Shown: one piece after another, positions 1 through 64,000 of the stretch
Layout: every line of letters begins with the position of its first letter
How positions within the stretch are numbered: the stretch's first letter is position 1
Origin: Emiliania huxleyi CCMP1516
Lineage: Eukaryota
Assembly (NCBI RefSeq): GCF_000372725.1
Contig: NW_005201287.1
Span: 527,081-591,080 of the forward strand
Length of the DNA stretch: 64,000 nt
Reading direction: 5' to 3'
Notes under the pieces: generated by a model
Told to the model about the DNA's origin: nothing
Databases searched by the model: none
What the model saw: only the letters and a program-made list of their open reading frames with translations
Translations under genes and position numbers: made by a program

Positions 1-3000
1 ACCAGTACCTCGACATCTTTGAGCCGCTGCTGCTCGAGGAGTGCCGCGCCCAGATCCTGCGCTCGATGGGCGAGTCGGAGCCGGCGCCGCACCACCTCAA
101 GCTCCTCTCAATCGAGCAGAACGAGCCCTTCCGCCTGATGCGCTTCCAGCCGCCGCCGCCGCCCGAGGGAGGCAAGCCGCACTTCTTCGAGACGGACATC
201 GTGCTCGTCTCGTACGAGCCGCTCGACATGGACGCGGCCGCCAAGCGCGGCGACGGCGAGGACGAGGACGAGCCCTCCACCGGCGGCGACTTTCACGCGC
301 TCGGGCTGGTCGCGTCGGGCGGCGGCTCAGAGCATCTGTCGATCAAGCTGCACCTTCCGTCGCAGCGGACGGCGCGGATGCCGCAGGCGCAGTTCAAGCG
401 GCTCTCGATGCTGCACCGCGTGATGGTCCCCTCCTCGGGCCACTGGTGCGTCCGAGAGGCCGTGCAGCGTGCTGCTGGCGAGGGGAGGCGCGTGGTGACG
501 GCGCCTCCTCGTCGCTCAGGTACGTGCAGAAGCTGGGCAACATGGTGACGATCAACCGCGAGTTCCAGGCGCTCTCCTCGATGCGAGACCAATCAACTCG
601 CCAATGATCGATTCATCACTTCCTCCCCCGGGCGCTGTACTCGATGCGGGACTAATCAGCGAATTCGTTCATTCCTCACTCCCCCAGGCGCTGTACTCGA
701 TGCGAGACCTGCCGCTGTGCGAGGCTCTGCTGGGTAGATGCGGAACTACGTGTGTGTTCACGCTCGAGCGCTCGAGAGGACACGCCTTCGGCTGTACTCA
801 GCTCTGCTCAGCCGCATGCACTTTATCCGCAGCCCTTGCATCCACGCGCTGCCCTCAGAGCACACCGCTCGCACACCGCTCGACTCTGCCGCTCCTGGCG
901 CAGGCGCTGCTGGCGCCTGGCCCGTCGCGGCTTCCCGCCTCCGCGACTCTCAAGCCGTCGGAGCGCCCGCTGCGCGCCGTCGAGACGGCAGCGAGCTACG
1001 TTTGACTAGCGCGCAGTCCTTGGTGTGGTCCATAGGAAGCCTTGCTGCGCGCAATCGAGACGCGATTCGACAAGTCGCAGCTGCAAGCGATCCGCCTCTC
1101 CCTCACCGGCCGAGGAGCGAGATGAGCCGAGATGAGCCGAGATCAGCCGAGATCAGCCGAGATCAGCCGAGATCAGCCGAGATGAGGTCCGCCCCTCCCT
1201 CACCGGCCGACGAGCGGCGCTCGTGTGGTTGGCCAGCTTCACAGCTGTCTCTGTCTGGACTGGCAGCCCCTGTATGACCTCTCTCTCTCTCTCGCTGCAG
1301 GCGTGACGCTCATCCAGGGCCCTCCTGGCACCGGCAAGACTAAGACCATCCTCGGCGCTCCCTCTCCCGCCCTCCTCGCGAGAGGCGCCCTCCTTGCCCC
1401 GAATGAGAGACTGGCTCCCACACACCCCCTCCAGGAATCCTCTCTGTCCTCCTCGCGACGAGGGACGCGCGCGCGCGGCAGGAGGAGGGCGCCGCCGCGC
1501 CGCCGCCCTCCGCCATCGCCCCCCTCTCCCCCGACGACCCGCACACCCGCCCGCCGCCCCCCTCGGTCGCCTCCCTCCTCGCCGCCGCGTCGCCATGGCT
1601 CCGCTCCAGCAGCTACGCGGGCATCGACGCGCCCGGCGTCAGACGCGCGGCCGCGCCGCCCGCCGCCCCCTCCTCCGCCGCCCCCTCCTCCTCCGCCGCC
1701 CCCTCCGCCGCCGCCCCCTCCTCCGCCGCCCCGGCCGCCCTGTCGCGTGGCGTCTTCCCGCACGCCGCCGAGACAGACCGCCACCTGTCTCTCGGCCGCG
1801 CCACGGTAGAGGCCCCTCCGAGGCACGTGCTAGTGTGCGCCCCCTCCAACGCCGCCATCGACGAGATCGTCGCCCGCATCCTCGGCCGCGACGGAGGCGG
1901 AGGGGGAGGGGGCGGCGGCATGCTCGACGGCGCGGGGCACCCGTGGGTGCCGGACTGTGGTGCGGGTGTGCGGCCTGGGGTGGCGGAGGGACTGACTCAC
2001 TCTCCCTCGCTTGGGAGGTGCCCGCCGTAGTGCGGGTGGGGCCAAACGTCAACGAGGCGCTGCTCGACGTGTCCCTCGAGACGCTCGCCAAGCGGCGCGC
2101 TGCAGAGAAGGGGTGCTCGTTTGACGCTGCCAAGGCGCGAGAGCGAGCCGAGATACAGCCGAGATCGAGGCGAGGTGCAGCCGAGGTGCTGCCGAGGTGC
2201 AGCCAAGGTATAGCCGAGGTGCAGCCAAGGTATAGCCGAGGTGCGAGGTGCAGCCGAGGTACAGCCGAGGTGTGATGCCTGAAGGTGGGCGTGCTCAACG
2301 ACGCGCAGATCGTCTGCACCACCCTCTCGTGCGCCGGCTACGCCATGTTCAACTCGCTCAAGAGCGGGTTCGACACGGTGCTCGTCGACGAGGCGGCGCA
2401 GGCGGTCGAGGTGTCCTCCCTCATCCCGCTCAAGTGCCACCCTCCCTCTGCCTGGAGCACTGCCTTCCAGGACATGTCCACGACATGTCCACGACATGCG
2501 CCCGAAGGTACGCCTGCCGCCGCCTCATCCTCGTCGGCGACCCGAAGCAGCTGCCCGCCACCGTCTTCTCGGAGGTGCTGTGATGTGAGAAGGGGAGGAG
2601 AGCCGTCATCTGACGTGCTACCGAGCAGCTCCCCGCCGCTCTTCTCGCCTCCTCGCGCAGGTTGCGACCCAGCAAAACTACGAGCAGTCTCTCTTCCAGC
2701 GGCTGCAGCGCGGCGGCCAGCAGGTCGCCCTCCTGCAGACGCAGTACCGCATGCACCCGCGCATCTCCTCCTTCCCGCGCGCCGCCTTCTACGACGGCGT
2801 CCTTCGCGACTCGCCGCACCTGGCAGAGATGCCGCCGCAGCCGTGGCACGAGGTGCGCGTCCTCGCGCCGTACCTCGTGCTCGACGTCGCCGACGGCCGC
2901 AGCGACGGGTGCGCGCGGGGGCCGTGTCCCGGCCATGTCCACGACACGTCCCGGACACATGCCTCGCAGGCCGCGCGACCGAGAAGCAGTCCTCGTGGCT

Positions 3001-3890
3001 CAACGATCTCGAGGCGCAGCTTGCCCTCGAGATCGTCCGGCTGCTGCTCGCAAGGCACTCTGCCGACCTGCAGCCCGCCTCAATCGGCATCATCTCGCCG
3101 TACAACGCGCAAGTGCGGCGCATCCGGCCGCGGCCTGCCCGACACGTCCAGGACGCGTCCAGGACATGTCCCGGACACGGCCCGCAGGTGCGGCACATCC
3201 GGCGAGTCCTCGCCGAGGCGCTCGGCGCCGAGACGGCGGCGGCGCTCGAGGTGAACTCCGTCGACGGCTTCCAGGGGCGCGAGAAGTCGGTGATCCTCCT
3301 CTCGACGGTGCCGAGACGAGAGCCGAGATTCGCCGAGATCGCCGAGATTGCTGGGATTCGCCGAGACTCGCCGAGATCGCTGAGATTCGCCGGGAGAATA
3401 GCCGAGAAGCCGGCCCTCCCCTCTCACGGCGGGACTTTGGGCCACGCGACCTTCCCGGAGCCCTCCCGGAGCCCTCCGACAGGTGCGGTCGGACTTCGGG
3501 CGGGAGCGCGGCCTCGGCGTGGGGTTCGTCAAGGACGAGCGGCGGATCAACGTCTCGATGACGCGCGCGAAGCACTCGCTCCTCATCCTCGGCCACGCCG
3601 CCACGCTGCGCCAGGCGCCCATCTGGGAGCGGCTGATTGACGACGCCAAGGAGCGCGGCTGCCTGCTCAAGGCAACCTCGCCCCTCTCGGTCTGGTTCGA
3701 GACGGCGAGCAAGCAGCGCGCCAAGGAGTGCGGCAAGCCGGCGTCGAGCGGCGGCGCGAAGCGCGCGCCGCCAAAGGTGGAGGCGGCGGCGGAGGGGGGG
3801 CGCGTGGAGGCCGAGGCGCCGGCGCGATCGCCGAGCGGGAGAGCAGCAGCAGCAAAGTCGACGAGGTCGCCGAGGAGGAGGCGCACCTAG
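1..3890 (+). CDS. SEN1: Sen1/senataxin (Upf1-like SF1B) RNA/DNA helicase, multi-exon, 5'-truncated by the window edge
   Basis: Helicase motifs occur in order across exons: YLDIFEPLLLEECRAQI, LIQGPPGTGKTKTILG (Walker A), VLVCAPSNAAIDEIV, AQIVCTTLSCAG, FDTVLVDEAAQAVE (Walker B), LILVGDPKQLPATV, YEQSLFQRL, LQTQYRMHPRISSFP, IGIISPYNAQV, VNSVDGFQGREK, RRINVSMTRAK. Stop TAG at 3888-3890. Confidence 0.9.
1118..1185. repeat. Intronic 10-bp tandem repeat (AGCCGAGATC/AGCCGAGATG)
   Basis: About 6 copies inside a helicase intron; related units at 3320-3400 and 41596-41636. Confidence 0.85.
2146..2272. repeat. Intronic 11-bp tandem repeat (GCCGAGGTGCA-type)
   Basis: About 10 degenerate copies in a helicase intron; same unit at 50820-50965 (SQR intron) and reverse-complemented at 63958-64000. 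Confidence 0.85.
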
Positions 3891-4039
3891 CGCCCGTAGA
3901 GCTGTCACACAGAGTCAGAGAGGTCTGGTGCGTGGTGGGAAGGGCATGTGAGGAGAACGGCGCGAGCGCTCTTGAAATCGTAGTCTTTAAAAGAGCACAC
4001 ACAAAAAGCTCGGTTGCCAACGACTTGCCTGACCTCGCC

Positions 4040-6022
4040 TTACTCGCTCGTGTCGGCCACGCCCATCTCGAAGAGCCACGCCGCCGCCCCCTCCTTGAGG
4101 GGCGGGTGCTCCGCGCCGATGTGCCGCACCGTCTCCACCAGCGGCTGCCTCTGCCTCGCCGCGGCTTGCGACGCCTCACCAAAAGAGGCCCCGAACGCCT
4201 CTTTGAGGCGTGGCTGGCGGAGGAGGGCGAGGAGCGACGCGGCGAACGGCGGGGCGTACGGCGGCGCGACGACGGCGAGGAGGCGGAGTGCGACGTGGCG
4301 CGCGAGGGAGAAGTCTGCGGCGCTGCTCGAGGCAACCTCGCCCAGCGCCTCCATCACGGGCGCCACCACGCCCCGCGCGAGGAGCGAGATGGCGCAGTCC
4401 ACCAGTCGCTTTTGCAGCGCGAGCCCGCCTTGGAGCTGCCGCAGCCGCGCGGAGAGCACGGCGCAGCACTGGCGCAGCAGCGCGGGCTGCGCCGCCGCGA
4501 CGGCCATCACCACGCCAACCTGCGCCTCGGGCGCCTCCTCGTCCTCGCTCGCGTCGGAGCGGCGGCCGAGCGCGCCTCGCTGCAGCCCCTCGTGCGCCCA
4601 CAGCAGGGCTCCGCCCGCCGCCGCCGCGTCGCTGCAGAGCGGAACCAGCCGCCGCGCCTGAGAGACAAGCGAGAGACAGGCGAGATATGGGCGAGAGAGG
4701 CGAGCCGAGAGACACGCCCGAAGTACCAGCCGCGCCTGAGAGAGGGGCTCCGACCCCTCCTCGCGGCACACACCGCTCGCCGCGCCGACCGCGCGCCGCG
4801 CCGCCGCCCATCCGCCTCCCGCCGCGCCTCCCGCCGCGCCTCCCGCCGCGCCGCCCGCCGCGCCGCCGGCCGCCGCGTCGCCAGGCGAGGCTGGCTCGCC
4901 CGAGGAGAGGGTGGCGAGCACGTCGAGCGCCGCGTGCAGCGCGTCGCCGGGAGGCAGACCCTGCCGCTGGGGCGGTGAGAAGGCGGCGGCGAGGAGGAGG
5001 CGGACGAGGGGAGGGCGGCGCAGCACGGGCAGGAGGGGCGAGGCGTCCGCTTCAGACGCGAGAGCTCTCAGCCGGACCGCATCCGCCGCGAGGAGAGAGC
5101 CTAAAGGGAGGCCTCCGAGCAGCCTCTCCCGACAAAGGCTCCTCCAGCCGGGGTTGCCGTCGAGTGCAGGGCAGCTGGCCCGACGCAGCGATGGAGACGC
5201 AGCAAGCGGCGAGAGGGGACTGGAGGGTGGCTCCGGCAGCGAGGAGCTCGAAGCGGTGTGCGCCTAAGGGGAGAGCGGTCAATGGCCACTCACGGAAGGG
5301 AGGAGAGGGAGAGAGGAGCAGGGAGGAGGAGCGGAGGAGCAGGGAGGAGCAGGGAGGAGCAGGGAGGGAGGCGGCGGCGGCGCACCGAGGCTTCGCTCGG
5401 CCGCCGCCGCCGCAACCTCCGCCGTCGCGTGCTGAAGCAGCGCAACCACCCCGGGCGGCACCACCTCCCCCTTGACCTCCCCTCCCCGCCCGGCCGCAGC
5501 CTCCTCGGCGGCGGCGCAGAGCCCGCCCAGCAGCAGCGCGGAGCAGGCGGCGCTCGCCTCGTCTCCAGCGCAGAGAGCGACCAGCGCCTTGCTCGCGCCT
5601 GGCCCGCCGCTCAGCCGCGCCGCCAGCCGGTCGGCGAGGCAGTCGAGGAGGTGGGCGACGGACGAACCGCCCGCGAGCGCCGCCGCGTCCCGCGACTCGC
5701 TCGTCCGCTCCGCCGCCTCGGCCGCGTGCGCCGGAGAGGCGAGGAGGCGCTGGACGGCGGTGTTGAGGAGCGCGCTGCTCGGGTGGCGCGCGTGCAGCGT
5801 GTACACCAGCTCGCGCCACCGCGCGCGCTCGAGGAGCTCGCCCAGCCACGGCGGGCCGCCCGGTGGGTCGCCCGCCCCGTCTGCGCGAGACGGGTCAAAG
5901 CGCGAGGCGCACAAAACGGCGAGCGTGTCGTCGAACGAGACGGCGATCTGCTCCTCGCTGTCGCCGGAGCAGAGGAGCCAGGCGTGCAGCGACTGGAGCC
6001 GCTCCTCCTCGGTGACTGGCAT
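4040..6022 (-). CDS. NELFCD: Negative elongation factor C/D (TH1) homolog, multi-exon
   Basis: PPWLGELLERARWRELVYTLHARHPSSALLNTAVQRL resembles the TH1 'PxWLxxxIxxxxWRxLxYxLAExYPxCLMLNF' block. LRRPPLVRLLLAAAFSP and the C-terminal LQKRLVDCAISLLARGVVAPV...ADFSLARHVALRLLAVVAPPYAPPF match the TH1 C-terminus (xLLSRGxVxPV...DxSLIRYFVxEVLxxIAPPYxxxF). ATG at 6022, TAA at 4040-4042. Confidence 0.75.
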
Positions 6023-6695
6023 GCGCGCTCTCGCCTTGCCGCAAAAAAGAATTGGTGTCGACACGTTCCCGTCGGCTGGACTGCCCTCGTCGAGTGCGTG
6101 TCGCCAACCAAGGCGGGACGCACTCAGGGACAGTGACGGCGGGACGCGGCTCGAGAGGCGGCTCCCGCGGAGGCACGGCTGGCACCCGTGGCGCGGGGCT
6201 CGTCTTCGGAAAGACCAGGATCGCTCTACTGGCAAACTTCTGGCTGACACGCGCGCCCGGTCGAGCCTTCGGCGGGCGCGCTGCGGTCGCACGCCTACCC
6301 AAGTCATATGCCACGGCGTGCGATCTAGATTCAGCACACGCGCCTCTGCTCGCAACCACTCATCCAATGAACTGTCGTCACCCATGAGTGCGAGTTAGGG
6401 CTAGCGGCTGGCCAATAGCCTGTGAGGAGGGCGTCCATAGACACCTCACAAGACCCCACACACGGTCTCGTCCGTGCCTTGCGGCCGGCGACGAGATTGC
6501 TAGAGGCGGAGCAAGCCTGCTCTAGTCTCACACGTTCGCCCCTGTCGCCTGTCTGTGTTGTTGTGCTGTTGTTTGTCTCTTGGCACCTTGGAGTGCTGGG
6601 GGGGGCGACAGGGGGGACGTGGCCTGAGTGATGTGTACGCCCACTCAGGATGTGTGGCAGCCCGCTGGCTGTGTGTCTTGTGAGCTTGTTTGTGT

Positions 6696-6790
6696 CTGTG
6701 TGTCGCTCGTGCGTGTCGTCATCATCTGTCTTGCGTCCACCCATACCGCGTTGGTGTCCAGTCCGAGCCTGACTGTTCTTCACCTTACTA
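6696..6790. repeat. Dispersed repeat; inverted copy at about 17398-17495
   Basis: CTGTGTGTCGCTCGTGCGTGTCGTCATCATCTGTC..GCGTCCACCCATACCGCGTTGGTGTCCAGTCCGAGCCTG is present reverse-complemented at about 17415-17490. Confidence 0.8.
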
Positions 6791-7647
6791 CATACATACA
6801 TACATGTGTGTGTGTGGCTAGCGCACCACACACCTCTCCTTAAAATCCCTGTGTGGTGGCGGCGTGCCGTCCTCCCATCCCTCCCTTGGGTTGTCTGTTT
6901 TCTTTCTTTCTTTCTTTCTGTGGTGTACCTGTGTTGTGTGTGTGTGTGACTAACTAGCCGTCGTCCACGTTGATCGCGTTGTCCGTCGGGTCCCTTAAAC
7001 TCTGACTGATCTCGTCGTCCAGCCTCGGTGCTGTCGTTCTCCGCAAAGTCCTCACTCCTTCCCTCTCGCTCGGGTCTCTCTCGGAATCTCGGCTCTCACC
7101 GTCTCTCCGCGCCCGCTAGACCGGCTCGTGTCGCAGCACTGTCAGACGGTCTTCAAGCGCCAATCCAGGTCGTTGCTAAAGGAGGGCGTGCTCAAGAGCT
7201 CAAGTGCAAGCTCCCGCACGACATCTCCATCTGCGACGCTGACAGCCAGCCCTTGTCGATTGATGACATTTACGATTTTTTTGGCATCCTTAAATGCCAC
7301 AGCGCACGGGCCCTTCGGGCTGGTAGAGTGCTGCGGCACATGCAGCACGAGGACGCAAATCACGCGTTCAACACCCACGCGGATCGGATCGACACAGCGT
7401 GCGGCGCCTGGTGGGCGACTTGAATGATCTTTTACAGCGAAAACAACGCTGCGCGAAGCTACGAGTACATCCTGCGCGTCTACTACAGACCGGGGGAGGA
7501 GCCGCCGGCGGGCCGTTTACCTTCACCAGTGCTGCAGGCGGCCCTCCGTATGAGATTTACATTGTCTACAAAGAAGCGACCAAATCGACGGGTATACCAC
7601 CGGGGCGGCGGGGGCGAATCGCAGGGAGCACACAGTAGAGCACGGAT

Positions 7648-7737
7648 GGTTAGGGTTAGGGTTAGGGTTAGGGTTAGGGTTATAGGGTTAGGGTCAGGGG
7701 TAGGGTTAGGGTCAGGGTTAGGGTGAGAGTTAGGGTT
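7648..7737 (+). repeat. Interstitial telomeric repeat (TTAGGG)n with variants
   Basis: About 15 hexamers: TTAGGG, with TCAGGG, GTAGGG and TGAGAG variants toward the 3' end. Confidence 0.9.
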
Positions 7738-9423
7738 GACCGCCCCCCCGAACGCCCCCTTTTTTTGGCCGTCCCCACGCTAAAATTTCGAGTTCACTCT
7801 CCAAAACGCCACAAAAAGAAATCCGACGCCACAGCCCTCCCCCACCACAGTAAAACACCACCGGGGGCCCCTTCAATGGCACTCTTGCGCCTAACAAGGA
7901 TTTTTCTTGATTGTGCTCCCGTCCCTTTATAGCTTATGGATATAGATTTTTGCTCGCGATATTTTGTTCACTCCAAGTGGAAGTGCTCCAAGAGCAAGAC
8001 CAAGTGCCCGCGAGAGGAATGTGAGGAGCATTAGTGCTAGTCCCATCGGGGGGACGGCTCGCTTTAAACACTGCTCGACCGTCAGCCAGGAAGGGTGTGT
8101 CGCAACGCACTGTAATCTGTATTTAGTTTGGCCCGCAGCGGACCAGGACGTCACGACGCAGAGTCGTTCGCTGCTGTCTTCTCCACGCAGCAGCCGACGC
8201 CACCAGGCCTCGGTAGCTGAGCAGCAGGAGCCTCCTCGCTGCTGGCAGAGTTGCGCCTCTGTTTGCCGTCGCTAAGAGATCGTTGTTGCGGGAATCCAGG
8301 GAATCTAAAGGAATCTATAGCCGCAGGCGCATCCTGTGTCGAACGCGGGAACGCATGGTGATCGCAGACAGACTCCTCGATTGCGATGCTCAGTCTCCTC
8401 GATTGCGATGCTCGGGGCTCCATACCACTCGCCGCGCGGACACAAAGCTACGGCAGAGACGCCGCCGCCGCGGCGGCAAGTTCTATTCTCGGGTGAGCCT
8501 ATTCTCAGACTCAGTTTGTCCAAGCATGGTGCTATAACGAGCGAGCAGGCGTGGGAGATCGGAGACGATCGGGGAGCGCGATGCGTACTTGCCCTCGATG
8601 TTGACCCTCCCCCACCACCCCTCTCTCCGGACGACGCCGCTCTCGCACCTGCTATGGTCTCTCTCTCGATACACAACACGCTCGTCGACTTGGCAACAAG
8701 GGTTGACTCCATCGCGCTAGGCGACGAACCTGCCCCCGCCCCATGGGGCGGGGACCCCCGCCCCCCCGGGGGGGCCCTTGGGGCCCCTCCAGGGGGCGAC
8801 CCCTCCGGGGAGGCCGGCCTTCCCCGTGCCGGTTCTCCCCAACCAACCCCGCCGGCAGCGCGAGCTGCCGGCCACATTGAGCGGCTCGTCCGCGTCGCGC
8901 ACTCGTCCCAACCGGGGGCCGCAGACTCGTTCTGCGCGCCAACGGCTGGTGACGCTGTGTTGCTTGAGCTAGTCCTTCCCCGGTCGCCTAGCCTCTGCGC
9001 TGTCTGGCGAACGCCTGTATGCCATGCGCGCGGACCACGCTTGCGTGGATACGTGGCTGGCAGGCTGACCTGTGTGCGGGGTAACCCGCGCACGGGGAAG
9101 CTTCACGGGTTCGAGTCGTCAAATTAAGCAGCGGAGGTGTGCCGAGGGGGACCGGGAGGCGGTAAGTCGTCGCCCGGCGCTGCTTGCAGCACCATGGCGA
9201 TGGCGCTAAGAGGTTCCTCTTTTCCGCGCCCCCCCCGCAAGGCGCGCGATACACAAAACACCAAGTAATACATACTTTTGGATACACCCAACGCCGCCGC
9301 CCATACCCGCCACCCACAAAGCGCCTGCTCTACTTGACTATCCCGAACCACCCGCTCCACTTTCCACGGATCATGCCCGTGATAGCACCATCACTGCCGC
9401 CGTCCTGGTTTTGAACGTGGCAG

Positions 9424-10503
9424 CTAAGATATGCGCACCGTCGGCTCCTCCTCCCGCGCGTCGCCCCGCTCGGTCGCGTGCCACCGGCTCGCCCTCGGCG
9501 CGGTGATTCGCGTCGTCGCCAGCCACTTGCCGAAGCGGATCGTCCACCGCATCGTCGGGTGCAGACCGAGGGCCGTCCGCTGCATCGGCACGCTCTTCCC
9601 CGCCGCGGCCTGCGTCGCCAGGAACTCGCGCAGCCGCAGGCGCACGCGCCGAAGCTGCACCGACAGCGCCGGTCCGTGGGGCGCTAGCATCGGCCGCCCA
9701 TCGCCGCGCGCGGCCTCCTCCTGCCGCTCGTCATCCTCCGCCTCGAGGGCGTCCGCCAGCGCGCTGCGCCGCACACCCCGGCGCACAGGAGGCGGCGCCG
9801 GCCGCGCCTCGGCCGCCTCGGCGTCGCCCGCGGCACGGGCGCCCTGCTCGCCGTCCGCGCGGTCCATCGCCGCATCCCCATCCCTGGCTGCGGCAGCGCC
9901 GCCTGCGCCCGCGCCGGCCTGCTCTGGGACGGCGCGCCACCGCTCGTCGTCCAGCATGTGCCACCACCGCCGATCCGGGTAGCCGTCGTACTCGACCTCG
10001 TGCACGATCCGTCCGTCCCCGTCCTCCTCCCGCGCCATGACGGTCGCAGGGTACCACCGCTCACTGTCGCAGAAGATCTCGAGGCGCGATCCGGTGGACA
10101 GGACAGTGTGGCCGTCGAGCGCCGCCCTGGCATCCTCGCGCTTTCGCTTCCGGCGCATCGCCTTCGTCTCCTTGCTGCGCAGCAAGGGTGTAGTTCGGGC
10201 CCACCTCCGCCACGCTGTCCAGCAGCTGGGGGCGGCACTCGCCATCTCGCCCGCGTCGGCCTCCGGCGGAAGCTCCGCGTCGCCCGCGGCCGCTTCCCGA
10301 GCGCGCTCGTCGCGCATCCGCTCGTGGTGGGCCTGCCGACGCGCCACGCCGGCGCCCGTGTGCCTCGCCGCCGCGTCCGGCGACGGCATCGATCGCTGCC
10401 ACAGGTCGTCCCACAGGTCGTCCCAAATAGGACGCATCCAGACCGCCGCATTACGACCGCCGAAAAGTCTCCCACTCGCCTCCCCAAACCTAAATCGTCT
10501 CAC
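9424..10503 (-). CDS. Tudor/Agenet-like domain ORF, possibly a transposon-derived fragment
   Basis: LSTGSRLEIFCDSERWYPATVMAREEDGDGRIVHEVEYDGYPDRRWW has the Tudor-like WYPAxV...VxYDG pattern. Intronless, flanked by repeats; start uncertain. Confidence 0.45.
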   Translation of the reverse strand: MRRFRFGEASGRLFGGRNAAVWMRPIWDDLWDDLWQRSMPSPDAAARHTGAGVARRQAHHERMRDERAREAAAGDAELPPEADAGEMASAAPSCWTAWRRWARTTPLLRSKETKAMRRKRKREDARAALDGHTVLSTGSRLEIFCDSERWYPATVMAREEDGDGRIVHEVEYDGYPDRRWWHMLDDERWRAVPEQAGAGAGGAAAARDGDAAMDRADGEQGARAAGDAEAAEARPAPPPVRRGVRRSALADALEAEDDERQEEAARGDGRPMLAPHGPALSVQLRRVRLRLREFLATQAAAGKSVPMQRTALGLHPTMRWTIRFGKWLATTRITAPRASRWHATERGDAREEEPTVRIS

Positions 10504-10780
10504 TAGTTACATACATACAAAAGTGAACTCCTCCATCCACGCCAGACCCCCCGCCCCCCCTTTCAGTTCTCACGACGCCCAACGTCCTCCAGCCGATACT
10601 GTAGCGTTCGTTAGCATCGCGCCGTGTTTCCCCACGCGCAAACAAAGGCCAGAGTCGCGCGGGTTGCAGCTGGCATTCTATGCTCCAGATGCATCGTGTG
10701 GCTTATCGGCTTATTAGCGGAACAAAAAAGCGGCGCTTAACCTCTCTTCTCACACGTATGTTCCCGTTCCCTCCCCTCAC

Positions 10781-11005
10781 AGGATGCAGATGCAGAATGC
10801 AGAATCGGCCCCAAAGCTGTGAACTGCACCCGATGCAGGATGCAGATGCAGAATGCAGGATGCAGAAGCGGGCCCAAAGGTACAGCTGTGAGAGACATGC
10901 AGGATGCAGGATGCAGAATGCAGAATGCAAATGCTCACCCGCAGCCAGGAGGGACAGGGAGCGGACAGAGTACCGATGGCGATGCAGGATGCAGGTGCAG
11001 AATGC
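10781..11005. repeat. Degenerate 7-bp satellite (ATGCAGA/ATGCAGG)
   Basis: Repeated GATGCAGAATGCA units are directly visible. Confidence 0.75.
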
Positions 11006-11455
11006 AAAAACTCGCCCAATAATTGAATATAGGTAGCACGTAGGAGAGGCCAAAATGCAAAAAAAGAGTCACGTAATGCATATCGCACCCAAGAGTGCAC
11101 TCACTGTGTGTGCAGAGAGGGTCTGTATGGTGCAGATGCTCTCTATGCAGACTGCATGCTGCATGCACATGTCTCATACACAGAGAGAGAGAGAGAGAGA
11201 TTCGCAAAATGCACGCTCCTGCAAATCCCCTCTCGCCTCTGCCGGAGGCAATGGAGGGACGTCTTGCGAGCGGGGCGCCTCAGGGGCGCCCTCGGGACGA
11301 CAAGCTCACCAGTACACGGGGGGGGGGGGGGGTGCGGCGATGAACGTTAGCATCGCGCCGTGTTTCCCCACGCGCAAACAAAGGCCAGAGTCGCGCGGGT
11401 TGCAGCTGGCATTCTATGCTCCAGAGCATTCGCAGACGCCGCACCGCCCCATTAA

Positions 11456-13150
11456 TCAGGCAGTCAGTTCCCCAACGTCGAGCCTCTCCCGCTCAGACCT
11501 CGCGGCCCGCGCCACCTGAACGAGTGATGCTACTTGCGGCCCTGTGGCCTCTTGCTCACCCCACGGGTTTGTCGAGTGTATCGCGCGCCTTGCGGGGGGG
11601 GCGCGGAAAAGAGGAACCGGCGAGGCGCAGCGCAGCACCAGCTCCCCCACCTCCTTCATCCTAAGCTTCAGCTCCGCCACCTGCTCCGCCAGCTCGGCAT
11701 TGGAGCGGCGCTTCGGCCGCGGACTTGGCATGCCGCCCCGCGCCTCCGTCGACGAGGAGCGGCGAGGTGAAGGATGGTCAAATGGATTGAGGTCCGTCGA
11801 CGAGGCAGGCGGTGCAGCGTTGTCCGTCGACGAGGAGCGGCGAGGTGGAGGATGGTCAAATGGATTGAGGTCCGTCGACGAGGCAGGCGGTGCAGCAACG
11901 AATTTGATGCTGCCCCGCGCGCCGTTGGCGCCGCGCTTGACAACCCGTTTGTCCGTCGACGAGGAGCGGCGAGGTGGAGGATGGTCAAATGGATTGTGAC
12001 TAGCGGAGCTCAAGGCCCTCCAGGGACTTGGCATGCCGCCCCGCGCCTCCTCCTCGTCGGGCTCCACGAGCCGCTTGTGAGGCGGCTTGCGCCGCCGGCA
12101 GCAGCAGCGGTAGAAGCAGAGCGCCAGGAAGAGCCACCCGGCTACTCCCAGCGCCAACTTCAGCGGGGACTTGGCGAGGATGGCTCGGCCAAGTTTAGCT
12201 TTAGCGAGATCGCGAAGGAGAGGGTGGAGAGCACTCGGAGTGGATGTCCGGTTCCGGTCGTCCAAGTTTAGCTTTAGCGAGTCGCCGAGGGGGCGCAGGC
12301 TCCACTCGCGCACCGCGCTCCCGTGTTCGGCGACCTTCTGGGCCCACCGCTCAGGGAGCAGCGCGCCCAGCTCCTTCTCCAGCTCCTTGACGACGGGCGC
12401 CACGGTCTCGTACCCCGTCCGCACCGTCTCGTTGAGCATCTCTACGAAGTCGGCGTAGAAGGGTGGGGGTGGGGCGAGCGGCGGCGGAGGCGGCGGCGGC
12501 GGCGGCGGCGGCGTCAGAGGCGGCGGGGTCGGAGGCGAGGGCGGGGCCGCGGGAGGCGGCGGCGGCGGGGTCGCTGGCGAGGGCGGGGCCGCGGGAGGCG
12601 AGAGAGGCGGCAGCGGCGGCGGCTTCGGTGGCGGCGGCGGCGGGGCCCCGGGAGGCGAAGGCGGCGGCGGCACGGAGCAGCAGCCGCGGCAATGCGGGCA
12701 GGTGTGGCCGGCCCAGGCCCACTGGAGGGAGGGGTTGGTGCAGGAGGTGCCGATAAAGTCTCCGCAGGTCTGGCCAAGGCACCGCGCGTCGGGGAAGGCA
12801 CACGGCAGGGGCAGTGGCGGGAGCGGCGGCGGCGGAGGCGACGGCGGCGGTGATAATATTTTTTCGTAGCACGTCGTGCCGCTCGAGGGCGTTGCGCCCG
12901 CAATCGCGTCCTCCGGCGCTTGCGCCTTATAGGTCTTGCACTCGACCTGACCTCCGACGAGCGGAGCGTAAACGCTGTAGCCGACGCAGAAAGCGTCGAC
13001 GTCGCAGGACCGGCGGCAAGTGGCGTGATTCTCTGCGTAGGAGAGGATGTTGAACCACGACGCGGAGTCGTACTTCCCAGGGCCGCCGGCGCGGGTTACA
13101 CACGCGCCAGCTCGCCCGAGGTACAGGAAAACCACCATATTGGAGCACAC
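11456..13150 (-). CDS. Pro-rich single-pass membrane protein with PAN/Apple-like Cys domain (5' end uncertain)
   Basis: CRRSCDVDAFCVGYSVY...ECKTY (PAN-like), SPPPSPPPPP linkers, a second Cys module, TM LALGVAGWLFLALCFY followed by RCCCRRRK, and cytoplasmic NPFDHPPPRRSSST repeats. Confidence 0.6.
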   Translation of the reverse strand: MCSNMVVFLYLGRAGACVTRAGGPGKYDSASWFNILSYAENHATCRRSCDVDAFCVGYSVYAPLVGGQVECKTYKAQAPEDAIAGATPSSGTTCYEKILSPPPSPPPPPLPPLPLPCAFPDARCLGQTCGDFIGTSCTNPSLQWAWAGHTCPHCRGCCSVPPPPSPPGAPPPPPPKPPPLPPLSPPAAPPSPATPPPPPPAAPPSPPTPPPLTPPPPPPPPPPPLAPPPPFYADFVEMLNETVRTGYETVAPVVKELEKELGALLPERWAQKVAEHGSAVREWSLRPLGDSLKLNLDDRNRTSTPSALHPLLRDLAKAKLGRAILAKSPLKLALGVAGWLFLALCFYRCCCRRRKPPHKRLVEPDEEEARGGMPSPWRALSSASHNPFDHPPPRRSSSTDKRVVKRGANGARGSIKFVAAPPASSTDLNPFDHPPPRRSSSTDNAAPPASSTDLNPFDHPSPRRSSSTEARGGMPSPRPKRRSNAELAEQVAELKLRMKEVGELVLRCASPVPLFRAPPARRAIHSTNPWGEQEATGPQVASLVQVARAARSERERLDVGELTA

Positions 13151-14616
13151 CTCGAGACGTGAACGCCGTCGGGGGTACTCGAAGAGTACCGCGGGATACG
13201 CGAAGAGAAGGCGCCGTTCATACTCGAGTAGAGAATGAATTTAAGGTGTAATCGAGTGAGGTCGGCGCGAGAGGCGGCGTCGGCTGAGCTGCGGACGTGG
13301 GCGCAAACGCGCAGGCGGCGCAGTAGCAACCATCCGTGGCCGCGGCGCGCGCAGCGCGGGGCTGGAGACGAAGGAGAAGAGAGCGACAGCATGGCAGATT
13401 TAGAGGGATTCAGACCATGGGGTGCCAATCCGGTTCCCGGCAGATTTAGAGCATGCAGGCGTTTTGAAAGAGAAAGCGGGTACAAGAAGAACATAACGCA
13501 CTCTCTCACGTTACAAGGGACAATCTGCAACAGGGAGGAGTTGGGCGACAAGACATGCGCAGAGGGCGGTAAAAAGCGAGGGCGGTAAAAAGCAGACGAC
13601 CCGGACACTGCTCCGCCGATAACGATTGGGGTAGGGGCCCTAACTCGTGATAGGCCACTATAGTTTCCCGCAGGAGACTCACGGAGACCCTCTTCATCTC
13701 CTTCCTCCTCAGCCTCTATGTTCTTCACGGACGCTCTCCGTGAATCCAGACATCTGTTACACCTTTTACCTCGTACATCTTTTACGGGCTTTCGGCAAAG
13801 CGCCGCCGTCTGGACGGCGAGAGAAGCCTAGAGAGAAGCGTAGGCTGCAGCCGAGAGCCGACCACCACCGGCCGGCCGGCGCCTCAAAAGAAGAGAGAGA
13901 AATTTTGAGACCCAACTCTCTTCACCTTGTGTGGGTGCGACCCATGCCTGCCCTGCCCATTGTCATTCATACGTCTCCATGCATGGCGCCAGGAATTCCT
14001 CTTTCTCCCGTGGTGTACCTGCCTGTGTGTTAGTGCCAGTGCGCGCCAGTCCCGTGCCCAGTGTCGAGTGTCGTGCCACGTGCGAGGGAGCTTTATTGTA
14101 AAATTCTTCTTTCATGGTTTGCCTGTGATAGTGCTAGACCGTAGACGCGCCAGTCCGCACCTGTGTCGAGCCTGTGTGCTGTGAGAGAGCGTTGTGTTCA
14201 TTCAATTCTTCTTTCTAATGGTGCAAAACGCTCGGGGACGCACGAGCAAAGGCCAAAGCTGATAGGTGATAGCTGTGCACACATGTACATGTGCATGTGC
14301 ATGCACATGTGCATGCACATGTGGCCGCCACCGTGCAACCGAGTCTTCTGGGGGCGAGACCGAGGAAGAGGCTCTATCACCCAGCTCTCGCGCGGTGCTG
14401 CAGAAACTCGCACAGCTCAAACTCACGAGTATCGAGTTGAGCTTCAAAGCTTGCCGAGGAGCAGAGCTGTGAGGCTGTGACGGAGGAAGAGAAGCAGAAA
14501 GAAGGCGCCAGAATAAAGATCGAAACACGAAAGTCCAACAAAAAATCGGGCACCTTCAAAAATCCGATTTCAGGTGCATGTATGTGCCCTTTTGTGCTTT
14601 TAGTTATTTAGAGAGA

Positions 14617-14619
<3 letters not shown>

Positions 14620-14698
<79 letters not shown>
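14620..14698. repeat. (GA)n microsatellite
   Basis: Perfect dinucleotide run. Confidence 0.95.
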
Positions 14699-14701
<3 letters not shown>

Positions 14702-14747
14702 CAAAATGCCTTGAAGAGAACACAGGCACACCATCACGCACGCAAAC

Positions 14748-16525
14748 GCACGCTCCTGCAAATCCCCTCTCGCCTCTGCCGGAGGCAATGGATGGGACGT
14801 CTTGCGAGCGGGGCGCCTCAGGGGCGCCCTCGCGACGACAAGCTCAACAGTACCCGAAAGGGGGGGGGGGGGGGGGTGCGGCGATGAACGTTAGCATCGC
14901 GCCGTGTTTCCCCACGCGCAAACAAAGGCCAGAGTCGCGCGGGTTGCAGCTGGCATTCTATGCTCCAGAGCATTCACAGACGCCGCATCGCCCCATTAAT
15001 CAGGCAGTCAGTGCCCCAACGTCGAGCCTCTCCCGCTCAGACCTCGCGGCCCGCGCCACCTGAGTGTGATGCTGCTTCCGGCCTTGTGGTCTTGAGCTCA
15101 CGGCGAGTGTATCGCGCGCCTTGCGGGGGGGGCGCGGAAAAGAGGAACCGGCGAGACGCAGCGCATCACCAGCCCCCCCATCTCCTTCATCCTAAGCTCC
15201 TGCCAATGAAGGGCATCGGAGCGGCGCTTCGGCCGCGGACTTGGCATGCCGCCCCGCGCCTCCTCCTCGTCGGGCTCCACGAGCCGCTTGTGAGGCGGCT
15301 TGCGCCGCCGGCAGCAGCAGCGGTAGAAGCAGAGCGCCAGGAAGAGACACCCGGCTACTCCCAGCGCCAACTTCAGCGGGGACTTGGCGAGGATGTCTCG
15401 GCCAAGTTTAGCTTTAGCGAGATCGCGAAGGAGAGGGGGGAGAGCACTCGGAGTGGATGTCCGGTTCCGGTCGTCCAAGTTTAGCTTTAGCGAGTCGCCG
15501 AGGGGGCGCAGGCTCCACTCGCGCACCGCGCTCCCGTGTTCGGCGACCTTCTGGGCCCACCGCTCAGGGAGCAGCGCGCCCAGCTCCTTCTCCAGCTCCT
15601 TGACGACGGGCGCCACGGTCTCGTACCCCGTCCGCACCGTCCCGTCGAGCATCTCGACGAAGTCGGCGTAGAAGGGTGGGGGTGGGGCGAGCGGCGGCGG
15701 CGGCGGCGACGTCGGAGGCGGCGGGGTCGGAGGCGAGGGCGGGGCCGCGGGAGGCGGCGGCGGCGGGGCCGCTGGCGAGGGCGGGGCCGCGGGAGGAGGC
15801 GGCGGCGGCGGCGGCGGGGCCGCGGGAGGCGAAGGCGGCGGCTGCACGGAGCAGCAGCCGCGGCATTGCGGGCAGGTGTGGCCGGCCCAGAGTCCCTGGA
15901 GGGAGGGGCTGGTGCAGGAGGTGCGGATAAAGTCTCCGCAGGTCTGGCCAAGGCACCGCGCGTCGGGGAAGACACACGAGGTTGGCTGGAGGTCCATATT
16001 GGAATCCAAAAAAGCCGACGGGGGTACTGAGGCGCCGTTCATAGAGAATGATTTGAATACAGTGAGTGAGGTCCCCGGAATATGGTTTGGTACTTTGGCC
16101 GAGCTGGCGCGTGTGTAACCCGCGCCGGCGGCCCTGGGAAGTACGACTCCGCGTCGTGGTTCAACAGCCTCTCCTACGCAGAGAATCACGCCACTTGCCG
16201 CCGGTCCTGCGACGTCGACGCTTTCTGCGTCGGCTACAGCGTTTACGCTCCGCTCGTCGGAGGTCAGGTCGAGTGCAAGACCTATAAGGCGCAAGCACCG
16301 GAGGACGCGATTGCGGGCGCAACGCCCTCGAGCGGCACGACGTGCTACGCAAAAAAATATTCACCGCCGCCGTCGCCTCCGCCGCCGCCGCTCCCGCCAC
16401 TGCCCCCGCCGTGTGTCTTCCCCGACGCGCTGTGCCTTGGCCAGACCTGCGGAGACTTGATCGGCACCTCTCCTGCACCAGCCCCTCCCTCCAGGGACTC
16501 TGTCTGTGGGCCGGCCACACCTGCC
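14748..16525 (-). pseudogene. Rearranged duplicate of the 11210-13150 PAN-like membrane protein locus
   Basis: 14748-15978 is a near-identical direct copy of about 11210-12805 with indels; 16100-16525 is an inverted copy of about 12700-13115 (PAN-like domain). Confidence 0.75.
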
Positions 16526-17669
16526 CTGCCGCCGAGGGCGGCTACGCCACCTCGCCACCGCCATCGGCGTGAGGGCGGCGCGTCGAGGAAGCAGAGCGCC
16601 GAGACGCCACGAGGCGGCCAGTTCCGGGGCGCGGGGGTCTCTCTACAGCCCAGGCGTCCGGCAAAGAGTGTAAACCCTGGATCCCATGGGTCAAAATCCT
16701 CAAGCGCCATCGCCACTTACTTGCCGCGCACGCCCTACTCTCAGCCTCCGTGCGCAAAAGGCCGACGCACGCCCGACTTGTGCACAACGGCGGTGACTAG
16801 GTCCGGCCTAGGGTGGCACAGATCTGACGTTTTGTGTCTGTGTCTGTAAGTATAAAGATGAGAGTGAGGTTGAACCGGACCCAATCAAAGTCGGCGGGTT
16901 TCGAAGGGGGGGGTAACGGCGGGCGCATTTGGGCACATGACAGGGAGAACTCTGTGGTGGACCCGCTGGGCGAAAGGAGCTCGCAGACCGTTGCAGCCTC
17001 ACGATGTCATTGAGCGGAGCGAGTGCGAGCGCGGCGGCCAAGCAGCGGCACCAGCCACCAGGAGCAGCGGCGAGCTGACACGAGCGCGCTCGTCGATGCG
17101 GCGAGGGGGCAGAGGCAGATGCCCGAGCTGCCGCCGTACGTGCCAGAATTCGACCTCGCGTTCTTTCAGATGCTGGGCGCGGTGGAGCTGTCCGGTCGGA
17201 GCCAGAAGACCCAGCCACTGGCGATGACGAGACGATGATGCAGGAGGCCGCCGTCGACATTGCCCTCCAGCTTTTGACGGATGACGGGGGGCTGCAAGCG
17301 CTGCTCGCATCTGATGAACCGAGCGCAGAGAGGGTTGCGCTGGAGGGCGCCGACAACGCGCTTGCAAACTCGCGTGCGAGGTCTTTAGGTTAGGTGTAGG
17401 AAGGTGAAGAACGGCCAGGCTCGGACTGGACACCAACGCGGTATGGGTGGACGCTGGACAGATGATGACGACACGCACGAGCGACACACAGACACAAAAG
17501 GCTCGAGGTTGGATCAGCTTTACTGACATCATCAGATCCGTGTTTTTCTCGTTGTTTTGAAACGGCGACCGGCGACCATCTCTTCCGACTCCGGCTTCGG
17601 CTGTCCCTGGTAGTCGACAAGCTGCCGAGCCCAAATCACTGTCAGTGCCAGATTTTCTTGTTGGCTTTT

Positions 17670-17773
<104 letters not shown>

Positions 17774-18008
17774 TTGTCCCTCGCTCCGCTCGCCACCTCA
17801 CGCTCTCGGGTCCAGCCATGGCCAGTACCCCGCGTCTCAGTGAGACGCGTGGTACCATCCTGTTCCCGGGCATTCACACTATATTCCTCTGAGATAATAT
17901 TATATTTCGCCGCCACCGCGGCGCGCGCGCTTTATCCGCGCGCTATATTAGTTGAGCCAAACTTGTGTTCTTGTTTTGGATCAAACTTGTTACAGCTCAG
18001 CGAACGCG

Positions 18009-18893
18009 ATGCGGCCTCTGCCTAGCCTCCTGCTCCTATGCGCGAGCTACGGCGTGACCGCTATCGCGTATGGCTTCCCCTCCGGGAAGCACGGCCTCGA
18101 CTACTGCATCGCCGAGGCCGACACCACCAGCGACATGACAGCGTCGACCACCATGGCACCTCCACCATGGACAAGCCTTGCACCATGTATGTCAGCCACC
18201 ACCTGGGCGCCTGGCGTGTGCGAGCACAACCCTATGCGGGATGAAGGATCTGAACAATGCATTCGACCGGCCTCTTTGAGCCCGTCCGAGTCCGCCATTT
18301 GTTTCGACGATCCATTTTTTGACTTCTTCCTCGCTATTTGCAGACTTCAGACCAGTACAAGTGAGGACACGTGTGCCTCCACTCACACTACCTCTCAGGC
18401 GATGGAGCACGCGCTACAGTCGGCTCCTGAGGCCTCATCCACCCACTGCGGCCAATCTGAATTTTCGGCCCTCCGCAGCCCCGCGATACAGGTGCACTCA
18501 TGGCCCAATACGATGGCGCTACAATTCATGAGGCACGGGACTCTTGCTGCGACAACCCAGCCCCATAGGAAGCCTGCGACACACATGCCGCCGCCACCTT
18601 TGCTGGATTACTCAATGCTGCCCATTCTTCTGGGTCAATGCGACGGGAACGGCTTCCTTTGCCTCCAAAATGTTTCACCGTGGAACGCTACATTTGACCC
18701 TACACCTTGGCAGAAAGTCCTTCCCCGGGACCACTCGGACACGTCGAGTGCAGGAGAGGCATTGCACCATGGGACATGTTCTTCTGACCGCTATCGCGTA
18801 CATCCAACTCCGGTCGATGGGCTCGAATGCGCTCAGCCTCAGGAGGGACAAAACCACGCGAATTCTGCACGCCTCGCTGCGCCGCTGGCTTGA
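18009..18893 (+). CDS. Hypothetical secreted Cys-containing protein (possibly spliced and extending to about 19444)
   Basis: Signal-peptide-like MRPLPSLLLLCASYGVTAIA at the start of a long ORF in lower-GC DNA; no family recognised. Confidence 0.35.
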   Translation: MRPLPSLLLLCASYGVTAIAYGFPSGKHGLDYCIAEADTTSDMTASTTMAPPPWTSLAPCMSATTWAPGVCEHNPMRDEGSEQCIRPASLSPSESAICFDDPFFDFFLAICRLQTSTSEDTCASTHTTSQAMEHALQSAPEASSTHCGQSEFSALRSPAIQVHSWPNTMALQFMRHGTLAATTQPHRKPATHMPPPPLLDYSMLPILLGQCDGNGFLCLQNVSPWNATFDPTPWQKVLPRDHSDTSSAGEALHHGTCSSDRYRVHPTPVDGLECAQPQEGQNHANSARLAAPLA

Positions 18894-20460
18894 CTGAATC
18901 AGGCAGCAGCAGGCTGCTGCTGCTGCCACAGCAGCAGTCTGCTGCGGCCCCAATACGCAAGTTAATGACCAGCATTGCTGCCGGGGGCATTCGAGCCGCC
19001 ACAGCCGGTGTGCGGCCGTGCACTGCCACCTGCCCGCGGCTACGCACATGTGCGCTCGCATTGGATGACGCCCTGCTGATGGACCTGCGTCGCCTAGCTG
19101 CACGAGAGCAATGCCGCACGAGCGGCGGCCGTAGCATACACTGCGAGCACACTCGGTGCAGCTGCGAGGTGCAGCAAGAGCACGTCGTTCCTGCCTCTGA
19201 TGCCACTCTCGCGGCTTGCAGCGCGTCACTCCATGGTCACTCGCGCATGCTCTCCAGGAGCTATGGCGGGCGTGTGTGTGGTTGTAGCCTGTGTTTGGCC
19301 GGTGTTCTCCTGACCCGTTTACTATCAGTACCATGCCTGGGGGCCACAATAATCGCACACGGGGAGCGGCTCAGGGGCCCAGTGAAGCCGCGGAATCGCC
19401 AAATGTCACAACCCATGCCACCCAGGGCTGGACCTAGTCGGTAGTCCGGTGTGCCCGCCGGCGCCGCCGCGCAGGTACAGGTGAAAGAAAATTTGAGGCA
19501 ACCCCCCAAATGATCACGGCCGACTTCGCCCGCATTATAGAGGCTCCCGCCGATCTTAGACCGCGTAAGCACCCCAGCGTGACGCGTCACACTTAGACCC
19601 GCTAAGCCTCGCGAGGCTCAGAACTTAGCCCGCTACTACCCAACCTGCAACCAGTGTGGACTGTGGTCTGTCCGTCTGTGGACTCTGTGTGCGGCAGTGT
19701 GCGCGGCACGCGGTGCCGCGCACGTGTACGTGTGTCGAGATCCGCTGTTCCACCTCAGCCGCGTGCGCTTAGCCAGAGAAAGGACGGCGTATCGATGCGA
19801 GCAATGCCAATGGGGGTTGGGGGCTGATAGGGGGTTAGGGGCGTATTTCAAGAGACCTGTGAGGCAGCTGCGAGCTGGCCGTCAGGAGGTTGGTGTGTCG
19901 GCACACAAGCACAAACGCGCTCACTGGATGCTGCAGTACGATACGCTCCAACCCCACCACTCATCGGTCGGCTCCTGGGTCTGGGGCACGATCACCGGCA
20001 TCAGTGTAGAGTCGCCGGCTTGGGTAGAGTCGCCGCCACCCTTGGGCGCTGCAGCTCGGCTGCCAACTCTCCAGTCGCAAAAGTCGTCCGACGAGGACGC
20101 GTCGTCGCTGCTCGCCACGCCCCACTCCTCCAGGAGGCGGGCGATGACCGCCGAGAGCGGCTCTGGCTGCGGCGGAGGCGGCGGAGAGAGAAAGAAGCCT
20201 CGAGCAGCGCCTACCTCTGTGATGGACGACCAAGAGGTCCTCACGGGCATCCACGAGCGAGCTCGGGGCTGCACCTGCTCCTTGCGCGGGGGCAGCCTGT
20301 CCCTCTTCAGAAGCTCGGCAGGCAGTGGACGTGATAGCGGTGAACCGGTCGCGGGTCGGGTCGCGCGGGCCGCTGCGCGCCTGTGGTGGGTTTTTTGTTT
20401 TTAATTTGTTTCGGTTTTTAATGCAGAGATTTCTTTTGGTTGCGGCACACTCGTTGCCCG

Positions 20461-22114
20461 ATGAACGGCGAAGCGAGCATCCGCTGCGTCGTCCACCTGC
20501 GCGGCCTTCTCTGGTCGTGCACGCCTGACGACGTGCGAGCATCTGTCTCGCCGCTCCTTCCTGCCCGTTGTTTCTTGCACGATGTCTTCCTGCCGCTCGA
20601 TGCACGGGCGCGCCCCTCCGGCACCGCCGTGCTCGTGCTGCACGCGGAGCGGCCTGCCGCCGCCTCGAGCGAGCGCAGCGTCGACGCGGCGGTCGCCGCC
20701 GCCGCACGCCGCATCGCAGTCGCTCTGGACGGCGCGGTCGTTCGCGGCGATGACGATGCCTCAGAGTCCGTGCGCCACCTCCGTGCCACGCCTTCGTCCG
20801 CCCGCGCGCTCAAGGAGAGCCGCGCCCGCTCGTCTGCCGCCGCCGCTCGTGCTTTGTCGCTCGCGCCGCAGAGCTTCAATGCAGGCGCCGCAGCCGCCAC
20901 CACTGCCATTGCCGCTGCTCCGAGCCGTCGTGACTTTGTCGTCGTCTGCCACGCGGCGGCGGCGGCGGCGAGTGGCGCCTTTGAGCTGTCGGACCTCAGC
21001 CGTGGGCGCGTCGACCTCATCGCGAGGTGATCCCTCTCCTCCTCGCCCCGCACGGTCATGTCCAGATCACGCCCAAGACACGTCCACAACACACGACCAC
21101 CCCGTTCTGCAGATGCGCCTCTGCCGCCCTCTTCACGTCGCACGGCGTCCGGCGCGGCTGCCGCCTCTGGCTGCCTCTCGTCGGTGCGCTCCGCCTCGCC
21201 ACCCGCACACTGCCCGCACACAGGGCCGCCACCTCAGACGCGTCCACCGCGCACCTCACCCTGATTCCGCGCCACAGCCCGCGATCATACCCTCATCTTC
21301 GAGATTGTATTTGTCGAGGCGCCCACCACACTCGCGTGTCCGTCCAGGCGGCGGCCTCACCCTCTGTCTCGACGGAGACCGCGCGCGCCGGCTGAGGCCC
21401 GGCGAGCGCTCGACCTATCGAGCATTGGCGAGGATTACTTACTTCATACGTCGAGCTTACAGGCCCGACGAGCGCTCAATCGCCGCGCCTCTCCGCGTGG
21501 TGCTGAGGCGGCACGTGCAGGAGGTGGTGCCCGGGGGGGAGGAGGAGGCTGCGGCCTCGGACACGGCTGCAGCACCCGCCGGTGTGGCTGGGGAAGCGGA
21601 GGGGGGTGGTGGGGTGGACGGCGGCGGCGAGGGCGGCGGCGGCGGCGGCGGCGGCGAGCGTGGCAAAGGAGGTAGCGGTCTCGGAGGCGGCGAGTGGAGT
21701 TCGCAAGGGTGGAGCGTGCACGGTGGCGACAGCCTCGAGTCGCTGCTTGACAAGCTTGGGTGCGCGTCGGCGGAGGGGGGGCGGTGCGGCGGGCGGGGCG
21801 CCTGCGGTGGCCGCACGCGGCTGGTTGCGCTGCACGAGGGCGGCGGACCGCTCGGGCGAGTGGTCGCCTCCAGCGCCGCGCACGAGGCTGGCGGGCGGGC
21901 GGCTGGCGGCGGGCGGGAGGCGGGCGAACCGGCTGGTGGGGAGAGGCGGAGGGTGGTGGCAGTGCTGGGGGACCACCTCGGCCTTACGACGCAGGAGGAG
22001 GAGGCGCTTCGGAGGCGCGGCGCCGCCTTCTGCACGGTCGGCCCGACGGCACTGCTCAGCAGCCACTGCATCGTCCTCGCCCACCACGCCCTCGACATCC
22101 TGGATGCGGGGTGA
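20461..22114 (+). CDS. trmY: RRM-like domain fused to TrmY-family SPOUT tRNA (pseudouridine54-N1)-methyltransferase
   Basis: Predicted exons 20461-21026, 21113-21183, 21348-21396, 21463-22114. Spliced protein: RDFVVVCH...FELSDLSRGRVDLIARCASAALFTSHGVR...LCLDGDRARRLRPDERSIA...LHEGG...VLGDHLGLTTQEEEAL...VGPTALLSSHCIVLAHHALD, collinear with TrmY motifs (GRxDxxxRC, SHxxR, PDERS, LxDH, LGP, H, LD). N-terminal VHLRGLLWSCTPDDV...RPSGTA resembles an hnRNP F/H-type RRM. Confidence 0.85.
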
Positions 22115-22998
22115 CCGCACCACCACCAAGCACATTTGTCTTGTGAGAGACCGGGCCCGCGGCGAGTCTCAGTGGCGGGGTGGGGCTGCGCGCGCTGGGG
22201 GGGCAGGGGGATGTACGAAGAGATTAAGAGTAGCAGGGACCCGAGGGACCAGATGTGGAAGACGGCTAGTAGTCCCCCACCGGGAGGACGACCCCGGCTA
22301 GTCGCCGACCGGACCACACCCACACTAGAACCCCTCACAAAAGATCGCACGGGCGGGGACCTCACGGACCTGTTCCTTTTTACCCATCTCTCACAGTAGA
22401 GCTGTCCTTTTTTATTTATTTCAAAAGACCGAGAGGCCCACGCGCCACAGCCCACACGCCCCACGGGCACCGCGCGGCCACGCAACCCTTGTCCCGCTTG
22501 CGTGTATGTGTGAGCAGCTACGAGCCCGGGGAGAGAAGAGTCTGCCAGGAGACTGAGTGGATTCCTGAGGTTCGCGTTTTTCTTTAGGATTCTATTGCCC
22601 TTGGGCCTTGGCAAGCCCTTGGCCAGCCCCCCCTGCGGGCTCTTGATCGCTCCCTCGTCGCGGTCTCTTCGGAGTTCGGTCTCGCGCGTGCCGTCTCTCT
22701 CGCTATCTAACATTGAATCATCCCTTGATGCGGACGATTCTTTTCGCTGTATCCGCGGCGAGATGTGGCGGGATGCCGCAGGATAATACCGCGTGATTCC
22801 TTGGGTGGGAGATTACCGCGGGGGAGATACCGGGATACGGTACGACACAGGGCAGATACGGGGAGATACAGGTGACACATTAGATACGGGCAGAGCGGCA
22901 GACACGGGCAGATACGGGGAGAGGGGGAGAAAGGGAGGGATACGGGAGTTAGCGCAAAAGAATCGCGCCACAAACACAGCGTCTCCACGCTGGAACAA

Positions 22999-24976
22999 AT
23001 GCCGGAACAGATGACGATGATGGAGGCAATCTTTCGGGAGGACACGGACGCCCTGCGCCGTCTCTGTGAGCAGCATGATGTCGACGCACCGCTCATCCGT
23101 CCTGATGGCTCCCCGTGTCCGCCGGCAATCGTGCTCGCCATCATCAAGGCGGGCCCCGCACATCACCCTCGTGCCGAAGCCCTTGCCATCGCAACCCCTG
23201 CCGTTGACCGTTGACCCACCGCACCCGTGTCCCCAGGGAAGCGCGGAGTGCGTCGATATTCTCCTGGCCCACCAGCCGGAGCTCAACGACCTCGACGTAC
23301 TCGGGATTCCTTGCTGCCCGCTCACGATGGCGGCGCAGGTAGGCAAGACGCGGATCGTTCGCGCGCTCCTCAAGGCCGGCGCGGTGGCGGACGTTGTCAG
23401 CCTGTCGGACGGCAGCACCGCCCTCCTTACGGCGTGCGAGAACGCCGAATTCGATGTGGTGCAGAGCCTCATCGAGGCGGCCGCCGACGTCAACCACCAA
23501 AAGTATGGAGGCATGACGCCGCTCGGCCTCTCCATCAGCAAGTACTGCCGCCTCGGCTGCATCGAGGCGCTCATTAAAGCGGGCGCGAGCCTGGCCGGCG
23601 AGGCGAGTCTGCCTCCGCGATATATGCCACCGCCTTCGCAGCCTCGGCTCTCCCAGCCCCACGCGTGTCGCGAGACCCTCCCCCACCCGCCACACTCACC
23701 TCTCCCGGCGCCTCCCCCTTCCCCGAGGCGATCGACGATAGCGAGCTCTGCCAGGGCGGGCTGTGGCACATGGTCGGCCCCAAGGCTAGCCTCCCCCCCC
23801 TCCTCGCCGCCATCTTGTTTGGCATGGAGCATTGCGTCCCCCTCCTCTCGTCGTACGGCGCCCCGCGGGCGGCGCAGCGGCAGATGCTCGGCTCGCCCGA
23901 AACGACCTCGGTCCCCATCCTGTCGCCCCTTGGGGGGCTGAGCAGCCAGTTCCTCCAGATGACCATGATGTTTACGTCCTCCTCGTCCGAGCAGCGCACC
24001 GTCACGCTCACCGCTGAGGCGCTCTGCGGCGCGGCCGAGGGGAGCGAGCACGTGCACCCCTCCGTGCCAAAGGGCAGCGGCCGCCTCCTCTCGTGGCTGG
24101 AGGAGTCTCGCGACTGGACGCCGCTCCACCACATCGAGGCGCTGAGCAAGGAGCGCGCCCTCGCGCTGCTGCGCGACGGTGCCAACACCCTCCCCTCTAC
24201 CTCCCTCGCGCGTGTGTCCACACCCCAACGTAACGGGTCACACGCACAGGCGCCAAGCTCCACGCCGGCTCCCCCTCGCCGCTTGAGCGGGCGCGCGCGA
24301 TCGGCGACACCCTCTCGCTGTACGAGCGCGTCGAGGTGCACGGCCTCACGCGCGCGGCACTCAACGGGCTCGTCGGCGTGGTGGTGGGGTTCGACGAGGA
24401 GAAGGGCCGCTGCGTCCTCCGCCTCGAGGAGCGCCCGAGCCCGAGTGCTGCCGTCAGGGGACTGTGCCACACACGCCACCTCTCTGAGCGACAGATGGCG
24501 TCACGCTCTACAGGAGTCGCAGTCGGAGATTGCTCGCGCAACCGGCGTCGACTGGAGCACGGCCGACGAGAAGCGCGAGGCGCGCCACGTCTCGATCAAG
24601 CCCGCCAACCTCAAGGGAGAGCAGGCGCGGCTGCCTCCTCGAGGACTTGTACTCGTGCAACGCCTCCATGCCCCCACCCCGCGCCCGCCCCTCCCACCAC
24701 CACTCACTCACCGCTCGCGCCCGACTGGCGCCCTGCTTGCTGTCGCGACGCACGAGTAGTCGCTTGTGGCGTGTGCAGGTCGCCTCTCTCCTCCTCGAAG
24801 CGGCCGTCTGGTCGCCGCGCTCGCACCACACTTTCCCGGCCGAGGCCCGCGCTCGCGCCGCCGAGCTCATGCGCATCGGCTACCTCTTCGCGCACGGCAG
24901 CGACCGCGGGCGCACCACTGAGCTCGTCGACGTCTGGCGCGGCCACGTCGTCCCCTTCGCGGTCGAGCGCGAGTGA
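22999..24976 (+). CDS. Ankyrin-repeat protein, multi-exon
   Basis: PLTMAAQVGKTRIVRALLKAGA, GSTALLTACENAEFDVVQSLIEAAADVN, GMTPLGLSISKYCRLGCIEALIKAGA, DWTPLHH; stop TGA at 24974-24976. Confidence 0.8.
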
Positions 24977-25465
24977 GCGGCGCGGGCCCCTCCGGACCAC
25001 GAGTCCGCCTCTCGTCCGGCGCGCAGCCGCGCGCATAGGCGCCTGACAGGGTGCGTGCACGGACATTACGCGGAGATGCCTGGCCACGAAGGGCGTGGGC
25101 AAGCGCTTGTGGTGGCGCCCCCGCGTCCTAGGAGAAGGCGCAGTACTGCCTTGCATATTGGTGGGGGATGCGGATGTGTGGGCGCGCCTTCGGTGCCGGT
25201 GCGTGTGTTGGATTGGGTTTCCTGGATCCACCTGTGAGTGGGATTGCTTGTGCCGCACAAATCGCCATGTGAATGTCGAACATGTCGAGCTGTAGTACCG
25301 CTCACATTGATGGCTCAACATCGCGCACGGGCGAGGCCCGCGGCGTGTGTTTTCTTGCACGATCACAACAATCGACAAGATAATAAGCCGTACGTATTCT
25401 CCCCCGCTCTTGCGCCCCCTCCCCCTCCCCCCCCTCTCCCCCCAAACACTCAACAACGCGACCGT

Positions 25466-25957
25466 TCACGCGCTCGCGCCACCCTCGCAGTTCGCTATTA
25501 GCTTCCCAAAATTGTCGCCGAAAGTGCGCTCGGACTGCAGCGCCGCCTCTGCGGCGGCTCGGATCCGCTGCGCCCACTCCTCGTGCCAGAGGCGGTAGTG
25601 CGCGTAGGCGTGGTCGCGCGCGGCGACCGCGGCCCGCTGCGGCCTGGCCAAGCAACCCTTGAGCGGCGGCGAGCTGGCAGTGGTGTCGGCCTCCCGCGCG
25701 GCGTCCGCCGCCACCTCTCCCGCGTCACCGCCGCCCTCCGCGGCCTGCGCCTCGAGCAGCTCCGAGAGCGGCAGCCCCGCCCAAACGTGCTCCTTGAAGG
25801 GGCGGCCGGCAGCAGGCGGGTCGGTGCACGCGAGCGCCGCCGCCTGCCGCGCCTCGTGCCGCAGCTGCTTGAAGATGCCTGGCGCGGGGGCGTCGCGCTG
25901 CTGCGACGGCGATGCGGCGGCGTCGTCGTCGGCGGCGGCGGCGAGGTCCTCGGCATG
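25466..25957 (-). CDS. Hypothetical protein, probable 3' exon of an unresolved gene
   Basis: Open frame with coding-like composition (GIFKQLRHEARQ...RPFKEHVWAGLPL...YAHYRLWHEEW); no family recognised. Confidence 0.3.
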   Translation of the reverse strand, partial: HAEDLAAAADDDAAASPSQQRDAPAPGIFKQLRHEARQAAALACTDPPAAGRPFKEHVWAGLPLSELLEAQAAEGGGDAGEVAADAAREADTTASSPPLKGCLARPQRAAVAARDHAYAHYRLWHEEWAQRIRAAAEAALQSERTFGDNFGKLIANCEGGASA

Positions 25958-27461
25958 TTTACGTGATTTAAAGCGTGACTAAAGGCAGGGAGTGAGAACT
26001 GAGATTGTGCGAGGCCGAGACACCGAGTGGCACAAGACTCAAGAGCCAACAAGAGCCTGCTTTACATTGCTCGCACGCGTGTTTGAGCGACGACCCCTGC
26101 GGATTTGCGAGCCTTCTCTCAATATCGCTTTCGAGACTATGGTCGTGCGCGTCTCGGTCGGAGAGGCGAGTTCTGCCCGTGCAAATTCTTTTCGTGTTAA
26201 GTACCATGACCAACTGTTCTGTAGCGCGAATCCGTTAGGATTCTCGCCAGCTCTGCTGAGGGGTGGCGCCGGGCTACGTACCGATCGCTCGACCTCGCAA
26301 CCCCATATACACCCAGTCTACATCTACTCAAGATGCAAGTACAGGGAAGCAACATAAGGAGGCAAGAGGACGCGTTTGAGATCAAACTCACCTCCACCAA
26401 TTTGGATTCTTTTAGGTATGTTGTTGGCAAACCAAGACAATTTGGATTGATTCCACGCGCGCCTCCCGGACAGGGGTTGACCCGGAGTCCTGTGGAGGGC
26501 GGTGTGAATTACTCATGACACAATGAATACGGCTCATGGATCGATTGCCAAAATGGATGGATTGCTTCCCTCTTCGTGCGTCCGCACATACAAGCGAACG
26601 CCAATGGCCTCGCTCGCCTATCAGGCAGCCGGCCTCCGCATCTACTCAGTCGCCCCGCCCGCCCACGCCGGCGACTGAATTTACATTCGATTGTTCCATC
26701 GATTGATGAGTCTTGTCCAAGCTAGACGACTAGTCTTGTCCCGCCCCGGGTGTGTCGTGTGCCATCCGGTGTTCCCCGTGGTGTTCCAGTGTGGTGGGGA
26801 GGCTCAGCGCCCACCACCGGGGATAGGTTTCGTCAGTATCGGCGTCGCATCGGCGGCGCCGATACAGACAGGGACCGTGGGTGGGAGTAGGCAGGCTAGC
26901 GCTTGTGGGCAAGAAGAGCGCATTACTCAATACAACTACACGTGCACGGCCACCTCGTGCAAGTCTTATGGTTCGAGCAGGTGCGAAGACTGGAGGGGCC
27001 CTTTGCAGGTCCCATCCATTACCGTGCCCCATGTTCACGTGCGGCCGTTTTACCAGGCGCCCAACCGACGGCCGCGCCGCGAATTTTTTTTGCCTGCCCC
27101 GTCTTCGCCGTCGCGCGACGATCACGCCGGTGTCAAAACTTCCGATTTTGTTTTTTTTCTTCTCTTTTATACCTGGTAAAAGCAACGTTCGAAATCCAAA
27201 ATTCTACGAAATCCAAGAACGCCGGATCGGTGCATACTTACTTACAGCTGTCGGTACAGAGATGCCAGCACCCCCCAGCAGCAGAGCGCTCCTGCTGGGG
27301 GGGGGGGGGGGGCGACCCCCCCAGCAGCAGAGCGCTGCTGCTGGGGGGGGGGGTCGGCCATGACTTTAGATGTGCAGGGGGGGTACCGAGCAGTGTGCGG
27401 CCGCTCCGAGGGTGAACTGCTGACGGGGTTTGCGATGAGGAGCGACGAAGGTTTTGGCTTA

Positions 27462-28433
27462 GGGGACCCCTAGGGTTCTGAGGGCCGGATTTTTTTAAGA
27501 CCTTGAGCACTTGAGCACTGGATAGGGTCGATTCCGCATGGTACGGGACCCCTCGATCGTCTCGCCCTCCCTCACTGGTGTGTTCATCGGGGGGGGTCAT
27601 AACAAACACGGTACAGGATCGAGGTGCACGCTGCCGAAGCAGTGTCGTCCCCCCTCTCCCCGACGGCGATGGCGGTGTGACCGATCGAGCTACAAGAGGA
27701 GCTCGTTCAGCAGGATCCGGGTTGGTCTGGCGCACTACCTCACTGGGCCTGAGATCGCACGACGCTTCCCGTCACCGTCTCGGGTTTGTGTGGGATCGAA
27801 CCACTCCGGGATGGGCAAGCCCATCAATTTTCACTGTGTTTCTCCCCTGCACCTGCAGGGGATAGCGGGGGAGGGGTTGGCTATATCTGGGACGGAGGGG
27901 AAGAGGAGGAAAGGGAGGACGGGGGGGGGGGGGGGACTGAAGGGGGGAGGGGGGGGGGGGGGCCTAAACCATCTTTTTTTTAAAACCTTTTAAAAAACCA
28001 GGAGGTTTGGGGGCTTAACTTGCCATTTAAGAGATTGCAGGCACGGGGGGTCCCTCTTTTAAGACCGTTTAAGAAAATCGGCCTCGCCGGCATGCGTCGC
28101 TGGGTTCCGCCGCGCGCCGTTTTCTCCAATACTGCCGTTATTAGGCACAAACCCGCCTCTGAAGACACATCTGTATAAGTCTGGTGCACTGGCAGGAGCC
28201 ATACTCGCATAGGGGACGCGTGCTAGTTGACTGTAGCCAGCTTCCCGGCCTCCGGCGTGTCTACCGGGAGCCTCCCAGACCATCGACCTCGGGAGCTCTC
28301 CCGCACCGTTTAAGCGTTTAAGACCGTTTAAGGAATCGGCGGCCCAGGCAGCCTTAAAATGGGCCATGGCCCGCTTTAAGCCGTTTAAGCCGCAGGCGCC
28401 CCAGGGCCCACCCTTTTAAGTCTAGGGGTCCCC
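27462..28433. mobile_element. Putative non-autonomous DNA transposon (MITE) with 12-bp TIRs and TA target duplication
   Basis: GGGGACCCCTAG (27462-27473) and CTAGGGGTCCCC (28422-28433) are perfect inverted repeats, each flanked by TA. Repeated TTTAAG/CCGTTTAAG motifs lie in the right half; no transposase ORF. Confidence 0.6.
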
Positions 28434-28530
28434 TAAGGTTTTTGTATGTTGTTGTGGAGCGCGATTTCACAGTGATTACAAGATTTTTTTTGCGCAACGC
28501 GCGCGAGCTGCTGTCGTGCCAGTCCGGCGT

Positions 28531-29112
28531 ATGAGCCCACTCACGCTTGTGAGCCTCGTCCTCGTCCTCCTGGCCCTCCTCTTTTGGCTGCGCAAACGTG
28601 CGGGCAAGCGCTCGCCAAAGAGCGCGCAGCATCAGCCCCTCGACCTCGAGGGCGGAGAGCGGGCCTTCAGCGAGGAGGCGTTCGATGACTTTGAGTTCGA
28701 GCCGTTTGACGATACGACGCGGCCGGCGACGCGGCGCGGCGGCGGCAGAGAGGAGGCGCAGGCGGTGGCGCAGGCGGCGGCGCAGGATGACCCACCGCCG
28801 ATCGAGGAGGATCCCGACCCGTTCGCGGCCTTTGGCATCGGCGCGACCGTCGAGAAGCAGCGGGTGCACCTCATCGACGACTCGCCCTGGCAGGCCGCCG
28901 CGCCGACGAGCGCGAGTCTCTCCCTCGCTGCCGAGCCGATTGGCGAGGTGTCCGGCGGGTGGGGCGACGCGGACAGCGAGTTTGAGCCGGGCAAGCGGCG
29001 CATAACGGCGGAGGAGCGGCGGCGGGCGAGGATGGCGAGAGAGGGGTCGGGAGAGGGGGCGCCCGCGGGAGAGAAGAGGGGCCGGCTAAAGGTGACGCAC
29101 CAAGAGCTGTGA
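28531..29112 (+). CDS. Hypothetical protein with an N-terminal transmembrane anchor and acidic disordered tail
   Basis: MSPLTLVSLVLVLLALLFWLRKR followed by an acidic region; intronless and coding-like. Confidence 0.55.
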   Translation: MSPLTLVSLVLVLLALLFWLRKRAGKRSPKSAQHQPLDLEGGERAFSEEAFDDFEFEPFDDTTRPATRRGGGREEAQAVAQAAAQDDPPPIEEDPDPFAAFGIGATVEKQRVHLIDDSPWQAAAPTSASLSLAAEPIGEVSGGWGDADSEFEPGKRRITAEERRRARMAREGSGEGAPAGEKRGRLKVTHQEL

Positions 29113-29534
29113 CATTTTGATATTGGGTCGTGTGCGCAGCCCAGCCAGGGGGGCGGTCTGATGTGAGAGAGAGAGAGATTCTCTCTGATGTGTGTATAGA
29201 GATTGAGAAGGAGGTGGGCGATATCTTTTGTGGCATTAATTTCTAATCATTGCCTTTTGTTAGAATCTCGCTCTTGCCACTTACGCATCCGGCATCCCTC
29301 GCCACGCCGAGGCCCTCGGCCCACAAAAAATGCGAGGTATCACGACTGAACTGATGACAAGTCACAAGAGCATCGCAAACGCCAAACCTGTCCTTCCTTC
29401 CCTGCCGGCTGGGGCGACCACACTATTTTTCATTCACTGGGACTGAAGCGATCTAACTTGAGTTGATGGGAAAAAAAATCGCGCGCGTGATAAGTCCTCC
29501 TGCGGCCGGGACAAAGGAAAGGACCCTCACCAAC

Positions 29535-31844
29535 ATGCTCCTCCTCGCGGCTTCCAGCGTGGCTCTTCCGACGGGCGCGGAGCCCCAGCGTCACAGCATC
29601 GAGTTCGGCCTCGACAGCTTCAAAGCGCTCGCTCACACGTGGCTCGACCTGATGCAGAGCGGAACCTCGAGCACGGTGTCAGCCGGGAGCAGCAGCGCCG
29701 CAGCCGAGCCACCACGCGCAAACGGCAACCAAAGACAACCTCTCGGGCTTGTCGTGAGCGGCGGCGGGTTCAGGACTATGACCGCCGGGATGGCCTTTGC
29801 ACGCGCAATGTCCCAGTCCTTTGACGAGGTGGAGGGCAGCTCCTGGGCAGACGTCACGCATCTCGGCGGCAACTCCGGCGGGCAGTGGTTCGCGAGCCAG
29901 TTTGCGCTCTCGAGGCCATTCTTCGACGCCGTCACGCGCAAGGGCGCAGATGGCGAGTATCGGAGCCTCGAGGACTTCTTTGCGGAGTGGGGCCGTCAGT
30001 ATGCCAAGGGTCTCTACTTTTCGCCTCCGCCCGAGGTGCACGTGTACAACAACTGCGCAGGCGAGGAAGGTGTCGGCGGGCTCATTTCAGACGCCCTCAC
30101 TGAGGCTTTCAAGTCTCTCGGCTGGGCGCTCGAGACTGCCAACTTCCCGACCGACGACTGGGCCGTGTACGTCGAGGACATGATGCGCAACTCGATCCCC
30201 GGCTTCGAGCAGCTCCGATACAACGAAACGCGCTCCGCACTGCCCGACGCCGCGCTCATTCAGCAGCTCGCGCTCCCGCCCGACGCGTGGGTGGGGCACT
30301 CGAGGCAGACATCGCAGCGCGTGGCGCTGCGGCAGCCCGAGGACGGGAGGCCCGTCGGGGCGACCGTTCCCCTGGCGCACGTGGCCAAGGCAGCCTCCTC
30401 GCAGCGTGGCACTGACGGCTGGCTCGCGCCGGCGCTGGGCGGCAGCCCACTCCTCTCCAAGGCGCCCTACTCGTGCAGCTGTGAGTGGACGTACTGGAAC
30501 GCGTGCCCCGGCCAGCCCAAGGGCGCCTCGTGGCTGAGCCCGGTCGCGTCGGACGACGGCTCGGCGTGCTTCGCGCACTGCTGCGGGCGAGGGCGCGACG
30601 CGTCCGCCGCGAGCGACGCCCCGGCGCGCACCATCGAGGTGAGCGCGCGCTTCGCCTCACCGGCGGGCACGAAGGTGCGCGATGTGACGGCCGCCTCCTC
30701 GGCAGCGGTCGGCGCTGCGGCCTCGCCCACCCTCGTCAAGCTCGCGTTGAAGCGCGCGCTGCACGGCGCGACAGAGACGCTCGAGATGTTGGCCAACGGC
30801 GGCAGTGGCGAGGCGCAGGCTGCTCTCGGCCTCAAGGCGTGGTTGAGCGGGGAGGCGGACGCCGCCCAGTTCGACTCGCAAGTGGACGAGTTTGTCGAGT
30901 CGTGCTTTCCGTTCGGCCTGCAGGAGCTCGGCGTCGGCATCCCGCTCGAGCCGGCGGAGGAGCTGCCGGAGGACGAGACGCGCGCGTGGTCCCCCACCTA
31001 CCGCGCCATCGACGGCGTGTACGTCGACAACACGGCGCTCGCGATGACCATCGCCACGATGATTGCCGACTGCGAGGCTGGCGACGAGAGCCTCGCTTGC
31101 ACCAACAAGGAGCTGGACGTCATCGTCGTCAACGACGGCGACTCGTCCAACCCCGGCTCCAACGGGCTCGGCGACTTCTTCTCCGAGGAGAAGGGCGGCG
31201 CCGCCCATCCAGTTGGCAAGTACAAGACCGCCGAGGACTTTCCCTACACCACGGTGCCGTCGGCGCACATCTTCGCCGAGGCTTACCCTAGCAACTGGGT
31301 CACCTACCACCAAACCGACATCGTCGACACGATTGCAGCCGTCGGCGACACCTCTGCCGTCGCCGTGATGGCTGCCGGCGCCGCCCCCGCCGCGGGCATC
31401 ACCATGGGCGTCGGCACCACTGTGGGCGCCGCCGCCTCCGTGGCTTCCGCCCTCGCCTCCTCCGCCGCCGCCTCTGCCGCGTCCGCAATGGAGGGGACGA
31501 AGGCAGCCGGCGGCCGGCGTCGGCGCCTGGCCAGCAGCGAGGTGGGCGCATCCCGCTCCAACTTCACCAACTCCACCCTCACCACGATCAACAACCCGCA
31601 GTGGGGCGTCAAGGAGGGCTACACCGTGCGGCTGCTCGCCTTTTGCATCAACTACCCAAACAACCCGATGCAGATGCTGCAGAATGGCGGCGTCGGCATC
31701 GATGACGACCCGATGGTTCTGCCCGCCCTCACGGCCGCCACCTTCTTCAGCCATTTGTACGCGCCGATTGCCGAGAAGGAGAGTGAGCTCGCTGCAAAAC
31801 ACCTCAAGGCGTGGCTGGAGGCGCGGGCGCAGCGCAAGTCGTGA
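29535..31844 (+). CDS. Secreted lysophospholipase / phospholipase B / cPLA2-type (patatin-fold) hydrolase
   Basis: LGLVVSGGGFRTMTAG (oxyanion hole plus Arg), THLGGNSGGQWF (GxSGG nucleophile), YRAIDGVYVDN (catalytic Asp region); signal-like MLLLAASSVALP; single long exon. Confidence 0.8.
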   Translation: MLLLAASSVALPTGAEPQRHSIEFGLDSFKALAHTWLDLMQSGTSSTVSAGSSSAAAEPPRANGNQRQPLGLVVSGGGFRTMTAGMAFARAMSQSFDEVEGSSWADVTHLGGNSGGQWFASQFALSRPFFDAVTRKGADGEYRSLEDFFAEWGRQYAKGLYFSPPPEVHVYNNCAGEEGVGGLISDALTEAFKSLGWALETANFPTDDWAVYVEDMMRNSIPGFEQLRYNETRSALPDAALIQQLALPPDAWVGHSRQTSQRVALRQPEDGRPVGATVPLAHVAKAASSQRGTDGWLAPALGGSPLLSKAPYSCSCEWTYWNACPGQPKGASWLSPVASDDGSACFAHCCGRGRDASAASDAPARTIEVSARFASPAGTKVRDVTAASSAAVGAAASPTLVKLALKRALHGATETLEMLANGGSGEAQAALGLKAWLSGEADAAQFDSQVDEFVESCFPFGLQELGVGIPLEPAEELPEDETRAWSPTYRAIDGVYVDNTALAMTIATMIADCEAGDESLACTNKELDVIVVNDGDSSNPGSNGLGDFFSEEKGGAAHPVGKYKTAEDFPYTTVPSAHIFAEAYPSNWVTYHQTDIVDTIAAVGDTSAVAVMAAGAAPAAGITMGVGTTVGAAASVASALASSAAASAASAMEGTKAAGGRRRRLASSEVGASRSNFTNSTLTTINNPQWGVKEGYTVRLLAFCINYPNNPMQMLQNGGVGIDDDPMVLPALTAATFFSHLYAPIAEKESELAAKHLKAWLEARAQRKS

Positions 31845-32112
31845 GCCTCACGTGATGTTCAACGCATGATCTAGCGGCTAAGACTTAGAAACGCTAAGGG
31901 ATAAGGGAGTGCAGCGCCCCGCGTGGCTAGACACCGGCGAGTGCGAAAGCAACCAACGATGATGTTTAATGCATATAAGGTTTTTGTAGTAACAACAGCT
32001 CTGTACGAGAGCAGAGCCCCTGAGCAAACCTCCGTGCTCGGAGCGTGTACTGTGTACACGACTCAGTGTAAAAAGTACGTCACCCACTCACATGACATGT
32101 CGTACTTTTAGC

Positions 32113-34470
32113 TTACTGGGAGAAAAGGGAGAGGGGGCTGTCCGATGTGGCGGCAAACTTGATGTCCCTGCGAGAGCGCCTCAGCTTAGCGACCGCCGCC
32201 TTGTGCTTCCTTCGCTCCGCAAGAGTCAGGTCCGGCGAGACCCCACCGTTGCCCTCCCCCTCCTCTCCTGCAACGCCAGCTATGCTCGTGGCACAAATGA
32301 TGGCCTGCGTCAGCGTCCCGACGAGCTCCTTCGCCTCATCTACCGTGGTGGCGACTAGCGCCGCGTCGAAGCCCTCGGACGGGGCCGGCCGGCTCAGCTC
32401 ACTCGCAAACTTGTGCACGACAGCGGCCGCTCGCTCTCCGGCCGGCAGCGTCGGGTGGCGCCTCCGCACCATCACGCGCCCGAGGCACTCCTCCACCGGG
32501 AGGTCGAGGTGCACGCTGGCGACAACACAACCATGCTCGCGGCCGAGGGCGACCCACGGTTCCCGCTGAGCCGGGTCGGCGTTGCAGCGGTCGATGATGA
32601 CGCTGCGCCCCGCCCGGAGCGCCTCTGTGGCGGCCTCGATGCACAGCCTGCGGGTGCCACACTCATCCTGGCTCACGTGTCGCAGGCGCCGCCCGACCGC
32701 CTCGCCCAGCTGCCCGCACAGGGTCGTCTTGCCAGAGCCAGGCAGTCCCACAAGAGTGAGGAGCAGAGGCTGGCCAGCCACGGCATGGAGCGCCGCACCC
32801 GCTGTCTCCTCGGGCGGGGGGAGGCGTCGAGCCGCCTCAATCGCCGCCTCCACCTCTCCAATTGGCGCATCGCGAACCCACTCCGCTCCGCCGGTAAGGG
32901 ACAGTCGGCGCAAATCGGCCGCCACCTCGTCATACAGCGGCCGGAGGCGGGGGAAGTAGGAGAGGAACTCGTCGCCCTCGCGGCAGCGCGCAACCTCGAG
33001 CAGGCGCCGCCGCTGCAGTCGGGGATCGGCACCCCCTCCCGAAGCAACGCCCTCCTCGCCGGGCGGAAGGCGGTGCAGCGCCACGTAGCCGGGCGACTTG
33101 ACTTTGATCCGGCGGAAGGCGGAGTCCACGCAGACAAAGCCCTCCTGCTCCACCGGATTGAGTGCGCACGCCGCTGCCTTGACGCTCGTCAGGTCATGCG
33201 GGCCGGGAAGCTTGCGCGGCGCCGCCCAGCCGAGCTGCGCAGCCGCCTCCTCGACGTCCTCCTCCACGAGCGTCGTCAGATCCCGCGCGCCGATGAGGGT
33301 GAGCGACGCTCTGGAGTGCCTCACCACGATCGTGTTTCCCGGAAGGCAGAGCTCAAAGGTGTAGCAGCGGCCGGTGGGCTCAGGCAGCCGGTAGCCCGAC
33401 GCCGCAAACGTCTCCCAAAAGTGCGAGGCGAAGGTCCCGACGCCCACTCCCGGCACCTCGCCCGCTGCGTCGGGCACGCGCATCGACGAGACGTGCCAGC
33501 GGTCGCAGTGGTGGTAGAGGGTGGCGATCGAGCCGTCAAGCTTCTCGTACACGCGCGCCGTGCTCCAGTCAAAGGCCTTGCGGACGGCGGCCGCCGCCGG
33601 CTCGTCCGCGTTGAAGAACTTTGTGAAGGGCAGCGCGACCACCCTCCAGCTCCCCTTCTCGAGGATGAGCCCGCGACACTCCTGGACAACCTCGTTGGCG
33701 AGGTCTGACTCGCGCTGCGAGTACGAGAGCTGGACGAGCGGCAAGTGCGGGTGGAGGCGCGAGGTGAGCTTGTAGGCGCTGCAGAGGGACGTGAGGTTGG
33801 CGCCAGAGCGCAGCTGTCGGACGATGCGGAGCGTGGCACGCTCGTCGCGACGGCGCGAGGCCTTGGCCGAGGTGCTGCAGCTCGCTAGCGGCACGAGGGT
33901 CGGTGGGTCAGCGCCTGCTGCAGCGCCCACGGCGGCGACCGCCGCCTCTGACGTTTCCTGCCCCTGGAGCCAGGAGGCCCTCTGAGCAAACGAGTGCAGA
34001 GCAGCCACGAACTCGCCGCGCGGGTTGGCGCAGCGGCGCGCTTGCCGGACGGCGGCTAGTGCCTCGTCAACGCCAAGGCCGCGATACTTGATCAGGTACG
34101 CCATCACCATCGTCGTGGAGCGGCAGATTCCCGCCTTGCAGTGGCAGAGGACAGTTCCTCCCTTGGCCAAGTGCAGGGCGATGAAGTCAGCGGCTGGGTC
34201 GAGGTGTCGACCAGCCTTTGCGTGACTGTCGTCCTTCAGCCGCACGTCTAGGTAGGTGAACGTGTCCACGAAGTGGCAGCGGCATCCACACGCGATGATC
34301 GCAGTGACACCGGCGGCTTGCAGCTTCTCGCGGTTGGAGGCAAACGACTCGCCGGATAGGAGCAGCTTTGAGCTTTCCGTGTCGAGGATGACTGCGGCGC
34401 CGACCGGGCCGTGGCGCTGGGCCACAGGAGCGCGCGGGGCGCCGTAGGCCTTGTTGTTGCGCTTGGGCAT
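32113..34470 (-). CDS. Tri-domain protein: dual-specificity phosphatase + T4 Rnl1-like ATP-dependent RNA ligase + P-loop polynucleotide kinase (AAA_33)
   Basis: DSP signature VLCHCKAGICRS (about 34117-34150). Ligase motifs ECRGLIL, LPFTKFFN, YEKLDGS (motif I, about 33529-33549), YTFEL, EGFV, RIKVK. Kinase LVGLPGSGKTT...VSQD...VIIDRCN...RRHPTL...EGF. Intronless; ATG at 34470. Confidence 0.9.
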   Translation of the reverse strand: MPKRNNKAYGAPRAPVAQRHGPVGAAVILDTESSKLLLSGESFASNREKLQAAGVTAIIACGCRCHFVDTFTYLDVRLKDDSHAKAGRHLDPAADFIALHLAKGGTVLCHCKAGICRSTTMVMAYLIKYRGLGVDEALAAVRQARRCANPRGEFVAALHSFAQRASWLQGQETSEAAVAAVGAAAGADPPTLVPLASCSTSAKASRRRDERATLRIVRQLRSGANLTSLCSAYKLTSRLHPHLPLVQLSYSQRESDLANEVVQECRGLILEKGSWRVVALPFTKFFNADEPAAAAVRKAFDWSTARVYEKLDGSIATLYHHCDRWHVSSMRVPDAAGEVPGVGVGTFASHFWETFAASGYRLPEPTGRCYTFELCLPGNTIVVRHSRASLTLIGARDLTTLVEEDVEEAAAQLGWAAPRKLPGPHDLTSVKAAACALNPVEQEGFVCVDSAFRRIKVKSPGYVALHRLPPGEEGVASGGGADPRLQRRRLLEVARCREGDEFLSYFPRLRPLYDEVAADLRRLSLTGGAEWVRDAPIGEVEAAIEAARRLPPPEETAGAALHAVAGQPLLLTLVGLPGSGKTTLCGQLGEAVGRRLRHVSQDECGTRRLCIEAATEALRAGRSVIIDRCNADPAQREPWVALGREHGCVVASVHLDLPVEECLGRVMVRRRHPTLPAGERAAAVVHKFASELSRPAPSEGFDAALVATTVDEAKELVGTLTQAIICATSIAGVAGEEGEGNGGVSPDLTLAERRKHKAAVAKLRRSRRDIKFAATSDSPLSLFSQ

Positions 34471-35442
34471 GGCTAGCGGGTCGTGGACGCGTTCGGACGC
34501 GTCGTGAGGGGCGTAAAACCCCAAAAAGTTTTTTTGTGATCGGGGGCACGGGACGCGGCACAGAAGGGGCACAAACGTCAGGCTACAAACACGGGGAGGC
34601 ACGTAGTGACGCAAGGGAGTCTAGGCGACGGTGGCGTCCTCCGACGCCGCGGCGAGCCTGCCTGTGACTGAGCTCGGTCGGTCGCAATCTCATTCGCCGC
34701 CGCGAGCTGCAGCGCGACTGACATGCGCTGGGCCTGCAGCGACAGCCACGTAGACCGCGTCGACCAGCTCGCCTCGTCCTCGTGCTGCCGCTTGGAGAGC
34801 TTGATGCTTGTTGCGCATCTTGTCCTTCATCATTCTGGTAGACGCAGCCGCTTGACCGCGTTGCACACCGGAAAAAGGTTTCTCGACCAGGTACGTCTGT
34901 ACGTCGGTGTCCGAGCGCGAGAGGGCGGCGTGCGCGGGTGCGCGTAGTCCGCCTTCTTGTTCCGACGCTTTCGCCCAGTCCCGTGCCTGCGGAACATCTG
35001 AAGGCTGTCTCGCCGGAGGCTCGCCCCAGCATCTCGGGTTCACTCGCCCCCCCGGGCAAGAAGGGAGGACCCCGTGAGGCGTGGGAGTGATTGGGGCCGG
35101 CTTTGCTTTTTCTCTCCGTGAGGACGATGGCTTCTAAGGAAGCCGTCGTCTGCGCCTTGTCGTGTGAATCGTGCGTGTGCGAGAGCCTTTTGCATCTGTA
35201 AGAAAAAAGAAGATGCTGACGGAAAGTGTGGTCTGAGCGCCTTGTAGGTGGCATGAAGGTTGCAGCGAGAATCGGCGAGGGACTGCGAAGGGAGATAGAA
35301 AGAGGCAGACGACAAAGGGTTAGGGTGGGCGACGGCTAGCACCACACTCCTCTCCTTAAAATCATCGTGTTTTCTTCTTTGAGCGCCTTGTACTCGAGTA
35401 AAAGTTCTGCCACCCCTCGCCGCTGAAGACAGTGCTCTCGCG

Positions 35443-36288
35443 ATGCCCAACATGGACGTCTCGCTGGACGAGCTCATCGCTTCGAACGCCAAGCAGGCGT
35501 CGAAGAAGCCGGGCCGCGGCGGTGGCGGGCGCGGGCGCGGCGGCGGGCGCGGCGGGCGCGGCATCACAAAGCCCGGCAAGAGGGCGGTTGTGGTCAAGAA
35601 AAAGGCCGGTGGTGGTGGTGGCGGCGGCCGGAAGCGGCAGGGCGCCGAGGTAAAGATCGGAGCTATGACGGATATCAAGCTCGCGGCGGGCGCCGTCGCC
35701 AACATGATGCGCGAAGGGACGCCGCCGAAAGTACTCGCCATCAGCCCGACGTGCGTCAACGCGGCCGTCAAGACGCTCGCGCTCGCCCGCCGCTACCTCG
35801 AGGAGGAGGGACTCGAGCTGATGGCGACGGTCGACTTTCCTGAGTTTGACGAGTCGGCCAACTCGGTCTCTCTCTCTCTCTCTCAAAAGCCCTCCTAATC
35901 CTTGTCTTCCTGCAAACCCTCACGGGCTCGGTCGTCTCCTCTCCAGGCGAACGTCGCGCTGCACCTCTCTCAGAAGCGGAAGCGGACGGACCTGTCGACG
36001 GTCGCGGCGCAGCTGCAAGTCTCCTCCTCCTCCGAGCCGTCCAAGGTAGCGGGCGCCGTGGCAGGCACGGCCCGCGAGTGCGCAGACCAGCCCGTCAAGC
36101 GGCTGTGCGTCTCGTGCGCCGGGCCGGCGGCGATGCTCGTCTCGCTCCAGGCGGTCTACCTCGCCCGCCGCTACCTCGAGGAGGACGGGCTCGACCTCTC
36201 CGTCGTGCCAGAGTTCGAGAATGTCGAGCGCGGGCCGTCGATCGTCCATCTCTTCACGCTCGTGCACAAGCCGAACGCGGCGCTCTGA
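35443..36288 (+). CDS. Tandem SpoVS-domain protein with N-terminal ALYREF-like (MDxSLDxxI) motif and RGG tract
   Basis: Exons 35443-35865 and 35947-36288 (GT-AG, phase 0). Two SpoVS-like units: VKIGAMTDIKLAAGAVANMMR...CVNAAVKTLALARRYLEEEG and LQVSSSSEPSKVAGAVAGTAR...AGPAAMLVSLQAVYLARRYLEEDG..VVPEF, compared with SpoVS LKVSAKSxPNSVAGAxA...GAGAxNQAVKAxAIARGF...PAF. Confidence 0.8.
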
Positions 36289-36704
36289 GAGCTGCGCCGC
36301 GAAGTCGTTGATGGTAGGAGGGGAAGAGAGGGCTGAGAGGCTGCTGTGTTCGGCCAACCCACACTCCCTAACTTATTTGTACGTACGTGTGAGTGTGTGC
36401 ATGGATGTCCGTGTGAGTATGTACAACTCTTTCGGTGAACAGCTGCCAGCTGTGTGTGGCACTTGGTGGAGTGCAGTTATCAACTCCGCACACCCCGCTG
36501 CGACGATTCTTTTTTCTCCTTTTTCGCGGTGTGTACGCCCCCCAGCGGTGCCGGCCGTTTCGCAATTTGCAGCGGCACAAATCTTGAACAGAGTGGGCCC
36601 CCTGGCGATTCTCGGTTGGCTTGTCGATTCTGTCTCGTCAGCGGGCGCCGAAGTGCAAGTGGCGGTTGCAAGGTTGCAACAACGGGAAACGCCTAAAACA
36701 CATC

Positions 36705-37121
36705 ATGGAGGAGATCGACGATGAGGACGCCCCGTCCGCGCTCCAAGAGATGGAGGCGACGATCGAAGCGATTCAGGACCTGCGCATGCAGTTTGCCCGG
36801 CAGTCTCGGCTCCTCGGAGAGCGAAGCCACGCGGCGACTGCAGAGGCTGAGAGCCTGCAGTCGCAAATGACCTCTGCGGTGCATGCGATTTTGGGAGAGC
36901 TGTCGGCAGGAGACCCGGGCGACTGCGGCGGTGGGTTGCAGCGAGAGGCGAGCAACGAGCCACACGTCACGCGGGCGGGCGCGGCGACGACCACTCGACC
37001 CAAGCGGCGGCCTCGGCCGGCTGCAGATGGCAGCACCAATCTCGACGCGGTGTCGCTCGCGGTCTCCAGCGTTCGCGGCCTGGCTAGCAGGCCGCTCCTT
37101 CCCCCGTGCGCAGGAAGATGA
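36705..37121 (+). CDS. Small hypothetical coiled-coil protein
   Basis: MEEIDDEDAPSALQEMEATIEAIQDLRMQFARQSRLL has heptad-like character; no family recognised. Confidence 0.35.
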   Translation: MEEIDDEDAPSALQEMEATIEAIQDLRMQFARQSRLLGERSHAATAEAESLQSQMTSAVHAILGELSAGDPGDCGGGLQREASNEPHVTRAGAATTTRPKRRPRPAADGSTNLDAVSLAVSSVRGLASRPLLPPCAGR

Positions 37122-37271
37122 TATGCACAGTCGGTTGAAATAACCGCAAATGAATTGAGACCACAGTCATTAGACAATTATTCGGCGGAGTGCTACAGAG
37201 TCAGAGAGGCGAGTCTGATGCAGGAGACAGGGAGAGAGTGTGTCACACAGTGGGTGCAATCATCCAGCTCT

Positions 37272-38333
37272 CTAGTACTCAACAAGCTGTGTGGCGTCTG
37301 GGCCGGCGTGGCCCATCGACAGCCCTGCGTTCCACGCAAAGCCTGCGCTGAAGCTCAGCAGCATGACTAGCGCCAACAGCGCCACCACCGCAGCCACCGC
37401 AGCCACCGCAGCCATCGCAGCCACCGCGACGCCCAGCGCGATGTGCGACGACTTGGCGTCGGCGATCGCGCCGGCTGCAGCCTGCGCGTGCCCCCACACC
37501 ACACCCGGCAGCGCCTCGCCGATAAAGGCGGGCAGATTGGCGAAGACGCGGTCGACGGCTCGGTCGACGATTGCCGTTTCGAAGTGGAGCCCGTCGAGGA
37601 CCTGCGGCACCACGCGGTCGACGATCCGGTCGACGTTGACACGGTCGACGATGCCGTCGACGTTGATCTGCTCGACAATCCGATCGACGTTCACCTGCTC
37701 GACCACCCGCTCCGCGAGGTACGCCGGGTTGACCGCCATGACGGCCCGGTCGACGATGTGGTCAGCGCCTTGGGCCGCGAGGCGGGTGGGGAGCCACGGC
37801 TGCTGCGGCGGCTCGCTGTCGGCGCGGCTGCGACGCGTGCTGCCCTGCGCGACCGCCCTGGTCCGCCTCCGCGGCATGATGGCGCCTTTGCATGATGGCG
37901 GCGCCGCCACGGAAGCGCCAGCAGAGGCTTCCCGCCGCGAGGCTTCCTCCTTCGAGGGTGGCAGGCATTTGAGGAAGTAGCTCTGCCAGCCGATCTGGGC
38001 GCGCGGGACGACGCTCGCCCTGGTCGAAGTTCCACCGCTGCGCCTGGTCAGGGCGACGCGCCACTTCTGCGCCTCCTCGGCAGAGCCGGCCATAAGGACG
38101 AGGCTTCGCTGACCCTTGCTCAGCCGGATGCAGTTGTCCTCGATGGCGGTGATTGCCGTGTCCTTCGTGACGGTGAAGGAGCCGCTCGCCGCGACCGCCT
38201 TCTCCTCCTCTCCGCCTTGCGGCTTGTACCACTCGAGCTTGTCACCACGCAGCGAGAAGTAGCGCCGCCGCCAAGGAGAGAAGGCGTTGTCGGAGTGCTT
38301 GCGCAGCCACCCCTCGGTGGTCGTGCGTGCCAT
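37272..38333 (-). CDS. PH-domain protein with (V/I)NVDxIVxx repeats and a C-terminal transmembrane segment
   Basis: EGWLRKHSDNAFSPWRRRYFSLRGDKLEWYK...LMAGSAEEAQKWRVAL is a classic PH domain; hydrophobic C-terminal stretch. Alternative upstream ATG at 38408. Confidence 0.8.
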   Translation of the reverse strand: MARTTTEGWLRKHSDNAFSPWRRRYFSLRGDKLEWYKPQGGEEEKAVAASGSFTVTKDTAITAIEDNCIRLSKGQRSLVLMAGSAEEAQKWRVALTRRSGGTSTRASVVPRAQIGWQSYFLKCLPPSKEEASRREASAGASVAAPPSCKGAIMPRRRTRAVAQGSTRRSRADSEPPQQPWLPTRLAAQGADHIVDRAVMAVNPAYLAERVVEQVNVDRIVEQINVDGIVDRVNVDRIVDRVVPQVLDGLHFETAIVDRAVDRVFANLPAFIGEALPGVVWGHAQAAAGAIADAKSSHIALGVAVAAMAAVAAVAAVVALLALVMLLSFSAGFAWNAGLSMGHAGPDATQLVEY

Positions 38334-38962
38334 TCTGTGCAGCCGGCCAATGAAGAGGAATGCGTAGGCCGCGGGGGTCGCGCTGCGGCTGTCGGCTGCT
38401 GAGGCCATGGCTGTAGAAGAGCGGTGTGGCGAGAGGACGAGGAGTCGGCCAGGAGAAGCGGGAAGGAAGCTTGAGGGACACGCAAAAGAATTTTACAACT
38501 CAAAAAGAATCGAAAGCGGAACGGGAGGCGCCTGAATCAAAAGACACGGCGACATCCTTGAGACGCGCGAGGGCAGCCTCCTTAAAAGGCAATGGGGTCT
38601 AGATTTGGAGCGCTCGCCGAAGAGGAGTACGACAAAATCGCGCCCGTGGTTGCCTGCACGCTGCCAGCACTGACAGACTCCCTGCCCGAAAGGAAGAGAG
38701 AGGAGCTCGCCGGAGAGGTGACGAGTGAACTACAGGTAGTGGGGAAGGCAGCTTCGATTGCCATACAGACATGGGCGCGAAACAACGACAAGACCAAGGC
38801 ACGGGCAGAGGAGCGAGAGAAGAACATAGCTCATAGGATGGATAGGGCGCCTGTTCACGGCATGGAGGGTGAGCCACGATGAACGTAATGAACGTAGAGC
38901 CGAACGAGAGGAAGCCGGGGAAGACGACTCCGAGGAGGACGAAACACCAGTGGTAATCCCGC

Positions 38963-39230
38963 CGTCAGCTGTCACGATATACCCGAAGGGAACCCCAGTG
39001 CCAGCACCGACCGTTGAGGTACAAGTGCTCGAAACGAGAGTGGACCTGAGCAACGACATGACTTGGCGGCAAATGATCGGAGTGGGAGTCAGAAATGTGG
39101 TCCTTGCGCGAGGAGAGCTCGATAAACTCGAGGGGCCAAAATCTGCCGCGAGGAGGGCGGAGTTACGCAGAGAGGCGAGAGAAGCAGCGAGAGCAAGGGA
39201 TCGGCAGACGGCAGCGGCGTTTCAAAACGA
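38963..39230. repeat. Dispersed repeat family member (copy at about 52735-52990)
   Basis: CGTCAGCTGTCA.GAT.TACCCGAAGGGAACCCCAG...GTACAAGTGCTCGAAACGAGAGTGGA.CTGAGCAACGACATGACTTGGCGGCAAATGATC is shared by both loci. Confidence 0.8.
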
Positions 39231-40775
39231 GGACGAACTGCGTGCGTTGTAGAGCGATGTAGAGGCGCTCTACAACGTGAAATCTCTACAACAAACTCTA
39301 CATCAAAAGCGGCGAACGAGGCACGGTCGCTCTCCGACATGAGGCGCGTTGCACTTGCTAAGTGCTGCCCTGGCCTTCTCTCTGCCCGCCCAATGGGTGG
39401 CAGGTGCCTCTGCTGCGACTGGCCGGCCTCGGCGCGTCAGCTCGGCTCGGCGTAGCGATAGTGGCCAGCGCAACTCGCCTGGACTCAACGATAGTGGCCA
39501 GCGCAACTCGCCTGGACTCAACGCTCAGCCAGGAGCTCCCGCACGCGCTGGCGCGAGTCATGGCGCATGCAACGCGCAGCAATGCTCGCCTCGCCTCGCG
39601 CAAATGCGACCGTCCTCGCAGCCGACAGTCCACCGCCTGCTTAAGAAGCACACCCTGAGTCTGAGAGCTGGTCTGGGGCAAAATCTGAGGCGAAACCGAG
39701 AAAACCGGCAACTTACCGGGTATTTTCCAGGTATACCCGGGTTTTCCAGGTATACCCGCAAAATACCCCGGTATTTTGCCGATTTTGCTGTTTTTCAGTG
39801 TATGTAGCTCTTACGTACATTCCCGTAGGAGGACTCTGCTGACATTTTTGGGCCCAAACCAGCTTATTTCCACGGAGTTTCCTCGGGAAACTAGAGAGGA
39901 AACGAGAGGGTGCTGTAGAGAAACACGGAAAAGGAACGAGACGGGTGAGCGAGGAAACATGCATGCAGCCTAATCATGGAGGCAACCGATGCGAGTCGAC
40001 TGGTGTGTGTCGTCGTGGTTTCGTATCAAGAATACTCACTCACTCACATCAGCTACTACGGTGCAAGGGAGAGAGATTTTTAGCAATTGTTTGTTTGCAT
40101 GTGTGCCAGCCAAGTGTATCGTGTGACGTGTGTTGCCCCGCCGCCGCAGAGTGCACATAACTCTCTCTCCCGCGGAGGCGCAGCTGAGCGGTGCCTCGGC
40201 TGGACACAGGGGAAAGGCAGCGAGCGAGCGGGGGCGCATCTGGGGCGGGTCGCGCCAGTCCCGTGCCCAGTGCCCTAATCTTTTCCTCGCACGGTGTACC
40301 TGTGTTAGGTGCCACCGGGCGCGCCAGTGCGGCGCCCGAATTCTTCTTAATAAATAGAGCAGTCATCTCCAGGGAGAGATGGGCGACGCACACAAAGCTC
40401 AAAGGAAATTTACTCCACCTCTGTTGCGGACGTCGACGGGGACGGGTTGATGGACATCGTGATCAGCAACGACGGCGCAGAGAATCAGCTCCTGTTTGGT
40501 TGCGTGCGAAATTTTTTTTTCTCAAACCGCGCCAGACCGGCGGCGCCGAAGTGGAACGGCGCCTCGCACGGCGGACACCAGCAATATTAATAATTGACTT
40601 GAGCCGCCATGGTAGGACGCCGCCCTGAATGATGACGGCAAAGCAGCCCGAATCATAGGCCATTGCTCCCTCAGTGTAAACGACTGTGAATACCGAACTC
40701 CCCCATTCACACCTAGTCACCGTGGCCCAACTGGGGTCAAGCCTGCACCCAACGGCCTCGCGACGACAGATATAC

Positions 40776-42212
40776 ATGGCCACACGCCTCCTCAACGTCG
40801 CCCTCGCTGCCTCCGCTACTGCGGCCGCCATGGGTGCCGCCTACGCGACGCGCGGCCCGCTCGCCGCCGCCTCTGTCGCCGGCTGGTTTGCGCTACACGT
40901 AACAATCGCCAAGATGTACGAGAGCGCCTGCGGCTCTCGCACGATCGCGGACTACCCTGGCTGGTCGTGGCTCGCCTCGCTCTGGCACGGCCTGCTGGCG
41001 ATGCCAATCCTCGTGTCTGCGACCGTGCTCCTCCTCCCAACCACCACGGCTGGCGTGGACGGCTTCCTGCGCGAGGGGTGGGAGCGGATGCCGTGGCCGC
41101 TCGAGCACGTCCACTACGCAATCTTCGGGTACATGCTCAAGGACTTTGTCCTCTACCCCGCCGGCATCGAGCTCGGCTACCTCGTCCACCACCTCATCAC
41201 CATCGCCGGCTGCACTCTCTGCCTCCACCTCCCCGCCGGCGCAGCGCTCACCACTCTCAACGGCGCGCAGGTTTGCCGCTCGGCCCTGCGCCGGCGCTGC
41301 CCACACACCGCCGGGGTGACACGCTCGCCGCTGGCGCCCGTTTCCGCTCCTGGCTCAACGCTGCCGCCCTCCCGGCCGCCAGGCGGAGGTGAGCTCGAGC
41401 CTCTTCAGCGTGCGCCATGTCTGGCCCTCGCCGCCCACCCGGCTACTCTACTACCTCTCGATGAGCGCCTCGAACGCCCTGGGTGCACTCCTCGCCCTCC
41501 GCCTCGCCGACATCGATACGCTCCCGCGCAGCCTCACCACCGCCTACGCCGTCGCCGCCGCCTCGCTCATCCTCTTGCGCCAGGCGCGCCGCCACGGGCC
41601 GAGATCGGGCCGAGATCGGGCCGAGATCGGGCCGAGACGCCCAGTCGAGATTGCACGAGATGTGGCCGAGAGGTGGCCGAGATGCCGGGATGTGACCCGG
41701 CGCGAGGGCGACAGTCCATCCCCTCCTCCGGCGCGCAGGGCGCTCTGCTGCTCGACCTTGCAGATTGGGTCGGCGGCAAGGCAGGCGGCAAGGGACGGGG
41801 CAAGGGAGGCGCCGAGGGAGGCGAGGGGCAGCCGCTGCTTGGCGTCGATCGAAGCCCCCTCTCCCCGCCGGTCAAGGGCCGCAGCCCGGCCGGCGGCAGC
41901 CCCGCCGCCTCCCGGCCGGAGCGGGCGCGGGCGAGCCCGGCAAAGAGCCGGGCGGGGGCGGGGGCGGGGGTGGGGGCGGGGGCGGGGGGGCGCTCCGCCT
42001 CCTCGCCGCGGGCGAGGGCCTCGCCCGCTCGGCCAGGCTCGACGCCGCAGCCCTTCCCGCCCGGCCTCGGGTACACTCCCAAGAGCAAGGCGCTGCACGC
42101 GTCGAGGCGGGCCGCCGCTGGACAGCGGGGCGAGACGGGCCTCGACGGCGCCGCCTGGCGCGTCGCGTCGCCGCGCAGGAGGTCGGCTGTGCCCGCGCGC
42201 TTCGACGAGTGA
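40776..42212 (+). CDS. TLC (TRAM/LAG1/CLN8) domain membrane protein
   Basis: Multiple TM helices with SLWHG, FGYMLKDF, YLVHHLIT and AEVSS motifs typical of TLC proteins; introns at about 41271-41382 and 41584-41738. Confidence 0.7.
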   Translation: MATRLLNVALAASATAAAMGAAYATRGPLAAASVAGWFALHVTIAKMYESACGSRTIADYPGWSWLASLWHGLLAMPILVSATVLLLPTTTAGVDGFLREGWERMPWPLEHVHYAIFGYMLKDFVLYPAGIELGYLVHHLITIAGCTLCLHLPAGAALTTLNGAQVCRSALRRRCPHTAGVTRSPLAPVSAPGSTLPPSRPPGGGELEPLQRAPCLALAAHPATLLPLDERLERPGCTPRPPPRRHRYAPAQPHHRLRRRRRLAHPLAPGAPPRAEIGPRSGRDRAETPSRDCTRCGREVAEMPGCDPARGRQSIPSSGAQGALLLDLADWVGGKAGGKGRGKGGAEGGEGQPLLGVDRSPLSPPVKGRSPAGGSPAASRPERARASPAKSRAGAGAGVGAGAGGRSASSPRARASPARPGSTPQPFPPGLGYTPKSKALHASRRAAAGQRGETGLDGAAWRVASPRRRSAVPARFDE

Positions 42213-42867
42213 AGAGGGCCTCGGGCGGCGCGGATGCGCGCAGCGCGACGCCGGCGCTGTCGACGAAGCACTAGCTCTAGCAGCCCCGGCGCGGAAGACT
42301 AGGAGCCCCCTGCCAGGTGCGGCTGGAACCCTGGATCGCATGGTGTCCTTAATTTGTCAGTTTTGGCCGAGGTCGACTCGCCACAGTCTCATCACCTTAG
42401 TAAGTATTAACACCTTCTCAATCTCGAATCTGGGTACTGGGAGACGACCGCCCTCCGGCTCCGCCGACCGGGGCCACGACGAGCGCGCAGGCGCCGCGCG
42501 TGTGAAAGTAGAAAGACGGGTTTTTAATTCACACGCGGCCGATATTTTCTTGAGACGTGTCTATTGAAGCGTATACGTCTATCATGCGATAATGCGTCGA
42601 ACTCGATACCATACGTAGTACACGTGTTGTGTGGCTCTTGTGCAGCACACATAAGACATGGACAGAGCTCAGAGGACTCAAGCTGGCCCCGCTCTCTCTC
42701 TCTCGCTCTCTCATCGCATACCGCCTCAAGCCAACATCACACGCGAGACGCGCTACCGAACGACCACAACAGCGGGCCGTTTCGGCGCAACGTAGGCTTT
42801 TGGTCAGCATTTAGCTGCTCTTGGATTTCCCGGAAGACGGCGTCAAGAAGAAGCTCCCCCAGAAGCA

Positions 42868-43250
42868 CTACGGAATAAAGCCTGCGTGGTTCGCGTCCAC
42901 GGCCAAGGCAAAGACCGACACGAGGCCATACACCAACGCGGTGCTGCGCCTGGACTCAACCGGTTGCGTGAGCATGTACGCCGCGCCGATCGCCGTGGCC
43001 AGCAACGTATTCCCCTCGATCCGATTCGAGGTGGTGGCCCATGCGACCAAATTCGCCCCGTCCTTACCAGCACCTGCCAGTGCGCTCAACCATTTCACAC
43101 AGTCCTCGTAGCTGATGCGCCGCCGAAGACGTCGTCGTTGCGCAATCCGCACGGGCTGAGGTGGGAACCGTACTTGAGCACGATGAAAGATCCTAGGGCA
43201 AGCGAGTAGAAGCCGAAGCCCACGTTGGACAAGATCGCGGACACTCGCAT
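42868..43250 (-). pseudogene. Frameshifted small membrane-protein-like ORF
   Basis: MRVSAILSNVGFGFYSLALGSFIVLKYG... changes frame near 43120 into ISYEDCVKWLSAL...LVYGLVSVFALAVDANHAG; flanked by dispersed repeats. Confidence 0.3.
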
Positions 43251-44134
43251 CGTTGTTTGATGATGGATTCCTCTCGATGTGAAGATCCCCCCATTCAGAT
43301 CCCCCCATTCGGTGGCGCGAACAGCTTCAGCTTTTCTCGCCCGCTCTGCTGAGGGCGAGGCGCCGAGCTTCGGTTCCAACGCTGCAGCACTCTCCCTCTA
43401 TTCACAGCAGAGAGGCGACGCGTCCTCACGCGCGTCCTCGTCCCCACCTGCTCTGCTTCAACGTGCTGCCATGGAGCCAGCGCGCCTCGCGCCATGATTC
43501 AATCGCCATGGCCGGAGCGCTGTGGACCGCAACGGTCCGTGGCCGCTGTGCGGCGGCACGCGCAGGCGCTGCACAGATCAGAGCATTGGCGCCGAGCATT
43601 CAGTTTCCGCATTCAGTTGTCGTTGTTCTGTCGGCTCGAACAGCCCGTACAGCCATTCAGCGGCTGGTGGATAGCGCACAGTCTCCACGGCGGATCCGTG
43701 AATCTCGTGCACACCGGCTGGAGGCGCAAAGCGCCGCCGCCGTATGGACCAGCCCGATGGACCGTGTTTGTGGTCGGGATGGACAGTCTTGGTGTGGCCG
43801 TCCAGCGTATCACTGCAGAATGAAGCAGCGACACGCAATACACAGACGAAGCTGGAACTGCCGGGTCCAGCGGCCGATCTGCGTCGGGCGATCGCTGGGA
43901 ATTGACCGAGCTTGCTGCTTCCGGAATGGCATCACGGATTTGCCTTCGTGGGTATGAGCATAGCAGCAAGCGGTCGCGCGATGGGACGCGCGACGCACAG
44001 CAAATACAGCAGCGAGAGCGTCTAGTGTTGACGCAGGTAACGGGCGAGGTCCTGGGTGCAGAACCCGCCCTGACTCTGCCGATCCACCGGATTGCGACTC
44101 GACTGCTGATACCAGTCAACTGCTGAACGTGTGC

Positions 44135-45240
44135 TGGCGGGCAGCTTGAACTGCTGTCGCCCCGCCAGAGTATATCTCGACTAGCTCTACATCGAGAAGA
44201 AAGTCGTCTCGGGCGCCGCGTCGTCGGCGGCGGGGCGGGCGGGCAGCTGGATCTGCTGTCGCCTCGCCGGAGTGTATCTCGACTAGCTCTCCATCGAGAA
44301 GAGCGTCGACTCGTGCGCCGCCTCGTCGGCGGCGTGGCAGGCGGGCAGCTGGATCTGCTGTCGCCTAGCCAGAGTATATCTCGACTCGCTCTTCATCGAG
44401 AAGAGCGTCGTCTCGTGCGCCGCCTCGTCGGCGGCGTGGCGGGCGGGCGGCTAGATGTGCCGTCGCCTCGCCAGAGTATATCTCGACTCGCTCTACATCG
44501 GCTAGAGTGTCGTCTCGTGCGCCGCCTCGTCGGCGGCGTGGCGAGCGAGCAGCTGGATCTGCTGTCGCCTCGCCAGAGTATATCTCGACTCGCTCTCCAT
44601 CGAGAAGAGCGTCGACTCGTGCGCCGTCTCGTCGGCGGCGTGGCGGGCGGGCGGCTGGATCTGCTGTCGCCTCGCCAGAGTGTATCTCGACTCGCTCTAC
44701 ATCGGCTAGAGCGTCGTCTCGTGCGCCGTCTCGTCGGCGGCGTGGCGGGCGAGCGGCTGGATCTGCTGTCGCCTCGCCGGAGCATATCTCGACTAGCTCT
44801 TCATCGAGAAGAGCGTCGTCTCGGGCGCCGTCTCGTCGGCGGCGTGGCTGGCGAGCAGCTGGATCTGCTATCGCCTCGCCAGAGCATATCTCGACTCGCT
44901 CTACATCGGCTAGAGCGTCGTCTCGTGCGCCGCCTCGTCGGAGGCGTGGCGGGCGGGCAGCTGGATGTGCTGTCGCCTCGCCAGAGCATATCTCGACTCG
45001 CTCTGCATCGGCTAGAGCGTCGTCTCGTGCGCCGCCTCGTCGGCGGCGTGGCGGGCGGGCAGCTGGATGTGCTGTCGCCTCGCCAGAGCATATCTCGACT
45101 AGCTCTCCATCGAGAAGAGCGTCGTCTCGTGCGTCGTCGTGCGCCGTCTCGTCGGCGGCGTGGCGGGCGGGCGGCTGGATCTGCTGTCGCCTCGCCGGAG
45201 TATATCTCGACTAGCTCTCCATCGAGAAGAGCGTCGACTC
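44135..45240. repeat. 102-bp minisatellite, left array (about 11 units)
   Basis: Unit translates as a 34-aa repeat LVRRLVGGVAGGQLDLLSPRQSISRLALHREERR. Confidence 0.9.
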
Positions 45241-45438
45241 TTGCGGCGCGCTGGCATCGCCGCCGCCGCCTACTCTCCTTAACCTCGGGGCGAGATCGAG
45301 ATCTCGGTGATCTCGGGCGGTCTCGAGCGAGATGTTGGACATGGGCTCGACGTGGTCCGCGTGAACTGATGTCGATCATCACGCCGTCGAGACTTTAGCA
45401 AGGCGTGTGGCGCGCCGGCAGAGCCGCCGCCGCCTAAG

Positions 45439-46141
45439 GTACTGTCAGGGTCCCTACGGGGAGCGACGGTTCGAAGGGTACTGTCTCGAGGTACTGTCAG
45501 GGTCCCTTCGGGGAGCGACGGTGCCTCGAGACGGTGCCGTACTGTCAGGGTCCCTACGGGGAGCGACGGTTCGAAGGGTACTGTCTCGAGGTACTGTCAG
45601 GGTCCCTTCGGGGAGCGACGGTGCCTCGAGACGGTGCCGTACTGTCAGGGTCCCTACGGGGAGCGACGGTTCGAAGGGTACTGTCTCGAGGTACTGTCAG
45701 GGTCCCTTCGGGGAGCGACGGTGCCTCGAGACGGTGCCGTACTGTCAGGGTCCCTACGGGGAGCGACGGTTCGAAGGGTACTGTCTCGAGGTACTGTCAG
45801 GGTCCCTTCGGGGAGCGACGGTGCCTCGAGACGGTGCCGTACTGTCAGGGTCCCTACGGGGAGCGACGGTTCGAAGGGTACTGTCTCGAGGTACTGTCAG
45901 GGTCTCTTCGGGGAGCGACGGTGCCTCGAGACGGTGCCGTACTGTCAGGGTCCCTACGGGGAGCGACGGTTCGAAGGGTACTGTCTCGAGGTACTGTCAG
46001 GGTCTCTTCGGGGAGCGACGGTGCCTCGAGACGGTGCCGTACTGTCAGGGTCCCTACGGGGAGCGACGGTTCGAAGGGTACTGTCTCGAGGTACTGTCAG
46101 GGTCCCTTCGGGGAGCGACGGTGCCGTACTGTCAGGGTCCC
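45439..46141. repeat. 100-bp satellite (about 7 near-identical units) nested inside the 102-bp array
   Basis: Unit = 32-bp core GTACTGTCAGGGTCCCTWCGGGGAGCGACGGT twice, separated by constant 20-bp and 16-bp linkers. Confidence 0.9.
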
Positions 46142-46147
46142 TGTGCC

Positions 46148-47175
46148 CCGTCTCGTCGGCGGCGTGGCGGGCGGGCGGCTGGATCTGCTGTCGCCTCGCC
46201 AGAGCATATCTCGACTAGCTCTCCATCGAGAAGAGCGTCGTCTCGTGCGCCGCCTCGTCGGCGGCGTGGCGGGCGGGCGGCTAGATCTGCCGTCGCCTCG
46301 CCAGAGCATATCTCGACTCGCTCTACATCGGCTAGAGCGTCGTCTCGGGCGCCGTCTGGTCGGCGGCGTTGCGGGCGGGCGGCTGGATGCGCCGTCGCCT
46401 CGCCAGAGTATATCTCGACTAGCTCTCCATCGAGAAGAGCGTCGTCTCGTGCGCCGTCTCGTCGGCGGCGTGGCGGGCGAGCAGCTGGATCTGCTATCGC
46501 CTCGCCAGAGCATATCTCGACTCGCTCTACATCGGCTAGAGCGTCGTCTCGTGCGCCGCCTCGTCGGCGGCGTGGCGGGCGGGCAGCTGGATGTGCTGTC
46601 GCCTCGCCGGAGTGTATCTCGACTAGCTCTTCATCGGCTAGAGCGTCGTCTCGGGCGCCGCCTCGTCGGCGGCGTGGCGGGCGGGCGGCTGGATCCGCTG
46701 TCGCCTCGCCGGAGTATATCTCGACTAGCTCTACATCGGCTAGAGCGTCGTCTCGTGCGCCGCCTCGTCGGCGGCGTGGCTGGCGAGCAGCTGGATCTGC
46801 TGTCGCCTCGCCGGAGTGTATCTCGACTAGCTCTTCATCGAGAAGAGCGTCGTCTCGGGCGCCGTCTCGTCGGCGGCGTGGCGGGCGGGCGGCTGGATGT
46901 GCTGTCGCCTCGCCAGAGTATATCTCGACTAGCTCTACATCGAGAAGAGCGTCGTCTTGTGCGCCGTCTCGTCGGCGGCGTGGCGGGCGGGCGGCTGGAT
47001 CTGCTGTCGCCTCGCCAGAGTATATCTCGACTAGCTCTTCATCGAGAAGAGCGTCGTCTCGGGCGCCGTCTCGTCGGCGGCGTGGCGGGCGGGCAGCTGG
47101 ATCTGCTGTCGCCTCGCCAGAGTATATCTCGACTAGCTCTCCATCGAGAAGAGCGTCGACTCGTCCGCCGTCTCG
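46148..47175. repeat. 102-bp minisatellite, right array (about 10 units)
   Basis: Same unit as 44135-45240. Confidence 0.9.
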
Positions 47176-47622
47176 ACGGACGGAACTCGGAGGGCGTTGT
47201 CCACCCTAAGATGGACGGAACTCGGAGGGCGTTGTCCACCCTAAGATGGACGGAACTCGGATGCGTTGCCTCGCGACTGAGTCGGCGCGCGTCGTATTCC
47301 AGCCAGAAGGGTGCTGTCGCTCCGGGTCGGGCGGCACTGCTCGCCGCGTCCGGGTGCTGCGCGCCTGCGCCTCCCGATGAGGTCGGACGGCGTGGTATTA
47401 TGGCCGCCGCGCCTTGGTTGCACCGGAGCACTCATGTGCACAAGCCTCGCGAGAGCGGCTCGCGCAGGCGCAGCGACGGCCGGGGAGGCCTCGCACCAGA
47501 TGCACTGTCGGCGTCGTTCTACGCGGGCCGCTCGTGGACTGATTGACTACGGTTCTCGCGTGGGGGCGCTGTGCTGTGCCGTACCGGGCTCGACCACGTC
47601 GTCAAGCCGTCGAAGTCCGAGA

Positions 47623-48570
47623 CGTGGGGAGGCACAACGCCCAACCACGCCAGGGCCCCGTCGAGATCGTCGTCGCCGCGACATCGAGACCTCCGGTGAT
47701 CTCGGGTGATCTCGGGTGATCTCCGGTGATCTTCGGCGGTCGGGCGGCGTCGATCTCCGAGAGGGAGTCGAGTCTAGCGTTCCTCAAGATGACGCACTAC
47801 TCAACTCAACCCTACGCCCGCATCGATGTGGGAGGCAAGGCCACCCGTCGATGCGACCTGCTACCAAGCGGTGGGGCAGGAGATTGGAGGGGCCCCTTGC
47901 AGAGGTGGCGCGAACAGCTTCAGCTTTTCTCGCCCGCTCTGCTGAGGGCGAGGCGCCGAGCTTCGGTTCCAACGCTGCAGCACTCTCCCTCTATTCACAG
48001 CAGAGAGGCGACGCGTCCTCACGCGCGTCCTCGTCCCCACCTGCTCTGCTTCAACGTGCTGCCATGGAGCCAGCGCGCCTCGCGCCATGATTCAATCGCC
48101 CCCACCCGCCCTCTTCCTGGCGATATTCATGGCTCAGAGCTGATTGAGCTCTCTTTATTCATGGGTCTCAGTGGAGAGACGACTTGAGGAGACGACTAGT
48201 CTCACTCCCCCGCTTTCGTCACGCAGCGTGTTCTGTTCATGTGTGTCGTGATGTGTCTGTCGGCCCTGGCATGTTGTCTGTCCCAGGGCGTGGGGAGGCA
48301 CAACGCCCAACCACGCCAGGGCCCCGTCGAGATCGTCGTCGCCGCGACATCGAGACCTCCGGTGATCTCGGGTGATCTCGGGTGATCTCCGGTGATCTCC
48401 GGCGGTCGGGCGGCGTCGATCTCCGAGAGGGAGTCGAGTCTAGCGTTCCTCAAGATGACGCACTACTCAACTCAACCCTACGCCCGCATCGATGTGGGAG
48501 GCAAGGCCACCCGTCGATGCGACCTGCTACCAAGCGGTGGGGCAGGAGATTGGAGGGGCCCCTTGCAGAG
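47623..48570. repeat. Pair of about 280-bp direct repeats (47623-47903, 48289-48570)
   Basis: Near-identical CGTGGGGAGGCACAACG...GGCCCCTTGCAGAG. The intervening 47904-48098 is itself a copy of about 43310-43505. Confidence 0.85.
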
Positions 48571-48727
48571 CAGGGCAGGGCCCTGGCTAGTGCCATTTCA
48601 CTGTGGCACAGCTCGCGTTACAAAACCTTGATTTGACCATTTGCGCCATTTTGTCCCTCTCGGTGCCTTCCAGAGGCAGCTGCGACCCCGCCAAGTGGAC
48701 GGGGGCACTCGGCAGGTGGCGCGGAGT

Positions 48728-48827
48728 NNNNNNNNNNNNNNNNNNNNNNNNNNNNNNNNNNNNNNNNNNNNNNNNNNNNNNNNNNNNNNNNNNNNNNNNN
48801 NNNNNNNNNNNNNNNNNNNNNNNNNNN
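48728..48827. other. Assembly gap (100 N)
   Basis: Run of N. Confidence 1.
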
Positions 48828-48830
48828 GAG

Positions 48831-49264
48831 CTCGTCGTGGCAACCTGCACACCAGCGCTGGCCGGCGCGATGAGCGTCGTGCCACCTGACCCGACACGGG
48901 TCGCAGGCGTCGTACCGAGCGCGTCGAGACCGTGTCCTGATGTGATCTGCACGGGTGAGTCACGTCGGCGTCAAAGGAGCGACGTGCGACCTGTCAGAGC
49001 TTGATCTCCAATCTCAGCTGCCTCTGTGCGTCCTGGGGAGGGACAAAATTGTCGCCGCCGGAGACGACTCGACGCCGCTGAGATTGGAGATCAAGCTCTG
49101 ACAGGTCGCACGTCGCTCCTTTGACGCCGACGTGACTCACCCGTGCAGATCACATCAGGACACGGTCTCGACGCGCTCGGTACGACGCCTGCGACCCGTC
49201 TCGGGTCAGGTGGCACGACGCTCATCGCGCCTACCAGCGCTGCCGTACAGGTTGCCACGACGAG
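48831..49264. repeat. Long inverted repeat (188-bp arms, 58-bp loop)
   Basis: 48831-49018 is the reverse complement of 49077-49264, with a few mismatches mainly in the loop-distal part. Confidence 0.9.
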
Positions 49265-49927
49265 GTCGAGCACGCTTCTATACGCTCGCCGAGCCTTCCT
49301 TTCCATCCCATTAGGCAGCCTGGGAACGGTGGCGGTCAGAGGCAAAGCCTACGAGGGGTGGTGGAACCACATGTCACGGCTACTGCCGGCTCGACCCCAC
49401 GATAGCCTCCGAAGGCTGACTTTGCGGCACCATCATCGGACGATGTCGACGAGTTGGGTCGCTGTCGCGGTAGCCAGATGACCTCTCTTTCTAGGAGCAT
49501 CGGCCATGGCCGCAGGGAGCGCGGGGGAGGGCGCTGGAAGCAACACGGAGCTCCGTTGGAGACGTTTTCAAGATTAGCGTGTCAGAGCCGTGAAATGGCA
49601 CTAGCCCCTGGGGCTCGCACCTCAACCTCTCACAGACCAGCGCACAGCGCCATAGGACGTTATTTTCTTCTCATAACAAGGCTGTGAACTCACAGGCCTT
49701 CTAGGCACAAGAGGGTGACCTCGCAGACAGACAGTGAGGGTGTGAGAGGCGGACCTAAGGAGCGGGTGTATCATGCGATGATGAGTCGGACACGGACTCG
49801 ATAACGTAGTGTATACGCGTTGTGTTGTGTGGCTCTACTTGTGCAGCACACAGATGTGCGACATGTGCAGAGCTCAGAGGACAAGCTGGCCCCGCTCTCT
49901 CTCTGCCCTCTCTCATCGCATACCGCC

Positions 49928-51553
49928 TCACCTCTCGCCCTTCTCGCGGACACTCGGCCAGGACATCGGGTCGCACCAGCTGCGGCCGGGCAGCATGATG
50001 TGCCAGTAAAACCACGGCAGCGCGTGCCGCTTGAACGCCCACGCGAGCCGGGACGGCGCGGTGTTCTTGATCAGCCAGCCCGGGAAGCTGGGCATCAGCT
50101 GCCCCCCCCACCCAAACTCGGCCAGAACAACCTTGCCCTTCTCGACCGTCAGCGGGCAAGCGCCGTACCCGTCGTAGACCGCCTCTGTCGGCCTGGCCGC
50201 CGCCGGCGCCAGGTCCTGCAGCAAGTTGTGCACGACGACCGGCGCCTGCTTGCGCGCAGCGGCCATGGTTTTGGCGTTCGGCGCGGAGACGCAATCGCCG
50301 GCGGCAAAGACGTTTTCAAAGTCGACGTGGCGCAGCGTGTCGTGCTCGACGGCGACGAACCCCGTGGCGTCGGCCAGCGGCGATTCGCGCACGCACCGCG
50401 GCGCACGCATCGGAGGCACCACGTGCAGCATCTCGAACTCCTATGCCCGACGCTTCATCTGATCACTAACCAGTCCCGAGCCACCGCGCGAAGCGCCTCT
50501 CGAACTCCTTCTCGACGAGCTGGCCGTCGGCGGTCTGGAACTTCGCGCGCCTCGCTTGCCCATCCACCGCCACGAGGGTGTGGCCATAGCACTCGGTGGC
50601 GCCGTACCGGTCCATGTAGCCCTGCAGCGTCGGCACAAACTCCTTGACGCCAAAGAGCGCCGGCCCAGCCGAGCAGAAGGTCAGGTCGACCGCCGCGCCG
50701 GCGCTCTCCCAGGCGTGCGCAGACAGGTAGAGCGCCTTTTGCGGCGCGCCGGCGCACTTGATTGGCATCGGAGGCTGCGTGAAGATCGCGCGCGGCCGTC
50801 GCCCTCCGGCAGTCGCCTGGACGAGGCGCGGCCGAGGTGCGGCCGAGGTGTGGCCGAGGTGCGGCCGAGGCGCGGCCGAGGTGTGGCCGAGGTGCGGCCG
50901 AGGTGCAGCCGAGGTGCAGCCGAGGTGCAGCCGAGGTGCGGTGCGGCCGAGGTGTGGCCGAGGCGCACCGACAGCTGCTCCACCAGCTCCGCCGTGTACT
51001 GACAGGAGCTGAAGTCGTAGTTTGACGTCACGCCATTCCGGCCGAGGGTAGGCTCGAGCCCTTCGATGGCGCCCCAGTCGAGCTCCAGCCCGGGGGCCAC
51101 CACGAGTCGCTTATACCGAAGAGCGCTCGACTTGCCCTCTTCCTCTCGCAGCCGGAGCTCGTTCTTTTCCGGCACAAACTCGAGCGCTTCCTTTTGGATC
51201 CACTCGACCTGCTCGGGAATCAAGCTCGCCATGTCTGCCCGAGTCTGGGCCGCGTCGAAAGCGCGCCCTCCCACCAGCGTCCAAGCCGGCTGGTAGTAGT
51301 GGGTGCCCGAGGGCTCGATTAGCCCAATGCGCAGATCCGGTGCCTTCTTCCGCAGCAAAGCACAGATAGAGAGGCCAGCAGCCCCGCCACCGACGACAGC
51401 GACATCGTAAATTGGCGCAGCCGACGTGCTGACCGACCGCCGCGCCGAGTGACAGGCCAGCGAGGTGAGCGGGCGCCGAGCGGCGCGACAGGCCAGGGAG
51501 TTGAGCGGGCGCCGAGGGGCGCGACAGGCCAGGGAGGCCAGAGCTGCCCCCAT
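49928..51553 (-). CDS. sqr: Sulfide:quinone oxidoreductase (type II), putatively mitochondrial
   Basis: YDVAVVGGGAAG (FAD), HYYQPAWTLVGG, LVVAPGLELDW, LGRNGVTSNY, FTQPPMPIKCAGAPQKALYL (catalytic Cys), MLHVVPPM, NVFAAGDC...PNAKTMAAARKQAPVV, YDGYGACPL (second Cys), LAEF. Introns at about 50816-50965 and 50441-50507; Arg/Ser-rich N-terminal presequence. Confidence 0.92.
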
Positions 51554-52016
51554 AGGGGGGCTTGCCAACAGCAGCCGGCAGTTGGGGAAACCCAGACGGG
51601 CCCCCTCCCCCCCCCCCCCCGAGCAGCGGCGTTTGGAAGAATTTTAAATGCAACTGCTCCAAGTGCAACTCCTGGATGTGTCTGTTTTCTTTCTTTCTTT
51701 TTACTCCTGGATGTGAGGTTAATGACTGCACTCCAAGTGCTCCAAGTGCTCCTTCGCACGACACTGGGCACGGGACTGGCGCGCACTGGCACTAGCACAG
51801 GTACACCACGCTCCACGGGAGCCGTCCTGCGTTTGGGAAGAAAGCGATTAGTCCGCTTGGGATGTGAAACACTCTGTGCCGCCTCCCAAGCCAATAGTGT
51901 CTCAGGGTCTCTGCCTGACACACATTCCTGCATGCACAGTCACAAACGGTGTAGAGGGACTCATGTCGTGCCACAGGGGCCGGATGGGTAGCAATGTTCG
52001 CATCTTCGGACGCATC

Positions 52017-52095
52017 CGAGCGGGCGGTCCCGAGCGGTCCCGCGAGCGGTCCCGAGCGGTCCCGAGCGGTCCCGAGCGGTCCCGAGCGGATCCGA
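52017..52095. repeat. 10-bp tandem repeat (CCCGAGCGGT)
   Basis: About 7 copies directly visible. Confidence 0.85.
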
Positions 52096-52445
52096 GTGGC
52101 CCCAGAGCACCCCAGAGCACCCCAGTGCCCAGAGCCTACCTGAGAGCCCACGACCGTGGCGAGGAGCCTGTTTCTTGTAATGATTAACATCCTTGTTCTT
52201 CACATAAAACTACATACAACAAACGTGCGTGTCCACAACTACACTCCAAGTGCTCCAAGTCCAGTCCGGGGCCCGACTGTTCTTCATTCACCTCATTAAG
52301 TGCAGGCGCAAGAGCTGCAGCCGCAGCATCTCCACTGCGCAGCGCGGGCAGAACGCGCTCGCAGAGCGCGATCGTGATCACCGAAATTCTTTCGCACGTG
52401 TGCACACAAACAAACACAGAGTCGTTTGGTATGGCTAAGATCTCT

Positions 52446-52629
<184 letters not shown>

Positions 52630-53417
52630 ACACAAGAAAAGAAATTTCCCCCGAACCGCGTCGAACCCATCCAGCGGGCTCTCTCGGCTACGTAACACCG
52701 GAAAATAAGTTCCACGGGCTAGGGGGCACAAGCTCGTCAGCTGTCATGATGTACCCGAAGGGAACCCCAGCGCCAACACCGACGTGGAGTACAAGTGCTC
52801 GAAACGAGAGTGGATCTGAGCAACGACATGACTTGGCGGCAAATGATCCGAGTCGGAGTCAGAAGAGTGGTCCTTGCGGGCTTGCGCAAGGCTCGATAAA
52901 CCAAAATACGATGAGGAGAGGGCGGAGATACGCTGAGAGGCGAGAGAAGCCGCGAGAGCAAGGGATCGACAGCGGCGGCGCAAAACGAGGCCGAGGAGAG
53001 CGCGATGAGTCAGAGGCATGGTCAGAGGATGAAACAGCAGGAGAGAGACGACGAGAGTGGGAAGAACGCGAGGTGGCATGAAGGTCGCTGCGAGAATCGG
53101 CGAGGGACTGCAAAAAGAGAGATAGAAAGAGGCAGATGCCCAAGGATGGGCGACGGCTAGCACCACACTCCTCTTAAAATCCCTGTGGGTGGCGGCGTGT
53201 GCCTTCCTCTCATCCCTCCCTTGCGCGGTGCGGTTATTTCTTTCTTTCCCCACCTGCACGAGCAGGATTTTGGAAGGACGATCAGGGGACTGGGTTGGAC
53301 AAATTCTTTTTCCAGAGCGTCTCACCTTGTCAGGACCTCCGTCTACATCGAGCGTCGACCTTTGCCGCCGAAGCCACAAAGCTCAACGGCCGCCCGCCGC
53401 CGCCTCCGCCACACTCG

Positions 53418-55730
53418 ATGACCCTCCGCCGCAGGATGTCCAGAGGCCGCAGCGCAGAACGCCGCATGTCGACTGCCAAGAAGGACGCCGCGCTCACGGT
53501 GCTGACAGTTGCTTGCGGGTACGACGACTCTCTCCGCGCCTGGGTGGCCCAGCGCATTCGCGCGTACGCCGCTCGCCACGACTATACCGCGCAGGTCTTC
53601 CTGCGGGCGTGGGACGAGCGCTGCGACTCCTCCTCCTGGGAGAAGCTCAACCGTACGCGCGCGGCGCTGCGAGGCGGCGCGCCGTACGTGCTGACGGTGG
53701 ACGCGGACGCGGTGATCCTGCCGACCGCGGGCAGCCTGAGAGATCAGTGCGCGGCGCTCGACGCGGCCGGCAAGACGTGGGCCATGTCGGACGACGAGAA
53801 CGGGCCCAACGGCGGCGTGGTGCTGTACAAGAACGACGCGCGCACGCTTGCGATGCTCGACGAGATGGCGGCGCAGGAGCAGGCGCTGCGGTCGGCCTGG
53901 CTGGCGCCCTTCCACTGGGAGCAGCGCGCCTTCATGTACGCCATCGGCTCGTCGCACTGGGCGCTCAAGAACCGGCTGCAAGGATGGCTCTCGCTCCCTT
54001 CCTCGCCAAACAGCGCCGCCTACGCCGCTACAAAGGGCGCGCTCGACCCGCAGTGGAACACGCGGCTCGACGACGCCTCGCCGCGCCGGTCGATCGTCCA
54101 CCTCGCCGGCGGCCCGCGCGCAAAGGCGACCAAGCCGGCGATGATGCGAGCGCTGCTGCGGCTGGGCGCCACCAACGCGGGGGTACCGCGCGCACCGCTC
54201 CCCCCGCCCGGCACTGTCGCGACAGCCTCTGCTTCTGACCCCGCAGCTGCTCTCTTCCAGGTCGTGCACCGCTTCACTCCCGGCACTGTCGCGACCCGCG
54301 GCATCGTGGCGGAGGCGAGGGGCGCGTGGGCGGGGCAGGGCTTCCGGCTGGATGAGGTGAGCGAGATAGAGCCGAGATAGAGCTGAAGATTCGCCGAGGT
54401 GTATAGACGAGAGAGATAGCCGGGGCCGACACCATGGCCTCCGGCGCTCGGTGGGGTGAGAGGTGGCCGCGCTCTCGGTGCGAGGTGTGTCACGTAGTAG
54501 AGCACCGAGAGAAGGTGTGTCACGGAGAAGGTGTGTCACGTAGTAGAGCAGGAGAGGCGACGAGAGAGTAAGGCATCCTCGACGCGCGGCACATAGGTGA
54601 CCGACCGGTCGGTGGCGCTCGGCCAGGTGGGGCGGCTGGCACACGGCGTGTGCGGCCTCCCTCCCCAGGTCGGCCGCCGCTACCTGCGCGCGTACACCCA
54701 CCCGAACACCTCCTTCGTGCAGCGGGCGGACATGTGGCGGTACGCGCGGCTGCTCACGCAGGGGGGGGTGTACGCGGACGGCGACGCGTCGCCGACGCCG
54801 GCCTTCCTCGGCGAGTACGCGCGCCACATCTCCGAGGGAGGCGAGATCTGGACGAGAGAGAGAGCCGTCATAGAGCCGAGAGAGCGCGCGAGAGCCGAGA
54901 TGAGCAGAGAGAGAGCAGAGAGAGTGCACAGATATCTAGCTTCACATCTCGCGAGGGCGGCGGCGAGGGGCTCTGGGACGGTTGCTGTGGGACCGCTGTG
55001 TTCCTAAGAGCCACGCGCCAAGTCTCTCTCCCAACTTGGTCCCTAGGCGAGGGGCTGCTCTTCTGGGAGACGCCGATCTCGGGCGAGTGGCGCTACCCGT
55101 GGGTGAAGATCGGCGCTCTCACCGGCATCTCCCAGTACGCGCGCATCCCGGAGATGGCGCAGTTTGTGATGGCGAGTGGGCGCCCGTGCGCGCCGTGGCT
55201 CAAGGCGCGCTCCTTCGTTTGGACAGTCAACTCAGTCTCCCAGTCGCCCTCACCCCCCGCGCCCTCNNNNNNNNNNNNNNNNNNNNNNNNNNNNNNNNNN
55301 NNNNNNNNNNNNNNNNNNNNNNNNNNNNNNNNNNNNNNNNNNNNNNNNNNNNNNNNNNNNNNNNNNTTTTTTTTTGGGAAAGAAAAATTAATTTCCCCAG
55401 GGGGCCCTTCCCCCCCCCCCCCCCCCCCCCCCCCCGCGCGCCCCTTCCTCTCAAAAGGCGCTCGTGGAGCTCGTGGCCGACCGTGTCTCTCGCTTCCACG
55501 CGACCGGCGGATTCGAGCGCCGCAGTATGCATGGCAGCCAGGACCGTTCCGTCGTCTACCACACCCTCGTCACAACCGGCCCGGGCGCTCTCACCGACGC
55601 GGCGCGCAACCACCCCGCCGCCTTCGCAAATGTGACGCGGCTTCCGCTCTCCGTCCTCTGGCGCACCGTGCGGCACGCTTCGATGCACTCGTGGCGCATG
55701 CTGGCCTCTCGTGCCGCCGCCGGCGCGTGA
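53418..55730 (+). CDS. Two-domain glycosyltransferase: GT34-like followed by GT32-like (Och1/Gly_transf_sug), multi-exon, spans a gap
   Basis: Domain 1: YAARHDY, SWEKL, VLTVDADAVI (DxD), NGGVVLYKN, WEQRAF, IVHLAG. Domain 2: VQRADMWRYARLLTQGGVYADGD (DxxRY..GGxYxDxD), QFVMAS, TTGPGALT. Confidence 0.7.
55267..55366. other. Assembly gap (100 N)
   Basis: Run of N. Confidence 1.
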
Positions 55731-56494
55731 AGCAGCGTCGCTCCACACACGCATGGCTGTGAGTAGGCACCCGGGCCTCTCGTACGCGCCGGGCGCCCCC
55801 GCGCCGACGCCCGCGGCGGAGGGCGAGCCCCCGCGTGCCGCACTGGCACCGACCCGCAAGGACCGTAAGGACCGCAAGGACCGCAAGGACCGCAAGGACC
55901 CCAAGGACCACCCCTCGCACCACCTCCACCCGCACCACTTCGTCGTGGCGAAGGACCACCCCCACCACCACCACAACCGACACTTGCGCGAGAACCACAA
56001 GAACGACCTCCACGCCGAGCGCATGACGCAGCAGTACCCGGACCGGGGGCGGAGGAGCAAGCAGCAAGGCCAAGGGCGGAGGAGCGCCACGCCATTTGTT
56101 GTTTGTTTGAGATTCAGAGAGACAGAGAGATGTTAGCAATACTCACACATCATTTGGCTTTTGGGGCCTGGAGCCCCCGGAGACTGCGCTTTAATATGGT
56201 TCATGGTTGTTTAAAGTACGTTTGGGGGGGGGGGGGGCAGATTTGGGCGGTCGACTTCAATTTTGGGGTCGAGCGCGTCGCGCACACGATAAAACGTGCG
56301 TAAAGGGGAAGGACCCTGAGTTGCACAGGGGTTGTGCCCCCAGGCCCTCCTGCTCGGCTCCAGCGAGTAGACAGAAGTGTTGTCATCAACAGAGTAGAAG
56401 GATCTGACCTCGGGGCCGATGTGACCAAGCGCTGGTAGCGTGGTTTCACCTCACACCCATGGTCTCACAGTGTGCCGGCCCAGTCGCCGAGGCA

Positions 56495-57034
56495 GGAGCA
56501 GGCGCACATCGCTTCCAGGGAGGGGGGCGCGCTTCTCTCCACGCCCCACCCCACCCCTAGCATGTGGTGAAGCCTCTGGGGGGGTCGGGACCCCCCCCCC
56601 TAGCATGTGGTGAAGCCTCTGGGGGGGTCGGACCCCCCCCCCAGGCATGTGGTGGGCACCCCCCAGCAGTTCGTGGGCTAGGAATAGCCGCCAGAGAGCC
56701 GATTTTGCCCCAAAGTTGTGAAATCGTGGCTGAAAGTCCAATATCTTGGAGAATCTGACCAGTCCCAAGGCTCATGTAGCTCCAAAGGATGATCTTCCCC
56801 TCGAAAATGCTGCGAAATGAGGTGTAAAATCAAGGGCCCGGAGGGCCTGACCACGAGTCTCTGGGGGGTCCTCGTCCATGAACCCCCCCCCAGCATGTGG
56901 TGGAGGCGCTGGGGGGGTCGGGACCCCCCCCCTAGCATGTGGTGAAGGTGCTGGGGGGGGGTCGGACCCCCCCCCTAGCATGTGGTGTGGAGAGAAGCGC
57001 GCCCCCCTCCCTGGAAGCGATGTGCGCCTGCTCC
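56495..57034. mobile_element. Putative MITE/foldback element with 48-bp perfect terminal inverted repeats
   Basis: 56495-56542 is the reverse complement of 56987-57034. Internal tandem units of about 43 bp (CCCCCTAGCATGTGGTGAAG..GGGGGGTCGG) lie inside both ends; no clear TSD. Confidence 0.6.
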
Positions 57035-57619
57035 AGCAGTGTCGCTCACACAAGCCGCAGCACAAGTGACTGAGGGCCAGTGAGGGCGAGCCCATCGCTG
57101 TCACAGCTGTGGCAGCTGCACAATGGGCTGTGCCAACTGTGCAGAGCGTGTGAGCAGCAGAGGAGCTGCTCTCCAGGCTTCTGTCGCAAAGAGGTGCATG
57201 CCACCGAGGGCGCTGTCGAGGTTCGCCGGAGCGCGGCGCAGGTTCAGGGAAGCCGCCACCGACCGACGAGCGCGTTGGACTTTTCACTCCGGACAAAAAA
57301 CGCGGCACAGCGGACGGTGCGGGACCGTCTGTGGCGAGGTGGGTCGCGTGCCTGAATAGCTGAATTGAATGACAGCTCGCACGAAGGTGGTGGGCGAAAA
57401 CGGGAGCAGGTACGGCCGCGCGGGGCCACGGCGCGAAAACGGGCGCACGGGTGCCCGGGCGCAAGCGGGCGCGGATTAGGCGCCCGGAGGAGGAGGAGGG
57501 GGGGGGGGGGGTCCCTGTCCCAGGGTCGATCTCGGCTTCTGGCAGCGCGCCGAGCCCAAAGCGTGTGTTTAGGGACGCGAGCCCTCTCTGGCTTGGATTT
57601 AAGCTGTCGAAAGACACGA

Positions 57620-60600
57620 ATGCCCGTCGCAGCCCCCGGGCGAGTCGTATTCGAGTACAGCGTCAGGCGGGAGTCTCAGTCCCCAAACAGCGTTGCTTCC
57701 GAGGCACTTCGGCCTGCGCCTCTCGAATTTGATGGCGAGGCAGAGGAGTCGGCGGATGCCAAAAACACGGAGAGCCCGGGGAGGCCTCGCCGGCCTCGCT
57801 CCGGAGCGGGGACGCTGAAGGGCGTGCAGGCTGCTGTGCGCCTCTCCATTAACAGACAATCAGGCGGCTCTTCTGTCGCAGGGTGCATCAGCGAAAATAC
57901 CGCGGCGTCGCTGGAGGCCGTGCAGGCCGCTGTGGTCCAGGCGACCGCCGTCGCCAAGCGCATCGAAGCTGGCGAGCTGCAAGACGGTGGCCTGCTTGAG
58001 CCAAAGGGCACGGTGCTAGAGTCGCGCAAGCGCCGGCAGCGTTTGGCGACCCAGGTGGTTCTCTGGGTCGTGCCACTGCTTTGCAGCGTCTGGTTCGCCG
58101 CGGCAGTGTTCTTCCCGCCTGGCGCTCAGGATAGAGTGCCTGCGCTGCTCTGGACGCCTGGAGCGACGGTCTGGATAAACGGCACGGTGACCTGCTGTCC
58201 AAAGCCTTCTCTCTGTTCGGAAGGGTGGGCGCAGCTCTGGCTATTGATCATTGCCCGGCTGAGCGCATTTGCCATGTACCCGAGTTTGGTGCTCGTCTTC
58301 TTCTCAAAGTGCCATGCAACGCTGCGCTTCCTCTCCCGCACCTTCGTCGCCGAGCTGCTGCCGCTCGCGCTCTTCCACGGCACGCACACCTTTCACGGAC
58401 TTGTCTTTGCAAGCCTCGCCCTCCTGCACACGGTCGTTCACATCGTGCGGTGGGCGCTACGAGACGAGATCATCCCGTACCTCGGCCGCTGGGCAGGCAT
58501 GAGCGGGGCCATCGGCACCACACTTATGGTCGCCGTGACGGGCAGCATGCTACTGCCGCGGCTGCAGCGATGGCCAAGGGTCGGCCGGCTCGCGGCTCTG
58601 GGCAGGGCGCCCTTTGAGATCCGATTCAATGTGCACTATCTCTTCTTGCCCCTCATCGTCGTCCTGTGCATCCACGCCAGCCGCCTGATGGTCGCCACTC
58701 TCGTCGCCGCGTGCGTCTGGGGGGGCGACTACTTGTACCAGGTGGTCTGCCGCACGTTCCGGCTGGACGTCGTCGAGTTCACGCGCCTCGAGGACGGCGG
58801 CGTGCAGGTGCTGTGGACCAATCCGCGGGGCTTCGCGCCAAACAGCGGCGAGTACGTGAAGATACAGATCCCGTGGCTTCCGGAACCGTACGGCAGCCAG
58901 TGGCACACCCTTCCTTGCTCTCTTCGTTGTCACCTTAGTAGTCGTGCAGTCACCCTTCAGTGTGCTGGTCCTGCAGGCACCCCTTCAGCCTCTACTTGCG
59001 CGAGGCCACTGCAAAGGGTGCGCAAACGAGACAGAGCGCCCTCTCCCCACCTCAGCGCGCTGCCGACTCCCGCCCGCTTGTACCACAGGCCTCTCTGTCG
59101 CCAACGCAGCCGGCGGCGAGCTGCAGGAGAACCGGCGCGTCTTCTCGGCGGCGGAGGCAAAGGGAGGCTCCGACGTCGTGCCCAGCAAGACCGCCCTCCT
59201 GATGATCGAGTTCCAGAACGAGTTCACGAGCGAGGGGGGCAAGCTCCACCTCTCCGTCAAGGATGTGATGGAGAGCCAGGACATGCTCGCCAAGTGCCAG
59301 CGCCTCTGCCGCACCGCGCGCACGTGCGGCGCAAAGGTCTTCCATCTCCCAATCACGTTTGAGAAGGCGGACGGCAGCGACAACCCCAACGCGAGGCTGG
59401 GCATCCTCAAGGGGTGCCAGGACGGGCAGCTCTTCCGTGCCTTCACCTGGGCGGCGGACTTCCACCCGATGATGACGCCCTCGCCGGGCGACGTCGTGGT
59501 CAAGGGCAAGCGCGGCCTCGACTCCTTCCCGGGGACGGACCTCGAGGCGCGGCTGCGGGAGCACGGCATCGAGACGGTGGTGATCGGTGGCCTGCTCACC
59601 AATTGCTGCGTCGAGTCGACCATGCGCACCGCTTTCGAGAAGGGGTGCCGAGCCGGGGCTGGGCGCCCGCGCTACTGCTCGTGGTTGCTCATCTGCCGCA
59701 CGATGCCGGCCGCAGGTACAACACCGTGACTCTCACCGACGGCACGGCGTGCTTTTCGGCAGCGGAGCAGGACGCGGCGACCAACGGCACCTTCAAGGCT
59801 CGCGGCTCCTCGCGCGCACTAGACTGGAGAGGGCGTAGCGGACGGGCCGCCTGAACTGGCTCGGCTGCCCCGCCCGCGCGCGCAGATGTTTTCGACGCCC
59901 ATGAAGTGCGACGACGTTGCCGCGCTGCTCGAGGACCCCGCGAGGCGGGAGAGTGTCATGAACGCGGCGGAGGCCGCCTCGAGGCTGACCGACAGCCTCG
60001 CCAGCATCGCCGAGTCGCAGCAGGTGGACGCCGACGGCCAGCACGCGGTCTCCATCGACGAGGACGCGCGGCGAGGGCTCGAAACGTTCGACACCACTCA
60101 GATCTTCGTGATGCCCGTCGGAGACTGGACGCGCGCGCTCTCGCAGGCCGTCCTCAAGCGCCGCCAGCGACGCGCGTGCTGGGTGCGCGGGCCCTTCGTC
60201 TCGCCCTACGCCGCCGCCAAGGACTTTTCGCAGCTGATCCTCTACGCCTCGGGCATTGGTGTGCTCCGAGCTGCAGCCGAGACTTGCACGCGAGGACTGT
60301 CCGACACGCCCGCACGGCACACACGCCCGTAGGCATCACGCCCGCGCTGGGGGTTATGGGGCAGTACGCGGGGTCGACACGGATGAAGTTCCTCGTCTGG
60401 TCGACGCGCTCGGCGCCGATGCTCAAGTTCTTCGCGCCGCTGCTCGGGGACGCGCAGCTGGCGATGATCTTCTACACGGGCAGGCCCAGGCTCGGGCAGG
60501 CGGAGCTGGACGCGATCACCAGCCAGGGGGGCAACATCATCGTCCAGCAGCACCGGCCCGATCTGCTGCACACGCTCGAGGAGGTGATGCGCGGGTACGA

Positions 60601-60778
60601 AAAGAGCGCCGCCGGCATCAGCCGGGCCGGGGAGCTCGACCTGCGGCGGCTCGACCACAACACGAGGGCCGCCTGGTGCGCGCTGTACTGTGGGGGCTCG
60701 CACGCGATCCGTGACCAGCTCGAGGGTTGCGCAAAGGACCTCGGCATCGGGTTCCAGGCGGAGCTATTTGATTGGTGA
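57620..60778 (+). CDS. Ferric reductase/NADPH oxidase-family flavocytochrome with an inserted isochorismatase-family cysteine hydrolase domain
   Basis: TM region with heme-ligand His pairs (HTFH...LLHTVVH; NVHYLF...CIH). FAD domain GEYVKIQIPWL...WHPFS and later VGDWTRAL...VRGPF. NAD(P)H domain LYASGIGITP, LVWSTR, LYCGG, and C-terminal ELFDW. Between HPFS and GDWT lies TALLMIEFQNEF...VVKGKRGLDSFPGTDLE...GGLLTNCCVESTMRTAFEKGY. Multi-exon. Confidence 0.88.
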
Positions 60779-62911
60779 TTAGTGAGCCCTGAGGCCTGTA
60801 TCGGCTGAAATTTTAGTTGGGTGAGCAGAGAGCCGAGGCATGCCTACGCGTTGTGAATTAGGTGTCTGTTGTGTGGCGATGAGTAGGTAGCTAAGGAAGG
60901 AAGGCAAGGTAAAATTCTCCACACACACAAAGTGGTGGGGCAAGGGGGGGGGGGGGGGGGCGACCCTCGCTGCATGCTCGCATCTCCACAGGCCTACTCC
61001 ATACCACGCGCACGGCTTTATAGAGCTGTGGCGGGTAGCCTGCTACGCGCGGTGCTAGGGTTCTCCGTTTTGTGCAGCACGCGGGGCGCTCTTTTCGATA
61101 GTTATGAGCAGGCGTGCGCGAAGCATTGGACGGTGTGGTTGGCGTCAGGCTCTCTCATTGCGGTCGCGGCACGCTCTTGACTTGGGCAGAGCGCGTTGCG
61201 CCCCGACCGCTGTAATCCTCTTGTATTGCGGTATATCCTGTTCTCAACGAATCTCGGAAACTCACAATACAATCCAGCGCATTAGCGCCGACCCTACGTC
61301 TGGATTTGAAGGGAGGGAACCGCAGCAGCAGTTGGTGGAATTCCACCGCGCACTGGAGGTGGCAGCCGGGGTGGTGGTGATGGCATTGGGAGTCGACGCC
61401 TCGGCAGAGGGACCTGTGCCTCCTTGGCGCAAGCCCTGCTCCTGGTGGCCGCTCGTGCCTGCCGGTGTGCGGCAGCGGCGGCGTCGTTGACGATGGCGAG
61501 GAACATGGCGCGCTGCGGGCCTGGCAATCCAATTGACCAATTGATGAATTGGGCGGGCGCCAACAATTCACGCAGGTATTTTATTTTTGCTTGCCGGACG
61601 TCATGACGGGGGAGGTAGGGTAGGTCCGGGCCCTCCCGTCGGGGGTTTCCCTCTCTTCACGCCGGAATTTTCACGGCAGAAAAAGAAATTTCCCGCTGAA
61701 ATCACACGCTGTCAACCCTCCCTAAATGAGCAGGAGAACTAGGAGAGCGCAACCAGTAGGAGGCCCGCGCCTGCCCCCGTGCCGCCGGGTGCAACCCGTC
61801 CTATACGAGAGAGGAATCCCTGGGACGACCCTGTCGTGTGGGTGAACCCTGCCCAGCCCCCCTCCGTGTCGCGATGCGCTCCCCCACTCCCGTTCCCCTG
61901 TGTCCCTGATCGTCCTTCCAAGATCCTGCTCGTGCAGCTCTCGACACAAGCACAAGGTGGCCGTCAACGCGCGGGATTGGACCGAGCTGCGCGCCGCTCT
62001 CGACACAGAGAGCGCCCTCCTCGGGCAAGGGGCCAAGGTAGGCCACTTTGCGGTCATGCTGCGACGTCTGAGTGAGATCCCGCAAGCGCAGGACAAGTTC
62101 TGGCGCTACATGGAGCTCGATCCTGAACATCCAGAACGAGCTCTACTTCCGCTCGCCCGAGTACAAGCTCACCTCCCACATCCTCAAGACCGGCACGACG
62201 GCCTTCCCCACCCAGATGGCCGAGTCTGACGTTACGGACAGTTGGTCGCTCACGCCCTAGGTGGGGACCTTTGTCCTCCTCCCATCCCTCGAGCCTCGTT
62301 TGGTTTGTCTGTTTTCTTTCTTTCTTTTACCCTCCCTAAATGGGTGATCTGGTGCTTGTCGGGCTTGAGAGTGGCCTGCCATGTCACAGGAAGGACTGTG
62401 GTTGGTTGCAGGAGAGTACCACCAACCATCACTTTTTTGTTAAGGTTCTTCGGGCCAGTTTGGGGGGGCAAACCCTGCCCGCCCCCTAGAACCCCAGGTA
62501 AGGCCCAGGTGTGGCCTAGGGCATCAGAAGGGACCAAGAGGAGTCCAGTCTGAGCCATAGAGCCCATGTCTTTGCCCACGAAGGTCGCGTTCAAACGCCC
62601 GGAACGGACGTTACAGTGGTGTCCGGCCGGCGCGATCACCGAGCTGTGACGCTCAGGGAAGCCGGTTGAGGTGCTGGTTTCTTTGCCCAGGGCTGGCCTT
62701 CCCCCCAGGCTGGATCAGCTGAGCAAGGTTTGGGGAGAATCCCCCATTCAGATCTTCAGATATTTTGACGGATGACCGAAAATGGGCAAAAACGGGGTGA
62801 TTTTGGTGTGGCGAGGGCCGAGGCGGTCGAAGACAGTTTTTTTCTTTTTAGCGGTTATGTGCTGTGCCGCCCGAGGATTAATAATTAATAATTATTACCC
62901 GATTATTAATA

Positions 62912-62912
<1 letters not shown>

Positions 62913-62964
<52 letters not shown>
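62913..62964. repeat. (GT)n microsatellite
   Basis: Perfect dinucleotide run. Confidence 0.95.
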
Positions 62965-62969
<5 letters not shown>

Positions 62970-63524
62970 CCGATGGCAGGGAAGGGCAAGGCAGCGGCGA
63001 GCGGCAGGTGGCGTCGGTGACGCAGTCAGGACACGATGGTGAAGCCCACAGCGCAGGAGCCCCGCAGCAGCGCCGACCGCGGCTCCGCGCCGCGTCGGCG
63101 GCGGTCTAAGCGAGGCAGCCTGCACTCCACAACCTCCTTGGCATTCCCCCGACGAGCGGCGCGCTATGCGGGCCCGTCGCGGGCGCGGGCGGCGAGCCGA
63201 CGTGCGTGTCGTAGTCGTAGGCAGCGCTGTCGAAGCGAGGGCCGAGGCGGTCGGCGCAGGCCCCCGGACGCGGTCGCAGCGAGAGAAGCGAGACAGAAGA
63301 TGCTGTTGGAAGGGTGGGGAGCAGCCTGCCGTCGAGCGGCGCGCCGAGCAAGCCCGCTGCCGCGGCCCGATCGGCAGCGCTTGCACTTGGAGCACTTGGA
63401 GTGCAGTCAGTAACCGCACATCAGGGCCGGGGAGCTCGGTTTTTTTCTTTTTAGCGGCCCTGCGATTTTGCTCCGCCGCTCGGGCGCGGAAATCTCCCCG
63501 CTGAGGTTTTGATCTCGTGCTGCC

Positions 63525-64000
63525 ATGGACTTGTCCGACCTGGCTCAGCTATCCGCTGCCGGCCACCCGCTCCCTGGCGTGGCGATGGCGCCTCCCGGTG
63601 ACCCGTCTCTCCACGTGCCGGTGCCGGTGCCGCTGCCCTTCCCGCTCGGCGAGGAGGAGGCGTCTCCGCGGCGCAGCGCGGCAGCGCATCTCCGGCTGGT
63701 CGATGCGTTGCAGCAGCACCACCTCGCTGACGACCTAGAGCCGCCCAGTGAGGTGCGATCACAGCCTGGCTCTCTCTTCTCACGCGACGCGATCAATTGA
63801 GAACGCACGCGCACGCACAGCGCAGCCCGTCTGCGTCTCAGTCAGCGAGCTGGCCCGCCGACCTGCTCGCGCACTGGTTCGAGCACGGCGGCCGCCTCCT
63901 TCCCCACGAGCGAGCGGCCGCGCAGTTCAACGCGCTGGCCGGATCGGTAGGGTGCGCCTCTCGGCAGCCTCTCGGCTGCACCTCGGCTGCACCTCGGCTG
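63525..64000 (+). CDS. Probable 5' exons of an unknown gene running off the window
   Basis: ATG-initiated coding-like segment followed by intron-like DNA carrying the 11-bp intron repeat at the window end. Confidence 0.3.

What the first reader, a model, noticed from the sequence alone, without database searches (positions are those of the whole stretch)
20461..22114. Archaeal-type TrmY (m1-pseudouridine-54 methyltransferase) in a eukaryote, fused to an RRM-like domain
Seen: after removing three introns, the full TrmY motif series is intact, preceded by a quasi-RRM-like domain. Known: TrmY makes N1-methylpseudouridine at tRNA position 54 in archaea, with scattered bacterial homologs, whereas eukaryotes typically have m5U54 from Trm2. 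Inference: this alga may install m1-pseudouridine in tRNA or, through the RRM, in another RNA. The introns argue against prokaryotic contamination.
Basis: partly seen in the sequence, partly recalled or inferred. Interest (0 to 1): 0.8.

Follow-up and report, generated by a model that had tools for sequence, protein, structure and literature searches.

The report
Algal TrmY methyltransferase fused to qRRM
A coccolithophore alga transcribes and splices a gene that joins an RNA-binding domain to an intact relative of the archaeal tRNA enzyme TrmY; it belongs to an unstudied family in algae and other protists that likely makes 1-methylpseudouridine, probably in tRNA, though no activity has been tested.

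Summary
Real and expressed. The gene (20461-22114, +) matches Emiliania huxleyi model EMIHUDRAFT_449096, which is annotated 'hypothetical, partial' and stops before the SAM-binding knot. RNA contigs of three studies splice introns 1 and 2. The third (66 nt, GC-AG, in frame) is leaky: retained in two runs, both forms implied in a third. The C-terminal part is PF04013/TrmY, not Nep1, and keeps the GRxD, PDER and DH motifs of archaeal TrmY that Vibrio-type TrmY lacks; it stays under the NCBIfam TrmY cut-off. The N-terminal domain is a quasi-RRM closest to hnRNP F/H. It is not a one-off: 36 of the best 150 profile hits have the same fusion, inside a wider eukaryote-type TrmY group with named members in two diatoms and Ancoracysta; many of those carry plastid-type leaders, while this copy has none. 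Best reading: an m1-pseudouridine methyltransferase, most likely for tRNA position 54. Activity, substrate and a Pus10 partner are untested. Reviews read list TrmY as archaeal; no eukaryotic member turned up in my searches. This scan noted the fusion once before on another genome (e1-7377225).

The parts
20461..21026 (+). Exon 1: quasi-RRM, predicted linker helix, start of the TrmY domain up to the GRxD motif
   Evidence: Covered by RNA contigs from 20462; equals the start of the E. huxleyi model P0250
20485..20799 (+). Quasi-RRM (about residues 9-113); loop-1 motif RGLLW, loop-5 motif decayed to RHLRA
   Evidence: 68.8 bits against a family profile, shuffles at most 9.6; Atlas RRM clusters 0.90; family profile hits hnRNP H/F, ESRP1, GRSF1
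20929..21026 (+). First strand and GRxD motif of the TrmY domain (from residue 157)
   Evidence: Profile alignment; conserved columns
21027..21112 (+). Intron 1, GT-AG, 86 nt; a stop follows the donor if unspliced
   Evidence: Joint seen in X1, X4, X13
21113..21183 (+). Exon 2: RC and SH-x-x-R motifs of TrmY
   Evidence: Hits PF04013 positions 35-57; in RNA contigs
21184..21347 (+). Intron 2, GT-AG, 164 nt
   Evidence: Joint seen in X1, X4, X13
21348..21396 (+). Exon 3: strand and loop leading to the PDER motif
   Evidence: Alignments A2, A3
21397..21462 (+). Leaky GC-AG intron 3 (or allelic insert), 66 nt, in frame, no stop, flanked by a direct repeat (16 of the first 17 bases alike); retention inserts 22 aa before PDER
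   Evidence: Retained in X1 and X13 contigs; branch points in X4 match a mixed population; skipped in NCBI model; repeat
21463..22114 (+). Exon 4: PDER helix, two Gly/Ala-rich loop inserts, LHE-x-G strand, SAM-binding knot region, stop
   Evidence: PF04013 positions 149-195; RNA contigs cover 21463-21592 and 21665-22114; 21593-21664 is a repeat the tool skipped
21947..22102 (+). SPOUT knot / SAM-binding region (LGDHLG ... HCIV ... D); missing from the public model
   Evidence: Best PDB match 2qmm, E 7e-8; P0250 ends at residue 247

Best explanation
The gene is spliced and transcribed and encodes a quasi-RRM joined to a complete TrmY-family SPOUT domain, which likely acts as a SAM-dependent pseudouridine-N1 methyltransferase in the nucleus or cytosol, most probably on pseudouridine 54 in the T-loop of some tRNAs. 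Shown: expression, two introns, domain order, retention of the archaeal invariant residues, a family with the same design, and no leader peptide in this copy. Inferred from homology: a homodimer, SAM binding in the knot, and specificity for pseudouridine followed by U or pseudouridine. Inferred and untested: that Pus10 supplies pseudouridine 54 in this alga, and that the quasi-RRM holds a G-rich strand (such as the G residues before position 54) to open the T-arm at sea temperatures. Odds: m1-pseudouridine chemistry about 0.7; tRNA-54 as main target about 0.45.
For: Family: PF04013 and NF002560 are the best hits; the family profile matches 2qmm (E 2e-37) and Mj1640 (E 3e-30), with no Nep1 chain among the 33 matches at E<=0.01; an AlphaFold model of the compact relative P0003 (pLDDT 87) matches Mj1640 at E 1e-17, TM 0.83 of target, and Emg1 only at E 3e-6, TM 0.56. 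Active-site integrity: the window has the consensus residue at 29 of 34 columns that are at least 90% conserved in 32 archaeal-type TrmY, including G182 R183 D185 R189 C190 S198 H199 R202 P-D-E-R D421 H422 D462; all 11 fusion relatives share 19 of the 34; three Vibrio-type proteins differ at GRxD and PDER. Selection: 8 synonymous against 4 non-synonymous differences among runs, expected synonymous share 0.28, p 0.006. Chemistry: Mj1640 methylates pseudouridine but not U, prefers a following U or pseudouridine, and works inside human cells (PMC13171889, passages). Substrate: human PUS10 makes pseudouridine 54 in some cytoplasmic tRNAs and Mj TrmY methylates it in vitro (PMC6380271, passages). 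No hydrophobic leader in 13 of 13 rows of the grade that holds this protein (heuristic).
Against: No activity data. The fusions score 108-123 bits (six full-length ones) and the partial E. huxleyi model 61 bits on NF002560, under its cut-off of 183, while an archaeal control scores 268, so orthology of function is not certified. Pus10 could not be looked for in this genome; one search found no paper with Pus10 and haptophytes. 13 of 15 rows of the diatom-containing clade and 5 of 16 rows of one RRM sub-clade start with a hydrophobic leader, which points to plastids, where I know of no Pus10 (recalled); the wider group may therefore have another target. Archaeal TrmY needs no extra domain for the T-arm (PMC9508554, passages), so the added RRM may mean a different RNA. 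In this copy the loop-5 motif has lost its aromatic residue and glutamate, kept as an aromatic in 24 of 27 relatives, and the retained intron places 22 aa before PDER, where 29 of 31 fusion relatives have a spacing of 48 residues from GRxD and none exceeds 52.
Confidence: 0.5

Rival explanations
1. Same chemistry, other RNA: the quasi-RRM steers the enzyme to pseudouridines in snRNA, rRNA or mRNA next to G-rich tracts, and leader-bearing relatives act on plastid RNA.
For: Mj1640 is promiscuous for pseudouridine without tRNA structure and labels 33-60% of pseudouridine in cellular RNA preparations (PMC13171889, passages). The RRM is of the hnRNP F/H type, which binds GGG through loop motifs (PMC5449602, passages). 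Leaders in relatives.
Against: The catalytic domain keeps the archaeal motif set unchanged. The last aromatic of the hnRNP F loop-5 consensus is absent in all 11 relatives in alignment A3, so GGG specificity is not assured.
Confidence: 0.27
2. The family is a catalytically changed or inactive TrmY-fold protein: another base methylation, or an RNA-binding role only.
For: Long stem branch to the fusion clade (1.64 changes per column); under the equivalog cut-off; the T and second G of the archaeal N-terminal motif are lost.
Against: Both the putative RNA-contacting motifs and the SAM-knot motif are kept in nearly all members; pseudo-enzymes usually lose one of them (own knowledge).
Confidence: 0.13
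3. The family is active but the E. huxleyi copy is weakened or switched by splicing: only the intron-3-skipped form folds the PDER loop correctly.
For: Retained form is the assembled path in X1 and X13; decayed RRM loop 5; long end branch.
Against: Both forms keep PDER. Intron read-through is general in this species: 89% of 535 introns inspected (PMC4028052, passages). Synonymous excess.
Confidence: 0.1

Closest known systems
Archaeal TrmY (COG1901 / DUF358 / PF04013; Mj1640, PDB 3aia, 3ai9; AF_1056, 2qmm), tRNA m1-pseudouridine-54 methyltransferase
   Same: Same Pfam family, same predicted fold (relative P0003, TM 0.83-0.85 of target), 29 of 34 conserved columns.
   Different: Eukaryotic, spliced, N-terminal quasi-RRM and linker helix, two long loop inserts; under the NCBIfam cut-off; separate branch in all three trees; substrate unknown.
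Vibrio-type bacterial TrmY homologues (VC_A1059, PDB 2qwv)
   Same: PF04013 fold and the DH knot motif.
   Different: They lack GRxD and PDER and do not group with the fusions.
Nep1/Emg1, the known eukaryotic pseudouridine-N1 methyltransferase of 18S rRNA
   Same: SPOUT fold, same reaction as proposed here.
   Different: No EMG1 Pfam hit in the scanned relatives, no sequence-profile hit, weak structural match only (TM 0.56); no RRM.
hnRNP F/H, ESRP1, GRSF1, Glorund quasi-RRMs
   Same: Best RRM matches of the family profile (E 6e-18 to 4e-7); loop-1 G-x-x-W/F in 27 of 27 relatives.
   Different: Single copy fused to an enzyme; last aromatic of loop 5 replaced; further decayed in this copy.

Membership tests
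TrmY / PF04013 | Pfam PF04013 score above the gathering cut-off, better than other SPOUT families | tested here: met
   36.2 bits on exon 3-4 and 48 bits on the N-terminal model P0250, cut-off 25.5; full-length relatives 58-108 bits
TrmY / PF04013 | NCBIfam equivalog NF002560 cut-off (183 bits) | tested here: not met
   Window pieces 53 and 61 bits, full-length fusions 108-123, archaeal control 268. The whole spliced window protein was not scanned.
TrmY / PF04013 | Invariant residues of archaeal TrmY (GRxD, RC, SH, R, PDER, DH, terminal D) | tested here: met
   the set is defined from my alignment of 32 sequences, not from a mutagenesis paper
TrmY / PF04013 | SPOUT fold closest to Mj1640 | tested here: met
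   Shown on relative P0003; the window's spliced protein itself was not folded
TrmY / PF04013 | SAM-dependent methylation of pseudouridine 54 of tRNA | not testable with these tools
   Needs an assay
TrmY / PF04013 | Co-occurrence with a pseudouridine-54-forming Pus10 | not testable with these tools
   No genome held
TrmY / PF04013 | Homodimer | not tested
   Inferred from PMC5372735 (passage)
Nep1/Emg1 | EMG1 profile match or closest structure | tested here: not met
quasi-RRM (hnRNP F/H type) | RRM homology and fold | tested here: met
   P0003 model matches RRM structures. The single-sequence model of the window's own domain was inconclusive (pLDDT 62, no match at E<=0.001)
quasi-RRM (hnRNP F/H type) | Loop-1 motif R-G-L-P-(W/F/Y) | tested here: met
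   RGLLW in the window (one change); G-x-x-W/F in 27 of 27 relatives; consensus from PMC5449602
quasi-RRM (hnRNP F/H type) | Loop-5 motif R-Y-(V/I/L)-E-(V/I/L)-F | tested here: not met
   RHLRA in the window; relatives keep R-aromatic (24 of 27) but not the final F
quasi-RRM (hnRNP F/H type) | Binds G-tracts | not testable with these tools
   Needs a binding assay

The most novel reading that the evidence does not exclude
TrmY is an old eukaryotic enzyme, kept with Pus10 from the archaeal host and lost in animals, fungi and land plants; it survives in haptophytes, ochrophytes, Provora and others, was sent to plastids in some lineages, and in the lineage of this gene gained a quasi-RRM that lets it write 1-methylpseudouridine into RNAs beyond tRNA, possibly mRNA or snRNA. 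That would be a natural, mesophilic, RRM-guided m1-pseudouridine writer in a eukaryote.
Probability: 0.2. Interest if true: 0.88.

Novelty: new variant of a known kind. Interest (0 to 1): 0.63.

Why it matters
Reviews place TrmY in archaea only (PMC5372735, PMC9508554; passages) and the known eukaryotic N1-pseudouridine methyltransferase is Nep1, acting on 18S rRNA. An expressed, conserved eukaryotic TrmY group would add a second route to m1-pseudouridine, the base used in mRNA vaccines, and would change the textbook split of T-loop chemistry between domains. It is directly testable in cultured E. huxleyi and diatoms. A cold-water enzyme with its own RNA-binding domain could also be useful for pseudouridine labelling, which now relies on the thermophile enzyme Mj1640.

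Tried and rejected
Word-indexed searches with window pieces found nothing, because of low-complexity inserts and short exons; an alignment query worked. Prokaryotic contamination: rejected (spliced contigs; identity to the E. huxleyi model; eukaryotic neighbours such as TH1 and a PH domain). Nep1/EMG1 or RsmE: rejected. Chance fusion or wrong gene joining: rejected, since single RNA contigs join RRM and TrmY exons and 36 representatives share the design. The 66-nt segment as a repeated mobile element: no second copy in the window; the genome was not available. A signal peptide from the upstream ATG at 20421: out of frame by one base, in a T-rich stretch; taken as chance. Single-sequence fold of the RRM: inconclusive. 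Donor of the gene: not resolved; the careful 73-row tree did not finish and a quick tree stands in; prokaryote sampling is one archaeal phylum, 20 unnamed representatives and 3 Vibrionaceae. Metagenome scan gave 3 loci, none eukaryotic-looking. No tRNA gene in the window. The share of spliced against retained intron 3 stays open, as only one read-laying result is in hand and it is made of contigs. No complex prediction was run.

Full report
Gene structure. The frame starts at 20461 and ends at 22114. Three removable segments give a 445-aa protein: 21027-21112 and 21184-21347 (GT-AG) and 21397-21462 (GC-AG, 66 nt, in frame, no stop). Fourteen of 15 listed runs hold the stretch, from 6 studies; I laid 4 of them. 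X1, X4 and X13 (three studies; only X13 is on record as RNA) splice introns 1 and 2; X9 runs through the introns and may be DNA. One X13 contig joins exon 1, exon 2 and 21347-21592 without a gap, so it retains the third segment; X1 does too. In X4 the contigs end at 21401, run 21372-21490 and start at 21461, which are exactly the four ends expected if both forms are in a k=31 graph; the skipped contig itself was not among the rows shown. The stretch 21593-21664 is a repeat the tool skipped, so continuity there is not shown.

Organism and annotation. The exon-1 cluster holds Emiliania huxleyi CCMP1516 EMIHUDRAFT_449096, 'hypothetical protein, partial'. Its 247 residues equal the start of the three-intron model and stop before the SAM knot. 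In this species most donors are GC and 89% of 535 inspected introns showed read-through (PMC4028052, passages), so a leaky GC-AG intron is ordinary here.

The enzyme domain. PF04013 and NCBIfam TrmY are the best hits. Against 32 archaeal-type TrmY proteins (30 from genomes of one archaeal phylum, plus two database proteins), the window keeps 29 of 34 highly conserved columns, among them GRxD, RC, SH, R202, PDER, DH and the last D; three Vibrionaceae proteins lack GRxD and PDER. Which of these residues are catalytic is inferred from conservation: the primary TrmY papers were not held. The equivalog cut-off is not reached. A family profile finds the solved TrmY structures first and no Nep1 chain among 33 matches. 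A model of the compact relative P0003 shows an RRM, a long helix and a SPOUT domain, closest to Mj1640 and far less to Emg1. Of 15 differences listed, I dropped 2 in intron 2 and set aside 1 that keeps the stop; the other 12 are 8 synonymous and 4 not (p 0.006). This is a small pooled sample.

The RNA-binding domain. Pfam does not see it in the window, but a profile of 27 relatives does (68.8 bits against at most 9.6 in 500 shuffles), the Atlas returns RRM clusters (0.90), and the family profile's best RRM matches are hnRNP H/F, ESRP1, Glorund and GRSF1. Quasi-RRMs bind GGG by loop motifs (PMC5449602, passages). The family keeps loop 1 and most of loop 5; this copy has lost the loop-5 aromatic and glutamate.

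The family. A search of proteins of 329-2000 aa gave 13 hits among 7992 scored candidates; 11 are RRM-TrmY fusions. A profile search of 1.84 billion representatives gave 2425 hits at E<=0.001; of the best 150, 36 have RRM and TrmY (some are fragments, one is this gene's own exon 1), 85 TrmY only and 29 RRM only. Of 30 proteins looked up, four clusters carry an organism: E. huxleyi (fusion), and without RRM Skeletonema menzelii, Thalassiothrix antarctica and Ancoracysta twista. All other rows are unnamed; calling them eukaryote-type or prokaryote-type is my inference from length, leaders and tree position, and that the other fusions are haptophyte proteins is likely but not shown. Trees: 12 fusions form one side of a branch at 100/100 (48 rows); 72 eukaryote-type rows do so at SH-aLRT 99 (109 rows, LG+G4); under the mixture model on 73 of those rows the split has 76, or 95 if one unnamed row moves across, and the fusion clade has 96 with two RRM-less rows inside (quick tree). 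No donor is identified.

Location. By a simple hydrophobicity heuristic, 13 of 15 rows of the diatom-containing clade and 5 of 16 rows of one fusion sub-clade start with a leader, several ending in AF/SF-type motifs like the ochrophyte plastid signal (PMC5462543, passage); 0 of 13 rows of the grade holding this protein do. Contigs cannot show the 5' end, but the public model starts at the same ATG. This copy is therefore likely nuclear or cytosolic, and some relatives likely plastid.

Mechanism. Archaeal TrmY methylates pseudouridine 54 made by Pus10 and accepts an isolated T-arm (PMC9508554, PMC7912444; passages). Mj1640 acts on pseudouridine, not U, prefers a following U, and works in human cells (PMC13171889, passages). 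Human PUS10 makes pseudouridine 54 in some tRNAs (PMC6380271, passages). The simplest reading is the same reaction on tRNA-54, with the RRM adding RNA grip; the RRM and the plastid-type relatives keep another target open.

What is in print. [quoted passage not shown] Searches for TrmY+eukaryot, DUF358, COG1901, PF04013, Pus10+haptophyt, 1-methylpseudouridine+algae+tRNA, SPOUT+methyltransferase+Emiliania and a mixed algal query (listings only, not all matches listed) showed no paper on eukaryotic TrmY. Three relevant papers were not held and no supplements were read; they may mention eukaryotic homologues. JGI auto-names some members as TrmY. m1-pseudouridine is listed in a figure legend of a trypanosome tRNA LC-MS study without discussion (PMC12242769, section 23), so its absence from eukaryotic tRNA should not be assumed.

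Verdict. Observation confirmed with one correction. New variant of a known kind: a eukaryotic TrmY group with a quasi-RRM fusion; function inferred, not shown. Interest 0.63.

Noticed in passing
window 21395-21481: The leaky intron is flanked by a direct repeat (16 of the first 17 bases alike) that supplies both its donor and acceptor context; relatives have no insert here, so it looks like a young intron born from a short duplication or insertion.
   Followed up: partly
P0113-P0172 (diatom-containing clade); P0079-P0087: TrmY homologues with signal-like leaders and AF/SF motifs, suggesting plastid-targeted TrmY in ochrophytes and some fusions; many RRM-less members carry a basic insert after the PDER helix.
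   Followed up: partly
P0198: Eukaryote-type TrmY fused to zinc knuckles instead of an RRM.
   Followed up: no
window 32116-34620 (-): Long open frame with dual-specificity phosphatase, T4-type RNA ligase and AAA_33 kinase domains in one chain: a candidate all-in-one RNA end-repair enzyme.
   Followed up: no
window 35383-35895 (+): SpoVS domain (E 6.5e-12) behind a basic RGG-rich stretch in a eukaryote.
   Followed up: no
window 19827-20343: Covered by contigs of X1, X4 and X9, not X13; a minus-strand frame fits a small divergent gene sharing the AT-rich stretch at 20385-20445.
   Followed up: partly
window 20421-20528 (+): Short upstream frame that starts like a signal peptide but is one base out of frame with the gene; run X9 differs from the window just before 20448.
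   Followed up: partly
window 4043-6394 (-), 1407-3887 (+), 23021-23938 (+): TH1 (NELF-C/D) domain gene, a helicase with AAA_11/AAA_12 domains, and an ankyrin-repeat gene.
   Followed up: no
L001:2-1710: Archaeal-looking trmY lies directly before a gene that looks like pus10 (my reading of the sequence, not scanned).
   Followed up: no

Follow-up and report, generated by a model that had tools for sequence, protein, structure and literature searches.

A putative phosphatase-ligase-kinase protein of Emiliania huxleyi as a candidate one-chain RNA repair enzyme

Results

One open frame with three domains

The window analysed here is a stretch of 64,000 nucleotides from Emiliania huxleyi CCMP1516. 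In the ORF listing, its minus strand contains an open frame at 32113..34614, in which the first ATG is at 34470. The whole coding frame (32113..34470, minus strand) has 785 codons followed by a stop at 32113-32115, and its product of 785 residues is composed of a phosphatase, a ligase and a kinase in this order (Pfam DSPc, RNA_lig_T4_1 and AAA_33). A sequence-only reading of the window had described a single intronless frame with these domains and suggested a profile comparison; all three families matched above their Pfam cut-offs, and the frame is real. With three independent domains in one frame, all above curated cut-offs, the match lies far beyond what would be expected by chance. The motifs named in that reading were also found intact (HCKAGICRS, EKLDGS, TFELC, EGFVCV, RRIKVKS and GLPGSGKT). 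The Pfam scan of the whole protein listed 16 families at E <= 0.1, and at this threshold no match to a HAD, 2H or any other healing domain was present. The full-length AF2 model consists of three folded units without a fourth. A second copy of the gene was not found within the 64-kb window.

The public annotation of the locus has only a 123-residue DSP fragment (P0166 and P0167). Thus, protein databases that rely on this annotation do not show the three-domain architecture.

Two RNA-Seq contigs are colinear with the frame along its length: the X5 contig of 2468 nt spans 32006-34474 and the X8 contig of 2423 nt spans 32108-34474. The entire frame is covered by these contigs from two RNA libraries and by two further runs, this evidence being assembled contigs for which DNA carry-over is a possible source. 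The frame contains zero stops and no joint was seen within it in contigs from the four RNA runs, which confirms the proposed lack of introns for this gene, and the contigs run through all three domains and across their junctions, where the sequence-only reading had advised a check. The X8 contig has non-matching letters directly upstream of the ATG, which are absent from the window at <=3 mismatches. A 5' splice was considered for them and rejected, since by eye the divergent letters resemble the window's own upstream sequence apart from small differences, suggesting strain divergence and not an exon. The 90% cluster to which the protein belongs has 19 members; among the 15 members listed, six are 775-778 aa in length and all six have the three domains.

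The phosphatase domain

The dual-specificity (cysteine) phosphatase (DSP) domain comprises residues 40-162 (33985..34353, minus strand; Pfam DSPc, E 2.7e-22, 79.4 bits against a cut-off of 33.5). Its P-loop HCKAGICRS, residues 110-118 (34117..34143, minus strand), has the HCx5R(S/T) motif with Cys111, Arg117 and Ser118. The loop aligns with HCxAGxSRS of DUSP14, and the solved chains of DUSP2 and DUSP1 have Ser for Cys. Asp80 (34231..34233, minus strand), the predicted general acid, aligns with the Asp of the 'veD'/'laD' loop of DUSP2, DUSP1 and DUSP14, its role being presumed from what is known of DUSPs. The closest solved relatives are DUSP2 (1e-16), DUSP14 (5e-16) and DUSP1 (2e-15). To judge from its sequence, the domain looks like an ordinary protein-directed DUSP: the best matches are MAP-kinase phosphatases, and there is no pointer to RNA in it. 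No named RNA-acting cysteine phosphatase was present among its 27 solved-chain matches at E <= 1e-9. The PTP-SAK profile remained below threshold on this DSP (E 0.085, 13.3 bits against a cut-off of 27). The nearest relative of the domain, P0081, is 61% identical; unrelated sequence follows its DSP, and it has no ligase.

An Ala/Ser-rich linker, residues 165-204 (33859..33978, minus strand), connects the phosphatase to the ligase and has no Pfam match. In the full-length AF2 model, residues 152-184 are helical and pLDDT is < 50 at residues 183-211.

The ligase module

The Rnl1-type RNA ligase module, residues 205-545 (32836..33858, minus strand), is composed of N-terminal helices, a nucleotidyltransferase core and a helical C-terminal part. 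RNA_lig_T4_1 matched residues 264-462 (E 5.1e-12, 46.6 bits against a cut-off of 28.3). Motif I, EKLDGS (residues 309-314; 33529..33546, minus strand), aligns with KEDGS of T4 Rnl1, and its Lys310 is the predicted AMP acceptor. Motif III is TFELC at residues 371-375. Motifs IV, EGFVCV (443-448), and V, RRIKVKS (453-459), located at 33094..33144 on the minus strand, align with EGYVAV and FKIKS of T4 Rnl1. Two upstream Rnl1-type elements, ECRGLIL and TKFFN (33610..33681, minus strand), align with ECRGIMF and EKFFN; residues of the ECRG/KFFN elements are essential in T4 Rnl1. Thirteen columns are invariant across 66/66 aligned ligases, including residues of motifs I, III, IV and V; K, D and G of motif I, E373, E443, G444, R454, K456 and K458 are all invariant in the 66, as are R266, F285 and N287 of the upstream elements.

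When a 9-member family profile of the ligase was compared with solved chains, three entries of T4 Rnl1 matched (E 3.6e-8 to 2.6e-7), the remaining match was at chance level (E 0.19), and Trl1 among the solved chains gave no match at E <= 1. In the AF2 model of the ligase (pLDDT 90), the top fold match was again T4 Rnl1 (E 2.5e-13), ahead of Rnl3 and of fungal Trl1-LIG (4.1e-10). The model superposes on T4 Rnl1 with a TM of 0.58-0.61 and an rmsd of 5.6-6.5 Å over 310-317 of 341 columns, at ~19% identity in the structural alignment. The sequence alignment with T4 Rnl1 ends just past motif V, and the helical C-terminal part that follows is also present in viral relatives of ~370 aa. The earlier assignment to the Rnl1 type is therefore supported by T4 Rnl1 as the nearest solved protein in the profile search and the top-scoring match in predicted fold.

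The kinase domain and C-terminal tail

The P-loop polynucleotide 5'-OH kinase domain comprises residues 566-715 (32326..32775, minus strand; Pfam AAA_33, E 9.8e-15, 55.5 bits against a cut-off of 27). Among solved structures it is most similar to the Mucorales RNA 5'-OH kinases 9drz (2e-20) and 9d8a (5e-20), followed by the mammalian PNKP kinase domain (E 1.8e-8). The Walker A P-loop GLPGSGKT, residues 575-582 (32725..32748, minus strand), aligns with the P-loops of 9drz and 9d8a. SQDE (32662..32673, minus strand) aligns with 'NQDD' of the Mucorales kinases and contains Asp602, which is predicted to activate the RNA 5'-OH; it is this conserved Asp, downstream of the P-loop, that has been implicated in 5'-OH activation (PMC11571804). 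For the Mucorales kinases, RNA kinase activity and an in vivo tRNA-splicing function are reported (PMC11571804). With RNA 5'-OH kinases as the nearest solved chains, the domain is probably a kinase of the polynucleotide 5'-OH type, as had been proposed. Its nearest relative, P0099, is 51% identical, 283 aa in length and without a ligase. The C-terminal tail, residues 721-785 (32116..32310, minus strand), has the basic stretch ERRKHKAAVAKLRRSRRDIK, which is kept in this stand-alone kinase; pLDDT in the tail is low at residues 730-748 and 759-785.

Relatives and origin of the gene

Searches for relatives, including one with the DSP, found the exact DSP-ligase-kinase architecture only in the protein's own 90% cluster. 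As the search for the DSP in other long proteins needs shared words and covered lengths of 431-1374 aa, its negative result carries little weight. DSPc together with RNA_lig_T4_1 was found in four (P0034, P0035, P0042 and P0130) of 30 scanned long or multi-stretch representatives, and AAA_33 was also present in three of the four. P0164 has all of DSPc, RNA_lig_T4_1 and AAA_33. Two of these DSP-Rnl1 fusion proteins come from Amoebozoa (P0034 from Pyxidicula and P0035 from Cavostelium). The DSPs of the relatives are 24-36% identical to that of the window (local E 1e-11 to 7e-4, against 1e-16 for the window's DSP and human DUSP2).

In the ligase tree (FastTree with SH-like support), DSP-ligase fusions are located in three places and the well-supported branches require at least two separate origins; one DSP pair was flagged as a long-branch join. 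The nearest paralogues fall in one clade (support 96). Their accessory module varies, being MJ1316 and a kinase (P0003 and P0006), a 2H CPD (P0008) or none. A kinase-HD neighbour lies beside one phage relative. Since P0081 has the DSP without a ligase and P0099 has the kinase without a ligase, the three-domain fusion seems to be young and restricted. In the ESM Atlas, the nearest clusters were a tRNA ligase, a plant tRNA ligase and a bacterial ligase-kinase, all < 0.9 and useful as leads only; among the nearest clusters listed, no large cluster contained a DSP.

The sequence-only reading had taken the lack of introns as a hint of viral, horizontal or retroposed origin, which the comparisons do not support. 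GC3 of the frame is 0.83, similar to that of neighbouring frames (0.76-0.88). The nearest ligase relatives are eukaryote-type paralogues with 53-62% identity, including a Chrysochromulina protein, whereas viral ligases have 27-40% identity. A whole-protein scan of viral contigs found zero relatives. A scan with the ligase alignment found 173 viral relatives, the best with 39-40% identity; relatives were also found in 132 phage records. The 80 viral loci retained gave 63 distinct ORFs, which stand alone and are mostly of 359-416 aa; a kinase match was located just downstream in 7 of the 80 and a DSP match in none of the 80. A recent viral or horizontal origin was rejected on these grounds, namely the absence of whole-protein viral relatives in the scan, the stand-alone viral ligases and the neighbour-like GC3.

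Discussion

RNA repair and tRNA splicing through the 5'-phosphate pathway require a 3'-end healer. The 3'-end healers known to us belong to the HAD acylphosphatases, the binuclear metallophosphoesterases or the 2H phosphodiesterases. In the window protein no HAD, 2H or other healing domain and only three folds were found; therefore the DSP is the sole candidate within the protein for 3'-end healing, and it is likely to be the healer. On the domains and relatives described above, we hold the chances to be about even that the gene encodes a self-contained heal-and-seal enzyme for the repair of RNA breaks, with all parts in one chain.

Such an enzyme would work as follows. RNA cut by a transesterifying nuclease would present a 5'-OH and a 2',3'-cyclic or 3'-phosphate end. 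The kinase, with GLPGSGKT and Asp602, would phosphorylate the 5'-OH. The phosphatase, with Cys111, Arg117 and Asp80, would remove the terminal 2'/3' phosphate via a cysteinyl-phosphate and leave a 3'-OH. The ligase would be adenylylated at Lys310, transfer AMP onto the 5'-phosphate and seal the ends, in the manner of T4 Rnl1 at tRNA anticodon loops. The enzymatic activities and the RNA substrate of the DSP are all predicted, as is the biological target, which may be splicing or the repair of tRNAs following stress or an attack by viruses. Cysteine phosphatases are known to act as monoesterases. We found no precedent in the literature for a cysteine phosphatase opening a 2',3'-cyclic phosphate, and the protein is also without a 2H or other diesterase; either the DSP would open the cyclic phosphate or a separate phosphodiesterase would be needed. 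Should the ligase require a 2'-phosphate in the manner of Trl1, prior action of a 2'/3' phosphatase would be a hindrance.

The alternative that survives best, which we nevertheless regard as rather unlikely, is that ligase and kinase together serve RNA repair or splicing and the DSP is a protein phosphatase, acting on a phosphoprotein partner or regulating the enzyme, with 3' healing carried out by a different protein, for instance a 2H phosphodiesterase encoded separately. The best matches of the domain are indeed the protein phosphatases DUSP2, DUSP14 and DUSP1 and the general-acid Asp is kept; moreover, the closest DSP relative, P0081, is without a ligase and the family includes the CPD-bearing paralogue P0008. 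However, fusions of a cysteine phosphatase with an RNA ligase occur in several distant lineages, in differing orders, with at least two origins in the ligase tree and mostly with a kinase, and the protein has no other healing domain. A lineage-specific regulatory need is a poor explanation for fusions that recur at such distances.

It is also conceivable, with a low probability, that the DSP acts on the 5' end, converting 5'-triphosphate RNA to 5'-monophosphate RNA, and that the ligase joins primary transcripts as well as kinase-healed ends. The cysteine phosphatase superfamily includes the RNA 5'-tri/diphosphatases PIR1/DUSP11 and baculovirus BVP, and we know of no other RNA-directed activity in it. 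Both the kinase and the phosphatase would then supply the ligase with 5'-monophosphate. Nevertheless, the RNA triphosphatase members of the superfamily are without the general-acid Asp, which is retained in the window DSP, no RNA phosphatase is named among the top solved matches, and the protein would be left without any 3'-end healing.

We consider it equally doubtful that the enzyme is the cell's tRNA-splicing ligase, in which a Trl1-like ligase would join 3'-OH,2'-phosphate ends and the DSP would strip the junction 2'-phosphate in place of the NAD-dependent Tpt1. Trl1 and AtRNL of fungi and plants also combine an Rnl1-like ligase and an RNA kinase of the P-loop type in a single chain, and the window kinase resembles the Trl1-related Mucorales kinases, its nearest solved relatives being tRNA-splicing kinases. 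The fungal and plant tRNA ligases among the nearest ESM Atlas clusters give a further lead, but a lead only. MciKIN, RazKIN and LcoKIN of Mucorales are the closest solved kinase relatives, with P-loop and catalytic Asp aligned, but they are stand-alone proteins. They are reported to be GTP-specific via a G-loop serine, and the Mucorales system is described in that source as being without a recognisable CPD (PMC11571804), like the window protein. The order in Trl1/AtRNL is ligase-kinase-CPD, in contrast to phosphatase-ligase-kinase. On the other hand, both sequence and fold place the window ligase closer to T4 Rnl1 than to Trl1 (2.5e-13 against 4.1e-10 in fold). The window protein has no Pfam match to tRNA_lig_kinase (PF08303), tRNA_lig_CPD or 2H at E <= 0.1, so that no CPD would generate the 2'-phosphate end, and an essential housekeeping enzyme would not be expected to have its exact architecture in a single 90% cluster only. 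That the three-domain protein is an artefact, a read-through of adjacent genes in a genome of 65% GC where spurious long frames are abundant and the public annotation has only the 123-residue DSP piece (P0166 and P0167), is highly improbable, for the domains share one frame and strand with stop-free linkers, the frame is spanned by contigs of four runs, including two RNA libraries, and six independent assemblies give products of 775-778 residues with all three domains.

Known systems can be compared with the proposed one-chain repair enzyme. The T4 system of Rnl1 and Pnkp has the same logic, in which a 5' kinase and a 3' phosphatase work with a ligase; the ligase motifs and upstream elements are common to both, T4 Rnl1 is the top structural match, and stand-alone viral relatives of ~370 aa are common. 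In T4, however, healing is done by a protein separate from the ligase, with a phosphatase of the DxDxT (HAD) acylphosphatase type (PMC3592404), whereas the window protein is a fusion of all parts with a cysteine-based phosphatase.

The clearest precedent for a cysteine phosphatase within a putative RNA repair protein is the fungal Swiss Army Knife (SAK) proteins (PF22547 2H-SAK and PF22784 PTP-SAK), in which a single chain combines a phosphatase of the cysteine type with an AAA_33 kinase and an ATP-dependent RNA ligase; P0021 from Aureobasidium, for example, has 2H, PTP, kinase and ligase. They differ in having an extra 2H phosphoesterase, a ligase from PF09414 and a phosphatase of another subfamily, and neither 2H-SAK nor PF09414 had a Pfam match in the window protein. 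We found no paper on the SAK proteins in the literature and know them here by their Pfam names. P0034, P0035, P0130 and P0164 have the same three Pfam families in one chain, and the phosphatase Cys and Arg are intact in the alignments of P0034 and P0164. In these four proteins, however, the kinase comes first, then the DSP, and the ligase last; the ligase is ~40% identical, two of the four have an extra AEP prim-pol domain, and the proteins lie at separate positions on the ligase tree. No characterisation of kinase-DSP-(AEP prim-pol)-Rnl1 proteins was found in the literature, nor was any paper that describes the fusion of an Rnl1 ligase to a cysteine phosphatase; the comparative-genomics review of RNA repair systems from Burroughs and Aravind (2016) may mention such fusions. 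The architecture, which the sequence-only reading did not recognise, was found in its exact form only in its own cluster, but has precedent in Amoebozoa, in other assemblies and in the fungal SAK; judged by the relatives found, it appears to be rare. The proposal that the DSP is part of an RNA repair function gains weight from the recurrent and apparently independent DSP-Rnl1(-kinase) fusions in Amoebozoa and other assemblies and from the PTP-kinase-ligase arrangement of the SAK.

Clostridium thermocellum Pnkp, the system of which acts with Hen1 and an Rnl4-type ligase, is an RNA 3'-end healer with a fold familiar from protein phosphatases. Lambda phosphatase hydrolyses nucleoside 2',3'-cyclic phosphates (PMC2190708); therefore a 'protein phosphatase' fold is capable of end healing. 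Both have the binuclear metallophosphoesterase fold and not that of a cysteine phosphatase.

In conclusion, we tentatively propose that cysteine phosphatases of the DSP/PTP type are a class of RNA 2'/3'-end healers recruited repeatedly and independently in eukaryotes, and that the DSP-Rnl1-kinase protein of this alga is a complete one-chain repair machine. The case is broader than one gene, as the pairing of phosphatase and ligase is found in Amoebozoa, fungi and further protists in varied arrangements. If the proposal is true, cysteine phosphatases would bring a new chemistry to the healing of polynucleotide ends and stand as a further catalytic class next to the HAD, binuclear-metal and 2H healers, and the substrate range would be wider for a superfamily mostly read as protein, lipid and 5'-RNA phosphatases. 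The finding touches an open point raised by Ghosh et al.: it would provide a candidate kind of enzyme for lineages without a known tRNA-splicing 3'-end healer, such as Mucorales.

Results

The open frame of the repair gene runs from 34614 to 32113 on the minus strand (ORF listing), in a window with an overall GC of 0.65, and its first ATG at 34470 gives a product of 785 residues. Pfam placed three domains on this minus-strand product above the curated cut-offs: DSPc at residues 40-162 (E 2.7e-22), RNA_lig_T4_1 at residues 264-462 (E 5.1e-12) and AAA_33 at residues ~570-680 (E 9.8e-15). The motifs listed in the sequence-only reading were all present, namely HCKAGICRS (110-118), EKLDGS (309-314), TFELC, EGFVCV, RRIKVKS and GLPGSGKT (575-582). 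AlphaFold modelling of the whole protein (33-row alignment; mean pLDDT 76.5, pTM 0.48) gave folded units at about residues 26-165, 212-550 and 566-728; confidence is low in the linkers between them and in the tail. The model leaves no space for a hidden fourth domain and does not define how the three domains are placed relative to one another. Thus, the Pfam check and the three modelled units confirm the proposal of a single frame with three domains.

Contigs from four public sequencing runs were aligned to 31900-34800, although contigs alone cannot prove transcription. The metatranscriptome contig X5 (2468 nt, 32006-34474) and the RNA-Seq contig X8 (2423 nt, 32108-34474) both cover the whole frame, so the three domains are colinear on transcript-sized contigs from RNA libraries. 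Contigs X1 (2386 nt, 32101-34486) and X6 (4736 nt, 31900-34586) are of RNA origin by guess. The sole joint listed, from 34603 to 34679 in X6, is upstream of the frame. The 90%-identity cluster of the repair protein has 19 members; six of the 15 listed are 775-778 residues long, and all six carry the three domains (Pfam). The NCBI and UniRef members (P0166 and P0167) consist only of a 123-residue DSP piece on a 1.18-Mb contig. Public annotation therefore misses the ligase and the kinase, and hides the architecture. A 37-base stretch at 32101-32137, which spans the frame end and the stop codon, recurs in numerous contigs of runs X1, X6 and X8 (three of four) that otherwise have nothing in common, and both flanks of these matches are loose. 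It resembles a short dispersed repeat or an element shared by 3' ends, and probably explains why P0002 has a different ending from the window protein.

A profile of nine members of the ligase family was searched against solved chains. T4 Rnl1 was the only meaningful match (three entries, E 3.6e-8 to 2.6e-7), and one further match had E 0.19. ECRG, KFFN, KxDGS, FE, EG(F/Y)V and KxKS pair with T4 Rnl1 counterparts in the profile alignment, and the matching residues are invariant across a 66-sequence ligase alignment. When residues 205-545 were modelled with AlphaFold (pLDDT 90, pTM 0.87), T4 Rnl1 was also the best fold match (E 2.5e-13, TM 0.58-0.61, 310-317 columns); archaeal Rnl3 and fungal Trl1-LIG (4.1e-10) ranked behind it. 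The ligase belongs to the Rnl1 family, with the phage type rather than Trl1 as the nearer relative.

Among solved relatives, the kinase is nearest to the stand-alone Mucorales RNA 5'-OH kinases (9drz, E 2.1e-20; 9d8a, E 5e-20), followed by the kinase domain of mammalian PNKP (E 1.8e-8). Its P-loop and a downstream Asp (SQDE vs NQDD) align with the Mucorales enzymes, which, according to PMC11571804, phosphorylate 5'-OH RNA in vitro and function in tRNA splicing in yeast.

All three domains were found only in the repair gene's own cluster among 20 word-sharing relatives, and a search of long proteins with the DSP region likewise returned this cluster only. The closest DSP elsewhere, in P0081, is 61% identical and is followed by unrelated sequence. 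The closest kinase, P0099 (283 residues), is 51% identical including the basic tail. From these sequence comparisons, the DSP-ligase-kinase fusion looks young. An exhaustive search of representative proteins gave 17,698 matches at E <= 1e-3, the best 150 of which were listed, and 30 of these (long, multi-stretch, DSP-only or kinase-only rows) were scanned with Pfam. DSPc and RNA_lig_T4_1 occurred together in 4 of the 30; AAA_33 was also present in three of these four, and an AEP prim-pol domain in two. P0164, a member of one such cluster, has all three domains, and two such proteins are from Amoebozoa (Pyxidicula and Cavostelium). The order in these recurrent fusions is kinase-DSP-ligase. Their DSPs retain the catalytic Cys and Arg (P0034 and P0164) and are 24-36% identical to the window DSP, which is closer to human DUSP2 (1e-16, in a much larger database) than to them (local E 1e-11 to 7e-4). 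The sequence-only reading had regarded the architecture as an unrecognised one. The exact architecture was found only in the gene's own cluster, but the combination of DSP with an Rnl1-type ligase, with or without the kinase, recurs, and the fungal 'Swiss Army Knife' (SAK) proteins are a precedent. P0034 (Pyxidicula, 1244 residues) and P0035 (Cavostelium, 1341 residues) are composed of AAA_33, DSPc, AEP prim-pol (PF23162/PF18188) and an Rnl1-type ligase; a primase-polymerase here sits within putative RNA repair proteins.

A FastTree phylogeny was built from 149 ligase domains after exclusion of 18 rows (9 further own-cluster members, 2 cluster-mates of P0164, and 7 that were fragments or intein-split). 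DSP-linked ligases occupy three separate positions, and at least two origins are required by well-supported branches; clustering of the DSP label does not exceed chance (53 of 500 shuffles were as low). The window ligase and its nearest paralogues form a clade of seven (support 96). Inside it the window ligase is joined by ligase-only proteins (support 98), including one of the haptophyte Chrysochromulina. Adjoining paralogues are ligase-kinase-MJ1316 proteins (P0003 and P0006) and a 2H CPD-ligase (P0008). Farther fusions involve terminal uridylyl/poly(A)-type transferases, an RNase T-type exonuclease, a Pol-beta nucleotidyltransferase and R3H. The fused protist-type paralogues form a large family, with P0003, P0006, P0008, P0012, P0014, P0016, P0018, P0027, P0037, P0054 and P0161 as members. 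In P0019 and P0126, a LAGLIDADG endonuclease interrupts the Rnl1-type ligase shortly after the domain start, and P0126 also has a Hint module; the insert resembles an intein within the ligase.

The lack of introns had been taken as a hint of viral, horizontal or retroposed origin. The GC3 of the frame is 0.83 (0.80, 0.86 and 0.83 in its three parts), against 0.76-0.88 in five neighbouring frames. The nearest ligases are eukaryote-type paralogues with 53-62% identity, whereas viral ligases show 27-40% identity; in the 63 distinct viral ORFs extracted they are stand-alone, mostly of 359-416 residues. No DSP was found near a viral ligase in any of the 80 loci kept. In a phage collection 132 records matched, and those listed are annotated as RNA ligase. 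These observations do not support an origin by recent viral transfer or retroposition. The Rnl1 ligases of eukaryotes and phages clearly share an ancient link.

The window has further features. Two adjacent plus-strand frames at 35443-35898 and 35902-36288, divergent from the repair gene, encode SpoVS (PF04232; E 5e-12 and 2.2e-16), the first with a Gly/Arg-rich N-terminus. SpoVS is a bacterial sporulation domain, and tandem copies are unusual for a eukaryote-like genome; the pair may be one two-domain gene. An uninterrupted plus-strand frame of 793 residues (29463-31844) converges on the repair gene, with the stops ~270 bases apart, and has no Pfam match at E <= 0.001. The end of a 510-residue plus-strand frame (20582-22114) matches Methyltrn_RNA_2 (E 2.7e-8), which would make it a putative RNA methyltransferase dependent on SAM. 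Runs of 100 N at 48727-48827 and 55266-55366 are assembly gaps.

Discussion

We consider there to be an even chance that the repair protein, from its predicted activities, is a self-contained heal-and-seal enzyme. The kinase would create the 5'-phosphate, the DSP would take off the terminal 2'/3' phosphate through Cys111, and the Rnl1 module would seal through Lys310-AMP. To our knowledge, cysteine phosphatases are monoesterases, so a 2',3'-cyclic end may need opening beforehand. The opener could be another enzyme, such as the CPD-bearing paralogue in the family, or a putative diesterase ability of the DSP itself. This first half of 3' healing is the weakest mechanistic step. Such opening is within reach of a fold familiar from protein phosphatases: lambda phosphatase hydrolyses 2',3'-cyclic nucleotides (PMC2190708).

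The best solved matches of the phosphatase are DUSP2 (1e-16), DUSP14 (5.3e-16) and DUSP1 (1.9e-15). In alignment with solved DUSPs, its HCx5RS loop and general-acid Asp (Asp80) are intact, and it is a dual-specificity phosphatase of ordinary appearance. The DSP sequence has no feature that points to RNA; its proposed role in healing comes from context, such as the recurrence of the DSP-ligase combination. That the DSP is instead directed to proteins or regulatory is consistent with this ordinary appearance, and we regard it as unlikely beside that context. PIR1 and BVP are 5'-polyphosphatases, and it is improbable that the DSP is of their kind. Equally improbable is a post-ligation 2'-phosphatase within a Trl1-like pathway; the ligase is nearer to T4. 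A gene-model artefact, for which the 123-residue public entries might speak, is highly implausible beside X5 and X8: the repair gene is a real gene.

The protein is not Trl1: CPD is absent, the domain order is different, and the ligase is closer to that of T4. Nor is it a SAK protein, since its phosphatase subfamily and ligase family differ and the 2H domain is absent; the fungal SAK protein P0021 joins its AAA_33 kinase and PF09414 ligase to a 2H phosphoesterase and a cysteine phosphatase of another kind (Pfam). Judged by sequence, the window protein may be likened to a single-chain version of the T4 Rnl1/Pnkp pair whose phosphatase would use another chemistry. We found no literature on such a DSP-Rnl1 fusion, although a 2016 comparative review of RNA repair may cover such fusions, and the SAK names in Pfam mean that the idea is already present in curated form.

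The ligase family offers a wealth of uncharacterised architectures for RNA end processing. At the phage locus L046 (5022-5975, +), an Rnl1-type ligase gene is directly followed by a gene for an AAA_33 kinase fused to an HD phosphohydrolase domain, a further candidate pair for end healing. Taken together, the module seems to be built around the ligase, with interchangeable end-healing parts; recruitment of a cysteine phosphatase to it seems to have happened more than once. In the cell, the enzyme might mend tRNA after stress or viral attack, or might act in splicing. If a cysteine phosphatase does heal RNA ends, this would be new enzymology, and the proposal can be tested directly.

What the first reader, a model, noticed from the sequence alone, without database searches (positions are those of the whole stretch)
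35443..36288. Eukaryotic tandem-SpoVS protein with an ALYREF-type export motif and RGG box
Seen: N-terminal MDVSLDELI, then an RGG/Lys-rich tract, then two SpoVS-like domains separated by an intron. Known: SpoVS is a small bacterial Alba-like nucleic-acid-binding dimer, and MDMSLDDII is the UAP56-binding motif of ALYREF/Yra1, which normally flanks an RRM. Inference: an ALYREF-like adaptor in which a fused SpoVS pseudo-dimer replaces the RRM.
Basis: partly seen in the sequence, partly recalled or inferred. Interest (0 to 1): 0.8.

Follow-up and report, generated by a model that had tools for sequence, protein, structure and literature searches.

The report
ALYREF-type head fused to tandem SpoVS
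This two-exon algal-type gene encodes a protein whose first residues and arginine/glycine-rich tract match the front end of the mRNA-export adaptor ALYREF and whose body is two bacterial-type SpoVS domains in tandem, so it is predicted to dock on the helicase UAP56 and likely helps package or export nuclear mRNA, which has not been tested.

Summary
35443-36288 (+) is a two-exon gene (81-nt GT..AG intron, 35866-35946) for a 254-aa protein. It has an N-terminal MDVSLDELI, a Gly/Arg/Lys tract, and two Pfam SpoVS domains, both above the gathering cut-off. AlphaFold gives one compact two-domain body (pLDDT 92.9, pTM 0.88). Its best structural match is Thermus SpoVS (Z 14.8), followed by Alba proteins.

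It belongs to a large unstudied family: 410 representatives, mostly tandem SpoVS. The members that carry organism names are all eukaryotes: haptophytes, chlorophytes, a chlorarachniophyte, dinoflagellates, a diplonemid and an ichthyosporean.

A profile of 22 family N-termini, searched against all PDB sequences, hits only ALYREF proteins (REF2 E 7.6e-12, human ALYREF 6.5e-5). The match covers the UAP56-binding motif and a PYSRP element. The motif core occurs in 39 of 159 family N-termini, against 1.5 expected by shuffling.

So the ALYREF N-terminal module on a SpoVS pseudo-dimer is shown. UAP56 binding and an export role are inferred, because the complex predictor was unavailable. Unlike ALYREF, the protein has no RRM, C-terminal UBM or WxHD motif. 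No paper in my searches links SpoVS to mRNA export. I rate it a new variant of a known kind.

The parts
35393..35442 (+). 5' UTR (minimum extent)
   Evidence: Contigs of the sequencing runs start at 35393 (X1) or 35430 (X2, X3) and run into the coding sequence (table 8). There is no in-frame ATG upstream of 35443 in the open frame that begins at 35383.
35443..35865 (+). Exon 1 coding part (residues 1-141)
   Evidence: Translation. It ends at a GT donor. P0010 joins residue 141 directly to exon 2.
35452..35478 (+). ALYREF-type N-terminal UAP56-binding motif, MDVSLDELI (residues 4-12)
   Evidence: It aligns with kMDMSLDDIIKLN of REF2 (E 0.34 on its own). The family profile hits REF2 at E 7.6e-12. 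The core is enriched in family N-termini. The equivalent residues of orthologue P0004 are predicted as a short helix.
35503..35640 (+). Gly/Arg/Lys-rich disordered tract (residues 21-66), including RGG repeats
   Evidence: Sequence and composition (pI 12.0 for residues 1-66). The equivalent region of P0004 has pLDDT 42-54.
35644..35865 (+). SpoVS domain A, first part (residues 68-141)
   Evidence: Pfam PF04232, 45.7 bits. Strands and helices E20-22, H29-41, E47-50, H53-71 and E76-82 of the P0010 model. Z 8.9 to RPP20/25 and Z 7.7 to IF3-like folds over model residues 19-105.
35866..35946 (+). Intron, 81 nt, GT..AG, with an in-frame TAA
   Evidence: Sequence and GC 0.56 against 0.69 for the coding sequence. 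It is absent from P0010 and from all orthologues. In 4 of 4 runs the contigs break exactly at 35866 and 35946, and a separate, lower-depth 139-nt contig carries the intron.
35947..35982 (+). SpoVS domain A, last strand (residues 142-153)
   Evidence: Strand E95-102 of the P0010 model. The alignment of the family is colinear here.
36007..36279 (+). SpoVS domain B (residues 162-252)
   Evidence: Pfam PF04232, 60.2 bits. Sequence match to 2eh1_A, E 3e-7. Structural match Z 14.8, rmsd 2.0 over 85 residues, model range 113-202.
36286..36288 (+). Stop codon TGA
36289..36503 (+). 3' UTR (approximate)
   Evidence: Contigs run to 36493-36503. In run X4 a loose end behind 36493 ends in a run of A (tables 7 and 8).

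Best explanation
The gene at 35443-36288 encodes a 254-residue eukaryotic protein that joins an ALYREF-type N-terminal module (UAP56-binding motif plus Arg/Gly-rich tract) to two tandem SpoVS (Alba-superfamily) domains; it is predicted to bind the DEAD-box ATPase UAP56 through that motif and likely works as a TREX-type mRNP packaging or export adaptor.

Shown: the gene model and splice, both SpoVS domains, the confident compact two-domain fold, membership of a large family whose named members are all eukaryotes, and statistically significant similarity of the family's N-terminal region to the N-terminus of ALYREF/REF2 and to nothing else in the PDB.

Inferred mechanism, by analogy with ALYREF, UIF and LUZP4:
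- The short N-terminal helix (MDVSLDELI) would dock on the RecA2 lobe of UAP56, where the ALYREF N-UBM binds.
- The basic disordered tract (pI 12) would be the main RNA-binding surface, and possibly the export-receptor-binding surface.
- The SpoVS pseudo-dimer sits where ALYREF has its RRM. It would serve as a structured platform for weak RNA contacts or, more probably given its acidic pI (5.3 and 6.1), for protein partners on the mRNP.

The tandem arrangement (A-type domain, then B-type) is old and conserved, which is consistent with a single ancestral duplication.
For: Gene and splice.

SpoVS domains: Pfam 45.7 and 60.2 bits against a cut-off of 24. Sequence match to Thermus SpoVS 2eh1 at E 3.5e-6 and 3e-7.

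Fold: AlphaFold2 of P0010 (the spliced form, 203/205 identical to the window over residues 50-254) with 131 aligned sequences gives pLDDT 92.9, pTM 0.88 and two beta-alpha-beta-alpha-beta-beta units. Foldseek's top hits are SpoVS 2ek0/2eh1 (E 3e-7, TM 0.82-0.84 on the target) and B. subtilis SpoVS 9a7h_B, followed by Alba, Rpp20/25 and Pop6/7. VIA-align gives Z 14.8 for SpoVS, and 10.1, 9.0, 8.9 and 8.6 for Alba-type proteins.

Family: 410 representatives at E<=1e-3. Of 162 with domain calls, 125 are A-B and 6 are A-B-A-B. The first/second-domain label changes 10 times on the tree, against a shuffled mean of 86. An AU test does not reject all first domains forming one clade (p 0.43; 45 of 129 proteins).

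N-terminal module: the motif core is present in 39 of 159 M-starting members, against 1.5 in shuffles, with only 2 matches in 31,097 residues elsewhere. A profile of 22 N-termini hits, at E below 1, only REF2 (7.6e-12, 6e-11) and human ALYREF/THOC4 (6.5e-5, 8.7e-4); the next hit is LSm4 at E 2.3. The alignment spans MADKMDMSLDDIIK and RNRPAPYSRPK. In orthologue P0004 the motif is a helix (residues 7-14) ahead of a disordered tract.

Named taxa with the motif: Coccolithus (P0006), Chlorarachnion (P0079), Trebouxia (P0119) and Symbiodinium (P0034 cluster).

Literature (passages read): UBMs are necessary and sufficient for DDX39 binding, Arg-rich regions are ALYREF's main RNA and NXF1 sites, and UIF and LUZP4 were both found by BLAST with the UBM and then shown to be adaptors (PMC5095910, PMC4344508). 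SLDD/E is the core of the UAP56-binding motif (PMC4797287). The N-UBM binds the UAP56 RecA2 lobe (PMC12823420).

Docking-site residues in 13 environmental UAP56 orthologues: R276 in 13/13, and E309 as E in 11 and D in 2.
Against: - No binding or function test was done. The complex predictor was unavailable.
- On its own, the window's N-terminus aligns to REF2 only at E 0.34. The significant result is for the family profile, which did not include the window's sequence.
- The window's clade lacks the PYSRP element. The protein has no RRM, no C-terminal UBM and no WxHD motif.
- Only 39 of 109 family members with an N-terminal extension of 30 aa or more show the motif core. Its presence is scattered on the body tree (23 changes against a shuffled mean of 28.1, min 22). 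The SpoVS body therefore also exists without the motif, or many N-termini are mis-called.
- The two SpoVS domains are mildly acidic (pI 5.3 and 6.1), which does not favour strong nucleic-acid binding by the body.
- The A302-equivalent residue of the UAP56 N-UBM site is E in 4 of 13 and Q in 1 of 13 environmental orthologues, including the most GC-rich ones. The effect of this is unknown.
- The organism's own UAP56, and any canonical ALYREF it may have, could not be examined.
Confidence: 0.6

Rival explanations
1. The motif does bind UAP56, but the protein serves another UAP56-linked nuclear process rather than export. Candidates are splicing, R-loop control, or chromatin/DNA binding in the manner of archaeal Alba.
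For: The fold belongs to the Alba superfamily, which includes DNA-binding chromatin proteins (PMC2732212 predicted DNA binding for SpoVS). UAP56 and ALYREF also act in R-loop resolution (abstract of PMC11665464, seen in the listing). The protein lacks the WxHD and C-UBM elements that tie ALYREF to the EJC/cap and to the RecA1 lobe of UAP56.
Against: The whole N-terminal module, not just the motif, matches ALYREF. Both proteins previously found through the UBM, UIF and LUZP4, turned out to be export adaptors (PMC5095910 passages). The SpoVS body is acidic, which is unlike a chromatin protein.
Confidence: 0.2
2. The N-terminal acidic-hydrophobic motif is a look-alike with another partner. The protein would then be a general, possibly cytoplasmic, RNA-binding or translation-regulating protein like the Alba proteins of trypanosomes and Plasmodium.
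For: Eukaryotic Alba proteins with RGG tails are cytoplasmic mRNA-binding proteins in T. brucei (PMC3141063, title and passages). The window's own motif is not significant alone (E 0.34). About two thirds of the family members that have N-terminal extensions lack the motif core.
Against: The family profile gives E 7.6e-12 to REF2, and ALYREF proteins are the only PDB hits below E 1. The motif sits at the extreme N-terminus as in ALYREF, and is followed by RGG and, in 23 of the 39 motif-bearing members, a PY element. It is conserved across at least four named eukaryotic groups.
Confidence: 0.13
3. It is not a real eukaryotic gene. It would instead be bacterial contamination, a recent bacterial transfer that is not expressed, or a chance open frame in GC-rich DNA.
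For: SpoVS is best known from bacteria. High-GC DNA yields many spurious long open frames.
Against: The gene has a spliceosomal-type intron with an in-frame stop. The spliced product exists as an independent database protein. The stretch is present in an RNA-Seq library, with contig breaks at the exon borders and an A-run loose end. Hundreds of tandem relatives carry the same domain order, and all that carry organism names are eukaryotes.
Confidence: 0.02

Closest known systems
ALYREF / REF2 / THOC4 (yeast Yra1), the TREX mRNA export adaptor
   Same: An N-terminal UAP56-binding motif at the very start of the protein (MDVSLDELI against MDMSLDDII), followed by a disordered Arg/Gly-rich tract and then a small structured domain. 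In most lineages of the family there is also an R..PYSRP element, as in REF2 (RNRPAPYSRPK). A profile of family N-termini hits only these proteins in the PDB.
   Different: The structured domain is a tandem SpoVS pair and not an RRM. There is no second Arg-rich tract, no C-terminal UBM and no WxHD motif. The window's own clade lacks the PY element. Function is untested.
UIF (FYTTD1) and LUZP4, UBM-bearing adaptors without an ALYREF-like body
   Same: They share with ALYREF only the UBM and a basic region. Both were discovered by searching with the UBM and were then shown to bind UAP56 and to act in export (PMC5095910 and PMC4344508, passages). That is the same logic as here.
   Different: They are animal-specific proteins with no SpoVS/Alba fold. 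This family is found in algae and protists, and its N-terminal similarity to ALYREF extends beyond the UBM.
Bacterial SpoVS (Thermus thermophilus 2EH1/2EK0; Bacillus subtilis SpoVS)
   Same: The same Pfam family and fold: Z 14.8, rmsd 2.0 A over 85 residues, 33% identity for domain B, with sequence E 3e-7.
   Different: Bacterial SpoVS is a stand-alone protein of about 86-90 residues. Here two diverged copies (36% identical to each other) are fused in a fixed A-B order behind a eukaryotic disordered head, in an intron-containing nuclear gene.
Eukaryotic Alba-domain proteins (Rpp20/Rpp25, Pop6/Pop7; trypanosome ALBA1-4)
   Same: The same superfamily fold (Z 8.6-8.9). They often work as dimers or heterodimers on RNA and often carry RGG tails (PMC3141063 and PMC11621453, passages).
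   Different: No Pfam Alba hit; the sequence family is SpoVS. The two halves are in one chain. The head is ALYREF-like, which is not described for Alba proteins in the papers I read.

Membership tests
SpoVS (Pfam PF04232) | Match to the family profile above the curated cut-off | tested here: met
   45.7 bits (exon 1) and 60.2 bits (exon 2) against a cut-off of 24. Orthologues score 95-143 bits with two stretches.
SpoVS (Pfam PF04232) | SpoVS/Alba-type beta-alpha-beta-alpha-beta-beta fold matching solved SpoVS | tested here: met
   Model pLDDT 92.9. 2ek0/2eh1 at E 3e-7 and TM 0.82-0.84. Z 14.8.
SpoVS (Pfam PF04232) | Stand-alone single-domain bacterial protein of about 86-90 aa | tested here: not met
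   Two domains in one 254-aa chain with a 66-residue head, encoded by an intron-containing gene. It is a eukaryotic tandem offshoot of the domain family and not an orthologue of the bacterial protein.
ALYREF/REF/Yra1 export adaptors | N-terminal UAP56-binding motif (SLDD/E core) at the start of the protein | tested here: met
   The window has SLDE within MDVSLDELI, aligned to REF2. The family profile gives E 7.6e-12 to REF2, and the core is enriched in family N-termini. The motif definition comes from PMC4797287 (passages).
ALYREF/REF/Yra1 export adaptors | Disordered arginine-rich RNA/NXF1-binding tract after the motif | tested here: met
   By composition only: 17 K+R and 20 G in residues 1-66, pI 12.0. 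The region is disordered in the orthologue model. Binding was not tested.
ALYREF/REF/Yra1 export adaptors | Central RRM domain | tested here: not met
   Pfam finds only SpoVS in both halves and in ten relatives.
ALYREF/REF/Yra1 export adaptors | C-terminal UBM and second Arg-rich tract | tested here: not met
   The protein ends 2 residues after domain B. Across the family, only 2 motif-core matches lie beyond residue 60 in 31,097 residues.
ALYREF/REF/Yra1 export adaptors | WxHD motif (eIF4A3/CBP80 contact) | tested here: not met
   There is no W or H in residues 1-69 of the window protein. The motif definition comes from PMC4797287 (passages).
ALYREF/REF/Yra1 export adaptors | Physical binding to UAP56/DDX39B and to the export receptor | not tested
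   A UAP56 orthologue was fetched (L004, E 8e-205 to human DDX39B) and alignments were prepared (A4, A5). Complex prediction was busy or full at every allowed try.
Alba superfamily | Fold similarity to Alba, Rpp20/25 and Pop6/7 | tested here: met
   Z 10.1 (8xap), 9.0 (1nh9), 8.9 (6lt7), 8.6 (7dl8) and 7.7 (3iab).
Alba superfamily | Dimeric unit, here as an intramolecular pseudo-dimer | tested here: inconclusive
   pTM 0.88 for the two-domain model implies a fixed, compact arrangement. No coordinates were available to superpose on a SpoVS or Alba dimer.

The most novel reading that the evidence does not exclude
Tandem-SpoVS proteins with an ALYREF head are a second, ancient class of TREX adaptor. 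In this reading they are used across algae and protists (haptophytes, green algae, rhizarians, dinoflagellates). A bacterial-type SpoVS pseudo-dimer does the job of the RRM, and in some lineages the protein may be the main UAP56-loaded mRNA export adaptor. This would be the first cellular role for the SpoVS fold in eukaryotes, and it would show that the ALYREF N-terminal module is a portable cassette.
Probability: 0.35. Interest if true: 0.85.

Novelty: new variant of a known kind. Interest (0 to 1): 0.72.

Why it matters
mRNA export adaptors are known almost only from animals, fungi and plants. How most protist and algal lineages load mRNPs for export is poorly charted.

This family offers a concrete, testable candidate. 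It carries the ALYREF UAP56-binding head on a completely different structured body. Testing it would show which parts of ALYREF are essential (the head) and which are exchangeable (RRM against SpoVS pair).

It also gives a first functional lead for eukaryotic SpoVS-domain proteins. Databases annotate them only as 'stage V sporulation protein S'. None of the papers my searches found discusses them; the one mention was a linkage marker named SpoVS in Gonium (PMC4856071, one table).

Members in Chlamydomonas-type green algae would make genetics feasible.

Tried and rejected
- **Complex prediction.** I prepared a co-fold of the N-terminal 46 residues (alignment A5) with a UAP56 orthologue (alignment A4). 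The tool was busy, had a full queue or had not yet reopened. No prediction exists, so nothing can be said either way.
- **Whole genome.** None is held. I could not look for the organism's own UAP56, THO, NXF1 or a canonical RRM-type ALYREF.
- **Spliced junction in reads.** Read laying listed no joint across 35866-35946. The tool masked the CT repeat at 35857-35894 and says it dropped one joint row there in X4. Read-level proof of the junction is therefore missing, and the contig breaks at the exon borders are indirect evidence.
- **Other libraries and notes.** NCBIfam gave nothing relevant. Rfam gave no hits in the window or in the upstream repeat. Earlier notes of this scan gave nothing.
- **Word-indexed search with alignment A2.** It added only three short or unnamed proteins.
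- **Motif as a subclade marker.** I tested whether motif-bearing members form one subclade. They do not (23 changes against 28.1 shuffled).
- **Reading through the intron.** Rejected, because of the in-frame TAA, the independent spliced protein and the colinear orthologues.
- **Bacterial contamination.** Rejected; see the rival explanations.
- **Failed search.** One literature search failed on a term that was too long. I did not repeat it.

Full report
**Gene model.** The + strand between 35443 and 36288 holds two open frames in the same phase. They are separated by 81 bases that begin with GT, end with AG and contain an in-frame TAA. Exon 1 (35443-35865) gives 141 residues and exon 2 (35947-36285) gives 113, 254 in all. 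A database protein from an independent source, P0010, reads straight across the proposed junction (...DESANS|ANVALH...). It matches exon 1 at 90 of 92 residues and exon 2 at 113 of 113. Two other database proteins (P0003, P0016) are read-through mis-calls of the same locus in near-identical DNA.

I laid contigs from four sequencing runs on the stretch, one of them recorded as RNA-Seq. In all four, the exon contigs stop at 35866 and restart at 35946. A separate 139-base contig of lower depth carries the intron. That is the pattern expected if spliced and unspliced forms coexist. One run has a loose end behind 36493 that ends in a run of A. The tool masked the CT repeat at the donor site and listed no joint there, so this evidence is indirect.

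**The SpoVS halves.** Pfam SpoVS (PF04232, cut-off 24 bits) matches exon 1 at 45.7 bits and exon 2 at 60.2 bits. Each half also matches the solved Thermus thermophilus SpoVS by sequence, at E 3.5e-6 and 3e-7. The halves are 36% identical to each other.

AlphaFold2 on P0010 with a 131-sequence alignment gives mean pLDDT 92.9 and pTM 0.88, with two beta-alpha-beta-alpha-beta-beta units. The intron falls before the last strand of the first unit, not between the units. Foldseek against the PDB puts SpoVS first (2ek0/2eh1, E 3e-7, TM 0.82-0.84 on the target; B. subtilis SpoVS 9a7h_B). Alba, Rpp20/25 and Pop6/7 follow. The search that does not lean on Foldseek gives Z 14.8 (rmsd 2.0, 85 residues) for SpoVS, and Z 10.1, 9.0, 8.9 and 8.6 for Alba-type proteins. 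'Pseudo-dimer' is my reading of the high pTM. I could not superpose the model on a crystal dimer.

**The family.** A full scan of 1.84 billion representatives with exon 2 found 410 proteins at E<=1e-3 and 79 at E<=1e-10. I analysed 163 family proteins, leaving out the window's own pieces and three near-identical records. Domain profiles placed 125 as A-B, 6 as A-B-A-B, 13 as B-B and 4 as B-B-B-B, with a few others.

On a tree of 258 domains from 129 two-domain proteins, the first/second-domain label changes 10 times, against a mean of 86 (min 77) when shuffled. In a random 45 of those 129, an AU test does not reject all first domains being one clade (p 0.43). This fits one old duplication with a fixed order. 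Relatedness alone inflates such counts, and the profiles were built from family members.

Named members are few:
- Coccolithus and Diacronema lutheri, haptophytes
- Symbiodinium, with a four-domain form
- Namystynia, a diplonemid, and Amoebidium, an ichthyosporean
- Chlorarachnion and Trebouxia
- an ESM Atlas cluster of 65 members, all Eukaryota, most commonly Chlorophyta

The window's closest named relative is the Coccolithus protein (64% identity over alignment A1). I therefore infer a haptophyte-like alga, but this is not shown.

**The N-terminal head.** The window protein begins MPNMDVSLDELI. A tract with 17 K+R and 20 G in the first 66 residues follows (pI 12.0). Orthologues begin MDVDKSLDDII, MASIDMSLEDII, MDVGMSLDDMI, MDK(T/S)LDEMI and MNIDLSLDDII. 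Distant members begin ...KLDMSLDDII...KLDMPLDAIV...LDKSLDQII and similar.

A loose core pattern is found in the first 60 residues of 39 of 159 M-starting members. The mean is 1.5 (max 5) in 200 shuffles of the same N-termini, and there are 2 matches in the 31,097 residues beyond position 60. Of the 109 members with an extension of at least 30 residues before a complete first domain:
- 39 have the motif core
- 45 have a basic-PY element
- 44 have three or more RG/GR pairs
- 23 have both the motif and PY

The decisive test was a profile of 22 N-terminal regions (A3; the window's own was not included), searched against all 177,635 distinct PDB sequences. The only hits below E 1 were REF2 (8srr_C 7.6e-12, 2f3j_A 6e-11) and human ALYREF/THOC4 (8r7l_D 6.5e-5, 7znk_L 8.7e-4). 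The next hit, LSm4, had E 2.3. The alignment covers MADKMDMSLDDIIK, the Arg/Gly tract and RNRPAPYSRPK. So the family head resembles the ALYREF N-terminal region as a whole, not just a nine-residue motif.

On its own, the window's head aligns with REF2 at E 0.34, and its clade lacks the PY element. A full-length orthologue (P0004) is predicted with a short helix over the motif (residues 7-14, pLDDT about 70), disorder to about residue 100, and then the two confident SpoVS domains.

**What the head means.** From passages I read:
- ALYREF's UBMs are transient helices that are necessary and sufficient for DDX39A/B binding. Its Arg-rich tracts are the main RNA and NXF1 sites, and its RRM binds RNA only weakly. 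UIF and LUZP4 were each found by BLAST with the UBM and then shown to be export adaptors (PMC5095910; PMC4344508).
- SLDD/E is the core of the UAP56-binding motif, and WxHD is a separate eIF4A3/CBP80 motif (PMC4797287).
- The N-UBM binds the RecA2 lobe of UAP56. Mutations R276E/A302R/E309S abolish binding (PMC12823420).

I did not see the supplements or figures of these papers.

By analogy, I predict that this protein docks on UAP56 through its head, binds RNA mainly through the basic tract, and uses the SpoVS pair where ALYREF uses its RRM. Because the SpoVS domains are mildly acidic (pI 5.3 and 6.1), the pair may be more of a protein platform than an RNA binder.

**Attempted test of binding.** No genome is held for this window. 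I therefore fetched UAP56 orthologues from metagenome contigs with a degenerate pattern for a conserved UAP56 motif. L004:73-1344 encodes 424 residues with GC3 0.97, against 0.89 for the window gene. It matches human DDX39B at E 8e-205, far above other DEAD-box proteins.

In 13 such orthologues, the R276 equivalent is invariant. The E309 equivalent is E in 11 and D in 2. The A302 equivalent is A in 8, E in 4 and Q in 1. These are not known to come from the window's organism. The complex predictor could not be reached within the allowed tries, so binding remains untested.

**Against the reading.** The motif core is absent from about two thirds of the family members that have N-terminal extensions. 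Its presence is scattered on the tree of the bodies (23 changes against 28.1 shuffled, min 22). That means either frequent loss, or mis-called starts, or a body that also works without the head. The protein lacks an RRM, a C-terminal UBM and WxHD, so it is not a member of the ALYREF family in the strict sense.

**Novelty.** Sources label some members 'stage V sporulation protein S', so the domain annotation is not new. My full-text searches returned only bacterial work, Alba surveys that treat SpoVS as bacterial (PMC11621453, PMC2732212, PMC3141063; passages), and a Gonium linkage table that uses a marker called SpoVS (PMC4856071). The searches were:
- SpoVS with eukaryot (28 papers, 20 listed)
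- SpoVS with export (11)
- SpoVS with alga (3)
- SpoVS with RNA-binding (14)
- UAP56 with 'Alba domain' (2)

I found no paper linking SpoVS-domain proteins to UAP56, ALYREF or mRNA export. The library lacks most subscription journals.

**Verdict.** The function is inferred: confidence about 0.6 for UAP56-linked mRNP/export adaptor activity. It is a new variant of a known kind, the UBM-bearing adaptors. Interest 0.72.

Noticed in passing
window 35247-35363 and 53072-53180: A dispersed element of about 115 nt (GGTGGCATGAAGGT...CTTAAAATC) lies about 80 nt upstream of the SpoVS gene's ATG. A second copy, about 90% alike and on the same strand, lies just upstream of another + strand open frame. In all four runs laid, its summed word depth is tens of times that of the gene (thousands against tens in X2), with many loose ends, so it is probably a multi-copy transcribed repeat. 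There is no Rfam match.
   Followed up: partly
window 32113-34620 (-): The upstream neighbour on the other strand is an 835-aa open frame that combines a dual-specificity phosphatase domain, a T4-type RNA ligase domain (RNA_lig_T4_1) and an AAA_33 kinase-like domain. This looks like an RNA-repair-type fusion.
   Followed up: no
family members P0018-P0021, P0042, P0060, P0088, P0127, P0145, P0166: In a subset of distant family members, a conserved element of the form [YH]-x-H-[IL]-x-G-x-x-[LV]-[DE]-[DE]-[IV]-A sits directly before the first SpoVS domain, after the PY element. It looks like a second SLDD-like motif and stands roughly where ALYREF has WxHD. It is absent from the window's clade, which instead has K-V-V-V-V-G. 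Its meaning is unknown.
   Followed up: no
P0034 cluster (Symbiodinium), P0026 (Namystynia), P0023, P0029, P0033: Four-domain (A-B-A-B) SpoVS proteins of 380-500 aa exist. Some carry the same N-terminal motif (KLDMTLDELA in the Symbiodinium form).
   Followed up: partly
window 44007-47282: There are two blocks of ten 102-nt tandem repeats (about 90% alike), 44007-45248 and 46041-47282. They flank seven 100-nt repeats (45339-46238) that are up to 100% identical, all inside long + strand open frames. This is a repetitive coding or satellite region.
   Followed up: no
window 11318-12323 and 14862-15536; 43311-43507 and 47904-48100; 47623-47904 and 48289-48570: Several pairs of local duplications are 99-100% identical and 200-300 nt long.
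   Followed up: no
window 2276-3637 (+), 20465-22111 (+), 37275-38492 (-), 50684-51643 (-): Other Pfam hits in long open frames: an AAA_11/AAA_12 (Upf1-like) helicase, a SAM-dependent RNA methyltransferase C-terminus, a PH domain, and a pyridine nucleotide-disulphide oxidoreductase. No DEAD-box helicase was found among the 31 long frames scanned.
   Followed up: no

What the first reader, a model, noticed from the sequence alone, without database searches (positions are those of the whole stretch)
57620..60778. Ferric reductase/NOX with an isochorismatase-family hydrolase inserted inside its FAD-binding domain
Seen: the FAD-domain motifs WHPFS (about 58900-58990) and GDWT (about 60120-60131), normally a few tens of residues apart, are separated by more than 250 residues. 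The insert contains a complete cysteine hydrolase (IEFQNEF, KGKRGLDSF, TNCCVES; about 59170-59930), and the heme His pairs and NADPH motifs remain. Known: this hydrolase family includes nicotinamidases, isochorismatases and amidases. Inference: the cytosolic insert could couple a metabolite (nicotinamide, siderophore-like or amide substrate) to transmembrane electron transfer, relevant to iron uptake or ROS production. I know of no described FRE/NOX with this insertion.
Basis: partly seen in the sequence, partly recalled or inferred. Interest (0 to 1): 0.8.

Follow-up and report, generated by a model that had tools for sequence, protein, structure and literature searches.

The report
NADPH oxidase with nested hydrolase domain
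A coccolithophore gene, shared with diatoms, encodes an NADPH-oxidase-type membrane enzyme with a whole cysteine-hydrolase domain built into its FAD-binding domain, an apparently undescribed design that likely gives this predicted superoxide-producing oxidase a built-in regulator.

Summary
Window 57620-60778 (+) is one six-exon Emiliania huxleyi gene for a 926-aa protein. Spliced contigs from 8 runs of 7 studies remove the same five introns, two of them GC-AG, and keep the hydrolase in frame.

The frame of the protein is a divergent NOX-type flavocytochrome. A family profile matches NOX5 at 1e-26, DUOX1 at 5e-24 and NOX2 at 1e-16. The heme histidine pairs, an HxxxH motif, HPFS, GDWT and GIGITP are all present.

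300 residues lie between HPFS and GDWT, against 17-18 in canonical relatives. They hold a complete isochorismatase-like hydrolase (Pfam 6.5e-37; Z 29.2 to PDB 3KL2) with an intact Glu-Lys-Cys triad.

The NCBI annotation splits the gene in two (EMIHUDRAFT_201051 and 201052).

The same nesting occurs in diatoms (Chaetoceros, Thalassiosira, Proboscia, Corethron). The nested domains form one group in the tree. 20 of 44 nested copies have lost a triad residue, against 0 of 81 non-nested eukaryotic copies and 0 of 35 bacterial copies. The role shared across the clade is therefore probably not catalysis, and is more likely regulatory or structural.

No paper describing this architecture was found. 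The function is untested. I rate it a new variant of a known kind, of moderate to high interest.

The parts
57558..57619 (+). 5' untranslated region (the transcript contigs begin between 57558 and 57610)
   Evidence: Contig starts, table 8. No ATG lies upstream of 57620 within them.
57620..58902 (+). Exon 1. It encodes residues 1-427 and two bases of W428: a disordered N-terminus (1-~130), six predicted membrane helices (132-377) and the first strands of the FAD-binding barrel.
   Evidence: Helices come from the model. DUOX1/NOX5 similarity is shown.
58256..58258 (+). R213, the invariant Arg in membrane helix 2. Its match to the Arg at the NOX O2 site is recalled, not tested.
   Evidence: Present in every alignment row that covers it.
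58385..58441 (+). Membrane helix 3 histidines: H256 (58385-58387) and H270 (58427-58429), spaced 14 apart, plus H274 (58439-58441), which is the NOX2 His-119-type HxxxH position.
   Evidence: Aligned with the NOX5 motif FHQLMG...LVHTVAH. The discriminating rule comes from PMC3591440 section 14.
58634..58675 (+). Membrane helix 5 histidines H339 and H352, spaced 13 apart.
58903..58976 (+). Intron 1, 74 nt, GC..AG.
   Evidence: Joint seen in 8 of 8 runs. Only the GC..AG register within the 5-nt ambiguity has canonical-type ends, and it keeps W428.
58977..59017 (+). Exon 2: the last base of W428, then HPFSLYLREATAK and the first base of G442 (FAD motif HPFS at 58978-58989).
59018..59088 (+). Intron 2, 71 nt, GT..AG.
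   Evidence: Joint seen in 7 of 8 runs. In X8 the loose ends match the spliced partner.
59089..59644 (+). Exon 3: the upstream linker (low model confidence at residues 451-458) and about three quarters of the hydrolase domain.
   Evidence: PF00857 at E 5.5e-30. 3KL2 at 1.4e-44.
59169..59942 (+). The nested isochorismatase-like hydrolase domain (residues about 469-673, interrupted by introns 3 and 4).
   Evidence: Pfam match at residues 476-661, E 6.5e-37. VIA-align Z 29.2, rmsd 1.9, 202 residues aligned to 3kl2_E over model residues 469-673. Foldseek TM 0.92 normalised to the target.
59208..59210 (+). E482, the acid of the predicted triad. It aligns with RutB D24, and Glu is the norm in the 3KL2 subfamily.
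   Evidence: alignment. Glu in 35 of 35 bacterial loci and 81 of 81 non-NOX eukaryotic domains.
59508..59510 (+). K582, the predicted catalytic Lys (motif GKRGLDSF).
59604..59609 (+). C614-C615, a vicinal cysteine pair. C615 is the predicted nucleophile and aligns with RutB C166.
   Evidence: alignment.
59645..59715 (+). Intron 3, 71 nt, GT..AG.
   Evidence: Joint seen in 8 of 8 runs.
59716..59797 (+). Exon 4 (hydrolase residues 627-654).
59798..59885 (+). Intron 4, 88 nt, GC..AG. This is where the NCBI models 201051 and 201052 are split.
   Evidence: Joint seen in 8 of 8 runs. P0234 reads through into this intron, and P0235 starts just after it.
59886..60258 (+). Exon 5: the end of the hydrolase, the downstream linker (low model confidence at residues 688-720), the second half of the FAD barrel with GDWT (60120-60131), and the start of the NADPH domain (GIG).
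   Evidence: NOX5 residue 453 onward aligns here.
60259..60332 (+). Intron 5, 74 nt, GT..AG.
   Evidence: Joint seen in 8 of 8 runs.
60333..60778 (+). Exon 6: the NADPH-binding domain (ITP of GIGITP, CGG at residues 898-900, C-terminal W926) and the TGA stop.
   Evidence: Profile matches to NOX2 and to the csNOX5 dehydrogenase domain. 5o0x gives Z 20.8 over model residues 375-926.
60779..60903 (+). 3' untranslated region.
   Evidence: Contigs end at about 60903-60909 (table 8).

Best explanation
This is one spliced six-exon Emiliania huxleyi gene for a 926-residue NOX-type membrane flavocytochrome with a complete isochorismatase-like cysteine-hydrolase domain nested inside its FAD-binding domain; the nested domain likely acts as a cytosolic regulatory or ligand-sensing module of a predicted superoxide-producing oxidase, not as a step in electron transfer.

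Shown:
- One transcript carries the whole coding sequence.
- The frame has six membrane helices, two bis-histidine heme sites, HPFS, GDWT, GIGITP and a C-terminal Trp.
- The hydrolase sits as an excursion between the HPFS strand and the GDWT helix. Its two linkers are of low model confidence.
- In this species the Glu-Lys-Cys triad is intact.
- The same nesting is conserved in diatoms.

Inferred:
- Electrons would pass from NADPH to FAD, through the two hemes, to O2 on the far side of the membrane. This rests on the NOX-type HxxxH motif and the Ser/Thr-Gly dipeptide.
- The nested domain lies on the cytosolic side next to the flavin lobe. By binding a small amide-type ligand, by oxidation of its Cys614-Cys615 pair, or by self-association, it would modulate docking of the dehydrogenase lobes and so the electron flow.
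- In E. huxleyi the domain may in addition still be an active amidohydrolase.
For: One gene:
- Five identical joints occur in 8 runs of 7 studies. Single contigs cover the whole coding sequence or the whole laid stretch (X2 record 6, 2944 nt; X11 record 1; X13 record 6).
- A 926-aa protein and an MMETSP transcript match the model.

NOX frame:
- The profile of alignment A2 matches NOX5 at 1e-26, DUOX1 at 5.3e-24, NOX2 at 1e-16, the csNOX5 dehydrogenase domain at 1.7e-13 and the csNOX5 membrane domain at 1.2e-9. NOX5 residues 448 and 453 flank a jump of 271 profile positions.
- Foldseek matches DUOX1, NOX5 and NOX2. 5o0x gives Z 20.8 with 229 residues aligned across model residues 375-926.
- The core residues are present in every row that covers them.
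- The His-119-type histidine is present, which is the rule in PMC3591440 section 14.

Nested domain:
- PF00857 at 6.5e-37, 3KL2 at Z 29.2, and the triad by alignment with RutB.
- The model has mean pLDDT 79.8, with linkers 451-458 and 688-720 below 50.

Conservation:
- 33 clusters at 90% identity cover the whole region 395-800. Named members are E. huxleyi and five diatom genera.
- The 44 nested domains form one side of a branch with 100% support.
- The nested domain is more conserved than the membrane part: 52-57% identity against 41-43% to the same diatom proteins.

Non-catalytic shared role:
- The full triad is kept in 24 of 44 nested domains. It is kept in 81 of 81 non-nested eukaryotic domains and in 35 of 35 bacterial loci that could be scored.
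Against: - No activity was measured for the oxidase, a ferric reductase or the hydrolase.
- The window protein itself stays below Pfam's thresholds for all three NOX/FRE families. The NADPH-adenine motif is CGG, not CGP.
- The membrane-helix 4 dipeptide is Ser-Gly here, not Thr-Gly.
- The E. huxleyi lineage keeps the full triad in 5 of 5 rows, so in this species catalysis may be the point.
- The hydrolase was apparently lost several times from the frame, leaving a 64-125-residue loop. An AU test rejects the hydrolase-bearing frames as one clade (p 2.7e-5). The oxidase therefore works without the domain in some lineages.
- The position of the domain relative to the flavin lobe is not established. 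pTM is 0.63, no coordinates could be inspected, and the linkers are of low confidence.
- Assembled contigs cannot exclude a rare isoform that lacks the domain.
Confidence: 0.45

Rival explanations
1. Catalytic coupling. The nested domain is an active cysteine amidohydrolase whose turnover is the purpose of the fusion. It would process an amide or ureide next to the oxidase and so link nitrogen or cofactor metabolism to electron export.
For: - The Glu482-Lys582-Cys615 triad is intact in the window protein and in all 5 rows of its close group.
- The fold is nearly identical to 3KL2 (Z 29.2).
- The subfamily keeps the triad in every non-nested copy (81 of 81; 35 of 35 bacterial), so the ancestral domain was very probably an enzyme.
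Against: - 20 of 44 nested copies have lost at least one triad residue. Of these, 5 have lost all three, and 16 have Ser, Gly, Asn or Val in place of the nucleophile. The rest of the domain stays conserved in those copies.
- No substrate is known for the 3KL2 group (3KL2 appears only as a comparison structure in the papers listed).
- Bacterial neighbourhoods gave no pathway hint.
- No chemical link between an amidase reaction and NADPH-to-O2 electron flow is evident.
Confidence: 0.25
2. The frame is a ferric or cupric chelate reductase used for metal uptake, not an oxygen-reducing NADPH oxidase. The insert would then modulate metal reduction.
For: - Weak Pfam hits in relatives are to the ferric-reductase families PF01794, PF08022 and PF08030.
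- One cluster member is labelled 'ferric-chelate reductase' by its source.
- Diatoms have several FRE paralogues of unknown role (PMC4460010, passages read).
Against: - The extra histidine four residues after the second heme ligand of helix 3 is present in all rows. PMC3591440 section 14 uses it to separate ROS-producing NOX from metalloreductases.
- The best solved-structure matches are NOX5, DUOX1 and NOX2.
- The family has CGG where the diatom FRE survey required C-G/A/V-P, so that survey's motif filter would exclude it.
- All of this is rule-of-thumb evidence.
Confidence: 0.2
3. The domain is a tolerated passenger or a purely structural piece, for example an oligomerisation handle. It was inserted once into an already long loop, has no ligand or redox sensing, and is slowly decaying.
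For: - The loop was already long in the sister group without a hydrolase (P0097 and P0293, 125 and 64 residues).
- The domain was lost repeatedly, and triad residues have decayed in many lineages.
- 3KL2 crystallised with 12 chains, and this hydrolase superfamily is usually oligomeric (the latter point is recalled).
Against: - The domain is retained across haptophytes and at least five diatom genera.
- It is more conserved than the membrane domain (52-57% against 41-43% identity).
- Motifs outside the triad (QNEF, GLDxFxGT, ESTMRTAYEK) are kept even in copies that have lost the triad. This indicates purifying selection on something.
Confidence: 0.15
4. This is an artefact. The region holds two adjacent genes, as in the NCBI annotation, or a misassembly, or the hydrolase is normally spliced out.
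For: - NCBI lists two models, EMIHUDRAFT_201051 (671 aa) and EMIHUDRAFT_201052 (267 aa).
- Minor contigs retain intron 1, 4 or 5 (X1 record 2; X9 record 8; X7 record 11, X9 record 10, X12 record 3).
Against: - Eight runs of seven studies share the five joints and give one open frame.
- The split lies exactly at a GC..AG intron. Model 201051 reads through it to a stop and also loses W428 by forcing a GT donor.
- The FAD barrel is incomplete without exon 5.
- Diatom orthologues have the same architecture on single transcripts and in one genome-annotated 939-aa protein.
- No joint that skips the hydrolase was listed in any of the 8 runs.
Confidence: 0.02

Closest known systems
NOX5 / DUOX / NOX2 (NADPH oxidase family; solved structures 6sz5, 8u7y, 7d3e, 8gz3, 8wej; csNOX5 5o0t and 5o0x)
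   Same: Six-helix bis-heme membrane domain with His pairs spaced 14 and 13 apart. The extra HxxxH histidine is present. HPF[ST] and GDWT are in the FAD barrel, GIGITP in the NADPH domain, and there is a C-terminal aromatic residue.
   Different: About 280 extra residues, including a whole alpha/beta hydrolase domain, lie between the HPFS strand and GDWT, where NOX5 has about 4 residues between the aligned blocks. There are no EF-hands in this protein. The motif is CGG instead of CGP. The window protein is below Pfam thresholds.
Algal 'preNOX' / red-algal NoxD oxidases with four extra membrane helices in the dehydrogenase region (PMC3591440 section 14; earlier scan finding e1-558870, which cites Herve et al. 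2006)
   Same: An algal NOX-type enzyme whose cytosolic dehydrogenase region is interrupted by a large conserved insertion.
   Different: [quoted passage not shown] Here it is a soluble enzyme fold inside the FAD-binding barrel, upstream of GDWT.
PDB 3KL2, a putative isochorismatase of Streptomyces avermitilis, and its bacterial subfamily
   Same: 46-47% identity, Z 29.2, rmsd 1.9 over 202 residues. The Glu-Lys-Cys triad and vicinal Cys-Cys motif are the same (IE[FY]QNEF, GKRGLD, TNCCVESTMR).
   Different: 3KL2 is a free-standing bacterial protein of unknown substrate. Here the domain is nested in a membrane oxidase on two linkers.
RutB, biuret and triuret hydrolases (BiuH, TrtA), N-carbamoylsarcosine amidase
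   Same: These are the next-closest characterised relatives (E 4e-15 to 1e-9 for the single sequence; Z 22-24). They have the same Asp/Glu-Lys-Cys chemistry on small amides.
   Different: Only 24-27% identity. No substrate can be inferred. Nicotinamidases (about 1e-7) and true isochorismatases such as EntB and PhzD (2e-7 to 8e-4 with the profile) are more distant by sequence.
Connecting domain of cytochrome P450 reductase and NOS reductase (recalled; not tested here)
   Same: A precedent for a separate domain inserted into an FNR-type FAD-binding barrel that controls inter-domain electron transfer.
   Different: A different insertion site and a helical, non-enzymatic domain in soluble or membrane-anchored diflavin reductases. 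This comparison is from memory only.

Membership tests
NOX/FRE ferric-reductase-domain superfamily | Membrane domain with two bis-histidine heme sites (helix 3 His pair spaced 14, helix 5 His pair spaced 13) | tested here: met
   H256/H270 and H339/H352 are present in every row that covers them. They align with the NOX5 histidines. Six helices span residues 132-377 in the model.
NOX/FRE ferric-reductase-domain superfamily | FAD-binding motifs HPF[ST] and G-D-W-T | tested here: met
   HPFS at 429-432 and GDWT at 733-736. Both align with NOX5 'WHPFT' and 'GQWT'.
NOX/FRE ferric-reductase-domain superfamily | NADPH-binding motif G-I-G-[IV]-T-P and the FNR-like dehydrogenase fold | tested here: met
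   GIGITP at 777-782. csNOX5 dehydrogenase domain 5o0x gives Z 20.8, rmsd 2.6 and 229 aligned residues, and profile E 1.7e-13.
NOX/FRE ferric-reductase-domain superfamily | NADPH-adenine motif C-G-P (the filter used in PMC4460010 allows C-[GAV]-P) | tested here: not met
   The motif is C898-G899-G900. Among the 51 of 54 rows that cover these columns, C and G are in 50 each and the third residue is G in 47. The motif definition was read in PMC4460010 passages.
NOX/FRE ferric-reductase-domain superfamily | Pfam gathering scores for PF01794, PF08022 and PF08030 | tested here: not met
   The window protein has no hit, either exon by exon or as a whole. Close relatives score below the cut-off, and remote family members score above it. 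Membership therefore rests on profile and fold evidence.
ROS-producing NOX group, as opposed to metalloreductases | His-119-type histidine four residues after the second heme ligand of helix 3 | tested here: met
   H274 is present in all rows that cover it. The rule comes from PMC3591440 section 14.
ROS-producing NOX group, as opposed to metalloreductases | Thr-178/Gly-179-type dipeptide in helix 4 | tested here: inconclusive
   The window protein has S295-G296. Across the 41 rows that cover it, 33 have Ser, 8 have Thr, and Gly is in all 41. NOX5 'PTG' aligns here.
ROS-producing NOX group, as opposed to metalloreductases | NADPH-dependent superoxide or H2O2 production | not testable with these tools
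   Needs an enzyme assay.
Isochorismatase-like hydrolase superfamily (PF00857) | Pfam model above the gathering score | tested here: met
   127.7 bits against a cut-off of 27, E 6.5e-37, residues 476-661.
Isochorismatase-like hydrolase superfamily (PF00857) | Three-layer alpha/beta fold of the family | tested here: met
   3kl2_E gives Z 29.2, rmsd 1.9 and 202 of 204 residues aligned. Foldseek gives TM 0.92.
Cysteine-hydrolase branch (RutB, BiuH, CSHase type) | Asp/Glu-Lys-Cys catalytic triad | tested here: met
   E482, K582 and C615 by alignment with RutB. In the wider nested clade the full triad is present in only 24 of 44 copies.
Nicotinamidase (PncA type) | Metal-binding Asp/His/His site and close sequence kinship | not tested
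   Only distant matches were found (3o90 at 2.7e-7). The metal ligands were not examined.
True isochorismatase (EntB, PhzD type) | No Cys nucleophile, vinyl-ether hydrolysis, close sequence kinship | tested here: not met
   The Cys nucleophile is present. These are the most distant sequence matches (2fq1 at 2.1e-7 and 1nf9 at 8.2e-4 with the profile).
Red-algal NoxD / preNOX insertion type | Four extra membrane helices between the FAD and NADPH domains | tested here: not met
   The insert is a soluble hydrolase fold lying before GDWT. The definition comes from PMC3591440 section 14.

The most novel reading that the evidence does not exclude
This is a metabolite-gated or thiol-gated NADPH oxidase. 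The nested hydrolase has been turned into a built-in sensor. It would sense either a small amide or ureide nitrogen metabolite, or H2O2 through the vicinal Cys614-Cys615 pair. The sensor switches transmembrane electron export on or off. The design arose once, is shared by diatoms and coccolithophores, and underlies the regulated extracellular superoxide production of marine phytoplankton, whose enzymatic source is still unknown.
Probability: 0.2. Interest if true: 0.85.

Novelty: new variant of a known kind. Interest (0 to 1): 0.62.

Why it matters
NADPH oxidases are regulated in known cases by EF-hands, cytosolic subunits or maturation factors. An enzyme fold nested inside the FAD-binding barrel would be a new way of building control, or a second activity, into this family.

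The architecture is conserved in two of the ocean's main groups of primary producers, coccolithophores and diatoms. These organisms make extracellular superoxide by enzymes that are not yet identified; the introduction of PMC6640029 treats NOX as a suspected source.

The clade also offers a natural experiment. Copies with an intact triad, copies with a decayed triad and copies with the hydrolase deleted all exist in one enzyme frame, which makes the role of the domain directly testable.

On the practical side, the reference annotation of E. huxleyi splits the gene in two. A published diatom ferric-reductase survey used a motif filter (C-G/A/V-P) that this family, with CGG, does not pass. The family is therefore likely to be missed in surveys of iron and ROS genes.

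Tried and rejected
- Pfam on single exons and at E up to 10 gave no NOX/FRE hit. phmmer of exon 6 against PDB gave no NOX hit. The NOX identity needed a family profile and a fold.
- The look-up of sequencing runs listed no RNA holder. The runs are marked 'RNA? (a guess)'. I take them as cDNA-derived only because they carry the five joints.
- No whole genome is held for this window, so paralogues within the genome could not be searched. tblastn of P0013 against the window found only this copy.
- Splicing out the hydrolase: by eye I found a possible GC donor after '...EAT' and an acceptor before 'IFVMPVGDWT'. No such joint was listed in any of the 8 runs. Contigs cannot exclude a rare isoform.
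- Bacterial gene neighbourhoods of the 3KL2-type hydrolase: among 80 loci the most frequent neighbours were a BPD_transp_2 permease (11 of 80), a GGDEF-EAL protein (9 of 80) and an IMPDH-like protein (8 of 80). There is no conserved operon and no substrate hint. My ORF picker captured the hydrolase ORF with both motifs in only 35 of the 80 loci.
- Complex prediction (two copies of residues 459-690, to test self-association) was never run because the queue was full.
- The ESM Atlas gave only low-score leads (0.76-0.77) to ferric-reductase clusters.
- The search of earlier findings held nothing for this genome or this sequence.
- Literature: the gene and protein accession numbers gave no hit. 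The four-word search 'isochorismatase, NADPH oxidase, FAD-binding, transmembrane' gave no paper. The listed titles and abstract beginnings of the hits for 'ferric reductase + isochorismatase' (13 of 14 listed) and for 'NADPH oxidase / isochorismatase / haptophyte' (20 of 54 listed) showed none about a fusion. One search was too broad to be useful.
- Supplementary tables, for example expression tables that list E. huxleyi protein ids, were not searched and may hold expression data for 201051 and 201052.
- The neighbouring ORFs in the window (a Pyr_redox_2 fragment at 50681-51568 on the minus strand, a weak GT34 match at 53199-54380) show no link to the gene.

Full report
**What is in the sequence**

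The region 57620-60778 on the + strand is GC-rich (0.63-0.70) and is not one bacterial-type ORF. Pieces of one protein lie in different frames. Reading the DNA, I derived a six-exon model:
- exons 57620-58902, 58977-59017, 59089-59644, 59716-59797, 59886-60258 and 60333-60778;
- introns of 74, 71, 71, 88 and 74 nt; introns 1 and 4 have GC..AG ends and the others GT..AG;
- a coding sequence of 2778 nt plus the stop, giving 926 residues.

**Transcript evidence**

The look-up of sequencing runs listed 13 holders from 7 studies with about 0.77-0.79 of the sampled words. Their kind is only guessed as RNA.

I laid 8 of these runs: X1, X2, X7 and X8, and X9, X11, X12 and X13. They come from 7 studies.
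- The five joints appear at exactly the predicted places in 39 of 40 run-by-intron cells.
- The missing cell is intron 2 in X8. There the loose ends at 59018 and 59088 read into the spliced partner.
- X2 record 6 (2944 nt) is one contig from 57582 to 60903 with all five introns removed.
- X11 record 1 (2953 nt) and X13 record 6 (2890 nt) cover the whole laid stretch with all five joints.
- No joint that skips the hydrolase was listed.
- Short minor contigs retain intron 1 (X1 record 2), intron 4 (X9 record 8) or intron 5 (X7 record 11, X9 record 10, X12 record 3).
- Contigs drop rare variants, so a rare alternative isoform is not excluded.

**Database identity**

The hydrolase exon, searched against longer proteins (84 hits among 1413 candidates), found P0013. 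This protein has 926 aa and is 100% identical over the query, and its sequence equals my model apart from two allelic residues.

Its cluster holds an MMETSP transcript of 926 aa and two NCBI models of Emiliania huxleyi CCMP1516:
- EMIHUDRAFT_201051 (XP_005789242.1, 671 aa);
- EMIHUDRAFT_201052 (XP_005789243.1, 267 aa).

Model 201051 runs through the GC..AG intron 4 to a stop. It also lacks W428 because a GT donor was forced at intron 1. Model 201052 starts just after intron 4. The reference annotation therefore splits one gene in two.

**The frame is a NOX-type flavocytochrome**

The window protein alone is too divergent for Pfam's ferric-reductase models. With phmmer it only weakly matches DUOX1 (8e-4).

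A HMMER search with exon 1 against 1.84 billion representatives gave 414 relatives at E up to 0.001. Pfam on 54 of the longer ones shows a family whose remote members pass the thresholds for Ferric_reduct, FAD_binding_8 and NAD_binding_6.

A profile of the 54-row alignment A2 matches:
- human NOX5 at 1e-26;
- DUOX1 at 5.3e-24;
- NOX2 at 1e-16;
- the csNOX5 dehydrogenase domain at 1.7e-13 and the csNOX5 membrane domain at 1.2e-9.

In the NOX5 alignment, 'EWHPFT' (ending at residue 448) and 'EQKDTIWLHIRSQGQWT' (from residue 453) flank a jump from profile position 324 to 595. This shows the nesting directly.

The core residues are present in every row that covers them:
- R213;
- H256 and H270 (spacing 14);
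- H274;
- H339 and H352 (spacing 13);
- [S/T]295-G296;
- HPFS, GDWT and GIGITP;
- CGG;
- a C-terminal Trp.

H274 is the His-119-type histidine. PMC3591440 (section 14, read) proposes it, together with a Thr-Gly dipeptide, as the mark of ROS-producing NOX against metalloreductases. The dipeptide is Ser-Gly in this protein.

The AlphaFold2 model has mean pLDDT 79.8 and pTM 0.63 and shows six long helices at 132-377. Foldseek finds DUOX1, NOX5 and NOX2, with 8wej_B at a target-normalised TM of 0.61. VIA-align gives csNOX5 5o0x Z 20.8, rmsd 2.6 and 229 aligned residues across model residues 375-926. The dehydrogenase fold is thus complete around the insert.

**The insert**

Between S432 and G733 there are:
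- 300 residues in this protein;
- 17-18 residues in 6 remote canonical members;
- 64-149 residues in 12 members without a hydrolase;
- 298-429 residues in hydrolase-bearing full rows.

Residues about 469-673 are an isochorismatase-like hydrolase:
- PF00857 at 6.5e-37;
- PDB 3KL2 at 1.4e-44 and 46-47% identity;
- Z 29.2 and rmsd 1.9 over 202 residues.

The two linkers (451-458 and 688-720) have pLDDT below 50.

By alignment with RutB the triad is E482, K582 and C615, with C614 directly before the nucleophile. Glu in place of Asp is the norm for this subfamily. It is found in 35 of 35 bacterial loci that my script could score out of 80 fetched, and in 81 of 81 non-nested eukaryotic domains.

After 3KL2, the next relatives by sequence are RutB, biuret and triuret hydrolases and carbamoylsarcosine amidase. 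Nicotinamidases and true isochorismatases are more distant. The substrate of the 3KL2 group is unknown. In the papers listed, 3KL2 appears only as a comparison structure; I saw the listing only.

**Distribution and history**

A search with residues 395-800 (67 hits at E up to 1e-20) found 33 clusters that cover the whole region: the barrel's first half, the hydrolase, the barrel's second half and the start of the NADPH domain.

Named members are E. huxleyi and the following diatoms:
- Chaetoceros debilis;
- C. tenuissimus (GFH59650.1, 939 aa, a single annotated protein);
- Proboscia inermis and P. alata;
- Thalassiosira sp. NH16;
- Corethron pennatum.

In a tree of 125 hydrolase domains (quick IQ-TREE), the 44 nested domains are one side of a branch with 100% SH-aLRT support against 81 others. 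This fits a single origin of the nesting.

In a tree of the NOX core with the insert columns removed (38 rows), a 97%-supported group of 27 rows holds all 20 hydrolase-bearing rows and 7 rows that have only a loop. An AU test rejects the hydrolase-bearing frames as one clade (p 2.7e-5).

Taken together, the most economical reading is one insertion into an already lengthened loop, followed by several losses that left a 77-123-residue remnant with the same flanks (EATxEGL... and ...EEAR...TTQVF). The sister group P0097 and P0293 has 125 and 64 residues there and no hydrolase. These are quick trees. The root of the hydrolase tree is unknown, and the rows were chosen from search hits.

**What the nested domain does**

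Nothing was measured, so the following is inference.

The key comparative result is that the full Glu/Asp-Lys-Cys triad is kept in only 24 of 44 nested domains. In the 36 rows of A2 the figure is 17 of 36, with the nucleophile replaced by Ser in 13, Gly in 4, Asn in 1 and Val in 1. By contrast, all 81 non-nested eukaryotic copies and all 35 scored bacterial copies keep it.

Yet the nested domain as a whole is better conserved than the membrane domain: 52-57% against 41-43% identity to the same diatom proteins. Motifs outside the triad persist in the copies that have lost it.

This pattern is what one expects when an enzyme fold is kept for binding, sensing or assembly and not for turnover. I therefore favour a regulatory or ligand-sensing role for the clade. 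The E. huxleyi group keeps the triad in 5 of 5 rows and may still be catalytically active.

Relatives in the wider NOX family carry other sensor or supply modules: EF-hands, a cyclic-nucleotide-binding domain, BLUF and G6PD. This shows that the frame readily accepts regulatory domains.

**Comparison with what is known, and novelty**

The closest known systems are:
- NOX5, DUOX and NOX2, for the frame;
- the algal preNOX/NoxD oxidases with four extra membrane helices in the dehydrogenase region (PMC3591440 section 14; earlier scan finding e1-558870), as a precedent for a large insertion;
- 3KL2, for the insert.

I found no paper describing a NOX or FRE with an isochorismatase-type domain:
- the searches found none;
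- the words isochorismatase, Emiliania and diatom do not occur in PMC3591440;
- the words isochorismatase, Emiliania, haptophyt, diatom and stramenopil do not occur in PMC9421330.

The diatom iron-gene survey PMC4460010 (passages read) filtered FRE candidates on C-[GAV]-P, which this CGG family does not satisfy.

The sequences themselves are already public as hypothetical or automatically named proteins. The novelty therefore lies in recognising the architecture, its conservation and its decay pattern. I rate it a new variant of a known kind.

**Limits**

- No activity, localisation or expression data were obtained.
- The runs' RNA status is inferred from the joints.
- Model coordinates could not be inspected, so the position of the domain relative to the flavin is unknown.
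- Supplementary tables of published E. huxleyi transcriptome studies were not searched.

Noticed in passing
window 57620-60778; introns 58903-58976 and 59798-59885: The NCBI annotation of E. huxleyi CCMP1516 splits this gene into EMIHUDRAFT_201051 (671 aa) and EMIHUDRAFT_201052 (267 aa), exactly at a GC..AG intron. It also drops W428 at the other GC..AG intron. Two of the five introns use GC donors.
   Followed up: yes
P0125, P0132, P0139, P0096, P0145 and others (relatives of exon 1): The wider protist NOX family carries many other fused or nested modules. These include G6PD plus a cyclic-nucleotide-binding domain (P0125, 1406 aa), cNMP-binding plus RRM (P0132), a C-terminal BLUF blue-light sensor (P0139), N-terminal EF-hands (P0096), and EF-hands lying downstream of the first NAD_binding_6 match (several). 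Another group (P0110, P0117, P0119) has 113-149 residues matching no Pfam family at the same HPFS-GDWT site.
   Followed up: partly
P0001-P0084, P0288: The same 3KL2-type hydrolase subfamily is a promiscuous module in marine protists. It occurs in tandem double and triple copies. It is fused to UDP-glucose pyrophosphorylase (one member is from Haptolina, and some also carry a Redoxin domain), phosphoglucomutase, glycerol-3-phosphate dehydrogenase, DUF4336, PH domains and a methyltransferase. All 81 such copies examined keep the Glu-Lys-Cys triad.
   Followed up: partly
window 58877-59005, 59768-59913, 60230-60361: Short, lower-depth contigs retain intron 1, intron 4 (with a 7-nt deletion in X9) or intron 5. 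Retaining intron 4 would give a protein that ends just after the hydrolase, like NCBI model 201051. This may be unspliced pre-mRNA or DNA carry-over.
   Followed up: no
window 56549-56654 and 56882-56987; 57487-57512; 60945-60961; 57300-57423 and 60896-61000: Two 43-bp tandem repeat arrays of related sequence lie upstream of the gene. G-runs flank the gene on both sides. The stretches just outside the transcript attract very high summed contig depth (up to 3466) with many loose ends, so they are repeated elements in the transcriptome or genome.
   Followed up: no
window 58525, 59438, 59603, 60083, 60379, 60488: Single-base differences between the window and the contigs recur across runs. At 59438 the window has T, while some runs have C and others G. 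This points to strain or allele variation. P0013 also differs from the window at two residues (G/D in KGVQ and A/S in GATVW).
   Followed up: no
window 50681-51568 (-) and 53199-54380 (+): Among the neighbouring long ORFs, one has a Pyr_redox_2 flavoprotein match (1.3e-9) and one a weak glycosyltransferase family 34 match (5.3e-5). The other 8 ORFs tested had no Pfam hit. No link to the NOX gene is evident.
   Followed up: partly
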